Assembly (NCBI GenBank): GCA_040285855.1
Contig: JAUFOQ010000003.1
Span: 2,170,001 to 2,234,000, forward strand
Source of the DNA: Eukaryota sp. GEM-RC1
Lineage: Eukaryota
Direction of reading: 5' to 3'
Length of the DNA: 64,000 nucleotides
The position numbers and the translations under genes are program-made. The notes under the pieces were generated by a model that did no database searches, was not told where the DNA came from, and saw only the letters and a list, made by a program, of their open reading frames with translations. Positions 1-64,000 of this stretch are shown here, piece after piece (the stretch's first letter is position 1; every line of letters begins with the position of its first letter).

Positions 1-3000
1 AACTTGAATTGTTTCTTGAATATGTGATGACTCAACATCCCAAGAAACAGTTGTTTCCTGTAACATCAAGGGAGCAAGTAGAGAAACGAAGCGATGAAGC
101 AGAAAGTTGAGACCAAACTGTTGCAAAACACTGGTATTGTAGCTCAAAATATTAAAATTTGTGTTAAACACAAGCTCATTTTGGGGGGCGAAGCGACCAG
201 CTGTTGAATCTAAAAACGGAGAATTAGCACGATACAGTAATTCATTGTGTGCATTCATTAGAAATTCAGACCTAAGCCGTATTCTATTACAACTTTCTTC
301 TCTAGTAGTTGGATTCATTGCAGCTTGTACCACTCTTCCAGTAATGAGATAGGGAAGTTTAGCACGATCTCCAGCTAATTGAAGTTGTCCAGTCCAAGGT
401 TGGAGAGCAAACGTGGCATAAATAGCAATAATAAAGAATACAGCGATACCAATAGCCATGCAAAAAAGAGCTACAATCGATTGATTGTGGAACTTCTTAA
501 CTAAAATAAGCTCAACAACTTGTTTAACATGAACTGCCATTTTTCTTTTGGGCGTGGTTACTACCATTAAAATATACAAAAACACGATCACAGTAAAACC
601 CGTGGCAATCATCAGTGAAATCTGGCAAATAGTAAATAGAGTTGGATTTCTAAGTAATTCTAAGAACTCAACACTAGAAGCAACAAAGTCATTGATGGAA
701 CCTCGTAAATAAAGATTCATAGCGTGGGCAGGTATTGGCAGGAAGTGTCTTCCCATAGTAGTATGTTGAGCAAGAAGAAGTTGGTCAGAAGAAGATCGAG
801 ATAGGTCAAAGGTTTTGTTGGTATAGCGTTCAATCAGAGGCATTTTGCGTTGTTGAATAATTTTCTGATGACTGTTTTCCTCAGTGGCTATATCCCAGTC
901 AATATCATCTAGTTCAGGAGTAAGAGAAGAAGGGACTTCGTAGTGGCTGCAGGCCAATACAAGGGCAATGTCTTGAACACGGAAAACCTTATCAAAATCA
1001 GCGAAAACATTGGTGAATGAATTTTGAAGTTTTGAAAGGGAACCTTCAAGTGGAGAATCGTCAAATTTAGAAAACATTGATACTAACTCTCCAAGTGAAT
1101 CAAGTAGTTGTTGTCTAGTATTTCTATACTCTCTATAAGTGTTGAAATTCCCTGATAAAATGAATCTATCACAGAAATACCTCAACTTAGCAAACAGAAA
1201 TTTACACGCAGAAACTTGAGATATGACATCATCAGTAATTGTATCAGTTTCATCCCAATTAGAAAGAACTTTTCTGCCATAAAGAGCGGAAAAGAAAATA
1301 ATCAACAATACAAGTACTGGTACTGCGAGTAAAACCAACAAGGAAATTTTGTTTGGGAACCGGTTCAAAAACTTTACTACAAGGATGCCTGTACAAGTCA
1401 AAAACATTACTGCAAGAATAGCAAATATGGTAAGTAGAAATCGTTGATTACTGAATAATCTCGCTGTTTCCTGTCTGGACTCAACATCAAATAACTGAGA
1501 AGTCTTATATAAAACATTGGCAATTGAATCAAGGTGATTGTGATACCTAGAAGAGCTCACAGTTTCCTTTGCGATAACATATTTTTCAGAAGAGGAAAGT
1601 GACGAATCGTGAGTGTGATTAGTATACCAATTAGAGTAACCGTCATATTCAACACGTTCATAATTGATAGATTGCTCACTTTGAATATCATATTGATAAT
1701 CATAAACATAAGACACGTCATCACGAGTGTGATTGAATACTTGACTGGCAAGTGATTGACTGACACGATGGTAATGAGATAAAATATCAAGGGATTCTTG
1801 TGGTGCAGCCAGTTGAGTCTTAATATCAGCTGAAACACGTGTGGAATAAAAAAAGTTATCAGCCAAGATTCTTCTTCTGTCCGATTCCACAAAGCCCCAG
1901 TAACTTTGATACCAAAAGAGATCACCAGTGGCAACAAAGGAAAATGTTCGAGAAGTGGACATGAAATCCATGACAATCAAATCGCCAGCCACGACATCAA
2001 GCTTAAAATTCTCATTGATGTTAAGAAAGAGCTCATCTTGATTGGAAGAATAGCTCATGAAGACAACTACCATAACTGACACCAAGATAAACATAGAAAA
2101 ACTTAAACCTAACAATAAAAACTTGTCTTTGAGCTCAACAGCATTTGATTGCTCAACGTGATCATCACTGTCAAGAATTAACGCAACACTTGCATCTTCC
2201 ATTTCCTCAACTTCCCCTTCACCATCGCTATTAGAATGTTTGGATGCAACAGCATCGAAGTCATTATCACTATCTTGATAATGGCCTGCACCAGAAGATT
2301 TGAAACGTGACTGAAGGTCAGAAACAATACGACGACACGTGTCCTTGGGCACCCATAAGAAAAGGTTTAAAACCCCTTGCCGTTCCACAGAGATTGAAAG
2401 AATAATTCTGTGAAATCCAAAAACTCCGATAACTACTAAACAACATAACACGATAAAAAGAGAAACAAAAGAAAGTAATCTTGAAATATTAAAAAAATCC
2501 ACTGAAGCGTTTAAAATTGTACTTCGGAACTCCTGTCCACCTCTATTCATCGTCCGTCTATTCTGAAGAATATAATTATAATGCTTGTTTTTGAAGAGAT
2601 TTTCCCCATGATATGACGTGACAAAATCCACCGCAGCCATGCTGTACCTCAGAACTGTTTCCCAGTAATTGAGAACGGTAGTGTGACTAAAGGGTGGGTT
2701 AGTACTGCGATAGGTTAAGGAAAGTAGATTGGGATTTCTAATGAATTCTTGTACCAATTCGTCATGTAATTCATTCAAAGGAGCCTCATTAACTCTAGGA
2801 CAAATATAAGAACTTGGTTTGGTAAGTGAATCAGAACCCATAAAGACTCTTCGTGCATGGTAACCTGAGATTAGAAAATAAAGAAAGAAAAAATACCAAT
2901 ATGTTCGGAGTCTTCTAGAATTTGGGCTTTGAAATGTGAGGCGTTTTTAAAGAAGTAGTGGCTATAAAGATGGACCTCTGGAACAATTTTGTTGGCGATT

Positions 3001-5138
3001 GCTAGAATATGACTGCTCTCAATCAGTTGTTGAGCTCTATTGGACACGCCATCCAACGTGATACTAAAGAAAAAAAAGGAAGCAAACGTCATAACTCCAA
3101 CCAAAGTGAATGAAATAAACATAATTCTAGAAAGTCTCTCAACATGCTGATGAGACTGGTCCTCTGTTCCTACTGACAAGGACAATCTACTCTTCCTTTT
3201 TCGCTTTCTCCGCCCTCCCTTAGTTATTGCAGTAGAGTAATCAGCACTGAAAGCTTGAGAAGGGGCTTGGGATCCTGTTCCTTCACTACCAATGGAAGAT
3301 TGCATCTCAATAGAATCTTCAATTAGCTTAGCTGTTTCTTCATCCATGTTAATCTCACGAATATACTTAGCATAGACTGAGAGAACTTCACGACTATCGG
3401 GAAAAGAACTCAATAGAGATTTAAAAATGATATCGGCCGCTGCTTTTAAATTTCGAAGTTTGTCAGTAATTGAAGGAAGTTTAGCTATGCGAGCATTATC
3501 CATAGTCAAAGTTTTCCAAAAATGAATGAGACACTCAAGACAATCTCGGTAAAGTTCCTTGGCTTCTCGGAGATTCTTCTGAAACAAAAGAGAGGACTTA
3601 GCATCAGCTGCTTCAGTTCCGGTGTTTGTCCGTCTTCTTAAGTCATCTGCACAAAGCTGGTAATAGTGAAGAAGATATCGATGACGTAAGTTAAGATCAC
3701 ACTCAAGTCCATTGATGAGTGATTTGATTGCAACCACTGCCAAATGATTTTCTCTGATAAATATTTCAAAATTAATTTTTGACAGCAATGTGTCTACATG
3801 CTCACTGAATCGATCACAAATATAATCAAAAATTAAAAATGCCAAATCTTTATCTTCTGGAGAGGCTTTGAGTGGTTTTGGCTGAAGAAATCGTGTGAAG
3901 AGCTCAACTTGCCAAACATGATTAATTGGCGGCAGTTTGATTGAAGAATCTGCCATTGTGGTTGTTTCAATAGCGGGAAGTTGCTTCTCTGACCAATCAG
4001 TATCAGATTCATCCATATCTGGCAACACTCCAACGGACAAAGAGTGTTGGGGAAGATTTGAGGAAGGTACAGACGTTGGAGTCTTTGAGGAGGGTCGGGA
4101 GTAGTAACGATTAATTGAATTCTTACAAATCAGATAAAAAATGATTGAAAACAAAACAACAAAGAATGTCCACGTGGCCAACACGACAGTGCCTTGATTT
4201 GATTGAGTGACGTGATTAGAGACGTAGAGAAGATTAATCAGATAACAAAAAGAGGTGGCAGTCCAAAGTGATAAAAAGATGACATACTTGAGATTCGAAT
4301 TAGATTTATAGAAGGGAAGTCGTGTTACAACAAGAAAGGGAATAAAGAGAGAGCAGAAAAGATAGACAGTGCGAAAGAGCCAAGGACGAAAGGGAAGAAA
4401 GTAGAAGATGATAAGTAGAACAGATTTAGAGAGAAACAACCAGAATTGAACATGAGAGTGTGCTCTAGCAAAGGGTCTTTTGGAACATGGATTACCATCA
4501 TAACAACACAGGTGATAGCAGAGAACACAACAGAATAGCAAGACTCCCAGTAATAGAAGAGAAGTTCGAATTAAAATGGACTGAATTCCCCAACAGTTTG
4601 ATTCATCGAAAAGGGTTCGAAAGTTGAGAGAAACGTCATCAATTTGAGGAGAACAGAACATCAAGGATAAGATAACGGATGTTAGTGGTATATAAAAGAG
4701 TGTACATACGAGATGGAACAATGCTTTAATAACAACGAGCTTGAGTGAGTATTCCAGATGTTCCTGTCCAAAAGCAAGGAAAATTGTGAGGGAGGTGAAA
4801 AACACAGCAATTGTGACAACTGTAGCAACGTATAGTGACCATAATCGAATATCAAACTCACTAGAGGTCAGTGGAACAGTAAGCCAATGAACGAATCTCA
4901 TGTCAAATAGGGAGTCCCACAGCGGGAAATTGTAGCGATTGAGTACGAGACCGATAATCTGCAATATCTCCAAAAGTAAGATCAATGTAGCGAAGAAGTC
5001 GAATCGTGTAACATCTGATGATATAGCTCGAAAGAGAAAGAATCCCTTTTGTTCCGCTTTTTGCAAGAGAGAAGTGCTTCGTATTCCAAAATTGGTTGTA
5101 GTATGCGAGTCCTCTGAAGCTTTCTGGAAGGCGCTCAT
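1..5138 (-). CDS. TmcB/TmcC-like multi-pass membrane protein, paralogue A (3' end runs off the window); one intron at 2865-2896
   Basis: ATG at 5138 (MSAFQK, aligns with MSSFQK of paralogue B). N-terminal multi-TM block, then helical 'LLSSFPDSREVLSVYAKYIREINMDEE' region typical of TmcB-like proteins, then further TM and extracellular segments. Collinear with 13233-18636. Splicing a 32-nt GT..AG intron continues the frame (HIG|YHARRVFMG). Confidence 0.7.
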
Positions 5139-5719
5139 ACAGAGGTCACAAGTGATGACCAGTATGATGTGTTTAATTTCCTTTCTCGAACCCTTCCACG
5201 TGTGTAACACGTTTCCTAGACATAGTACATGAAAACATGATGTTGCATTCAGCGGGACTATACTCTGCGTAGCCTTTGCAATTGTATTCTTCTTCGATGC
5301 AAATTCTTGGATTTCCAGTTTTGTTTATAACCAGTGACTTTTACCGTGATTGACCATGTATGTCTTTTGTCATACTGTTATCTTATTGTTTTATGCACAT
5401 TTGCTCTAACTTCGCCGTCTCGTATTTTGACCTGCTCTAGAAGATGAAGGTACATTAATGCTAATCATGTTGAGAACTGAGTCTTTGTTCACTGCAACTG
5501 GATCAAGACATGTAGTTTTATGATTAGGGGATACATGTTACAATTTCTGATACATCTCCATGTCAAAACATCGAAGTCGAATACACCAACTTCTCCATTG
5601 TCTCAAAAAGAAGTAGCATAAATGGTGTTCGATAACTATTATCTCCTCCGAAGAGAACGAAGTGAACAACTAATGTGTACAAGAAATGTACTGATAATAT
5701 TATATTATTTTTCCATAGA

Positions 5720-6460
5720 GTTTATTTATTTACAACAATAAGTTAATACATTCATAATGTACTAATTTAGGAAAAAAATATAAAAGCTTTATTCGGTACC
5801 CAATAAGGTAACCTTCCTACAAAACTATGAAATTGTAAAAACAAACAAATAATACTAAGATTAAATCCAAACGACTTCATCACCACCAGGGAAAAGATTA
5901 CGTTTTTCAACATTAACCAACAAACCCAACATGTACAATTTCTCAATTAATCGAGAGAAATAGAAAGGCATATTCCGATAGATGGAAAACACGATAAGGT
6001 TTTTCCATTCAGCCATTCTAAACTTACGCTTCTTTTCTTTACACAGTTCTTCGAAATCCTTGAAAAATTGATCACCAGCAGGACTAATCGATCCAAATAG
6101 AGAAACATCATATGGTTGAAACACAAATTTGGAATATGAGTTTCGATTTAATTCTTGTACTTGAGAGTCTTACTTGGAGTGTTTGAGCTTTTCAGCAGCT
6201 GTTAACGGATTAAAAGAAGATTATAATATCCTACTAACACAAGGTTTGTTACAAACATCAACTGTAGTAAAATCCATTAATGATTGACTCGATTTAAGCC
6301 ACGGAGTATGGAGATCCCCTCTTTTGTGATCAGTAATTTCATTTTCTGAAAGATGATTCAAAACTGGTTCAACTTTAGAGTGAAAACCATGTGCTTTAAA
6401 CATGGAATAACAAGAATCACGTACACCATCATGAATTACTGCACGTAAAAAATTTTTAGA
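5720..6460 (-). mobile_element. 5'-truncated non-LTR retrotransposon (RLE/CRE-like) 3' fragment
   Basis: Frameshifted pieces translate to 'IHDGVRD...KVEP...KRGDL...DFTTVDVC...EKLKHSK...FQPYDVSLFGSI...W', matching the R(H)D-E-RxD-D-K-P pattern of restriction-like endonuclease C-termini. The 3' UTR is shared with copies at 6893-7007, 7050-7185 and 24130-24240. Confidence 0.65.
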
Positions 6461-6892
6461 AAATGAAAGAAGTTAAATTGGTTACATCAACACTAGAATT
6501 ATCCTACTAGTATGCAACTCGGAATAAATTTTATTATAATATGGTGTGACCAAAAAAGGACCATGTGATCACATGTGAAGACCTTTTATTGTGATCCACA
6601 AGTAAGGTTCACATTATGGGAGCCTGATTGTATTTTCAACAATTGATTACGATGCACCTCATACTACTACATCTATCTGTTACTCAATCAATACTATTGT
6701 TTTAATTTGTGATCCAACCTTTTATTGTTTCTCTTTGAGGATCGATGAGTCCTGCAGGTGAACAATTTTCCAAGGATTTTGAAGAACTGTGTTAATGAAA
6801 GAAGCGTAAGTTTAGAACGTCTGGAAAAACCGCATTGTGTTTTCCATGTATCGGAATATGATTTTCTATTTTTCTCGATTAGTGAGAGAGAT

Positions 6893-7185
6893 GTTTATTC
6901 GGCACCCAATAAGGTAACCTTTCTACAAACTATGAAATTGTAAAAACAAACAAATAATACTAAGATTAAATCCAAACGACTTCATCACCACCCGGTAAAA
7001 GATTACGATTAGTTGCATAGCTTTGCAAGTTTGGTGTGAAGGTTAATATTGAAAAACGTAATCTTTTACCGGGTGGTGATGAAGTCGTTTGGATTTAGTG
7101 TTTATACTATTTACTAGTACACGTGTACTTGCTTTTACAGTCTCATATTTGTTTAGGAAAGTTACCTTTTGGGTACAGAATAAAG
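6893..7185. repeat. Two oppositely oriented 3'-end copies of the same non-LTR family forming an inverted repeat
   Basis: 6893-7007 is nearly identical to 5788-5902. 7050-7185 is a diverged reverse-complement copy (CGTAATCTTTTACCGGGTGGTGATGAAGTCGTTTGGATTTA). Confidence 0.75.
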
Positions 7186-7344
7186 TGTGTGTATACGATT
7201 GTAGTACATTAATTCATAAAATGAAAGACATTATCTTTCCCACTTCATGTTCTAGCAGCATATTAATTAAGGGAAATTGACATTTGTCGATAGACACATC
7301 AGATCTGGTCAAAATACATTGTAATGATCAATTTTTCTCGTGTC

Positions 7345-8461
7345 ATGAAACTGTTATTGCTTTTAGCTCTTGCTGCTGTGGTTTTTGCCAACCCTCAAAT
7401 CGTTTCCATTGTCAACTCCAATCCCACCTCCACATGGGTTGCTGGCGTTAATCCCAGATTTGTTGGTATGACTCATGAGGAATTGCGCTCTCTTTTGGGT
7501 TTGAAGCTCGACTTCATCAACCTTCCCAAGAAAGTTGAAGAAAACGCCAACCTCCCCGATACATTTGATGTCCGTGAACAATGGCCTGGATGCCCCTCCT
7601 ATTCGATCCGTGATCAAGGACGCTGTGGTTCTTGCTGGGCTTTCGGTGCTGCTGAAGTATGTCACATTTATCTTCTTATCATAGGCTCTTTCTGACAGAT
7701 TCTGTATTTCTCAAAACAAGAAGGTTGTCCTCTCCCCTCAATGGTTAGTTTCCTGTGACAAGTCTAACATGGCATGTAACGGTGGATGGTTAGATAAGGT
7801 TTGGAGATTCATGGCTTCCACTGGTGTTGTTGAAGACTCTTGTATGAAATACGTATCCGGACGTGCCGGTCAAGTCCCTCCCTGTCCTTCTCAATGTGAA
7901 GATGGATCAGCTCTTAAGATGTACAAGGCTGCTAATGCTTATGATGTTTCCTCTTCTGAACAAGCCATCATGTCCGAAATCCAACAATACGGTTCCGTTG
8001 AAGTCGGTTTCTCCGTCTACTCTGATTTCATGTCATACAGATCTGGTATCTATCATCATCAAACTGGTTATCTCCAAGGTGGACATGCCGTCAAGATGAT
8101 TGGTTGGGGTGTTGAAAACGGTCAAAAGTACTGGTTAGTTGCTAACTCATGGGGAACCAGCTGGGGTGAATCAGGTCACTTCCGTATCCGTCGTGGTGTT
8201 AACGAATGTAACATTGAATCTATGGTCACCGCTGGTCAAGCTGGAACTTCCGAAGGTGATTCCAACAACAAGTGTTCCAATTGCAAATCCGCATTAAAGA
8301 TTGTAATTGGAGTTGTTGAAACTGCAGCCTGTGATGGTTTATGTTCTTATCTTGGTCCCTTGGCTGGAGCTTGTAGTATTGCCTGCCATAAGATCGTCAA
8401 CAAGGAATGTTCAGCTCATGATTGTATCACTGAAGCATGTGAATTAATGCACTTTTGCTAA
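7345..8461 (+). CDS. Cathepsin B-like cysteine protease (no occluding loop) with C-terminal Cys-rich saposin-like extension; intron at 7657-7684
   Basis: Signal peptide [25 protein letters not shown] (catalytic Cys), GGHAVK (His), NSWG (Asn). Removing the 28-nt intron gtatgt...tcatag joins [11 protein letters not shown] in frame. Confidence 0.93.
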
Positions 8462-9143
8462 ATTTATTATTGCTCTGTAAATTCTGTGTATTAAAAACAT
8501 TTGTCATTATTTTAATTAATTGGATCTTCATGTAATGCATACGGTATGCATCATACCATATTCATTGTTGAGGTGTATGTTTGAACAGTCTACTCTTTCT
8601 GTATTGTATCAAATAAACACTATATCCAAAGTTAGTTAGTCTGGATGCGTATTTGTATTCATGTCTCACACAAACAGCGTTATGATCCGTCCAAATTTAG
8701 TTACAGTAATGGTTGCATGGAATTAACCTGTGTACATGACTATGTATTGTACGGTACTCTGTTTTGGTATGATTTGTATTGGTATTTTTTCAACTGCTGA
8801 ATACTACAGTATCTGTAGAGGAGCTACTCCTCTACTAGTAGTACTACTAGTATCATCGTCAATAATATCAATAACACTGACATCTGTCCAATTTCCGGAT
8901 CACGATCGTCTCGTTTTTTCTCCAGAGTTTAATAGCGTTCCTGTTCAGTTGATCAGAAAGCAACGCTAGAAGGTGAACTCCTGATTCGTCCTTTCTAAAC
9001 CTGGACACATTAAATCGAGAAAGACCCTGCAATGGCATGTCAGTCAACAATCACAGTGTACGTATCTCTATAAATTCTGCAATAAATACGCATTTATTTT
9101 CAAAAAAATGCAAAAAAATGATAGGGTTACGTGAGAAGTACAA

Positions 9144-10256
9144 CTACTCAATATAATTCTTGTAAACGTAAGAAGACGTAAAAGCTTTCAACATTACAGT
9201 ATAGTCGATAACGAAGTTGAGAACTGATCCAACAGTCAGATCTTCATCACAATCTGTCACATCAACAATTGTATGATCCGAACTTCCACCTAACACGATT
9301 GCACCTTTGTTTAGTGGTTTAAGTCCAGACACTGCGATATCCTGTTCACCAACAGCCAAAATAGCTCTTTTTCTTATACCGCGATCTTTGAAGACTGGAG
9401 TTCTGCCAAATGCATCCTTACCTATTTCTCCTTGCGGAACAGATGGCTTGTCTTTTAGTTCCTATGATTACATTAAACATGGATGACATACTATTATTTC
9501 AGCAGATAAGGTGATGACTTGCTGGTGCATTTCTGTTAGATCCTTTCCAAAACAACACTCCCGACCAAGGAAAACAGCTTCCCCCAACCGCAGATTGGTG
9601 ATACCAGTGGGCATTGTTTTGTTGAGGACAAGATGAATACTACTTGAATTGCCACCAGAAACGAGCGACAACTTCTTTTCAGTGACGGTTTCAATTTGGT
9701 TTACAAGTGAGACTAGTTGTGATAGATTTGTTGGAGACGGCATCACACCACCGAAGCAGGTAAGATTGACTCCCAGGCCAACAACACTGACATTAGACAG
9801 AACAGAAGCCTTCTTTGCGATACTCAAGACATCCTTAGGCAATATTCCTTCACGCAAGTCGCCTAAATCAGCCATGAGAACCACATTAATGTTACGTCGT
9901 TGGCGAACACATTCAGTATTGAGGGCTTCAATAGTTGCTAATTCAGATATGAGAACATTGTCTACAACTGATACCACTTCCCTTAACTCTGACAACATTG
10001 GTAAACGCAATAGTGTCAGCTTACACTGTTGTTTAAAAAACGATCTGAGCTTTTTGAGATTTGCCATTCTGCTGTCCGCAAAGGAAGACGCACCAGCAGA
10101 TAGCAAAGTCTCACAAACACGTAGATCTGCACAGACGCCCTTGACAACAACATCGATGTTGATGTCAAGGCGTTTGTTAAGACGTTGAAGGTAGGCGACA
10201 TTTTGACGAAGCTGGGGTAGATTAATGTTAACACACGGGTAACAGTTTTGTAACAT
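9144..10256 (-). CDS. PLP-dependent alanine/ornithine racemase family enzyme (Orr-like); intron at 9462-9491
   Basis: Motifs VVKG (PLP Lys), ADSR, LRLPMLSE, DLGDLREG, GVNLTC, SGGNSSS, NLRLGE, KPSVP.GEIG.DAFG and GSSDH, as in clostridial ornithine racemase. A 30-nt intron containing an in-frame TAA joins AEII|ELKDKPS. Confidence 0.88.
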
Positions 10257-10609
10257 GGAGTAGAGAAAGAGAGAAATGGTATTTTCAATAAGATTGGTCT
10301 AGGTGCAATGTCATGTATATTTACCAATATGCTTGATTGTTGTGGGACAGCTCATGTTATGGACCCAACTGCTTGGTACGTGCTGTGTTTTCCGTATTGA
10401 TGTCATTTCATGTTGCCTACTCCATAAACAATTAAAACTAATGTAATAAACATTACATTTATAAACAAATTTTCCTAACAAAAAAATGTAATAAACCTGA
10501 CCCTAATCAGAGATTTGAGAAATGTTCTGAGAAAACAAGAGAAATAACATATAATTATACAAGAACCTGAAGAAGACAAAAAAATACCGCTAAATATAAA
10601 ACTACAATG

Positions 10610-12775
10610 TCATTCCAAAGCGTCCGCAACGCTTTGAATACACTGTTGTAGAAACAGAGCTTCTTCTCTGCTACTGCATAGAAATTTTCTACTCAATTCA
10701 GCGTGGTGAAACTTTACCATTATCAAATTATTTGAAACAGTAATATTCTGCAAAGCTTTCAAGGGTTCTTCCCACTTAACTACCTTTCCACTAACATTCA
10801 GTATAGAATCAACAGTAATCACCATAGTCCTTTTTTGAACTTTCCCCACATCATTCACTTTCTCAATATCAAACACGTGTTTAAAATTCTTTTCAACATC
10901 CATTTGATCAAGATAAATCTTTTGAAAATCATTGATTTGGTTTACAATCATATCACGTTCTTCAGCATTCGAACAGTTAAAAACCCTATCACCAGCTTGA
11001 TTATTTTTGAGCCACTTCCCACTGACTTTTGACGAATTCTCATCATTCAACACCAAAACAAAACTATTCTCGTCCACCCCCTTACAACTCAACTGATACC
11101 ACGACAACTCAGTACAAATTGAAGGAGGATTCTCAGCTGTCAAATTCAAGACTGAACAAGGAGTTGGCTTTAACAACCTTTTTGAGTTTTGTTTTTCCTA
11201 TTAGACTTGATGACGTCATACCAAATAGTTCCATGTTTCTTAGAGCTTGGAAGTAGTGCTAGGTTTCGTAGTTCAGTTCGTTCTTCTAGTCCAATTAGAC
11301 TACCAAACAAACCCCAACCTAGGAATCGGTAAGATAATACATAGAAGGAATTGTTGATTTTTTCAATTATTTTTGATTGGAGAGTAGGTGTGGCCAATGT
11401 GAAAACAATCAATATTTGATTGAACACCCACGATGGCAGCACAGCCATCAACGACACCAAAAACCCCTTCAAAAACACCACGGACTTGCCATAAGAAGAT
11501 CCTGAAAGGTCAACAATCACTGCCTGACTTTCCTTGAACAAATCAAGATCAAGAGCATAAAGAAACAACGACACCGCTACAGAAGGGTGGGGAAATCACA
11601 TTGAATGAGATTCCTTACCACTATATACAGAGATCCATCACAATAATACAGAGGAGTGGCATCAAGATCACCAGAGAGAACTTGTGGGAGCGTGAGGGAG
11701 TGGCAAAGAGTGTGGTACTCAGTATGAAGTTTAACAATGTCGAGGCAAACTGATTGGTAGAACTCGTCATCGTAACAGTTTGATTCGTTGTTTGTGTAGA
11801 GACTTGGATCTTTTAGACAGTTTAAAAGAGTGTAGACAGACCAGGATAAAGATGGATCTTGAAATGATGAAAAGAACTTCAAAAGAACTCTTTCCCATAA
11901 GAATTGTACAAATTCAAAATTATCTTACAATCCTCAACTAGAGATGATGAAGCACCGGTCATAATCTCCTCAATCAACCCATGATTAGGGTCAAAAACGA
12001 CAGGAGTCAATAGATCTGAAAACTCAAGACCTAATACGTCATCATAAGTAGACTTGATGAACCGTACCATGTTACTTCTCAACTTGTTCAATTCCACTCC
12101 ACATCCATACTTGATATCAGGCTGACTATTAGCTGTAGATTGCAGTAGTTTAGCAACTGAAATGAGGTTGGAACGGGAATGAGGTTTCAGAGAGCTGTTA
12201 GATCTAGCAAAGGAAACAATGTAAGGAGAAACCAATCTAAGCATGACGATTCCCCCTAGAATTGCACTGGAAGTGATGTCAGGAATTTCAGGATGTTGGG
12301 AAAGAGATTCGTGAATGGAAAAAGGAGAGCAGAAATTCCACGGTGGAATCGGTTGTTGTTTAGAAGTGAGATGAGAGTGTCGAGAATCAAAGAAGTGTGG
12401 TTGAGGAGCTGAAAGAAGTGATTCTGGGCTTCCGTTTCATTTGCGTTGTTGGTGAAGCGAAGTTCATAGGGAATGTCAATAACATCTTGAAGAAGTGAAT
12501 CGATGCCAGAGACATAGGAGTTCCCCAATTCACAGACAAAAGAGGAAACGAGTTTGGGGGATATTGCGTTTCCCCCTGAGGAATGTGTTTAAGTTGTCAA
12601 CATCCAACTCTTGCAGGGTGTATCGAATGACCAGAGAAGTGATACCTTCTCGGAGTACTGCACATACAGACTTTGATGCAGTAGCATACATCGCCTTTGG
12701 AACAGCTTGAAGTAGATGATGAACGATTTCACAATCATCAGCCAGAAGGGCTGCAACCAAATTATTGAGAGCCAT
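10610..12775 (-). CDS. RasGAP protein with downstream Sec14-like and PH-like modules (neurofibromin-core-like), split by several 1-nt indels
   Basis: 'NTFLRG(N)' arginine-finger motif and 'GIVMLRLVSPYIV' (FLRxxxPAI-like) motif. Six abutting ORF fragments run from 12775 to 10610. The C-terminal 'EKVNDVGKVQKRTMVIT' is PH-like. Confidence 0.65.
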
Positions 12776-13232
12776 TGATCAGATGAAGCAAGAGAAGAAA
12801 TTCAACCCTATGATTTATTGTCTATTTGGAGGGTTTAATCAATAGTGCGATGTACAATGAACATCAACTGATGTCAAGAGCAATGTCAAATGAATGGTTG
12901 TTATGATACCTGTTACGATTTGAACGCATATCACACTGCACTAAAACCATCTTGTCTGATACCTCAGTACAACCAAGGTGATTGTTGGTACATACTATAA
13001 CGAGAGGTACTGCATTCAATTCGTCAGTTATCTGTCATAAGTAGAAATTTCTAGATCAAACCGAACAGATCGAATGGCTATGTCAGCAACTCAATGTAAC
13101 AATAGCAGAGCTTTAGAGAATCGGGAAACATGATAAACAAAGACATCTAACAACTACTGATCTGTTGTTGCTACAATTGAAATTGGAGTAAATCAACACA
13201 TCACCAGTGCATCATCAGGTATACCCAATTAT

Positions 13233-16200
13233 ATGAGTTCTTTCCAGAAGGAGTCTGAAGTTTCTCACATCACTGCAAGTTTTGGACTACGTAATGTGTC
13301 TATCTTGCAAAGGGCGGAACAAAGGGATTCGCACTCTTTCGAGCAATATCATCAGATGTCTCACGCTTCAATTTCTGTGCCAACTTGTTATTACTATTGG
13401 AGATATTGCAGATTATCGGTCTCGTACTCAATCGCTACAATTTCCCGCTGTGGGACTCCCTATTTGACATGAGATTCGTTCATTGGCTTACTGTTCCACT
13501 GACCTCTAGTGAGTTTAATATTCGATTATGGTCACTGTACGTTGCTACAGTTGTCACAATTGCTGTGTTTTTCACCTCCCTCACAATATTCCTTGCTTTT
13601 GGTCAGGAACATCTGGAATACTCACTCAAACTGGTTTTTGTTAAAGCCTTGTTTCATCTCGTATGCACACTCTTTTATATACCACTAACATCCGTTATCT
13701 TATCCTTGATCTTCTGTTCTCCTCAAATTGATGACGTTTCTCTCAACTTTCGAACCCTTTTCGATGAATCAAACTGTTGGGGAATTCAGTCCATTTTAAT
13801 TCGAACTTCTCTTCTATTACTCGGAGTCTTGCTCTTCTGTTGTGTTCTCAGCTATAGCCTGTGTTGCTATGATGGTAATCCATGTTCTAAAAGACCCTTT
13901 GCTAGAGCACACTCTCATGTCCAATTCTGGTTGTTTCTCTCTAAATCTGTTCTACTTCTCATCTTCTACTTTCTTCCCTTTCGTCCTTGGCTCTTTCGAA
14001 CTGTCTATCTTTTCTGTTCTCTCTTTATTCCCTTTCTTGTTGTAACACGACTTCCCTTCTATAAATCTAATTCGAATCTCAAGTATGTCATCTTTTTTAT
14101 CACTTTGGACTGCCACATCTTTTTGCTATTTGATTAATCTTCTCTACGTCTCTAATCACGTCACTCAGTCAAATCAAGGCACTGTCGTGTTGGCCATGTG
14201 GACTTTGTTTGTTGTTTTGTTTTCAATCATTTTTTATCTGATTTGTAAGAATTCAATTAATCGTTACTACTCCCGACCCTCTTCAAAGACTCCCACCTAT
14301 GTACCCTCCTCCAATCTTCCCCAACACTCTTTGTCCGTTGGAGTGTTAGATATGGATGAATCTGATACTGATTGGTCAGAGAAGCAACTTCCCAGTATTG
14401 AAACAACCACTATGGCAGATTCTTCAATCAAACTGCCGCCAATTTATCATGTTTGGCAAGTTGAGCTCTTCACACGATTTCTTCAGCCAAAACCACTCAA
14501 AGCCTCACCAGAAGATAAAGATTTGGCATTTTTAATTTTTGATTATATTGGTGATCGATTCAGTGAACATGTAGAAACTTTGCTGTCAAAAATTAATTTT
14601 GAAATATTTATCAGAGAAAATCATTTGGCAGTGGTTGCTATCAAATCACTAATCAATGGACTTGATTGTGACCTTAATCTACGTCATCGATATCTTCTTC
14701 ACTATTACCAACTCTGTGCAGACAACTTAAGAAGACGGACAAACACCGGCACTGAAGCAGCTGATGCTAAGTCATCTATTGCACTTCAACAAAACATTCG
14801 AGAAGCAAAGGAATTACACAAGGATTGTCTTGAATGCCTCATTCAGTTCTGGAACAGTTTGGCTGTGGATAATGCTCATATAGCTAAACTGCCTTCAATT
14901 ACTGACAAACTTCGAAATTTAAAAGCGTCTGCTGATGTCATTTTTAAATCTCTATTGAGTTCTTTTCCCGATAGTCGTGAAGTTCTCTCAGTCTATGCTA
15001 AGTATATTCGTGAGATTAACATGGATGAAGAAACAGCTAAGCTAATTGAAGATTCTATTGAGATGCAATCATCAATTGGCAGTGAAGGAACAGGATCACA
15101 TGCTCCTTCTCAAGCTTTCAGTGCTGATTACTCTACTGCACTTTCCAGGGCTTCTAAGGGAGGGCGGAGAAAACGAAAAAGGAAGAGTAGATTGTCATTG
15201 GAAGTAGGAAAAGAGGACCAGTCTCATCAGCATGTTGAGAGACTTTCTAGAATTATGTTTATTTCTTTCACTTTGGTTGCTGTTGTTACTGTTATTTCCT
15301 TTGTTTTCTTTAGTAACACTCTGAATGACGTGTCCAATAGAGCTCAACAATTGATTGAGGGTAGTCATATCTTGGTTATGTCTAACAAGATAGTCGCTGA
15401 AGCTCAGCTTTACAGTCACTACTTTGAAAATGGTGACCAATTTAAGAAACAAATTCTGGAAGATTCTGAACATATTGGTATTTTTCTTTCTTTATTTTCT
15501 AATCTCAGGTTACCATGCACGAAGAGTTTTTATGGGTTCTGATTCACTTACCAAACCAAGTTCTTATATTTGTCCTAGAGTTAATGAGGCTCCCTTGAAT
15601 GAAATCCATGACGACATAATCATGGACTTCATTAGAAATCCCAGCCTGGTTTCAATGATCTATCGTAACACTAATCCCCCAGTTAGTCAGACTAAAGTTC
15701 TCAATTACTGGGAAACAGTTCTGAGTTATAGTATTGCTGCAGTTGATTTTGTCACGTCATATGATGGAGAAAATCTTTCTAGAAATAATTATTTTAATTA
15801 TTTACTTCAAAATAGAAGAACAATGATCAGAGGAGGACATGCCTTTTGGTCTAGAATTTTAGAAGCTTCTGCTGATTTCTTCTATGTCACACGTTTAATT
15901 TCTATTGTTTCCTTTGTTATTGTTTTAGGTTGCTTAATAGTTATCGGAGTGTTTGGATTTCACAGAATTATTCTTTCAATCTCTGTAGATCGACAAGGAG
16001 TTTTAAACCTTTTCCTATGGGTGCCAAAGGACACGTGTGCTCGTATTGTTTCTGACCTTCAGTCACGCTTTAAATCTTCTGGTGCAGTTCATTATGAAGA
16101 TAGTGAAAATGACTTCGATGAACTTGCCTCTAATCATTCTAATAGCGATGCTGATGAGCGTTTTCATCCAACGGATGATGCAACTGTTGCGCTAGTTATT

Positions 16201-18636
16201 GATCATGATGATCACGTTGAGCAATCAAATACTGTTGAGCTCAAAGACAAGTTTTTATTGTTAGGTTTAAGTTTTTCTATGTTTATCTTGGTGTCAGTTA
16301 TGGTAGTTGTCTTCATGAGCTATTCTTCCAATCAAGATGAGCTCTTTCTCAACATCAATGAGAATTTTGAACTTGATGTTGTGGCAGGCGATTTGATTGT
16401 CATGGATTTCATTCTCACTTCTCGAACTTTTTCTTTTATTGCTACTGGTGATCTCTTTTGGTATCAAAGTTATTGGGGCTTTGTGGAATCTGGTCGAAGG
16501 CGAGCTTTAGCTGATCACTTTTATTTTTCTTCACGTGTTTCTCCTAGTGTTAAAGATCAGCTGGCCTCCACTCATGAGTTTACTAATATTTTATCTCATT
16601 ACCATCGTGTCAGTCAATCACTTGCCAGTCAAGTATTCAATCACACTCGTGATGACGTGTCTTATGTTTATGATTATCAATATGATATTCAAAGTGAGCA
16701 ATCTATCAATTATGAACGTGTTGAATATGACGGTTACTCTAATTGGTATACTAATCACACTTACGATTCATCACTTTCCTCTTCCGGAAAATATGTTATC
16801 GCAAAAGAAACTGTGAGCTCTTCGAGATATCACAATCACCTTGATTCAATAGTCAATGTTTTGTTACAAACATCTACTCTGATACATTCTGAGTTGGATG
16901 ACGAATCAGATAGATTATTCACTAATCAACGACTTTTACTTACCGTATTTGTTATTCTTGCAGTAATGTTCTTGACTTGTACAGGAATCCTTGTAATAAA
17001 GTTCTTGAATCGTTTTCCTTCAAGTAAAGTTTCATTATTAATTTTACTTGCAGTACCAGTACTTGTATTGTTGATTATTCTGTTTTCTGGTCTTTATGCC
17101 AGAAAAGTTCTTTCTAATTGGGATGAAACTGATTCAATCACAGAGGACGTATTATCTCAAGTGTCCACGTGTAAGTTTCTGTTTGCAAAGTTGCGGTATT
17201 TGTCTGATAGATTCATTTTATCAGGCAATTTCAACACTACAGAGAGTATAGAAATGCTAGACAACAACTACTTGATTCCATTGGAGAGTTAGTATCAATG
17301 TTTTCTAAATTTGACGATTCTCCACTTGCAAGTTCCCTTTCAAAACTTCAAGATACATTCACCAATGTTTTCGATGACTTTGATAAGGTTTTCCGTGTTC
17401 AAGACATTTCCCTTGTATTAGCTTGTAGCCACTACGACATTCCTTCTTCTCTTACTCCTGAACTAGATGATATTGACTGGGATATAGCCACTGAGGAAAA
17501 CAGTCATCAGAAGATTATTCAACAGCACAGAATTCCACTGAGTCACCGTTATACCAACAAAACCTTTGACCTATCTCGATCTCCTTCTGACCAACTTCTT
17601 CTTGCTCAACATTTAACTTTGGGCAGATCCTTTCTCCCAACCCTATCTCATGCCCTTAACTACTATTTAGTGGATTCAGTAAACGAATTTGTTTCTTCTA
17701 GTGTAGCATTTCTACAGTCTCTTAGAAATCCCAGGTTAGTATTTATTTCTCAGGTGTTATTGCTTATTGCCACTTGTTTTACTGTGATTGTGATTCTATA
17801 TATTTTAATGGTTTTATCCCCCAGAAAGAAAGCTGCTTCCCATGTCAAAGAGATCGTTAAACTTGTTCTAATCAACAAGTTCCACAATCAATCAATTGTA
17901 GCTCTTATTTGCATGGCTATTGGTATCGCTGTATTCTTTATTATTGCTATTTATGCCACGTTTTCTCTCCAACCTTGGCCTGGACAACTTCAATTAGCTG
18001 GAGAACGAGCAACATTACCGTATATAATCTCAGGAAGGGTTCTGCAAGCTGCCATGAATCCCAATGCTCGAGAAGAAAGTTGTACAAGATTGATAATGAG
18101 ATCGGAACAATTACTAAATACTCACAACGAATTGCTATATCGTACAAATTCACCTTTTTGAACTCTGTTGCTGGTCGTTTTGCTCCTCACAATGAGCTTG
18201 TGTTTAACACAAATTTTAATATTTTGAGCTACAACACCACTGTTTTGCAACGATTTGGTCTCAACTTTTTGCTTCATCGCTTCGTTTCTCTTCTTACTCC
18301 CTTGATGTTACAGGAAACAGCTGTTTCTTGGGATGTTGAGTCGCCACATATTCAAGAAACAATTCAAGTTAGCCATGTTTTAGCTTCACTTTCTCTTGAT
18401 TCCATTGATCTTCTGCAAGAAGAACTTCAAGAAACTGTCAGGTTTTATAGAATCTCAATTATACTGTCAATGGTTCTAGTATTTTTGATTTCAGTTTTGA
18501 TTTATTTTTTTCTTTTCGAAAGATGTTGAACACCTTAAGAGAGGAAGAAGAAATAAGTTTGCAGTTGATTTCAATGATTCCTCAAACTATTATTGAATCC
18601 AACTCTATTATTCAACAATTTGTTGCCACCAATTAG
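13233..18636 (+). CDS. TmcB/TmcC-like multi-pass membrane protein, paralogue B; intron at 15478-15508; ~5 single-base indels
   Basis: Collinear with and in long stretches nearly identical to paralogue A. The frameshifts at ~13322, ~14095 and ~17238 are single-base differences from A in homopolymers. C-terminus 'LREEEEISLQLISMIPQTIIESNSIIQQFVATN*'. Confidence 0.7.
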
Positions 18637-19349
18637 CTACGGAATGTTTATTGCGTTTTGTATTATAAATTATTGAAATTTTGATAACCATCACATGTCA
18701 ACTCCGGTTACCTCATACCTTTCACCTTCTTTCAATTGACATCATTCAATGAGGAAAACAACATTTTGTTCACTAGACAGAGTTTAATATAACAATAAGA
18801 TCTCTCTTTTGGATGTATCACGAATGGAGGATTCAACATCCAATGATATAGAACTCCGTTGTCCTATGTCGGGAAAACTCAATTCTTCTTGAACAACGAT
18901 TTGCATCAAATGGAAACAAATCTTAATTATTGCAAAGGATGGCAATTCTGTTAGTGAGATTGCTTCGTTGTATCAAACAAATTTCGTTTCAGCGGTTTCA
19001 GAGGGCAAAAACGGTTTTCCCAGGCTTTTCTGTAGTAGGATCAGGTACACTTGTCATCATTACAGCAACCATCACCATCAGATTTCATATTTGTAGAGCG
19101 AAGTTGAATATATTAATAAAGCAACAGTCAGTTTTTTTTCCAATTTATTTTTATTGTCAGCAACAGTCTGGTAGTACAATGTCTCATAGAAACACACGTC
19201 TTCGACTTTAGAACCAGATTGATAAACATGTGAATTATTTTGTTGAGTGAAATCTACTACCATTGAAATCAAACGGTGACGAAACGATGCTATGTATCTG
19301 ATTCACAAACCCAACCTATAATCATTTTGAGAGTGGAAGGAATTAGTTA

Positions 19350-20535
19350 ATACAGTAGGATTTATTATCAATGCACTGACGTATTGCATTTGCAAAACGT
19401 AATAAATAACTAAGAAACAATAACTAAAGTATCTGAACAGATGATCCTTCTGTCCTTTTGTTAGTGTCATGACTCATCAGGATTTCTACCCCTAAATAAA
19501 TTCACTTTTCTCTAATCCTATGAATGTAAGACCAACACTTTACAATACAACTTATCGGAAATCGAATTAAAATATATATGCATGGAACGAAGCAGTGATG
19601 TCGTTAAACTACTCAACCAATAATTCTCATTGAAAATTATACCATACTCAGAACACAACTTTCCAAAAGAAGTTAAAAAAACATGGGCAGCTGGTCCAAC
19701 ATTACAGAATAATAACATCGCAAATGGTGAAAAACAAAAGAATTGTACCTGTCAGTATTCAGCAGGGGTGGGAAAACAATATCGCAATAAATATAAATAT
19801 TTTTTAGCCACAAAATAAATATTGCAATTCTGAAATAGTGCCAATAAATATTGCAATATTGCAACAATATGAATCATGTTATGTATTTATTACAAATAAC
19901 TCACATATTCTATTGTTCATCATCATCAGAAATATCCGAAATAATCTCAATACCATTGTCTACATCTTCGAATTTGTATTTTGTACTGCTCATGATATGT
20001 CTTAAAGTAGCTTCATCCCAAAAGTCACTGTTCTCCTTCATCATTATTTGCATTTCGAGACGGGAGGGCATCAGAGAAAATCACTTCAGCGGAAAGAGGT
20101 CAATTTTACTTCAGTAAACACTCGAACTGAGCTCAAATGACAGACAGTATGACAATACACCAACTAAAAATAATTACCGATAAATCAACTCTCACTATAT
20201 GTAAACACATAAGACAACAAAAATGGTTTTGGAAGTCCAAATGGTGATGCAAAGCAACGAAATGAACAACTCGAAGTGTATTGACCAATATTGCAATATT
20301 GCAATAATTAACCGGTGTAACAATAAATATTGCTCCACCTCAAAGAGCGGAAATAAATATTGGAGCAATATTGTTTCCCATACCTGGTATTTAGTTGTGT
20401 AATTATACGACAGTACATTGTATTACTTGCTTTTCCAGCTACTCCAAGGGTAGAACAATTTTCATCAAATTTTTTAGAAACTGATCTTGAATGACAAGGA
20501 TCAACTGTGGAGAAATCTATAATTATGTCGTGACA
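19350..20535 (-). mobile_element. RLE non-LTR 3' fragment interrupted by a hAT MITE
   Basis: 'IIDFSTVDPC' at ~20490-20525 continues after the MITE as 'FVF.PFA...NVGPAA..FLTSFGKLCSEYG..FNEN.WLS'. Same family as 58492-58801. Confidence 0.6.
19763..20386. mobile_element. hAT-type non-autonomous element (MITE)
   Basis: Imperfect TIRs CAGGGGTGGGAAAACAATAT / ATATTGTTTCCCATACCTG. 8-bp TSD GTATTCAG / GTATTTAG (7/8). Subterminal ATATTGCA repeats at both ends. Confidence 0.8.
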
Positions 20536-21008
20536 AGATAACTACTAGTATGTACAAATTGAAACATTTATTATTAAGGAAAAGTATTCGTGTACAGTGA
20601 ACGCTAACACGTAACACGCGTGTTAACACGTGTTAGGAATTTTCACTGATTTCTAACAAATGAAATTGAATTCTAGTATTTATGTTTATTTTAGTGTTTT
20701 TGTTCCATTACAAATACACTGCTCATGTACCCCTTTTGAATAAAATTGGAAATCTTACCCCCATCACTACGGTAACGTCATCAGGGGAACGTCGATTAAA
20801 AGAACAACTCACTTTGGACCGTTCCTCAGATATTATGTGTTCTTGTATTAGTTTACTTAGGGAGTCCACGTTCTTCTTCAAAAAGAATGTTTGCATTTAT
20901 TAAACATCATAAAAAACAGCTGCAATTTATCTTACACACGTGAAACAAATTTGCGACAAAGCACTAATCAATTTAACATTTTAGAATCATTGACACTACG
21001 CAATAGAA

Positions 21009-21629
21009 CTAAACATAACTCCATGAAGAGAATCGTTTTCTTGAACGACAACCACGAGAATCTCGACTTCCACTACAACAACTATACATTTCCTCGTTGT
21101 TATCTAAAAGCAAAACCCCATCATGATAGTACTGGCAGGAAGAACAAGGTAAATCAGATTTTGACTTAGACCGAGTGGAATCATCTCCAGTGTGGTTCTT
21201 TGGATGAACCCTTGAAACAAGGAAATTGGACCATTTTTTAGTCCTGGTAGTCATAACAGCATTTTGGTTGCTGGACAAATAACGAGAAGAATTAGAGAAA
21301 GCCTTCTGACAGATGGATTCATAATCCTTCTTAGCAACAGAGGTTGAGAGATTAAAAGAAGCGTTAGTGGATTCTGGAAGATCATCAACAGAAACACGTT
21401 GATTAACCACAGGTACAGAGTCCAAACGGTTCGGTGTAAGTAGTCTCTTGTCAAACTCTAGTTTTGATCGGGGTTTAGGAATGTACTGTGTTTTGTTGGA
21501 CAACTGGGAATGTGAACGGAAAGCTAGAGGGGGTTTCAGAGAATCAAACTGGAGAATTGAGGTGGATTTGGTGCAGTGTTTATTCTTATAACAATGGGTA
21601 CTTAAGTTGAAAGAGGGTTGGGCAGACAT
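21009..21629 (-). CDS. Hypothetical Ser-rich protein
   Basis: Open frame of about 206 aa from ATG (MSAQPSF). No recognisable domain. Confidence 0.45.
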   Translation of the reverse strand: MSAQPSFNLSTHCYKNKHCTKSTSILQFDSLKPPLAFRSHSQLSNKTQYIPKPRSKLEFDKRLLTPNRLDSVPVVNQRVSVDDLPESTNASFNLSTSVAKKDYESICQKAFSNSSRYLSSNQNAVMTTRTKKWSNFLVSRVHPKNHTGDDSTRSKSKSDLPCSSCQYYHDGVLLLDNNEEMYSCCSGSRDSRGCRSRKRFSSWSYV

Positions 21630-21667
21630 CAGTCTAGATTGATGTGTCAAATGCACAGTTATTCCAG

Positions 21668-21910
21668 AAAAAAAAACGGGGTTTATGATCAGTCAGTGAA
21701 ATAAATGCATTTGCAGCAGATAATAACTAACAGACACTAACTAAAGTATCTAAACTATGATCCTTCTGTCCATCACCGAACAACTTACCTAAAATTGAAT
21801 TAAAATATGTGCATTGAACGAAACAACGCAACGTTAACCTACTCAATCAAAAATTTTCATTGACACCTTTACCACACTCAGAACACAATTTACCAAAGGA
21901 AGTTAAAAAA
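21668..21910 (-). mobile_element. RLE non-LTR 3'-end copy with oligo(T) terminus
   Basis: High identity to 44667-44890 and 58492-58801. Ends ...CATAAACCCCG-T9 in element sense. Confidence 0.75.
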
Positions 21911-22320
21911 TGAGGATGAAATGAAAATGAGCATTTCCGGATAGGATCTACTATCATCAAAATGGGGTCATTTCTGCGAATTTGACTCAAATTACAGAGT
22001 TCTTGAAGAAGGGTAAATTATCGGCTTGGGTCTGAACGCAATGATCTTCAGGTTTGTGGTATAACTCTGTAAATTAGAAAGTCTACATCTACAAAGTGAT
22101 GGTCTTTTAATACTAATGTACTACAGTATTAGAAGTAGGCTTGGATCCCAAGTTTTATTATTTGTTTGACCTTCACCAGTCAGAACCAGATGTGTTAAAA
22201 ATACATTTATATAAATTAAAATATAATAATATAATGTGTTTGAGTTCCTCTTTGAAGAATATTCCGTTCTATTTTCCCAATTTAGTCGAAGCTATCATGC
22301 TTCTGGGTAATCGTATTGGT

Positions 22321-22956
22321 TAGGGTTGGGCAAAAATCCACTCGAGTTCTACTCCAAGACTCCAAACTCCACTTCACTCCACTTCACTCCAAATTTTGAC
22401 GAGTTGGAGTCGAGTTGGAGTGAAACTTGCTATTTCATTAGCATTCCTATGTAAGTACTGTACATAACTTGCAAAAAACACCTATATAAAAAGGAGTTAC
22501 ACTGTTTGTAGTAACCGAAGATTAAAAAGAAATAAACTTATCCACGCTTCCGTTTAAAAAGGCCAAAAAGTTAAAACTATCGTCCTACTAGACCTGTTCA
22601 AACTTCTTACCAAATTCTGAACAATGTTTTTGAAATGACTTCTGAAACTGTTTTTAGTAACCACTGAAATTTTCATAAAATATTAGAAAGGTTCATTGTG
22701 ATGACATCATCACGGTGGATATCTAACAGTGTTTGCTTTAGTGTGAATCGAAACACATTGAGTGACCGTTGTGTATACCTGGAAGAAGTGCCAAAAGCGG
22801 CAAATGAGAGCAATTTTATATTAAGACAATTTAACAAGTTTGTGTCAAGAGAAGTCTACAATGGACTTGGGTTGGAGTGAAGTGAAGTTGGAGTGAAGTT
22901 CACTTTTAATATATATTGTTTGGAGTGAAGTCAAGTTGGAGTTCGCACCATCCCTA
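22321..22956. mobile_element. hAT-type MITE
   Basis: TIRs TAGGGTTGGGC / GCACCATCCCTA. Perfect 8-bp TSD GTATTGGT (22313-22320 and 22957-22964). Subterminal ACTCC/GGAGT repeats at both ends. Confidence 0.88.
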
Positions 22957-23276
22957 GTATTGGTAATAGCCAGAAAATTCTTCTGAAATTGGATCAGTCA
23001 TAGGAAATAATATATGAAATACTCACTGGTGAGCCCAGATCGTGTAAAAATATGCTCTGACGTATGGGTTTGTTTCCTGCCGAATTGCTCGACAATTCTG
23101 AATGGTGAATGGAGACATCGTCGTGATGCGACTTTTGGAGAAATCAATTGCCCCAAAGTTATTCAATTCTGTTCTTCATAATGCTGTCAGAGATGATACA
23201 TTGGAAATGTTTAAAGAACATGGATTTCATACCAAAGACGAACCCTCTTCCAGTAAGTTCGGCCTGTATTTATTAG

Positions 23277-23473
23277 TATATGTTACCACTAAGCTAATAG
23301 CGCTATTAGCTTAGTGGTAACAAAAGGTTTGCTGGTGCCCTTCGTCGGGTCTTTCTTACGCTACCAGCTTAGCTCTACCTCCAGGAAATAGCTCACCTCT
23401 GTGTGGTCCATGTTTTAGGACATACTATTACTTGCTCGACCTCACCCGGCTATTAGCTTAGTGGTAACATATA
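23277..23473. mobile_element. Small TIR element with an extra inverted TIR copy forming a perfect 42-bp palindrome
   Basis: TATA-TGTTACCACTAAGCTAATAGC at the left end and its reverse complement at 23449-23473. 23281-23322 is a perfect palindrome. It lies in a + strand RLE fragment (LHNAVRD...KDEP at ~23170-23245). Confidence 0.7.
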
Positions 23474-24443
23474 ATTCTGGTCAAGGTGACTTAGATATTC
23501 CCCTTATTCCAGTTACAGTAGCAGTGATGTTACAGCATTAGATCGATGTGCTCAAACTTATGTTAACAGCATCTTATCACTTCAATAGGTTTGAACCACC
23601 TGGAAACAGTCGAAAAACGAAAGTAGGTCTCCAGTCCAATGATGTTGAATAAATGAAACATAAATACTTGCTCTTGGGAAGCGCAAACATAATTCGACTA
23701 TTTCATACAGAATCAGCAACAATCTTTCAATTAGAACGGGATACAGGATAAAATCACAAAATGACTTTCATCAGGTTTCATTAATATTACCAAGAATTGA
23801 AATTGCAAATGACAATTATTGTTTCACATTCTCGAGCCAGGGAATGTCAAAAATGTATTGCAAAGAGCAATAAGTGCAATTAAGAGTATCGCAGTATTAC
23901 AATAGTATATTGCAGCTTTATTTTGGAGTGCAATTTAAGCAATGATTTCAGTTTTAAACAATACTTATGATCAATATTGTTTTCCTGTTATTAAGTGGAA
24001 TTTGCATCAAAGTAATTAGTTATTGGTTGGAAGTTGGTTCTAATTGGAAGTCCTTGCTTTTTTATTTCTAACAATTGTCATTCAATCTATTCATCTTTGG
24101 ATCAGCTGTGTTTTAATCTTTTACTGGATGGGCATGAAGTCGTTTGGATTCACTGTTAGTATTATTTGTTTGTTTTTACAGTTCCATAGTTTTGTAGTAA
24201 GTTTACCTTTTTTGCTATCGATTAAAGTGCTGTTATATAACTAATAGGATGTTTATACTAACTAAAACATGACTAATACCTTATTGCAAATCTACCAAAA
24301 CTTTGATATATAAAGTTATTGATTTGACAAAACTAAGACCAATTAGGAAACAACTCGTAAACAAGCGGAAGGAAAGGAGAGATCGATAAAATCGATTCTT
24401 TCCTCCGACACATTAAGTAGGTTTAGGGATTCAAATCAATCTT

Positions 24444-27400
24444 ATGCCGCAGCTGCTCTCTCTGGATGCACTGACTAAACTTGCTCGTCAGACGGATATA
24501 CCTCCCGTTCCACCAACTTCTTCACAGTCGTCATCACATTTGTCTTTGACGTCTTCTGCAGCGTCCTCGCAAGTCAGTCTTCATTCTAAGTCTGCATCTT
24601 CCTTACAACACTCGTTTAGTGCCAGAAATACATCTCAGATCAGCTCTAATAGTGGTTCTCCTGCCAAACTATCAGCTCCACATGCTAGTACTACATCTCC
24701 TGCGCCATCCTCACAGGCTTCGCTTCATCAAAAAGCCACAGTTCCCTTACGACACTCACCCGGAACTAAACCTCCATCTCAGATGACCTCCAACACTGCC
24801 AGGTTAGTCATTCCACAAGCTAATGCTCTCACTTCTTCTTCTGTACCTTCTTCACAATCTTCTCTTCATTCTAAATCCTCGGTTTCCTTACACCACTCAC
24901 CCAGTACCAAACTTCCCTCTCAATCGCCTTCCAAGCCCGAATCAAGCTTCACTCTAGATCTTCCTAAAAATCCCTCACTTCCTAGTTCCCGTTCAAGTGT
25001 TTTGAAGAATCGGCCCAAGATCAAGGCACGTACTATTGACACTTCATCTCCTACCCAACCGCCCAATAATACCCCTGATATCAAACAAGCTTTACAATCA
25101 CTGAAAGAACCTGAAACTTTTCATCCTTTTGTTAACCAGTTTCTGCTCAATGATTCTTCTTCACTTGAACCTACTACTCCCAGATCCTCTATCCCGCGTA
25201 AAGCTGCTCCACTTGCTGCTTACTGTAGGCTTAAACCTACCAAATCTAAGAACCTCCTAATTGAACAACCTACCGATAACTCGATTTCTATTCGTGTGCC
25301 TAAAAACTCTACTGATACCACAGTCAATAATACCAAAGAGCTATGGTCTTTTCCTTTCACTTCAATTCTTGCTGATGATAACCTTGATGTTTATAAGGAA
25401 ATCGCTACCCCTGCTGTTCTAGGTCTCTTCCACAATGTTTCATCCACCTTCTTTGTTTTTGGAGGTATAGCTAGTGGTAAGACATACACTCTCTTTGGTT
25501 CTCCTACTTGTATTTCCCAAGAGTCTATTGGTCTGATTCCTTTATCTCTTCATTCCATTTTTCGAAGACTTACTGATGATCAGGAAGTTTTGCTTTCTGT
25601 GGTGGAGTTAAAAGATGACGAGGTTTATGACCTTCTGCAAACGTCATCTGATGAACATGGGAAGAAATCTCCTCGTATGCTAAATTCCTCAATTATTTGC
25701 AGTGCCAGTAGCAATCCAATGGTCACGTCAATTCCAGGACTTTCTCAGAATAAAGTGTCAAAATTACGTGAAGCTCTAGTCATGCTATCCAATGCAAATG
25801 ACTTGAGAAGAGTCGAAAGAACTAAATGGAATGATGTATCAACAAGGTCACACGTTGTTTTATCAATTCATTTAGTCTCGAAAATTCAACAAACTCATAG
25901 TAAATTATGTTTTGTTGATCTTGCTGCTCCTATTAAAGTTACTGATTTACCAAATAATCAAAGTACTTTCTTTAAAAAAATCTGTCAAAATCAATCAATC
26001 ACTTTTCTTTTTGGAAGGTGTCTTGTCTGCTGTAACAAATCAAAAGAAACACGTTCCCTACAGAAACTGTTTATTAACTTCAGTTCTTCGTTTTAACATG
26101 TCTTATTCCCCAAGATTAATCATGATTGCTTCTCTTGATCTTGACCCTGGTGCGGTGTCAGAGTCTTTGTCCACGTGTTTGTTCTTTCGTAGAATAGGTC
26201 TAGTAAAGGGACTTAAACATCAAGGAAATAAACCTAGAATGGAAAAGATTCTAGAAGGAGAGCAAGTAATGGCTCGACGAGGTTCAATTGCTCGACCACC
26301 CTTAGCTCAAAATTCTTTAGATTTATTTAAAAAGTCTACACAAGACCAAGACTCCAAGCTCTCTGAACATCAGGAATCTCTCCTTGACCAGTCCCAGTCT
26401 TCTTCTAAAGTTCATCATTCCACTTCTAGTACGATTAGTCATAAGTCTGAAAGTAGTGGCAAGACAAAGTTTACTTCAATGTTGGAAAGTGTTATCGATA
26501 ATGAGGTAGCTTATCATTCTACTGATTCTAATGAAGATGATAGGGAATCGTTATGTGGTGAGCTCCATTCTGGTGATGACAGCACTTCAATCAATGATTC
26601 CACTTTCCATCACTTGAGTGATGACAACACATCACCAATTGATTCTGACTGTCGTCACGTGAGTGAAGTTTCCATTGAAGTTGAGGATGGTTTCCAGGTC
26701 AGTACTTCAGAAGAGGAAAGTCTTGGTTATAAATCTATTGATACTGAAGCTTCACTTTCTGAAGTAGCTACTCCTGAAATTAAGAAGGAACGTGTTGTTC
26801 CTGAGTATGCAAGATTCTTTTCCTGGCAGAAACTTAAAGCCATTGTTGCTTATTCCTCAATTATTCTCTTTTCATGTTAATATTCCTTGGTTTTTCCTTT
26901 CCATCTCTATCAGATATCTTTGGTGACGTGATTTGTCCCCAATCCTTGGTCCTTGATGCTGGTACTGTACAGTATCGTGTTCGTCCTGGTGGTGGTTGGA
27001 CGCTTCATGTCGGAGATTCCAATACCCTGTTTGAGGATGAGATTTACTTTAATCAAGAGTTTACTTCAGAGCCAAATGTTTTTATTGCTATAGGTTCAAT
27101 CGAGTCGTCCCATCCGGCAAGTGTTGACGTGACATTAACACGTCGAAGCATGTCTCATTTTGAAATTAGAATTACGAGAATTCTACCAGCTTATATTAAT
27201 GAACTCACAATCACGTGGATAGCAGTCGGTCAGAATTGTATTGATGACGTGCGGTCTGTTGACTTCCGAGGAGCTCCTACTTTACAACAAATTCCCGAAG
27301 AAGAGGACCCAATTGAACCTCAGCTTGATCACGTCTCTTATTGGGACGGTCATCAACCGTTACCGTTAGAAATTGGTAGCTTCGAAAGTTTAAACTCATC

Positions 27401-30222
27401 TTTGGTCTACTTTTATTCGATATCAGCGCTTCGTTTCAGTCAAGAAACTAATTTAAATAATTTAAATATTTACAATTCTTTTCAATTAGTGAATTCGTCT
27501 GGGTCTGACGACGATCGTGTGTATTTCTATCATGGTATTCGAAGTAAGGGACTTTTAGAAGATGCTCGGTATAACTTTGTCATGTTTGAGAAAGACTTTG
27601 TTGTTTATAACAATTTTGTCTATGATGTCATCAGGTTGAGCTCAGACTCTCATGTTGATTACAATCTTGATGATTACAGTCGTTCATATCTCTCAATTAG
27701 AGCTGAGTTTTCCTCAGATTTTAACCGAATTCCAGATGTAGTTTTGTTTCTTTTGGAATATGATTGTGGTGAAACTGCTTTAAAATACTCAATTGAAATT
27801 AAATCTGTAGACTTTACTGGATTTGAATTTTCTGTGGTATCTTTAGAAGGATCTATAATTACTTTTATTTCTTTCAATTACCTTGCTTTTGATGAAGATT
27901 TTGATGTATTTGATGCTGTTGACTACTTCCTTTTACTACTGTTCTTCTTGTTTTTAATTCTTGCCTTAGCTTTTGAACATTTCAAACCTTCTTTTAAAAC
28001 AGCTCCCAATACTTCCTATGAAATGTATCACTCCTTACCTAAAGATTGGATTACTACAGAAGAAAGGAACGATGATCCTTCCCCACAGTGTCCTAATCAA
28101 GTTTTTAATAATGAGACTTGGGTGTCGATGCTTGAGCATTTTGAAGATTTGAAGAAGAATTATCGTCCTGGAACTCGAGATTTTGTAGAAATTGTCTTTT
28201 GGATGATATTTGCCATGGTTTTGTTGTTGTTCATTTTTTGTTCTACCGAGATTATATTGTTGCCAATAAGTTCTTTCATTCTTTTGGATCAATGTATGTC
28301 ACATTGTTTATTCTTGGTTTGGAACATTTTTTATTGGTCCTTGCTTTTGTTTCCAGTTAGTTGGCCAGAACATCGGTTGGTTAAGGGTTATAACGCTCAA
28401 AATAATCACGTTGCGATTTTGATTGCCAGTCATATCTCTGCAGGTCGGGATCCTGATTTAATTTTGAAAAATTCCACTAAGAATTTCTTTAGACCACCGT
28501 CTAGAGAGGATCTTGAGGAAATTCGTGAGGGGAAGTGTGATGACTTTGAAAGAACTTTACGTCTTGCTTCTTCTAGTTGTGGTATGTTTTACAAATATTT
28601 AAATCTTAACTCAAGGCGATGGGAACGTATATGTTTGTCATAATGCTAATATGAAACAACCTTACCCTAATGACAAAACAATTTCTGTAATTAAAAGGCT
28701 TAAAAAGTGGGGTAGACAAGTAAATTACGTGTTTATACCTACTGGAAACAAAACCTTTTGCTTACAGTATGTAGCCAAGAACATCCTAGCATATCGACCA
28801 GAAATCACTCATGTCGTGATTATGGATGATGACGTGCAAATCCCATCAGATATGAGTTGGCAAACTCATTTAATGGATGAACCAGATGTTGCTGGTGCCG
28901 TCATTACAATTCGTGCTGATATTAACCAACCAAAGCTGAAACATTCTTGGAGACGCCGTTCTTTACTTGTTTGGTTTCAAGATATGGAATACATGGTTTG
29001 AATCACTTTTACTTTCTAATTCCAGTTGTCAGGTTTAATGAAGCTTTGCCAATCTAACTTTGGATCTGCTGCTTATCCCCATGTTTGTTTCTCAACTTTC
29101 TTCTTATCCTAGGGTGCAATCAGTATTTGGAAGAAAGAATTGCTAGTGACAGTGCTTGATCATCATAATAGTGCTTTCCATGGAGAAGATGTTTGTTGTA
29201 TCTATTGCTGGCTAATTATAGGCTCAAATGGGATTTATTTTGCGTGAAAAGTTTAAAAAACCACCTAGATTAATTACTCTATGTGCGACTCCTGCTCTTA
29301 CTTTTCCTCCAACTGAAGTTTTCCATATTGGCGAAGATTTTTTGGTTTGTCACAAATTTTTAAAATTTTTACCGCAGGAGATCATGTTGTCGATGAAAAG
29401 AGTTTGTTTACTCAACGTGTTAAGTCTTGGGACGCGTGTGCTCACAGGTTCTTTTTTAAATATTGCGAACACATTCTACGATATTGGAATTCTGATACTT
29501 TCATTTTGAAACCCTTTTATCTTTATGAAGTTGTAACAATTATTCGTGATTATTTTCACATTTTAATTATTTTGTATTTTATTATGCTTCAAGATTACGC
29601 TCTGTTAGGTTTAGTTTATTTCAGAGTTGTTTTGATTCAATATGTTGTGTTTTTTATCTTCAATTACATTAAGTTACGTCGCAGAAAGGATCTGCAAAGT
29701 CCTTTCATAGTTGTTCTTTTGTTCCCTTTTTATCGTATGATGTTGTCAATGTTTAGAATCTTCGCCATGCTTTATAATTTATTTGAGTATTTGCCTAAGA
29801 AAAGAATGCCCACAGCTGAAGACCCCCACTTAAAGGTACCTTATTTCCATAATTATCTTTCACTTCTGAGCCATCCTGAAATGTGGCAAAAAGTGTGGGA
29901 TTTAGAAAAGATAAAACAAGGCCCTGAAGTTTTCCTTCCAGATGATCTTCCACCGATGTCCTTTAATTCTCCCATGTCTGCTGTTCCTTCTGGTATGCTT
30001 CACCGTCAAGGCAGTACTATGTTCACTAATTCGTCACATTATAGTCCTCAAAGCCCAATGTCTTCCACTTCTGAACAAGGATCTCTGCTCAATAGAAGGG
30101 CGATTTCAACAATGCATTTGAATACTGGTCACGAACAATCTGGTTTAGCTAGGACTGATTCAATGTTAACTAAGACTCGAAGTATGACCAAGTTGCTTCA
30201 TTGGGATGAATATTTAAATTAG
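24444..30222 (+). CDS. Putative kinesin motor - TM - H-type lectin - GT2 processive glycosyltransferase fusion (~1880 aa); introns 28582-28615, 28996-29025, 29083-29112, 29191-29221; 1-nt indels at ~25977, ~26870, ~29340
   Basis: Kinesin motifs GGIASGKTYT, NDVSTRSH, FVDLAAP, INQSL and HVPYRNCLLTSVL. H-lectin-like 'IYFNQEFTSEPNVFIAI...ITWIAVG' and 'EFSSDFNRIPDVVLFL...FNYLAFD'. GT2 motifs GNKT, DDD, QDMEY, HGED and QRVKSW, flanked by TM helices. There is no intergenic gap between the pieces. Confidence 0.75.
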
Positions 30223-30746
30223 TATTTTGTATTCCAATAATTAGGAAAAACTGCACATATGTTTTAAACCTGTGATCATTTTCATATTTAGTATAGACAC
30301 GTTTCTCTGTGGTTGATAGATTAGGGTTCTATCAAATTACAAAATGTTGAACATATTATTTAAATGAGTAAGTCTAATGTTGTCAATGTTTACTGTCAAT
30401 TTATTTATACGCATAAAATAGGTTGAATAGATTTTGGGGGGAACTTTTGATGCAACAGTTTTGGTCATATCGTTTTTGAAAAAATATCTTTATTTTTCAC
30501 ATATATCAGACAACAAATTCCAGCTTAGTTCGTTTCCTACACCACCATCTCCTGGAAACAACCTCAAAAGGAGTGCCTGCAGTTCCAATCCTATCTGTAT
30601 TGTAACAAAATCATATCTCTTCACGAAGGGAAGAGCATCACAAATAGTTGTTCTGTACAGAGATCTTTTGAATTTTGGACAAACTGCTGTGAGTACCGTA
30701 TTGAATTGCGTCTTATCATTTGAAGATCACTTGAAGCTCGTTTTAG

Positions 30747-31029
30747 TAGACCAGTGCGTGACTCAACTCGACTCCGTTCTACAATGTTGTAGTCGACTTC
30801 TAACTCATACTACATAGTATTTAGAGGGCTACTCGAATTGTTATCTTAATTTTGGTTATTTTCTACAATAGTAGCTGGTACTAATCATAACCTTTAGTTT
30901 AATTTCCATAGTATTTAATACTGACTTTGAGTCGACTCGCCTTCGCTTTGATATTTTCTGAGACGAATCGACTCGACTCAAGACGCTGAAGATACTTAGT
31001 CGACTATTTGAGTCGGTTGCACATGTCTA
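30747..31029. mobile_element. hAT-type MITE
   Basis: TIRs TAGACCAGTGC / GCACATGTCTA. 8-bp TSD CGTTTTAG / CGTTTTAA (7/8). Subterminal GACTC/GAGTC repeats. Confidence 0.78.
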
Positions 31030-31269
31030 CGTTTTAATGTGTTGTTTTTGTTTCGATTTTTTGTTCGTGTGTATCTTAAGCTCATAGATTTTCCTTGTTT
31101 GTTACATTTAAGAAGCTACATGTACTCATAATTCTCGTGGTTCAAGATTAGTTGCAGCGCATTTAACTTTTGAAGTACTAGGTGTTTGTATTTCTTTAAT
31201 ATATTGAATTATACAAGAGTAAAATAAATACAAATTTTTTCAAAGTAACAACACAATGTGACATCGATT

Positions 31270-31765
31270 TTTTTTAAAAGAAAATAGATTTATTGTTAGT
31301 ACAATGGACTAATCAACTAAAATTTTTATCATTAAAACAACACCCGTCGCTATCAAACCTTACAACAGCTTTGTCCTGATAAAAGGAACTCACTGCTAAT
31401 AAAGCTTTGGAGATGATTAGGGGAATTGTTTTAAAAACAGTAAACACGATCCGATTCAACCATAACATATGATCAAACTGTTTGTTCATCTTATTTCTAA
31501 CGATTTTTCCGAAATCGTTTAATAAATTCAATGCACTTTTTCTTAAGCGACCATAGATGGAAACAGTACAAAGGACGTAAATCGTATTCAACATGTTTTA
31601 AAGCCATTAATGGTTTCTTGTACTTATCCTGTTTGGCTTATTCAGAAAGGTCTATAAGGGGAAGTTTCAGTGTAAAGATTCTTTAAGAATGTCTTTTTAG
31701 AAACAATCACAGACACCACATCGACAACATACAATTTGTCTGTAGAAGAAGGGACAACAACATAA
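31270..31765 (-). mobile_element. RLE non-LTR 3' fragment
   Basis: 'VVPSSTDKLYVVDVVSV...SIYGRL...LNDF...WLNRIVFTVFKTIP', closely related to the element at 59960-62720. Confidence 0.65.
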
Positions 31766-32054
31766 GTCAATCAAAATTGTACCACAGATTATCAAACATC
31801 ATTCACATCAATGATAATCACTTACATAACTTAAATCCAAAATATCAAAAATCAAGACCAACTAGTCCAAAAGAAACAATTAAAACAATATGCAAGAAGA
31901 TAAGTAGATTACTTCTAAATGAATACAACACTTTTACAAACAATGACTGATACCACTACATGTACAATACAATGTAAACTAGCAATATTGATCCTAATTG
32001 ATCAACTCAAGTCTGTGTTTTTGGAACTTTCCACCTCAACTATAGTGTCAAACT

Positions 32055-32711
32055 CATAGCTTGAAATTATGAACTGAAAAAATTATTATTATTATGATTA
32101 TTATTATTATTACAAGCATAATTCCATAATATTGATAATTATAGCAATGATAGACCAAACAGAATTTTGTAATGGAAAACATCCGAAACTCATCTACATG
32201 TACGCTTACTAGTGGTAATAATGAGGTTTTTTCTTCTTCTCTGAGATCCGAATGCTCTGGAACGTTCTAACTTGCAATATATAGCAAGACACAAGACAAT
32301 AGTAGGTATGTAATTTCGAAAACTATGGGGAAAATGATTATTTGTATTATTATTATTATTATCTATATTCTAAGTTTTCATTTGTTCCATTTGCCATTTC
32401 AATTTTTGGTAATATTGGTCCAGCCGGTTTAAAGTTTTTCAGTGATTTTAGTCTTTTATGTCGTTCTAATGGCAAGGTGTTTAATAGTGCTGTATGGATT
32501 AATCGAATTATATTCGCTCTTTATAGAAGCATTCCCAAGTATTTATGTTCCATTTATTCGAAGTTGTATAGGGACAATTCTCGTGTTGATGTGGAGAATT
32601 TAACTTCTTTCATTTTCTGAATTAGTATGTATTAATTTATTGTTGCAAATAAACTATTACATTATTATTATAACAAATTGTTATGCAAAAATTATATAAT
32701 TTCAAGCTATG
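32055..32711. mobile_element. hAT-type MITE containing a nested RLE non-LTR 3' fragment (+ strand, ~32360-32655)
   Basis: Perfect 16-bp TIRs CATAGCTTGAAATTAT. Perfect 8-bp TSD GTCAAACT (32047-32054 and 32712-32719). Subterminal (ATT)n. Internal 'FVPFAISIFGNIGPAG...WINRIIF'. Confidence 0.9.
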
Positions 32712-32805
32712 GTCAAACTGTCCATGTATAAAAAGCTGACCAAATTAAATGTGAAAATAAAGTCTTTGAAACTTTAAATTTGTTATACCAATGGGTTGCT
32801 TAGAT

Positions 32806-33580
32806 CAGGTATTGGAAAAAATATTTGTTTATAATACATTTTTTAACCGAACCAATATATATCGGTTGAGTTCGCCCGACACCAATAAATATTTGTATTG
32901 AGTGTATTGCAGAGAATTTGAAACAACTATTGGAAAACTATTGTGAAGCACAAGTCCGTGTACTGATCCATGGATGTGAAACAGTTTTCCTCCCCCACTC
33001 ATCATTATCATGTTAAAATTTCACATAGTGTTTGGCGTACTTGATAATTCCGTCATTTGAGTAGAATCTAAATACTTTGTAGATCTCATTTTGCCCATAT
33101 AATTGCCATTCTTCAGTATACGATCATCTTTCAACCTTCTGTATGAAATTGATGATGTTATAGAAGAACCTCTGGAAGACTCTCCTGCCCTTTGTGTAAA
33201 TGGATTGTTGTTGTTTCATTACACAACTCTTTACACGAACGTAAAAAGTTATTAGCTACAGTCCCTAAATTTCCATATATATATAGAAATTCCGAAATGT
33301 TGAAAATCAAAATCATTATGTCTTTGAAAGTTTAATTTTTCAAAACAATCCATGTATCGAAGAACTTTCTTGTCTTCAGCATGGTCAATGCCCGAAAATT
33401 CATCATTAAGTACTTTTTTGGCAGAAGTAGAGTTACAAAGAGATATTAAAAGACCTGAATACAAGCAAGGTTCCAATACAAGCATAGTAAAGGGTATGCT
33501 TGTATAGTTTTTAAGGTTGCTTGTATTGGGATCAAGATGATACTGACACATTGTATGGAAAATTACACAGTAACAATAAC
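32806..33580 (-). mobile_element. Degenerate hAT transposase remnant with one TIR
   Basis: CAGGTATTGGAAAAAATAT at 32806 resembles the TIR of 19763-20386. Minus-strand pieces 'LDP' and 'SGGGKLFHIHGSVH' resemble the decayed hAT dimerisation motif (S..ER.FS..G.VH). Confidence 0.45.
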
Positions 33581-33634
33581 ATTCCTCAAACCTACAGTAG
33601 TGGAATCAGAACATGTTTTTTTATACATTTAAAT

Positions 33635-35044
33635 CTAAATAGATTTAGGTTTTGGATGCATTTCAGATCTCTTATCCAGACTACTAATACTATCAAAAGA
33701 TCCTATAGCTTGTTTGACTCGTGATGAATCCGACAAAATTTCAGAATCAACGACCTTGGATCCAGCAAGATTTCCTAAAACAATTGAACTCTCTTTTCTC
33801 TTCCTCAGATTTGTATACATTTTAGATACCTTACTAAGAGCCATTATTTTAGTTCTCAAAATACGTTTCTTCTCTTCTGAAAATTGTTCGTTTGAAGCAA
33901 CCTCTTCATTACAAGAACTTTCACTAGAATTTGAATTAGCTAATATCGACATATCTTGAACTTGACTCGGGAGATCTAATGAACTATCTAACTCCTTGGT
34001 TAATATTGCAGCTAACAGAGCAGTCAAGTTCTCAGCGACAAAGGGCAAACTCCAAGAGAAACAATCTAGGAAACCTGGTAAGAAATAAGGGTGAGGGGAG
34101 TGGGAAAACTGTCTAAAATTGACTGTGCTTTTGTTGACAGATAGGTAGGCTCCCTTGTTTCCATATGAATCTACGTAATTTGGGGATGAAAACACTGTGA
34201 TTACTGTTGGAAATTGTGTTTTCTTATGAACTTTGTGAAGTTTATACCCAGTTGATTGCGCTTCATGGCCTCTTATTATTGACAACAAGGAGTTTTTCTC
34301 CAGGAATCTACAGGCAGCGGTATAAGTAAAGAAATGAGAAACACCTCTACTAGTATTCCTGACAAACAGCTGATCCTTGGAAACGTCATCAACTGGATCT
34401 GCCCACAGTAGATCACAGAATAAACCTTGCTCAGGGATTTCGGAGAACCTATTAATACGGTTAATATCGGAGACCTTTTCAATGCTAGGAGAGATTCCAC
34501 CATGAACAGCAAAGAATCGATCATCTATTACAGCAGCTAGAGGCAGGGTTTGGAACAGATCGAGGAAATCATGGTAAAGGGCAGTATTAGGGTATTTGTA
34601 TTGGACTTCATCCGAGAAAAGGAAGGTTTGTGTCATTTGTTCACATTCATGGTTCCCACGGAGGATGTAGATGTTGTCGGGATAGTTCAGTTTCAGAGTG
34701 CAAAGGTAAAAGACCACCTCAGTGGAGAAGCAGCCACGATCGACGTAATCTCCCAGGAAGAGGTATTTGGTTGTTTTGGGACTACCAGCCATATCTAGTA
34801 GGTGAAGTAAATCGTAGAACTGGCCGTGTATATCACCGCAAACAATCAGAGGCCCTCTGATAGCCAAAACATTGGGCTCGTTTCGAAAGGCACGTTGAGA
34901 TTTGTCTAAGATTTTCATGGCATCAGTAGGAGACAGGCGGTACTCATTGACGAAAGCTTCACGGACACAATCAGGATTAGGAAGTCCTGCGCTATTCCAC
35001 AGGAGCTTAGAGTCTACAGGACTATGTGGATAAACGTAAGACAT
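33635..35044 (-). CDS. CNA1: Calcineurin A (PP2B) catalytic subunit
   Basis: PPP motifs GDIHGQ, GDYVDRG and RGNHE. CnB-binding 'FSWSLPFVAE', calmodulin-binding 'ILRTKIMALSKV', autoinhibitory-like C-terminus. Confidence 0.95.
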   Translation of the reverse strand: MSYVYPHSPVDSKLLWNSAGLPNPDCVREAFVNEYRLSPTDAMKILDKSQRAFRNEPNVLAIRGPLIVCGDIHGQFYDLLHLLDMAGSPKTTKYLFLGDYVDRGCFSTEVVFYLCTLKLNYPDNIYILRGNHECEQMTQTFLFSDEVQYKYPNTALYHDFLDLFQTLPLAAVIDDRFFAVHGGISPSIEKVSDINRINRFSEIPEQGLFCDLLWADPVDDVSKDQLFVRNTSRGVSHFFTYTAACRFLEKNSLLSIIRGHEAQSTGYKLHKVHKKTQFPTVITVFSSPNYVDSYGNKGAYLSVNKSTVNFRQFSHSPHPYFLPGFLDCFSWSLPFVAENLTALLAAILTKELDSSLDLPSQVQDMSILANSNSSESSCNEEVASNEQFSEEKKRILRTKIMALSKVSKMYTNLRKRKESSIVLGNLAGSKVVDSEILSDSSRVKQAIGSFDSISSLDKRSEMHPKPKSI

Positions 35045-35349
35045 TCAGTAGTAAGATGGAGAGGAGTGACAGATGCTTTGTTTGATTCAAAAATTTTACT
35101 TTTTCACAACTATAGAATATTTTATAGAACCAGTTAATGAAGTAAAGAAAGTAAGTTTGTTCCAAGTTGTATATTAGACAAGTTCCATGGATGTGGAGAC
35201 ACTAGTACTACTTCTTGAATTGTTTGTTTAATCCATTGTTGCAAATACAACTTAATACAAGGAAAAAAAGCTAATTTATTGAATCTGATCACAAAATAGA
35301 TTTTAAGTGTTAGAAATAAACTAAGAACCAACTAAAAGTGTGTGGGTTA

Positions 35350-38300
35350 TCAACTAAAAACATCTTCAAAATCAGGGCCAGTATCTGCTGCCTTCATCCG
35401 ACCAAGACCTCCAAATCTGGAAGGTCCAATGAAGTGAGACACGCGATGATGAGGGTCAAAGAAGGGTAAAGGTCTTCCACAAACGACATTGAAATCTTGC
35501 AAAGAAGTTACTAAATTACGACGCCCAAGCATAAAATTGAGATTCCAAAAGCCGTTAGAATCAGCCGGAATCAAGAAAAATCCCTTAAAGTCAGCAGAAA
35601 CAACAACTTCACCAACAGAAACCATTGAAGGAGCAAATCTTGAACCTTCTGTCTGAGCATAATTTAAAATATACGAAGCATCACGTTCAATTAAAGGCTT
35701 GGCCCACTCTAAACCAGAAGAATCCAAATGATAACAGCTGATAGTTACACTTCCACCAGACAAACTAACCTGCATAATCGTTGCAAATTCCGGCCAATCT
35801 CCATGAGTATTGCTCAGTTTAGCGTGTAAAACAGCGTCTAAAGGAGAGAACGATGAAGCAGTACCAGAGTGAATCCACCCCAGGGGTACTAGTGTTTCAA
35901 GAGAGGAATGCTGAGGAGAACCCAAGGGGAGGGTGACTGTTTGGTTATCAGAGAATTGAAAGGGAATGACAATAGACTTGATTTCGAAGGAATTGTCTGC
36001 TGTGGGGGATCCGTACATAAAGCCACCAACTTGTGCACGGACGTCACAAATGGAAACAAAGATCTTTAATAGATTTTGAGGAACAATAAACTTTGGTAGG
36101 TTTGATTGTGGTTGAGATGAAATAATTAAATTTTCAAATCTAGTTACAAGATTTGTACATGCTAGTGCACGCTGCCGCCAGTCCGCTCTAGACTTGAACG
36201 TCTCTTGTTCATACTTGGAAGTAGTCGTCACGACAACTTCATCACCGTGTTTGGTTACCGTCTTTGTAGTGACAGCTGACAATTCAGAGGGCATTTTACG
36301 TTCTTCATCAATTTTTTTAATTTTTTCTTCAGCAGTAGTAGGTGGAGAAATCTCCATTCCCAAGATGATGTCTCTAATTTCACTTTGAGTAAGAGAATCA
36401 ACAGATACGTTATTCTTTTGGCCAAAATCAAAAACAACCAAATCTTTTAACTTTTGCTCAACAACAATCCACTGATCAGCTGAAAGTGTTGGCCAAAGAT
36501 GTTCAGGACGTGTCTCAGTGTTGAACTGATTCAGTAAAGTCCAAGCCCTACTTGAATCAATTGACAAACACCGAAGTATCAAAATCAATCTAGAAAAGGC
36601 AGTGTACGAAGGAATTAGGTCCAGCCAATCGTCATACAAGTTATACAAAACCAACTGAGGTTCCGTGGCTGACAAAACTCTGTTACCAAGTCGTGGATGT
36701 TTCAAAAGACCAGCAAAAGGCAGTAACAGTTCACAGCCTTTCAGAGAAACATTAGGGAAATCAATTAAATGAACTTCAAGAGGATCCATCATTCCTTTTC
36801 TAGTTACCACCAAGTTCTTTGGTCGTTCTACTTCAGGAAGTGACTGGATGAGTGCACCAACTTCCTCAGCTGTTTTCCACTTAGCCACTCCTCCTAAACG
36901 TTTCTGCCCAGCCCATAGTGACGTGTGCATGACTTTGAGGTAGAGTTGTCCAATACGGGGATTGAAGAAGAAGGCAGCTCCATTAACAGGTTTGGAGACG
37001 ACGTTTCCTTCAACGGATTTCCTGATTGTGACGCGATAGACAGCGGAATCATCGACAAACCACGTGGTGTCTTTCGAGAAGAGCTCACCGTAATTAGAGG
37101 AATTTAAATATGATTGTGATGGTTCCGCATAGTACAACTGAAGAGCATTCCTAATTCTTTCCCTAAGTACAAACAAGGCTGGATCTGCCTTCATTACTCG
37201 GTCCATTCCTTGTTGAATAAGAGGTTTTAAACCAGGAATCCAATTCCCATAGGCAGAGTAGTAGTTGTAAGCAAGATCCACAGCAATGACAATACCAGTA
37301 GCTGATGGGTAGATCGAGGTAGAATCGGTGGTGTATTCTAAGAACTTGGTTCTAGCGTAACGATCAATGTCATGAGTGTCATAGTTACCCCATCGAAGTT
37401 GAACATCAATCCAATACTTTGAAGTGTGAGCTAAATCAAAGGAATCGGTAGCTCCCAAAAGAGAAGGTTTGGAAACTGGCCACTTGAAAGTAGGGATCAA
37501 GGTGACGTCAGCAGTTGATGAGTTCATTTTGTAGGACTTTCGAGGATGAATAGTTTCTTTTGCACTGCTTCAACGTCAAGTCTTTCCATTTCTCGATCTA
37601 AAATATTACAAATATCAAACACAATTGACTCATGAATTTTCTGCCACAAATGTGCTCTAAAAATTTGAACCAAAGATATTTTCAGCGTTGGAATTTTACC
37701 ATGCATAAAGATTCCAGTCAAATCTAATTGAACCTGAAACCCAATGTAAACGTCAGCACGATTGATTGTTGGTGACCACCATAGAGTAAACCTTCTATTA
37801 GGAATTTGATTAAGTCCAGCCCTTTGAGCATTAGTTAATCTCTTAAATTTCATGGCTTCCTCAAATCCAGAAGTTCTTTCCCAAAAGAGATTCTCATAGG
37901 AAGTAAAACCAGTAGCCTTAAATAAAGAATGCTCCAAGATAGTTTCAATTCCTCCTAGAGCTTGAATAACATCAGCTCTATAATTGGTTAAGTTCCACAA
38001 CCTACCATCATGCCTAGCGTTGGTCCATCCAAATGCATTAATCCTCATCAACTGATACTGCCTAAACATTGCTCGTACTCTCCAGCCCTTATCATAGGCC
38101 AATGTATGACGATCCTTTTGAAAGAGGGTGCTAATTCTAGGTACACCCCTATCCCAACTCTCTTCCATGTCTTCTAAAGTCAAAGGACGGCCTTCTTCAG
38201 CAGCTTCTTGTCTTTTCATGGCATAGCTTGTCCAAACTCTATGAGAGTCAACGATCTCAGCTTCCCAAGGAGTTATATAGCGATAGAGATTGGGAATAGC

Positions 38301-41300
38301 TTGGCCTTCTGGGTGTTGAAGACCTGCACGATAATGAGTGACTCCAGTTTTAGTTTGTTGAGACCACCTAAGATCTGCTTGAGGTATAAGTATATGGCCC
38401 ATAGAGAGCATACCGAGACCACCAAGTTCTTTAGGAGCGTAAAAGACAACAGGAGGGAATCTTGCTGGCATTTTTGAATTTAGTCCAATTTTAACACGTG
38501 TGTGAATCTTGTTTTCACATTTCACTAGTAAGTCCAGCAGTTCAGGAGTATGAACAATTGCCTCTCTATAGTAAGACACCATTCCCAAAAGAGTGGTGTT
38601 CCACTTGTTAACTACTTTAGAAAAGGTTGTACTTGATGACGTGATCAAGATCTGACGAACACGATTACTGAACCTTTCCATTCCATCAGCCGACACTCTA
38701 ACAAATCCCAGAGCAGTCTTTGCACCAGTGTTTACATCAGTTAGGGCCCAAGTGCTTTCACTACGGTTTGCCACGGCATCCTTGCCAATTCTAGCTACTG
38801 GTACTATGCGAATATCAAAGTTAGCAATCTCAAACAAAAGAGCTGGGTTATGGGTGGAAAAAACTGAAATAAATGAGTTATTCCAAGATAAAGCAACCAT
38901 AGAACTGGGAACTCGTTGTTTTAATTGCCAAAATAAAGCTTTTCCTAATGTCGTGTCATGTCTCATAAGTCTCATTCTTTCTGGTAAGGGCCACGTGGTC
39001 CTGATTGGATAGGTATCAGCAGTTTCCGAATCGTGAGAAGTTTGGTATCGTGTAACTAAATCACGTGATTTCGAAGCTGAAAAATTAAAAACCATGTAAA
39101 TTTTGTCCACGTGTCGACAGTACAGTTTCAAAGGATGACGTGCTGCTACTTCAGGATCATTCCACGATCCAAAATCATTAGGATTATCAATAGGACCAGC
39201 TAGATCAGCTGCTCTCATGGGTCCAATTAAAGCTAAATCAATAACCAAGGAATAGAACTGGAAAACAAAGGAAGCAAACTGGACTCCCTTAACAAGTCCT
39301 ACTGAATTAGTACAAGACATGTCTTTAAAAGATAAGACAACATTCATTTTGGCTGTAATGTAGTCTGCAATTGATGGATTCATGATTACTTTGAGGAGAG
39401 TGTTTAAAAGAGTTAAGTCAATGTTCTCGGCTATACGGCTCAAGTGCAGCTCAACGTGACAGGTCTGTTGACCGTCATCAGTTTCCCAAATATCTTCGAT
39501 TGAGTTGATAGATGTTGCCCATTTATGAGCGAGTATTGGACCGGGTTCAAAATCAGATGGTTTCACCCAATTAGAAAAGAGTCCACGTTTTTCAGCTTCA
39601 TACCACAGATATTGATCTAAATAGGCATCAGTGATCTTTTCTAAAGGTTCAATCTCATAAACTGGATAAACCTCTGTATAAAGATCAAAGAATTCCAATT
39701 GTATTTCTCTAAAAGTCCGTTGAGTTAGTAAATGTCGTTTAATTCTAGCAAGTGCAGTCTGAGGATCTTCATATGCTTGTTCAATCAAGCCGAGCTCTTC
39801 TCTCTGAGACCTATTCAATCTAGTCTTGACGACGTAGGCTTCTTTAAGACCTTCTAATCCCAACATTAGCAACTTGTTATCATGTTTGTAATTCAATGGG
39901 GGGGAAAGGAATGGCGGCAAACTGTCTACTCTCAAGCCACTTTACTAGAGAAGTGTAAATAGAAATTCCCTGATCAATTGAAAGATACGGTCCCTCCTTT
40001 AGATACAAATTCTGTCTTGTCTGCTCATCTTTCAACCAAAGTCTAGACAATCTTCCTAAATTCTTCTTGGCTGCAACTCTATCAATAGCAGCTCCTTTCT
40101 TAATGCGTTCTCTTATCAAATGAGCACTCTGAGTCCACCAATCAGCCTTCATCTTGACATAGCGGAGGATTAACTCTTCTACTGGAGGAGGCATTCCAGG
40201 AACTTTCCAAGGTAAGTTAGCTTTCCAACAACGCCAGGCTTCACCCAAGTGAGCAATAATTCTCTTGGCAACTCCTTGGTAGGCTGTACCTGAAGGCATA
40301 ATATCCAGAACGTCTTGCATCACTTGAGCACGTAACTCAAGGTCATAATTACTTTCAATTCTCTGTTTTGTGACTGTTTTTGAGCTACTCATCTGAGCTC
40401 TACCTTCAAACTGACGAGCAAGCATATTCCCTAACCATCCCTCAATCAAAGGTAACAAACCACGCATAAAGAACATCCACACCCTCCAGGAAGGAAGCCA
40501 GAATCCACATCCAGGTCCAGGAGATAGAGGAGGGGTATCAAATCTATGGGTGTAGATAGCAGAGAGATCGTTACACATCCTAATCTGATGCATTAACTTG
40601 TACTTATAACGGTACATTCCAGTCAAATGTCCCATGTGAGTGAAAAGATATTGAAGACCATCAGCTAGTTGAAAGGAGTCAATGTTACCAATACGGAATT
40701 GGACATGAATATCAACGACTAATTTAATAAATTTTAAAATTTCTCGGACTAAGTGAAAAGCATTTCCAAAACGTGACTTCTTACGTTCTTTTGTAGTTAG
40801 AGTCTTCACGGGTTTTAGAGTAAAATTATAATCTAAATGTAGAAACGTTAGGTTTTTTCTGTGAATCAGTAACGTCAGCATGTTGTGACCTTGACGACAC
40901 AACTGTAGACCTGCTTCAACCCAGTCTACAGTCGTGGTTTCCAAAAATTTAGTTTTCAAAAAAGCACCGACAACGTCTCTTTTAGCAGCTTTTCGAGGCT
41001 CTGCACCACTTTCCTTTCTCTCAGCTTCTTTCTTTTCCCAAGACTTCTCTTGACTTCATCCTTGAGCAGTTTTTGATAGGCAACTCGTAATCGAGGCTCA
41101 GACATTGGAGGAGCTCGATGATGATACCACGACTTCATCACGTCAACATCTAATCCTCTTCTGGTAGGTCCATTACGTTGATTGAAAGGGAAAGGCGCGT
41201 GTAGAAGAGACAGGGAAGCAGATGAGAACTCAGGATTGAGTGGAACATTGGCAAAGAGGGGTCTAAGTTCAACACGTGTGGTGTGGTGATGATCCCCATC

Positions 41301-42254
41301 ATTTTTGATTGAACTAGGAGGAATAGGAAACAAATCACTCCTCCAAGTAAAAGCAGGTGAATCCCGATCAAGATCCTCAATGTCAAGAGGTTTACTTAGA
41401 CAAGTAGGATAATGATAAATTGGAAAAGCAATAGAAGAAGTTCCTGAATGGTAAACATAAGGAAAAGCTATTCTATACTCTGTCCTAATACCACTACGTA
41501 GAACGATCTTATGAACATCGTTAAACTCATCAACTGAAGAAGAAGTTATTTGAGGATGAGAATGATCTGGTTCGAACTTGGGACCCCCAGGGATAGCCAC
41601 ATTAAGAGACTTTGGAAACGTAGAAAGAGTGGTGATCGAAGAGGTAGTTAGTGTTGAGATCGTGAGATTGTAGGAGGATGGGAGAAGAGAGACGGTAGAG
41701 GGAGGAGAGGATTGAGATTGGCAGCCTCCACTGTTTATAGGAAGGACCATTGACTATCCTTTGGTCTTCAATCAGAGGCATATGTTCAAAGAGCCATGCA
41801 TAGACCAATTCGTCCTCTTCTTCGTCAAGGGGAAGTTCAATTGGAGAAGGATCAGGGAGATGTAAGATGTTTTCACCATAGTCTAGAGGTGGTTCTTCGT
41901 CATCAAAGGGGGGAAACTTGACTCTACGGAAGTTTTTACGTTCCCGTTTCTCTCTACGCATTGCCAGCCAAGAACATGACCACTGAGCATAGAAGATTGG
42001 TTCAATTACTCTAGGAATTTCATCAACAACTGTGAGTGCTCCAGTAGTATGATAAGCAACTTTAACTAAGCGACGAGCTTCCCAAGGCATAGGCATAGAT
42101 TCAAGGAGTTTGTAAGCAGCAAAGGGATATATTTGAGAGCACCAAGATAAGCTCGGCGGTCAGAAACGAATTTACGATCACTCATATCTCCATGATCTTG
42201 AAAGATTTTTCGGAGATGCTCAGGAGGCATCGGCAATTTAGTTTGATGAGACAT
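35350..42254 (-). CDS. PRP8: Pre-mRNA splicing factor Prp8 (U5 snRNP), split by ~5 single-base indels
   Basis: Collinear conserved blocks: [73 protein letters not shown]-like [11 protein letters not shown]-terminal Jab1/MPN 'LGWIHS'. Breaks at ~42121, ~41612, ~41040, ~39900 and ~37558. Confidence 0.97.
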
Positions 42255-42312
42255 AATAAAAGTCTGAATTAAAGAGGCTTTTGTAGTTGTTGGAGGAACA
42301 AGAAAAAGTTGA

Positions 42313-43682
<1,370 letters not shown>

Positions 43683-43989
43683 GCTTAATTTAGTTGAGGT
43701 TTATAAAAACATGACATTAGGGATTTATAATATGGAAATATCTAATAAAGAACTTCACTGCCATTGCCATTATTTCTTGAATTAGTCTCACCAAGACTAA
43801 TTCTTGGTGATTTAATTTAGACTTTGTCAACTTCATTTTATTGACACAGTTTTTAAGATCAGCACGTAAAAGAAAACTATTCTAAATAATTTTGTATCAC
43901 AATGATTTTATTGACAACAACACTTCAGTGTCCATAAATCTAATAATGAATATCCTCAAAGTCCAGATTGTCTATCTGGAAATTCTCAC

Positions 43990-44200
43990 CAACCTTATCC
44001 TCATTTTGTCTACCATGAAAACACAATTCCATTTTTCCAAAATCTAATATCATAAGTCTTAGATATTTTCTTTTGTACAATCATCACAATGATTTCAAGT
44101 AATGATGTTCCAGATTCACCTAAAGAACCGCACAGTGAAAATACAAAAGGGTAGAACATGTTATTCGAGTGTGAAACCGAATTTAATAATTTCAACTTAA
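43990..44200 (-). mobile_element. RLE non-LTR 3' fragment
   Basis: 'FYPFVFSLCGSLGES...FWKNGIVF' matches the other RLE C-termini. A related + strand copy lies at ~45790-45970. Confidence 0.5.
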
Positions 44201-44666
44201 TGGTTCATAAATATCAGCAATTTCCACAGCAACTTATTCCAAATTGATAGTCTCATCTGCTTCAAGTTAGTGTTCAATAACTTCCACATTCCCTCCTCAT
44301 TATATAACAAAAGATACTACATCATGTTCTGAGCACCTTCTAGATCTGTCAACGCTGTATTCGAATCGTCAGAGTTTCAGTGATATTTTCCATGAATTCC
44401 TTGTAGTTGACGCTATAACTGACAAATTTGTCCTCGGCCCTCTTCATGAAGATTTAATCCACAACACATCCAGGATTTTGATTTTCCATCAAAAATCATC
44501 TTGTCCCGACTTAACATTGTCAACTTCGCGGACTACTTTCCATTGTGTAGTAGTCCATTAATCTCTTTAATCTTTCTTTAAAATTTCAAATAGATGAATA
44601 TGCTGTAACAATAGTTTTGATCTGCTAGAGCCAGCCAATGACGATTGGTCTGACCAATACTAATTT

Positions 44667-44890
44667 AAAAAAAGGGGTTTATGATCAATCAGTGAAATAA
44701 ATGCATTTGAAGAAATTAATAACAAACAGACACTTACTGAAGTATCTAAACTATGATCCTTCTGTTCATCACCGAACAACTTACCTAAAAGTGAATTAAA
44801 CTATCTGTGCATTGAACGAATCAACGCAAATGTTAACCTACTCAACCAAAAAATTTGATTGAAAACTTTACAGTGCTCAGAACACAATAG
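44667..44890 (-). mobile_element. RLE non-LTR 3'-end copy with oligo(T) terminus
   Basis: High identity to 21668-21910 and 58492-58801. Ends ...CATAAACCCC-T7. Confidence 0.75.
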
Positions 44891-45045
44891 ACTAATATAT
44901 GAATGAGACTATTTTGCTAATGAGCCTAATTGTTAATGACAGCGTACATTTGGTTGGTGTCGTACAGTATTGAAAACTAATTGCAATTAAGTGTAGAAGA
45001 TTTGTCGAAACACTCAATTTTCAACATCACCAAATCTTTTGTTCT

Positions 45046-45657
45046 ATGGAGCCTATCTATCCTGCAGCTCCGTCTGAGATCTACGATATCCCTCATCATG
45101 ACATTCCTTCATCATTTATCGCTCGAAAGGTGTCAACAAAGTATTCTTTAGGTGGAACGGCTCAGCGAAGTTCTAATAGCTACATTACATCCTCCGACTC
45201 TCCTGGCAAATACTACTATTCGGAAACCGTCCGCAAGATCAGTCCTAAAAACACATCCCTTGGAACATCTCCTAGATTCCCAGAAATCAAGGTTGACTCT
45301 CCTGGTAGATATTACTCACCAGAACTGCCTAAGTCTCCCCGCTCCTTGGCTAAATGTGGCACTCTCGGATCCAGTCCTCGTTTTACCTCCCCCAAATCTG
45401 ATTCGCCAGGAGTTTTCTACTCGTTTGTATCCCCTTGATATTAATCCTAGATCTGATATCATAACAAGACCAGCCCTGAAAAGAAGAAACCTTCTACTGG
45501 GGTAACCCCAATTGGCCTCGGTGGTTCCAGTCCGCGCTTTTCGAATCTATATCCCAAGGTTCACAACTCAAAACGACCTGTGTCTGCTAGATCTCCTCGC
45601 AGTTCTAATACTAGTCCCATTGGTCAAAAACCGCTTGAAACGCCCTTCAATCAATAA
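45046..45657 (+). CDS. Ser/Pro-rich repeat protein, possibly SHIPPO/ODF3-like; probably frameshifted near 45430-45490
   Basis: Three repeats of 'LG(T/S)SPRF...DSPG(K/R/V)(Y/F)Y', resembling PGPGxY repeats of ciliary/microtubule proteins. A further 'GLGGSSPRF' follows the break. Confidence 0.45.
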
Positions 45658-45997
45658 TGACGTATCATTAGTAATTTATCTGTAATAAATAGTTGTTCAT
45701 CTTTTCATATAATAGTGGATGTGTAGTTGACACGGTCTTAATTGACTATATTAATGAATTGAGTACCACACTCGAATTATGTACTTGTCTACGCCTTTTG
45801 TATTTTTGAAATCTTTGTGAAGATGATTGTAGAAGAAAAAGCAGCTACTAGTAGGACTTTTGATCTTAGATTTTGAAAAAGTGGAATTGTGTTTGCTATC
45901 TTTAAAAGCATGGTGATTATGTTTTGGTAGAAGTTTTGAGGATAATTTCGGTGAGAATTCCCAAATAGTCTATTTCAACTTAGATATATATGATGTA

Positions 45998-46055
45998 CAG
46001 TCTACCCTCGATATAGTGCCACCCTATTGGCAGACCTTATATCGAGGGTAGACTG
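45998..46055. mobile_element. 58-bp Tc1/mariner/pogo-type MITE
   Basis: Perfect 18-bp TIRs CAGTCTACCCTCGATATA, flanked by TA on both sides. Confidence 0.85.
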
Positions 46056-46163
46056 TATGTACAATCTTTGTACTACAGTGTGTTGTTGTTGATAGAACCG
46101 TTGAACTGAAAAAAAAGATCGGCAACAATAATAATACAACTACAAATTTATTACAAATTTACA

Positions 46164-49100
46164 CTAATTTAGAGCACCAGATAATTTGTCATGAATCGCT
46201 CTAAGCTGGGTAAAAGCCTTACCCAAAAGACTTTGAAGATTGGGAGTCTCAACAATAAAATTGATCAATCTACCAATCGCCTCGGCATCTCCAACTCCAC
46301 GTCCCTTCTTCATTTGATTTAAAATTGACTTGACATTGGCAGTAGCACTAGGGTCAATGATCTTGTTCTTTTCTTCAATAATATCTAAACATCGGTTTAC
46401 AAGACCAATAGAGACAGTGGCAGGGGCAGCTGCTGCAAGTTGCCTTCGCTTGGCCATTCTAGGATCTCCTTTAGAACCACTCTTGCCACCTTCCTTAACA
46501 GGTTTACAATGGGGAAGGTAGAAGATGGGATTGTACTGGGAAAAGTAAGATAACGGTTTCGTGTGTTGGGACAATCTGTTGAGACCCTTGGCTTGAAGAA
46601 CAGCCACTGGTTCGAGCATTGGATCCTCAAAGGAAGAGAGTAAAGTAAGTGGGGAGCAGTACATGAACTCATCCTTGCTACCAATAGCGTCAATCAAAGA
46701 AGCCAAGTGAAGGGGCTGGGCTGCAGGTAAAGCTGGGACAATAAACCCAGTCAGAAGACAACCCTCTACTTGAGCAGTAAGAAGGTCCACAACCTCTTGA
46801 TCAATGACGATCTTGTTGCAGAAAGTCAAACATTCTAGAGTTGTACGGATGTTCAAGAGGCCCTTTAGCACAAGAAGTTGTTGTTGTGGATTGCAATTAC
46901 CAACATCAACATACAACTTCTTACATCTAACCAAATTCAAAAGGACATATTCATTTGACCATTCTGAAGGAACTTGGTGGGATGTAGATTGGTCAAAGCA
47001 AGAGATTCCAAGGATAACCTTGAAAGCGAACCACAGAAAGCACTCATGTCGGCAAGGTTCACTGGACTTGAAGGGAAATGAAGACGAATTGAGAGAGGAA
47101 TACCAGCCAACTTAACCGGTAAATTACTTTCCAAAAACAAAAGAAATGAGCTACTAAAACCTTGTCCTCCAAACTCCAAAGTGATTGATCCCTTCTTTCG
47201 TGATTGATAGTTATTAACACAATGAGAGATCAATCCAAGTGCGTCAGTTTCAGAGATTCCAGTGTCAGCAATCCCTAGAGAGCTAATGGTACTTCTAGCC
47301 AAACTCTGGGCAAAGGGAGTGATACGCTTTCTCTTGACTTGGATTCCGTTTAAGGCAAGGGATTTCAAGTTTCTAAGTGCAGGCATGGCTGCTGTTAATA
47401 CAGCGAAATCAAAGTTACTATATGACAGATCAATGGCTTCTAGGGCAGCAAGGAGGTTGAAAACACCAACTAAGTCTTGGGACTGGCGTTGAGTGAAACT
47501 GTTATGAGATAAATCAATAAACCGCAGAGTAGGTTTAAGATTTGGACTTCCCAGGGATAGGAGCAGCTCGTGAGAAACAGATCCAACGTTACAATTAGAT
47601 AAAGATAAGAAATTTAAATTCTTAGAAGCAGACAGATCAACAACTAAATGGGCGAGACCTTGATGAGGCAGTTTAATATTATTCAACTCAAAGTGCTGAA
47701 TCCTTTCAAAATGACGTGGGGATGGTACGGAAGGTGGGATCCAAGATAGACTGGTCTCAGAGTCATCAAAAACAAAGTTACGAAGCTTGATCATTCTTGG
47801 GGGGTGGGGACAATTGAAAACAGAGGAAAGGGCCCTTAGGAGCATGTGTTTGTACTGCTTATTGAGGCTGGGCTTCTTCATTTGAGTGGCAACTAGCTCA
47901 TTTGGCAAGTAGCAATCAAAATGACAATCAAGGTCAAGATCAAGTGCATCGATTGACATGAAAGTCGAAGCTGCCAAAAATAAACTAGATAACATTGAGT
48001 CTACTAATGGCACGTAGGAGTTAGAAAAGGGAAGAGGATGAAGATGACGTGATGACAGACCAGATTGATGAAGACATGCCTCAGCTACTTCGTTTAGTAG
48101 ATGCTGATCGTCATAAGCTTTCCACTTTCTAATATCATCATCTGATAAAAGAGAATAAAGAGCAGTTTTTAATGCAAAAGGTGCTGAGTCAGCATGATTT
48201 GTCTTATAGGAATTAACAGGCCCTCTAATAACAGCTTTTCTATTAATCTGAGGTACAATATTAAAATAATTGGTCAACAACTGACCACAGAACACCTCAT
48301 GATCTTCTGGACTCATCACAACTCTCAGCCAATACCCATCAGTCTTACCCAGTAACAATCCAAAACCAAGAGGCCCCTCACTAGCCTCCTTGTAGAGAGT
48401 ATTGGAGACTGGCATCTCAAGGGTATCAGTAGCAATGAGAGTAAACGTGGACAAGTGGTGAACTTGTCGAAGGGTGTGGTGTTTTGCATTGATTTTGACT
48501 ACGTATAATCGATGAGGTGATAGTAGTAGAAGTCGTTCGCCTTCAGAGTGTTTCCGTACTTTCTGACAAAACACGTGTTGTAAACAATCTCGAGGCTCAG
48601 GGATATCAGCGTCAATAAAAGAGAAGTCAGCTTCACTTAAAGGTTGCGATGACACAGCAATAGATGCAGATCTATTTTTAGAAACTGGGGTGTCGTGAAT
48701 TGATCCAGTTCTAGGTTTACCGGCAGAAGACATTGATCGTAGAAGAGGCTTTTGTTCTTGGTAAACTTCACGAATATCAGCAAACCCTTTGTAGCTTTCA
48801 GGGATGATGCGTTTGTAGCAAAAGATCAGACGGGACACGAATGTTTGATGATCAGAAGCATCGAACAAGAGTCTATTCCAATATCCATCATGAGTTACTA
48901 AAAAAAGTCCCAGTCCGAGAGGTCCTTGGCTAGCTTCTTCATGTACTTCTGGGGAGAGAGGATCAGAGGGTGTATCTGCGCAGATCTTACTGATGGAGGA
49001 GAACTTGATAGCTTGGCGGAGGACTCGATTGTCTTTGTTTGCTTTTACTACATAGAGAGATGAGGTTGTTAGAAGGAGAAGACGAGGGCCTACTGCTTTG

Positions 49101-49675
49101 TGTTTGGTCTTTTCAGCAAAGGTAGAGGCTACAATGAAATCCAGAGGTTCAGGTAATGAAGAGTTGACAAAGTGTTGATCTCCTTCAGAGAGAGAAAGAC
49201 CGTAGTTAAGGGGTAGGTCTTTGGGGCTGTTTTTGATGGAGAGAATATCCTCATCAAGTGAAACTGAGCCTGTGATGACAGCACGGTTACCACCAGGAGG
49301 GATGAGTTTGAGGTAAGCGGTGACAAGGGAGTGGAAGAAGGTGGTTTGTTGGGATTCAGTGGACAACACTACTCGATTCCAATAGCCATCTTTACAAACA
49401 ACAGTGATACCGAATCCTGAGAGACCTTTGGACGCTTCTTTATGTACGGTTTCAGGGAGTCGTTCTTGTGGCGAATCAGAAGCGATTGTTATCAAGCTGG
49501 ACAATGGAAGAGACTGACGCAGGTCCTGCTTAGTTCCAGACACCTTAATGACATAGAGAGTGGTTGGGGTTACAGCAAGAATGCGTTCACCAACAACCCT
49601 CTTTTTGACTTTTTGGCATGAGCAGTGGGATAGAACCAACTCAACGGGTTCCGGAAGTTGACAGGAGATGGACAT
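46164..49675 (-). CDS. CARMIL-like protein: three tandem PH-like repeats followed by leucine-rich repeats; indel at ~46950
   Basis: Three internal repeats 'G.R(I/L)L.(V/L)(T/S)...LYV(I/V)K...LRQ...EAS.G..G.G...DGYW.R'. LRRs such as 'LNFLSLSNCNV' and 'LRFIDLSHNSF'. Confidence 0.6.
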
Positions 49676-49813
49676 TTTTCGAAGTCAAAAAATGATTCAG
49701 TGCATTTTTTTAGCTGTTATTTACGTCATCACAAGTTAAGTGTTACCAGTGCATGTACATCTTTAAATCATTCATAATAAAAGCTGTCAACATCATTGAG
49801 AAGTACGTAGCCA

Positions 49814-50130
49814 CTATCTGTAGACAAACAGTATGTTGTGGAGGGTACAAAAATACATATCATAATAAAAGTTATGAAACACTAGACACCGAAAATTCCT
49901 GGTCAACAGTACCACAGTTTTTATACAACTATGTGAAAATTGATTTAAAAAACTTAGGCATCGAGGGGAAAAAGAAAAAATCAAACGGTTATGCCAAATT
50001 GATAAGTTAAATCTCTTATTCTGAGACTTACACATAGATCCAAAATCAGTTAAAAACTTAGAAGTCATTTCACCAATACTACCAAAAATAGAAATAACAA
50101 ATGGAAAAATATATAAATTTTGAATATAAA
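49814..50130 (-). mobile_element. RLE non-LTR 3' fragment
   Basis: 'FPFVISIFGSIGEMTSKFLTDF...FNLSIWHNRLIF'. Confidence 0.55.
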
Positions 50131-50417
50131 TTTTGGTTGAGTTTATTAACATCTTTGGAATACAAATCAAGTTTACGTTTACATCTATCTGTATGTTTAT
50201 TTCACTCGAGAGAGTGTCAGTAAGAGTAGTATTGACCTACAATGATTCAGCCAATTCAATGAACCCTTGATTGGTGTCTTCATCAGAATCATTCTTGTTT
50301 TCCAACAAAAAGATCCATGTTTTAGAATGGAAAGGGAGAAGAAAAAGTTCACAAAGTTGAACTAAAAGTCTGTCGCTATTCAAATTTTCTTGAAAGAAGG
50401 CTTCCTCAACCTTCGAC

Positions 50418-52002
50418 ATGATTCTTCTAGAGCCCCCACTAAAGAGTTGTCGTTCATCAAATGATACTATATCAACTACTGGCGACGAAGTGCCTGTTAC
50501 TTCGTCTTCTTTAGTTTCCTCTTCTTCTCATATCTCCTCCCCACAACCTAACTCTGGTATACTATCCACTTTGTCATCTTCATTCCCTCATCAATCGAAG
50601 TGTATCCGTTTCCAGCAGTCTCTGATGATTTTCATCAATCTTCACCTACTGAACAGTCTAGTCAAGTCGTCATTACAAACAAATTACAGTGACCGCCTTA
50701 GTTCTCTTCCCAGGATGGGGAAGCAATTGTTGATTTTCTTCAAAAAGGTAGGCTATGTAAGCATTGGTTGCTTTAACTCTGCTTTACTGTCAACCCGAGT
50801 GTTTTTTCAAAGAAACACGCTTCATATCGCCCATAAAGCCCTTCCTCATGTAAATTCATTTGCTTCTCTTCTTGGAAGTAGATGAACCGTTTGTTTTCGT
50901 GCACGTAGACGGGACCTTTATTGTTGAAGAATTTCTGTGTTATTCTCATTTACTTTCAGGATTAGAGGTGACACTGAAGAACTTGACTGACTTGGAGTTT
51001 GTGGACAAGTCTTCTCATTACTTTCCCCATCTTAAACAATTTAAGGTGTATGTTCCTCCTAGTCCAATGAATGAACGTCATCTCTCTATTTCCTTGCCGT
51101 TGATTGAATTGCTGGAAGTTAATGATACAATTACAAGCCTTATTCTCACGAACAATTCTATTGATGATGAAGCTGCTAAAAGATTGTCAGACATATTAAA
51201 AGTTAATACTACGGTGAAAGGTGTCGGTCTATTTGCAAACGACATTGGATCTGAAGGAGCAAGAGCTTTGGCCACAGCGTTAATTGTTAATACTAAAGTG
51301 AAAGGCTTTAATCTAGGTTTTAATTGTGTTGGATCTGAAGGAGCAATAGCGTTGGCTGATGCGTTAAAAGTTAATACTACACTTACAAGTGTTAATCTGA
51401 TGAAGAACTCTATTGGATCTGAAGGAGCAATAGCGTTGGCTGATGCGTTAAAAGTTAATTCTACAGTTACAAGTTTAAATCTGAGTTTTAATTCTATTGG
51501 ATCTGAAGGAGCAAGAGTTTTGGCTGATGCGTTAAAAGTCAACAATACGGTGGCCAGAATTTATCTGGCGAACAACTCCATCAGAGCTGAAGGAGCAAGA
51601 GCTTTGGCAGAGGCGTTTAGAATTAATACTACAGTCACAGGAATTGATCTGAGTGGTAACTTTATTCAAGCTGAAGGTGCTAGAGCATTGTCAGAGGCGT
51701 TAAAAGTTAATGATACAGTCACAAGCGTTGATTTTAGTGGATGTTCTATTGTAGCTGATGGTGTTAGAGCTTTGGCAGAGGCGTTAAAAGTTAATGATAC
51801 AATCACAAGAGTTGATCTGAGTGCAAATCCTATAAGAGCTGAAGGAGCAATAGCATTGGCAGAGGCCTTAAAAATTAATACTAAAATTTCCTATGTTAAC
51901 GTGAAGAGCTCGCTCATTAGAGAGAGAGGTGCTAGAGCATTGTCAGAGGCGTTAAAAGTCAATAGTCAAGTAAAAATAGAGGGAATGGATCATCTTGATT
52001 AA
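50418..52002 (+). CDS. Ribonuclease-inhibitor-type (NLRC3-like) LRR protein; indel(s) in the 5' half
   Basis: About ten 28-aa repeats 'ALKVNTTVTSxxLxxNSIGSEGAxALA'. Confidence 0.85.
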
Positions 52003-52353
52003 TGGTTTTAATAGTATTCATAATTTTTGTAGTTCTCTGACATATTAAATGTTGTCAAAATCTTCTAAAACTAAAAACATGAAACAAAACACTATGAGTG
52101 GTGACAGTTGGATCATGCCATACAGTATTTATTAACAAAACACTCAAAAAGTAGTCCATCAATTCCAAAAGACTGTAGAAGAAGAAAACTCAACCAAAAA
52201 AAAATCAAAAGCGGTTCAAGACAATGTTTAAAACAAAACAGTGAAATATTACGAATCAATCTAGATAATTGAATCTGATAGTAGTCACGATCAATGTCTA
52301 GTCCGGGAGCAAACTCGCAGAAAATCAACGACAGAAAGAGAACCCAATAAAGC

Positions 52354-53205
52354 TCAATACTCTCCAAAGTTGACGTGACCGGTTTCCTTAGCATGGCTAA
52401 CAGCACCCTCTTGACCAACTAATGGCTGAGAACACTGTAAACATTTAAGAGTAAACTTCTTAACATTAACATAATCCCGTTTCAACTGCAGTTCTTTGGC
52501 TAATTCCAACGCCCTCTCCAAATGAATCTCATCAGTAGAATCAACCAAAGTATGCTGTTCATTAGCAGTCCTGAATGAAACAGCATCATAATGGATTCCT
52601 GAGTAAAGAAGAAACCCGGTCTTAGAACATCCTTCAACAGGATAACTATCAACTCTAAGAGTTTCTATATCTATGGCATTAATACATAGATTCAGAGCCC
52701 TACTGAGAAGAACTATTTCGACATATCCTCCCCATTGAACTGGATCCAATAGAGAACCGATATACTCTTGAAGAGGACGGCCTAGAGTAGCTTCGTCAAA
52801 GTCTTCAGAGTGAGACAGTAAATAGTCTACAGCTTTGTTTCTATACTCTGTAGCTTTGGAAGTGCGCTGGCCTTCTACAATGAATGCAATGGCATTGAAG
52901 AGGCAGGAGTTATCAGCATTAATATCAATCTTTAAAGCTTTGAGATTGGAGGTGGTATTAGGAGGTGATGATGATGATGGTGCAACAACTTCAATAGATA
53001 CTACTGATTGGTGAAAGGGTTTTAAAGAGACTGTTGGAGATAAATTAATAGACCTGGGAGGAAAGCCATGGAGAAGCCGAATTTTAGATTGTTGAAGATG
53101 AAGGTTTGCCTGAATCCATGAAAAAAGATCACCAATGGTAGAGTCATCTGAAAGTTGGACAGAAGAGGGCTTTTTGTTATAAATGAGTCTGATGTTGATC
53201 ATCAA
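52354..53205 (-). CDS. OTU1: OTU1/YOD1 deubiquitinase
   Basis: N-terminal UBX-like 'GFPPR', OTU 'ADNSCLFNA', 'WGG', 'YSGIHYD', C-terminal zinc finger 'CLQC...HAKETGHVNFGEY'. Confidence 0.93.
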   Translation of the reverse strand: MMINIRLIYNKKPSSVQLSDDSTIGDLFSWIQANLHLQQSKIRLLHGFPPRSINLSPTVSLKPFHQSVVSIEVVAPSSSSPPNTTSNLKALKIDINADNSCLFNAIAFIVEGQRTSKATEYRNKAVDYLLSHSEDFDEATLGRPLQEYIGSLLDPVQWGGYVEIVLLSRALNLCINAIDIETLRVDSYPVEGCSKTGFLLYSGIHYDAVSFRTANEQHTLVDSTDEIHLERALELAKELQLKRDYVNVKKFTLKCLQCSQPLVGQEGAVSHAKETGHVNFGEY

Positions 53206-53353
53206 GAAGAAAAAAGCATATTTAAGAGATACCCTCCTCCCAGATCCAAAGATCAGCCTTCACATCACTGAACGGGATTTGTTTAAAGTCTCTTCAATTT
53301 GGTCAGTGTAATACCATTTATCTCATAGATAAACTGAAGAACAATATAAAAAG

Positions 53354-53427
53354 TGCTCTGTACAGGGGTCGAACCTGTGACCTTGGCGTTATTAGCACCA
53401 CGCTCTAACCAACTGAGCTAACAGAGC
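53354..53427 (-). tRNA. tRNA-Ile (AAT)
   Basis: GCTCTGT TA GCTC AGTTGGTTA GAGC G TGGTG CT-AAT-AA CGCCA AGGTC ACAGG TTCGACC CCTGT ACAGAGC A folds into a complete cloverleaf. Confidence 0.95.
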
Positions 53428-53657
53428 TGGTTAAGAATTACCGGTAGCACTAGATTGTGCAATTGTATATTCGATATGGTCGATTCGTCGTTAAACAGAA
53501 GCATGTGGAGAACCCTGGATTTAAGGAAATAGATCATAGACTTGTACAAGCTGGTGTATTAAGACTGACATGGGTTGGTGTTGTTTCGTGGACAATGATT
53601 CAACTCCTTAGGTTAATGAATGCCGAGACATATTCACAAATCAATCATTAACTGTTT

Positions 53658-53706
53658 AAAAAAACGGCGTTTACGATCAATCAGTGAAATAAATGCATTG
53701 CATTAC
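53658..53706 (-). mobile_element. 49-bp extreme 5'-truncated non-LTR insertion with T7 tail and TSD
   Basis: Same 3' terminus as 21668, 44667 and 58492. Flanked by direct repeat AACTGTTT (53650-53657 and 53707-53714). Confidence 0.7.
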
Positions 53707-53798
53707 AACTGTTTGAACAACAGAGCAATAACTGTTGTGCTGTCACTTTGTCAGCAGACCAATTTTGATCTTTGACCAAAATAGGCATTTTCTTCTCA

Positions 53799-55589
53799 AT
53801 GACTGACCTCGAATCTCTCTGTAACTTTTATATTCAACATGAGACCAACTCTTCAATGAAAACAGAAATTGAAGACCTTGTCAAGGCTAATGCTTGGGAT
53901 GTCCTTCGATCCCGTATGACTCCTCGTCTTGCCTTTGGAACTGCTGGACTCCGAGGCAAAATGGAAGGTGGTTTCAACAGAATGAACAACCTTGTCATTA
54001 CTCAAACAACTCAAGGCCTTGTTGCTTATCTCGAACAAGTCTGTCCCGATCTGTTAAAAACTGGTGGAATCGTTCTAGGTTTCGATAGTCGATATCATTC
54101 TAACGATTTTGCTAGAGCTGCTGCTTCTGTAATTCTTGGTCGCGGATACCCTTGCAGAATACTTTCTGAGTTAGCCATCACTCCACTGATTCCTTTCGGT
54201 GTAGAAATGTACAAAGCTGCTGCTGGTATTATGGTAACCGCCTCTCACAATCCCAAGGAAGACAACGGTTACAAGGTTTACTGGAACAACGGCTGTCAGA
54301 TCATCCCACCTCACGATGTCAACATTCAGAATGCTATCAACCAGAATCTTGATCTTTGGGATACCAATCTTAGTCCTGATGCAGTTGCTGCTCATTCTCT
54401 GTATCATGATCCTTATCAAGAAATTGTTACAACCTATATGGGTGATATAACCAAGAACGTTTCCAAGACTCGTGACACAAATCTCATGAGCAAAGTTAAA
54501 GTCACATATACTGCTATGCATGGTACTGGCTACAAGTACGCCATTATGGCTGCTGAAGCTGCCAGTCTATGTCCACTTGTTCCTGTCATGTCACAAGTGC
54601 TCCCTGATCCAGATTTCCCCACTGTCAAGTTCCCTAACCCAGAAGAAGGTGAAGGAGCATTGTCAGAAGCAATGAAAACAGCTGAAGAGAATGGATCTGA
54701 AGTGATCTTTGCACATGATCCTGATGCTGATAGACTTGCAGTTGCTGAACGTGGTCACGACGGTTCCTGGAGAGTCTTCACTGGAAATGAAATTGGTAGT
54801 CTCTTAGGATGGTGGTTATATACTAACTGGAAGGAGTCAGTCTCACCTCAAAAGGTTTGCTCTTTGTTCTTTCTCACTTCAGTCTAATGCTAAAGCTGCC
54901 ATGTTAGCTTCAACTGTTTCCTCCAAGTTCTTAGGATCTATGGCTAAAAAGGAAGGTTTCCTATTTGATGAGACTTTGACTGGGTTCAAGTGGCTTGGTC
55001 ATCGAATCATTGAGCTGGAAAACCAAGGTTATGACGTTCTTCTGTCCTATGAACAAGCCATTGGTTTTGCTTGCGGATCTGTCAAGGATAAGGACGGTGT
55101 TTCAGCTCTTGTTGTGTTCAATGAGTTGGTCAACCATTTGGCTAACAAGGATATCAAGTTGGCTGAGCATTTGACTACTTTATACGAGGCTTATGGGTAT
55201 TTCGTGTCAAAGGACGGTTATTATATCTGTGAAGATCAAAAGATCATTGATGAAATATTTGCCAGAATCAGAAATGATGGAAAATATCTTGAACTTGAAG
55301 GTTATGAAATCGAAAGAATCCGTGATTTGACTTCACCTGGTTTAGACACTGCTTTTGAGGACAAAAGCCACGTCTTCCCACTTCTTCTAGTCACATGATC
55401 ACTTGGACTTTCAAGAATGGAGCTGTAGTTACTCTTCGAACTTCTGGTACTGAGCCTAAAGTGAAGTATTATAGTGAGTTGTCTGCTGATACTGCTGAGG
55501 AAGCAAAACAAAAGTTGACTGAGATGATTGAAAAGTTATTAGAACATTGGATTCAACCTGGAAAATATAATTTAGCTAGAACTGAATAA
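53799..55589 (+). CDS. PGM2: Phosphoglucomutase-2 / phosphopentomutase; intron at 54855-54882; indel at ~55365
   Basis: Motifs FGTAGLRG, TASHNP, DPDADR, TLTGFKW, KDGVSA and LRTSGTEPKVKYY. Confidence 0.93.
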
Positions 55590-55929
55590 ATTATTGATTT
55601 TGTAGATATTGTAGATCTGACATTGTAGACGTTCATGATTTGATATTTTTTGATCTAAATTGTTAGTAACTAGCAGGCTTGTAAAAAACGTTGTTCAAAA
55701 ATTAATTAAAGTGAATTCACAAAAAACGTTTTAAACGGTTTTTATTAACTGACAAGTCTGGTAACTAGTCTAGAAGGGAAAAACACGGTGATATTTCCAA
55801 CATTGCGCAGCTATTACAAAGCAAAGCATACAAAATTTCAGTAAGAAAACAGAAATTCTAAGTACAATAAACAACTTCATGATAAGTAAAAATCGCCTTA
55901 TATTTGCAATTGCAAACAAAGAATATCAT

Positions 55930-56470
55930 CAATATTAACAAAGGAGATACCAATACCTCTAAATCATCTCAAATTCATGTCTCAATGCAAAGAGACGGTT
56001 CAAAATCGAATCAAAATACCAAAGCATTGTTTCGTAACCGGAGGTAAGAAGAGGGAAAAAACAAGATTCTTCTCTGATAACTTTCATTAAAATCCGTTCC
56101 ATACTGCTTACACAATTTGCCGCAAAGATGTGAGAATTTTTTGTCCGAAAAAGCCAAATGTTCCGTAAAGAGAAAGAGCAAAAGAATGGAAAACAAAACG
56201 GATTAAGTCGATGAGAATTCATCATGGTAAATAATTCACCACAACGATCTAATTTTATCGTTTCAGCAGTGCCAAGAGCTGAATAATTTTCGTCTAAAAT
56301 TTTGTTAACCGAAGTTCAGTTACAAGGATCAACCGTTGTAAAGTCCATAATTATTTCCTGAGAGGACAACCAAGGACCAATCAGATCACCTCTACTCTTA
56401 TCTCTAATAATTGACTCCGACAACGTGTTCCATTTTTCCATGAAAACCAATGCTTTTAAACAATTCTAAA
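55930..56470 (-). mobile_element. RLE non-LTR 3' fragment (degenerate)
   Basis: 'RGDLIGPWLSSQEIIMDFTTVDPC...AETIKL...PFCFPF'. Confidence 0.6.
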
Positions 56471-56558
56471 CATTATAAGTTGAACCAGATAATCGATCTA
56501 GATATTGAGGTCAGCAATAAAGGATTCCTTGTCAATGCCTGGGGGACAGTGTGAGTGC

Positions 56559-56830
56559 ATCATTCATTGGAATTGTTCAAGACCTTCGAAGATTTTGGTT
56601 TCCGATACTTTACTCAATAACAGCTCTTGTGTTTCTGTGTCAATTGAGTTGTCTCTAACATCAATAACACCTACGGATAAATTATTTGTTGATGTTGCTG
56701 CAATTGCAATGGCTCCCTCATTCACAATAGAATTGTTCTCAAGATTGATAATCCTAACAGATGAATTGACCTTTAAAGCCTCTGCAAGCGCAAAAGCACT
56801 TCAGGACCAATAGAGTTACTTTGAAGACTG
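56559..56830 (-). pseudogene. 3' remnant of an RI-type LRR gene
   Basis: Minus strand reads 'LAEALKVNSSVRIINLENNSIVNEGAIAIAA...IDVRDNSID', the same repeat as 50860-52002, but with no intact 5' part. Confidence 0.55.
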
Positions 56831-56999
56831 ACATTAACAACCCTGTTTTCCGTGATTTCTTCACAAATTCTTAAACTTAGAACTTAACCTATCCCAGTCA
56901 ATAGTGTGTCTCTTTTCTTCTACTACAGACTTATAGTAGTTGTAACTCTTTCTACTTTCCACTAGTTTCTCGTGGAGAGTGTCATTGGTAGTAGAATCT

Positions 57000-57626
57000 A
57001 TAGATTTTAGAATTCTGATTTAACTAAGGAAATGATGAAGCTTTGTTTTCAGTAGCAATCTGACACATAGAAACTTACATCTGACGATAACTCTTCCACC
57101 ATCAAATGCACAACTGTCAACAAAACGACAAAGTTGCTGAAGAATGTCTAAACACAGGGTATTTGATTGGGAAATGTAGCACATACTTTTGGGACAAACA
57201 TTGTGATCAAGAAAACTACAAAGAAAATGGTGAGACCACTAACATGAATGCCCATGAGAAACACGCACAAACTAACACCAATAGCTTTTACAGTCATAAA
57301 GGTGTCATTAAATGTGAAGATCTTCCACCCTAATTGACAAACACGATTGGTCAGTGGTAGAACACCAAGAAGAAAGTGGTGAAGAGATTCAGAAGAGATT
57401 GTTTTCTGGGAATGATCATTGATTGGGGAGGTTCGACTTCTAATTAGACCAGGAAAAGTCCGTTTCTTAAGATGGCCTAGAACAAGATACACAAAGCTCA
57501 TCACAGATGAAATGCTGATGATAGACGCACCTCCTAATTTCCACAACAAATAGACAGCACAGCCAACGAGAACAGCAAGTCCTGAAACGAGAGGTTTGGA
57601 CGATCAAAGATTGTTGAAGGCATGTT
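57000..57626 (-). CDS. Reticulon-like ER membrane protein (frameshifted; ends approximate)
   Basis: Two long hydrophobic segments separated by a ~60-aa loop, ending 'GLTIFFVVFLITMFVPKV', consistent with a reticulon homology domain. Confidence 0.45.
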
Positions 57627-57739
57627 CATTCGAGTTTTTGTCATTTCTTCTTTCTCTTTCCAATATGTGGGTGAACAGTAATCAGTTTATTCATATACGA
57701 TCAATCGTTAACAACAGTTTGGGTGATCAAATTCATGTG

Positions 57740-58400
57740 CATCAGTTACTGTCATCCTGTATGTTTCTCTCCTTCTGGTTCTTCTTTCAATTGGTACCTT
57801 GCTCTTTGTTTACTCGTTTAATATTCAAAATGACCATCAATCACCTTCTTTTGTCGAACTATTTTCAATTTTCAAAGATCTATGCTCTCTTTTCGTCAGT
57901 GACTTAGCTCATCTTCCCAGAGTCTACTCCTTTATTAACACAAAAGATCCTTTCTTTTACCATGAGCTTAGATTACTTGAAAACTCCCTTCAACGCCGTG
58001 TTTTGCTCACAGAATTACCTTCTAGACCTCAGTTATCGAATGAATTAAAGGAGAAGATTGCTTTGTTGTCAGATTCTAGATCCTGGCTCGAACATTTCAA
58101 TTCGATAAGTTTGTTTTTAACTTGTAATGCTTTAAATGCTTCGGTTTGTGAGCTGACTTTGAGTATGATTTGTTGACTGAAGTAGGGTTTGTTGCTGATT
58201 CTGTTGCTTTTCCAGACAGTAACTGGTATTCCACGCCTGAAAATGATTTACAGTTATCCAATCAAGAAATTTCACTAGAGATGGTTTGTTAGTCTTTTTG
58301 CACCATATATACATCCATTAGTAGAGCGTAGAGCTCTTGAAAAAACGACAAGAGTCGCTATGAAGATCGCAAGAAAGTGCAGTAATACTAAAACAACTTA
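57740..58400 (+). CDS. Hypothetical protein (frameshifted; ends approximate)
   Basis: A 125-aa ORF at 57799-58176 with coding-like composition continuing in another frame. No recognised domain. Confidence 0.3.
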
Positions 58401-58491
58401 GAAAATCAAAGTTCTGGTTTTGGTAGTTCGGATCAAAACAGTCTGACCCATTAGGTTCTATAAGATTACAAGTTAATTAGTAGTTACCTTA

Positions 58492-58801
58492 AGCCGGGGT
58501 TTATGTCAATCAGTGAAAGAAATGCTTTTGCACAAAACAATAACTAACAGACCCTAATTAAAGTATCTAAACTATCCTTCTGTCCATCACCCAACAACTT
58601 ACCTAAAATTGAATTAAAACTTATGTGCATTGAACGAAACAACGCAAATGTTAACCTACTCAACCAGAAATTTTCATTGAAAACTTTACCATACTCAGAA
58701 CACAATTTACCAAAGGAAGTTAAAAAACATTGTGCAGCTGGTCCAACATTACCGTGTATCAACATCCGAAACGGTTGAAACACAAAAGAATTATCCCTAT
58801 G
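58492..58801 (-). mobile_element. 5'-truncated RLE non-LTR insertion with 12-bp TSD
   Basis: ORF end 'FQPFRMLIHGNVGPAA...FWLSRLTF'. Flanked by GTAGTTACCTTA at 58480-58491 and 58802-58813. Confidence 0.85.
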
Positions 58802-58836
58802 GTAGTTACCTTAGATCTGGTATCATTACTGGAAAT

Positions 58837-58929
58837 GCGACGGTAGTTCAGTGGGAGAACGCTATACTTCTTATTTGAACAACTATTCGGATTCTCATAG
58901 TGACCGTGGTTCGATTCCATGTCGTTGCA
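58837..58929 (+). tRNA. tRNA-like gene (Gly-type body) with a 22-nt insert in the anticodon arm; isotype unresolved, possibly a pseudogene
   Basis: Acceptor GCGACGG/TCGTTGC-A, D arm GTTC-AGTGGGA-GAAC, T arm CGTGG-TTCGATT-CCATG, 4-nt variable loop. The anticodon stem CTATA/CATAG encloses 29 nt. Confidence 0.6.
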
Positions 58930-59375
58930 TCTTTGTCCTAGGCAACTACATTTGTGTAAGTATTCACCAACATATTGACGTTGATTTTTCAGTCAACAGC
59001 AATTCTTGTACAACAAATTTCTAGCCTTAGTATTCTCTATAAGCAAAGAGCTGCTGTGAGGCTGAAGGGAACCTGTTGTTTGAAACACTCTTTAAAATAC
59101 ATTTTCGTGGTAATCGGTTTTCAAACAATCCATTTTTCTTCTTCCCCACATCTACCATGTGAAATGATTTTGGACTAAAAATAATGTGGGAGACTCATCA
59201 TTGATGAGTCATCAATCACTGTGAATTACTTCTTCTTATATTTTAAGGCGATATCCCAAGCATTCTCTCAAGATAACTGTCTCTAATTAATTATCCCCGT
59301 AAAAATATATCATATGTCAAAAAAAGCCAATTTAGAAATATGTACTTTTATTTTAACAGATTTAGTAGCTGGAAC

Positions 59376-59933
59376 CACGAAACGCCAATGTTCCGTACCG
59401 CGGCGATTTTAGGCGTACCCGTACTGTGCATCGACCAACTAGAATTATTACTATTGTGAACATGATAGTTCCAATGTGAGATTTTAACAGTTACCATCGT
59501 CATACATTCTACCGTTAAACATAGCTCATGATGTCAAGATCACGATCGGCACACTTATTCAAATTTGGGGAACATCATTTGCGGACCCCAACTGTCCCAA
59601 TATGACAATGGTAACGAAGAATCGCATGAAATCAACAATAGTAGCGTCATCGACTCACAATGCATTTAACGAGTGACGGATACGAGATTTAACAATGATA
59701 AAGGGCCCAAAAACCCAGAGAGTGTATTTCTAGACGATTAGAAGATGCAGAACCAAATTTTAATAGTCCAGTGTTTGACGAGGCAATGAATCGCCACTCC
59801 AAAAAATAGTATTGTACATACAATTCGATCATTCATAAACAGTGCTTGTTATAAAATCAAATGACATCGGCACGTACCGATCCGTACCGTACATACGGTA
59901 CGGACAATACGTACCAAAGATTTGAGCACATTG
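59376..59933. mobile_element. Probable hAT-type MITE (left end altered)
   Basis: CAATGT.../...ACATTG ends, subterminal CGTAC/GTACG repeats at both ends, and direct repeat GCTGGAAC at 59368-59375 and 59934-59941 (10 extra nt on the left). Confidence 0.55.
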
Positions 59934-59959
59934 GCTGGAACCATTATGTTTTTAAACTA

Positions 59960-62720
59960 TTTTCATTAATCTAGATGGAACAAAAACACTAAGATAAACA
60001 CAAATACTAGAACTCAATATCATTAAAGCAACAACCATTGCCATTTCAACTCTCATCAGCTTTTTCTTCGTAAAAAACACTGAGAGCTAATAGAGCTTTT
60101 GAAATCATGATAGGAATTGTTTTAAATATGGTAAAAACAATACGTGTTAACCAAAACTTGAAATCAAATCTCTTGTTCATTTTTTTGACAACTTTCTCAA
60201 AATCAGAGAGAAAACAAAGAGCATCTCTATAATACCTAAAGGTGCAAAGGGGAAGGTAAAAGGATGTTTATAAATCAAATTATACGTACTAGTAACACTT
60301 CACTAACACCTGTGGCTAACATTACCTCTTCTCTCTTCTTGAGCTCCTTGTCCTCTTAGCTACAGGTGACTTAACTACAGACGATGACTTTGGAATACTC
60401 ATACTACTTGAGGTACGTTTAAGCTTAGTGGGTTTACTCTTAGCTACGTTTCTACTATTACAAAATAAATCTACATTTTCTAATTTTACAAATTCACTAT
60501 ACGCCTTGGTGTTCTTGATGTCCTTGGTGGGAACTGATGAAGTATCACCACCAAACCAAAGTACAGTACAATGTTCACCATCGGGTGTATTGAACCTATC
60601 TAGGATCTTAACCACGATGTGTTCTTCAGAATCCCCAGAAGCAATTGCTCTGTGGAGATCATGATCAGCAGGTAGATCTGATTCATTGATCTGACTCGAA
60701 TCAATTGAGACAACTAAATAAGGTCCAGTGTATCGGGAGTACCAATTGGGAACCACCAATTCCAGAAAAAGGTTGAACAGGGACAGAGTCAACATCTTGT
60801 GGTGAAGTTGACAAACTATCCAGAACTCTTGTCGCCGCAGGTAAATGACTATACTGATGACCAGTAGGGAGCCATTCGGTACTTACAGATACGTTGTGAT
60901 ATAACTTGCGTTTATTGTTCAACGAATGTAAGTACCAGGCGGAGAATTCATATGAAACTGACTGACCATCAGCACTGAATATCTGGACTAAAGGTTCAAT
61001 GATGATACCATGTCTAGGATCCCAAGAGTAGGTGGAAGGAAACCTATAAGTATCACCAGCTCTACTATCATATAAGTCACCCAAAAACTGTTTTATGGCT
61101 TGAGGAGACGTGCCAGGAGGAACATTTTTCAGCAAGTAATGTCTTCCAGCAGGCATTCTATGACGCAAAGTGGGATGCCAGGGAGCAAATTTGGCAAGAT
61201 GCCACAAGTCGTAGTCAGAGATGGAGACACTCTGATCGTACGGACTTACAAACGGGATGAGATCGTTGGGAACTGCATCTCTATGAGGTCTAGACACATA
61301 ACCGGTTTGTTGTTCTACAGCTAGAGCTCTCTCAGTCATGGAAAGATTGGCTGTTTTTTGCTGTTGCTCCAGAAGCTGTCGTTTTGCTTCTTCTGCCCCT
61401 GGTCTTATGCTGAGCTAGGACTGTTTGAAGTTGCCTAAGGCTCTCTTCAACCTCTCTAGACAGAGGAACTGAAGGATCAACGTTATCTTTATGTAATAAA
61501 CTACTAACTAACAAGGAAGAATCAGAAACATGATGAGAGGGCAATGATGTTGGCTGAACTACAGACGAAGTAGTATTACCCACAACATTGTCTCCCGGAG
61601 TACTTGTGGTATCTGAAGAGACAACGGGAACTCCGTATTTCTCCAGGACCTTCTTGATTCCAAGAGGATCTTCCTGTTCTGGTCCAATGGATGACTCCAA
61701 AGGACCAGGGTTGCCGCCAGACTCCGTAGAGCCCAAGGGTCTTATACCAGTCGTTTCGCCGGCTTCCGAAGAAGCCAAGGAACTTCCATCAACGTTTGAA
61801 GATGGGCTCTCGTGTGAGGAGAGTTCGGACACAAAGTCCTCTTCATCTACTGAGGATTCAGTAGGCACTTCGATCGGGGTGGCAGAGCTCTTCGATACTC
61901 TGGTCTTTTGACAGACCTACTTGGCTGTCTGCGGTTAGTAACTCCTTTTTAGGAGCAGCTGTAGTAAGATTCCTCTTTTTTACCATGAGGATAATAATTA
62001 TTAATACCTAAAGGTGCAAAGGGGAGGGTAAAAGGATGTTTATAAATCAAATTATACGTACTAGTAACACTTCACTAACACCTGTGGCTAACATCTACCA
62101 AGTTGACCATAAATTGAAATTGCAAAAGGACATAATTTGTACTCAACATGTCTAATATGTTTGAGAGCAGTCAATGGTTCATCATATTTGTTTCTCTTGT
62201 ATTGTTCGGAAAAATCCAGTGGAAAAACTTCACTTTCAGCATCCTTGAATGCACTTTTTTTGCAAACATCCACAGTAATCACATCAACAACCGTTAGTTC
62301 ATCATTGACTGATGGAACTATGACGTCAGCTCTTCTTTTACCAAAAGTCTTATCAGAATCACTATTTTTGAAATTATTGAATTCCAGTGATCTCAGGCTC
62401 AACGAAAGATTCTATTTTGTAGGACTTACACATGGCATGAATTTGATCTCTGGCAGCATCAGGAATACAAGTTCTATAAGTAATGAAACGATTGCAACTC
62501 AAAAGGTGAGAAAAAGTATCTAATTTACCACATTACATTGAAGATCATTAGGTAAATTAGAGGGCCACATGAAACATCGAAGCCTGAATGTTGTAGTCCA
62601 TTGATGATCATTCAACAACAAACCATAAGTCTGAGGATTTTGGTTAATCAAAGCAACTGAAGAACTGTCCTTCGAATCAATTAATAATTTTTCGAACACT
62701 GAGAGATGAAATTTTCACTA
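59960..62720 (-). mobile_element. RLE non-LTR 3' fragment interrupted by an LTR element
   Basis: 'KRRADVIVP...VVDVITVDVC...EQYKRNKY...CPFAISIYGQLGR|DALCFLSDFEK...FWLTRIVF'. The frame is restored exactly when 60230-62093 plus one TSD is removed. Confidence 0.85.
60230..62093 (-). mobile_element. Non-autonomous Ty3/Gypsy chromovirus-like LTR element (1864 bp)
   Basis: 92-bp LTRs at 60230-60321 and 62002-62093 (1 mismatch), termini TG...TA, 4-bp TSD TCTA, polypurine tract AAGAAGAGAGAAGAGG just before the 3' LTR. Last ORF has the integrase GPY/F motif (RYTGPYLV) and a chromodomain-like 'EHIVVKILD...TVLW'. No RT, RNase H or integrase core is visible. Confidence 0.9.
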
Positions 62721-62771
62721 GAGATGTTGTTACATCTAACCGATATTTTAATCGTTTTTCTTCTCTTACTA

Positions 62772-64000
62772 ATGGATTCGAATCGGTTTTTCATGTTATA
62801 TTAAATAGCATTTCCATTGAACTAATCGAATTTTCAGGTTACTTGAATTCATTTGCTATTACCACCTCTATATTGGTTGTCTCTGCCTTATGTATATCTG
62901 TTTTATTACTTTACATCTCCTGTAGGCAACAATCGTCACTACTCTGGTACTTATACGTTTCTATGAATCTCGTGATCATGTTGTGTTGTGTGTTAGTCCT
63001 AATACTATTAGTCAGCAATAGGTCCAGCGCTATATCTTGGCACAGGTTAGCTCTTGATCATTTAGAGACTCAACACGTGGTTAAAGAGTTGAGTCCATGG
63101 GTTTCAGCTTTGTATTATAAACTCTCTCCGATTCGTTTCTCCAAACAGTGGAAACATTAATGTCTACAAAAGTGTTTGGTCTCACTACAACTCTTTCAAT
63201 TTAAATATTCAAAAAATTTCTACAAATTCAAGATTTCAAGACAGTGTAATATCAGTAATTGATAATTTTGAAGAAATTTCATCTCGTCTGAAGATCTCTT
63301 TTTCCCTCGCTGCATCAGCTTTTAATTTTCCATCTGACGTTGTACCAGAATTACAAGGATTCTCTTGGGATAAATCAGCTGATCCCAACTATGAGCTAAT
63401 CAAGATCCTTGAACGTGAGGTTTCTCTAAGTAATCGTTATACCAACTCATCATTTGACCTTAATAGACCTGGAAGTGAACAACTTCACTTAGCTCGATTT
63501 CTTGTTAGTGAAAGGTCCTTTATGGAATCTGTTGAGACTTTATTGGGAGATCTTGAGTCTATTTCGAATGATCTTGTTGAGACTGTGACTCAGGAATCTT
63601 CTGTATTGTCCTCTGTTCTAGATACCTTCTATCTACAAACTCTAATATTTATCATTTCTATATTTGCCTTGATTCAATTGATCACGTGCGTTTTTCTGCG
63701 TTCCAATGATTCCCAGACAGTTTCTCATGTCCAACAGAAAATTGATCTCTTGTTGATTAGAAAATTTCAAAAACAAACTATTATTGCACTTGTTCTAGTA
63801 TCTGTTGCTCTCTGTTTGTTCTTTGTATTTACCATCTTTGGAGCCTCCTACCTCTCCGCTTTCCCTCAACAGATTCAGTTAGCTGGCCTTAGAGCTGCTC
63901 TAGTTGATCGTTGTACTAGCGTTTATCTAAATGCCTATTCTGAACATGAGTTAAGGGATCAGAGCTTTCACTTTTTAACAGATTTGTTGGATCAGTTGGA
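62772..64000 (+). CDS. Divergent homologue of the C-terminal half of the TmcB-like proteins (frameshifted; runs off the window)
   Basis: 'PELQGFSWD...LSNRYTNSSFDLNRP...QLHLA' and 'FPQQIQLAGLRA' match 'PELDDIDWD...LSHRYTNKTFDLSRS...QLLLA' and 'WPGQLQLAGERA' of paralogue B. Confidence 0.6.

What the first reader, a model, noticed from the sequence alone, without database searches (positions are those of the whole stretch)
24444..30222. Kinesin motor fused to H-type lectin domains and a processive GT2 polysaccharide synthase
Seen: six ORF pieces abut with no intergenic gap. Four GT-AG mini-introns and three 1-nt homopolymer corrections (A7 at 25974-25980, T4 at 26869-26872, T6 at 29338-29343) give one 5655-nt frame of about 1884 aa. 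The kinesin/lectin junction falls inside one continuous hydrophobic helix (AIVAYSSIILF|FMLIFLGFSF), which argues for fusion. Domain order: Ser/Pro-rich N-terminus, kinesin motor, acidic linker, TM, at least two H-type-lectin-like domains, about three TMs, GT2 domain (DDD, QDMEY, GED, QRVKSW as a QxxRW variant), further TMs. Known: fungal class V/VII chitin synthases carry myosin motors. H-type lectins such as Helix agglutinin and discoidin bind GalNAc/Gal. Giardia cyst walls contain a beta-1,3-GalNAc polymer. I know of no described kinesin-lectin-synthase fusion. Inference: a microtubule-tethered or microtubule-guided synthase that holds its own nascent glycan on the outer face, and a candidate cyst-wall or surface-coat synthase.
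Basis: partly seen in the sequence, partly recalled or inferred. Interest (0 to 1): 0.92.

Follow-up and report, generated by a model that had tools for sequence, protein, structure and literature searches.

The report
Kinesin-anchored lectin–glycan synthase of skoliomonads
One gene of an anaerobic flagellate joins a kinesin head, three lectin-like domains and a predicted membrane sugar-polymer synthase; the head carries a change that locks other kinesins onto microtubules, so it likely pins glycan synthesis to the cytoskeleton rather than carrying it along.

Summary
The fusion is real. Four database proteins from three Skoliomonas species carry kinesin, H-type lectin and GT2 domains in one chain. 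The window's breaks match the error rate in its PRP8 gene (5 in 5.6 kb against 5 in 6.9 kb). The GT2 keeps its catalytic motifs, folds most like hyaluronan synthase and belongs to an apparently uncharacterised protist clade. Two points change the reading. Switch II has Gly to Ala in 5 of 5 genes, the equivalent of the rigor mutation G234A, so the head is likely a microtubule anchor rather than a motor. The three lectin domains are predicted to form a single-chain pseudo-trimer but lack the pocket tryptophan, so glycan holding is doubtful. The same core also occurs with an Hsp70-like domain, with an ectodomain, or with no extra module (also in Barthelona). Product sugar, expression and any cyst role are untested, and no Giardia homologue was found. 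It works like fungal myosin–chitin synthases but is not one. No earlier finding of this scan matched.

The parts
24444..30222 (+). Whole gene: kinesin head - acidic linker - TM1 - three H-type lectin domains - TM2-4 - GT2 - C-terminal TMs; 1873 aa after 5 introns and 5 one-base breaks
   Evidence: 87% identical to P0001, 50% to P0002, 47% to P0003
24444..25208 (+). Ser/Pro-rich N-terminus; first 15 residues resemble those of P0002, P0003 and P0019, which supports this ATG; contains a 112-nt internal duplication
25209..26214 (+). Kinesin motor domain, best solved match kinesin-9; P-loop 25461-25484 intact, switch I 25830-25853 slightly changed, switch II 25917-25934 DLAAPI instead of DLAGSE
25974..25980 (+). 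Break 1: A7 run, one base too many
26215..26829 (+). Acidic, poorly conserved linker in one open frame with the end of the motor; no coiled coil in a crude heptad scan
26830..26909 (+). TM1, containing break 2 (T4 at 26869-26872); uninterrupted in 4 of 4 kinesin-fusion homologues
26955..27263 (+). H-type lectin domain 1 (pocket Trp absent)
27264..27611 (+). Degenerate middle H-type-like domain; not detectable by sequence in this copy, inferred from the model and from P0008/P0018/P0021
27612..27899 (+). H-type lectin domain 3 (pocket Trp absent)
27918..28351 (+). TM2 (27918-27974), cytosolic loop, TM3 (28182-28238), TM4 (28295-28351); breaks 3 (T6, 28234-28239) and 4 (near 28350-28355) bracket TM4
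28374..29460 (+). GT2 catalytic domain: GNKT 28744, DDD 28825, QDMEY 28978, HGA 29080, GED 29182, QRVKSW 29413
28582..28615 (+). Intron 1, 34 nt
28996..29025 (+). Intron 2, 30 nt
29083..29112 (+). Intron 3, 30 nt
29191..29221 (+). Intron 4, 31 nt
29338..29343 (+). Break 5: T6 run, one base short
29345..29377 (+).
29530..29760 (+). Three further hydrophobic helices
29806..30222 (+). C-terminal tail and stop

Best explanation
This is one gene, broken here likely by assembly errors, for a predicted polytopic membrane polysaccharide synthase whose kinesin head likely clamps it to microtubules without walking. Steps: (1) Shown by sequence: kinesin, lectin and GT2 domains are in one chain in four homologues. 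(2) Inferred from hydropathy: TM1 puts the head in the cytosol and the lectin block outside or in a vesicle lumen; TM2-4 return the chain so the GT2 faces the cytosol on the same side as the head. (3) Inferred from motifs and fold: the GT2 takes a cytosolic nucleotide sugar, extends a chain and passes it through its own TM helices, as hyaluronan and chitin synthases do; a UDP-HexNAc donor is my guess. (4) Inferred from the switch II Gly-to-Ala change, the kept P-loop and microtubule-binding surface, and the missing neck coil: the head binds microtubules in a rigor-like state and fixes where the glycan is laid down, on synthase vesicles or at membrane over microtubular roots (cytopharynx, groove, or cyst wall and plug). 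(5) Predicted: the three lectin domains form a single-chain pseudo-trimer that in this lineage serves mainly as an outer scaffold, having lost the canonical Gal/GalNAc pocket Trp.
For: Fusion: 3 of 6 hits and 4 of 13 carry Kinesin+H_lectin+GT2 (P0001, P0002, P0003, P0019; three species); TM1 is gap-free in 4 of 4. Errors: PRP8 in the same window needs 5 frame switches in 6899 nt with no intron at the junctions; rates do not differ (p 0.76). Constraint across species: motor 50-52%, GT2 core 72-74%, linker 19-23% identity. GT2: best fold match Chlorella virus hyaluronan synthase, E 4e-8, TM 0.53, then Xenopus HAS1 and chitin synthases; DDD, QxxEY, HGA, GED conserved across BaSk and metagenome relatives. 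Head: DLAA in 5 of 5 genes against DLAGSE in every solved kinesin alignment shown; G234A and E236A kinesins bind microtubules but neither move nor release (PMC2172855 passages; PMC12005725 passages). Precedent: the myosin of fungal Mcs1 tethers vesicles and shows no motility (PMC3252574 abstract). Lectin block: three beta-sandwiches, pTM 0.72; whole-region matches are single-chain trimers (Z 8.4, 7.8, a range that may mean only a common arrangement) and single domains match discoidin I and Helix agglutinin at rmsd 1.9.
Against: No reads, transcripts or protein data; the homologues are gene predictions whose exon structure I could not see, and P0001 is probably a paralogue in the same assembly as this locus. 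The GT2 model is low in confidence (mean pLDDT 52). PF13641 scores 26.3 bits in P0001, under its cut-off of 27. The QxxRW motif is QRVKSW, one residue longer. G234A behaviour is taken from animal kinesin-1 and -2; mouse Kif9, of the likely parent family, showed no microtubule affinity in one in vitro study (PMC11513245). P0019 keeps the switch II Glu. A sister group carries a degenerate Hsp70 ATPase domain at the same place, which shows that the slot need not bind microtubules. Nothing tested bears on the donor sugar or the life stage.
Confidence: 0.6

Rival explanations
1. The head is a slow but working motor; synthase dimers supply two heads and move the enzyme or its vesicle along microtubules.
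For: P-loop intact in 5 of 5 and motor conserved at 50-52% across species; P0019 keeps the switch II Glu; chitin synthases are dimers (PMC12653383 passages); some kinesin-9 motors are slow movers (PMC11385561, search listing only).
Against: Switch II Gly replaced in 5 of 5 and Glu lost or changed in 4 of 5; a 170-200 residue acidic linker without coiled coil would not coordinate two heads.
Confidence: 0.13
2. The head no longer works on microtubules; like the Hsp70-type domain of the sister group it is a nucleotide-sensing or protein-docking module that regulates or sorts the synthase.
For: Two unrelated, degenerate ATPase folds occupy the same slot in sister clades (support 100/99); mouse Kif9 head did not bind microtubules in vitro.
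Against: The helix 4, loop 12 and helix 5 stretch, the microtubule face by established knowledge, is among the best-kept parts of the head.
Confidence: 0.14
3. The GT2 is not a polymer synthase but makes a short oligosaccharide or glycolipid (NodC-like or single transfer), still tethered by the head.
For: Weak NodC hits in 3 of 6 members (best E 0.0015); non-standard QRxxSW motif; only about three hydrophobic helices after the catalytic domain; TM helices of the model are poorly resolved.
Against: The top Foldseek ranks are all polymer synthases and cover about 490 columns including the TM part; single-transfer GT2s rank lower; an outer lectin block in the ancestral form fits an exported chain.
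Confidence: 0.08
4. This copy is a decaying duplicate, or two overlapping genes; only its paralogue is functional.
For: Five breaks as assembled; a close paralogue exists (P0001, 87%); no reads were available.
Against: No in-frame stop after correction, all motifs intact, near-zero terminal branch; same break rate as PRP8; 4 of 5 breaks sit in runs of four or more equal bases. Even if true, the architecture stands in the homologues.
Confidence: 0.05

Closest known systems
Fungal class V/VII chitin synthases with myosin motor-like domain (Ustilago Mcs1, Aspergillus CsmA/CsmB); also lophotrochozoan myosin-chitin synthases
   Same: Cytoskeletal motor domain fused N-terminally to a membrane GT2, with an extracellular domain between; the motor tethers rather than moves.
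   Different: Kinesin and microtubules instead of myosin and actin; H-type lectin block instead of cytochrome-b5-like domain; GT2 lacks EDRxL and QRRRW and had no Chitin_synth hit.
Hyaluronan synthases (Chlorella virus HAS, Xenopus HAS1) and the HAS/chitin synthase/NodC branch of GT2
   Same: Best fold match, TM 0.53 over about 490 columns; DDD, QxxEY and ED motifs in the same order.
   Different: 12-15% identity; QRVKSW motif; no sequence-level PDB hit; large fused modules; donor unknown.
Kinesin-9 (Chlamydomonas central-pair kinesin 7n61_0X, KIF9)
   Same: Best solved-structure sequence match for 3 of 3 queries, with shared loop signatures.
   Different: Switch II changed, no coiled-coil stalk, integral membrane; margins over other kinesin families are small and no tree was built.
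H-type lectins (Helix pomatia agglutinin, discoidins, SLL-2)
   Same: PF09458 above cut-off; domain fold rmsd 1.9; three-fold assembly predicted.
   Different: Three domains in one chain rather than a homotrimer; pocket Trp lost in kinesin and Hsp70 fusions.
Giardia cyst wall synthase (beta-1,3-GalNAc polymer)
   Same: Sister lineage; an orphan UDP-GalNAc synthase activity working in vesicles (PMC2924369 and PMC13315228 passages).
   Different: Gene not identified in those texts, so no sequence comparison is possible; no fornicate homologue among my hits.

Membership tests
Kinesin motor | PF00225 above curated cut-off | tested here: met
   122 and 49 bits on two pieces; 179-208 bits in four homologues
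Kinesin motor | P-loop GxxxxGK[TS] | tested here: met
   5 of 5
Kinesin motor | Switch I NxxSSRSH | tested here: inconclusive
   STRSH in 3 of 5, STRGH in 2 of 5
Kinesin motor | Switch II DLAGSE | tested here: not met
   DLAAPI x2, DLAAFD x2, DLAAFE x1
Kinesin motor | Neck coiled coil for dimer walking | tested here: not met
   crude heptad scan, none in the window model, P0001, P0002, P0003; P0019 not scanned
Kinesin motor | Microtubule-stimulated ATPase and motility | not testable with these tools
   needs protein
Kinesin-9 | Clade membership in a motor-domain tree | tested here: inconclusive
   best PDB hit in 3 of 3 searches; no tree, no reference set held
H-type lectin | PF09458 and beta-sandwich fold | tested here: met
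   2 stretches, 68 bits; fold matches; 3 stretches in P0008, P0018, P0021
H-type lectin | Three-fold assembly with pockets between domains | tested here: inconclusive
   predicted single-chain pseudo-trimer, pTM 0.72; model only
H-type lectin | Pocket tryptophan (the TW motif seen in Helix agglutinin; needed in discoidins; their equivalence is recalled) | tested here: not met
   0 of 5 kinesin fusions, 0 of 3 Hsp70 fusions, 4 of 4 plain forms
Processive GT2 synthase | DxD, QxxEY and ED catalytic motifs | tested here: met
Processive GT2 synthase | Literal QxxRW | tested here: not met
   QRVKSW, one residue longer than the archaeal comparison L002; shared by the whole clade
Processive GT2 synthase | GT-A fold coupled to a TM channel | tested here: inconclusive
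   TM 0.53 to HAS, model pLDDT 52
Chitin synthase (incl. class V/VII) | EDRxL and QRRRW signature | tested here: not met
   GEDAQM and QRVKSW; signature
Chitin synthase (incl. class V/VII) | Myosin head PF00063 or Chitin_synth domains | tested here: not met
   no such hit in 13 long homologues
Giardia cyst wall synthase | UDP-GalNAc specificity, beta-1,3 product, induction at encystation | not testable with these tools
   gene not identified in the texts read

The most novel reading that the evidence does not exclude
Skoliomonads built an integral-membrane rigor kinesin: a flagellar kinesin-9 head naturally fixed in the G234A state that bolts a member of an undescribed protist-wide polysaccharide synthase clade to microtubules. 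It is the microtubule counterpart of fungal myosin-chitin synthases, one of a set of synthases with swappable targeting heads (kinesin, Hsp70-like, ectodomain, none) that pattern the cell coat or the double-walled, plugged cyst.
Probability: 0.45. Interest if true: 0.9.

Novelty: new variant of a known kind. Interest (0 to 1): 0.78.

Why it matters
Motor-synthase fusions are described for myosin; a kinesin version would show the same solution reached independently on microtubules, with a natural copy of a textbook rigor mutation kept across three species. It also exposes a GT2 clade found across protists that seems to have no characterised member, and gives named candidate genes for the unusual skoliomonad cyst wall. 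A profile of this clade makes a direct test possible of whether fornicates, whose GalNAc cyst-wall synthase gene is unidentified in the texts read, hold a relative.

Tried and rejected
No read evidence and no whole genome were available, so the breaks are judged by homology and the PRP8 control. The 1.84-billion-protein profile search never ran, and the VIA-align search of the GT2 model never ran, so distant GT2 relatives and fornicate homologues are under-sampled. Profile A1 found no relative in viral contigs (0 of 51 pattern matches), genome contigs (0 of 240) or metagenome contigs (0 of 598). The broader A3 found two ordinary archaeal GT2s (2 of 82) and 18 of 226 metagenome loci. Sequence search of the PDB with the GT2 profiles gave no glycosyltransferase. 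A profile of lectin repeats 1 and 3 did not detect the middle repeat of this copy (-0.7 bits, shuffles up to 9.3; P0008 21.6). The Atlas gave generic GT2 and kinesin clusters only. No complex was predicted. Literature: 0 papers held kinesin + glycosyltransferase + H-type lectin + fusion; searches listed nothing on this architecture; the skoliomonad genome paper has no 'kinesin' or 'glycosyltransferase' in its main text or 'kinesin' in 6 supplements, one scanned file unread; a kinesin architecture survey has no 'transmembrane', 'glycosyl' or 'lectin'. Subscription journals are not covered. Three look-ups in earlier scan notes gave nothing related.
Full report
Observation. The region 24444-30222 holds overlapping ORF pieces on the + strand with no intergenic gap. 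Pfam places a kinesin motor across the first two pieces and two H-type lectin stretches in the third.

Corrected gene model. Homologues show two additions. A stop-free 33-nt GT-AG intron at 29345-29377 removes 11 residues absent from all six aligned homologues. The model is then 1873 aa with 5 introns and 5 breaks. A public 1064-aa model, P0022, matches the window letter for letter in 1062 of 1064 residues; it splices all five introns, starts inside the motor and bridges the T4 break with a 35-nt intron, so this locus is annotated only as a fragment.

Are the breaks errors? No reads could be laid. As a control, PRP8 in the same window (35356-42254, minus strand) needs 5 frame switches in 6899 nt, none at an intron, and TIP49 and a phosphomutase are broken too. 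Five breaks in 5622 nt do not differ from that rate (p 0.76). Public skoliomonad genomes are nanopore assemblies corrected with short reads (PMC11316075 passages), which fits such errors.

The fusion. The C-terminal piece found 6 proteins among 1610 candidates, 3 with Kinesin+H_lectin+GT2. A GT2 profile found 13 among 4945 long candidates, 4 with that architecture: P0001 (GEM-RC1), P0002 and P0003 (TZLM1-RC, Skoliomonas litria) and P0019 (TZLM3-RCL). TM1, where the window's frame breaks, is continuous in 4 of 4. These are gene predictions, and P0001 lies on a contig of the same length as P0022's, so it is probably a paralogue rather than an independent assembly; the other three come from two other species.

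A family with swappable heads. The lectin-GT2 core also occurs with an Hsp70-type ATPase domain (P0004, P0023, P0024; its phosphate motifs are changed), with a signal peptide and ectodomain (P0005, P0006, P0009), and with only an N-terminal anchor (P0008, P0018, P0021, and Barthelona P0020). In a GT2 tree of 20 rows the kinesin and Hsp70 forms are sisters (100/99) and the kinesin forms group at 86/89, below the starred level. The plain form is therefore likely ancestral for barthelonids and skoliomonads, and the kinesin was likely gained once in Skoliomonas.

The GT2. It keeps GNKT, DDD, QxxEY, HGA, GED and QRVKSW. An AlphaFold model of the P0002 region is weak (pLDDT 52) but its top Foldseek matches are hyaluronan synthases (E 4e-8, TM 0.53), then chitin and cellulose synthases; the Atlas agrees on GT2. 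It lacks the chitin synthase signatures EDRxL and QRRRW (PMC12653383 passages). Relatives with the same motifs occur in P0011-P0013 and in 18 metagenome loci, one beside tubulin genes; 16 ORFs from 13 of these 18 loci, many partial, had no kinesin or lectin hit. The BaSk proteins form one branch (SH-aLRT 98) within this apparently eukaryotic clade. I found no characterised member. The donor sugar cannot be read from these data.

The kinesin head. Its best solved match is kinesin-9 in 3 of 3 searches, by small margins. It is conserved at 50-52% across species against 19-23% for the linker. The P-loop and the microtubule face are kept, but switch II reads DLAA in 5 of 5 genes, and the Glu two places on is Ile, Asp or Glu. 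In animal kinesins G234A and E236A give rigor heads that bind microtubules and neither move nor release (PMC2172855 passages); G234A sheds ADP fast (bioRxiv 2024.09.19.613825 passages) and E236A nearly abolishes hydrolysis (PMC12005725 passages). No coiled coil follows the head in the four sequences scanned. An anchor is the likeliest role. Against it, mouse Kif9 showed no microtubule affinity in vitro (PMC11513245, whole text).

The lectin block. The model shows three beta-sandwiches (pLDDT 70.5, pTM 0.72). Single domains match discoidin I and Helix agglutinin; the whole matches single-chain trimers at middling Z. H-type pockets lie between domains of a trimer and need a Trp (bioRxiv 2026.06.18.733164 passages). 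The TW motif aligned to Helix agglutinin is present in 4 of 4 plain forms and in none of the 5 kinesin or 3 Hsp70 fusions. The ancestral synthase likely bound Gal/GalNAc-type sugar outside; this copy may not.

Topology and mechanism. Hydropathy gives TM1, the lectin block, TM2-4, the GT2 and about three more helices, which places head and catalytic domain in the cytosol and the lectins outside. The inferred mechanism is a synthase held on microtubules while it exports a glycan. This parallels fungal Mcs1, whose myosin tethers vesicles without moving (PMC3252574 abstract), and the repeated myosin-chitin synthase fusions (PMC3942024 passages). Skoliomonas has robust cytopharynx walls and, in one of four isolates, double-walled plugged cysts (PMC11603281 passages); either is a plausible site. 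The Giardia link is open: its synthase is not molecularly identified in the texts read, and none of my hits was labelled as a fornicate.

Verdict. The gene and architecture are real (about 0.95). I found no description in ten literature searches of the open library, of which targeted it. It works like a motor-fused chitin synthase but is not a member of that family. New variant of a known kind; interest 0.78.

Noticed in passing
window 35356-42254 (-): PRP8 in six pieces joined by five one-base breaks; TIP49 (about 43540) and a phosphoglucomutase/phosphomannomutase (about 55370) are broken likewise. Gene models from this assembly are likely often fragmented.
   Followed up: yes
window 1-5072 (-) and 13299-18370 (+): Inverted duplicate of a large multi-TM gene with a TmcB TPR domain, 87.7% identical over 5.1 kb, both copies in pieces.
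   Followed up: partly
P0004, P0023, P0024: Hsp70-type ATPase domain with changed phosphate motifs fused to the same lectin-GT2 core; a second unusual architecture worth its own study.
   Followed up: partly
L003-L020, P0011-P0017: GT2 clade with a QRVKSW-type motif across microbial eukaryote metagenomes; some members have long N-terminal regions without Pfam hits (L008, L010, L012, L013, L020).
   Followed up: partly
window 23277-23473: Perfect 42-nt palindrome at 23281-23322 and a further copy of one arm at 23449-23473, upstream of the gene.
   Followed up: no
window 23647-23811 and 32388-32559: Degenerate inverted copies of one element flank the gene on both sides; short ORFs there look like mobile-element remnants by recall but have no Pfam hit.
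   Followed up: partly
window 22405-22945 and 30755-31010: Short GAGTC/GACTC-rich repeats on both sides of the gene, in opposite sense.
   Followed up: no
window 46940-49684 (-): 915-aa frame with weak Myosin_TH1 and hSac2 hits below cut-off.
   Followed up: no
P0001: Its model lacks 12 residues where the window has an intron-like GT-AG string at 28767, so it probably bridges a break of its own with a false intron.
   Followed up: partly
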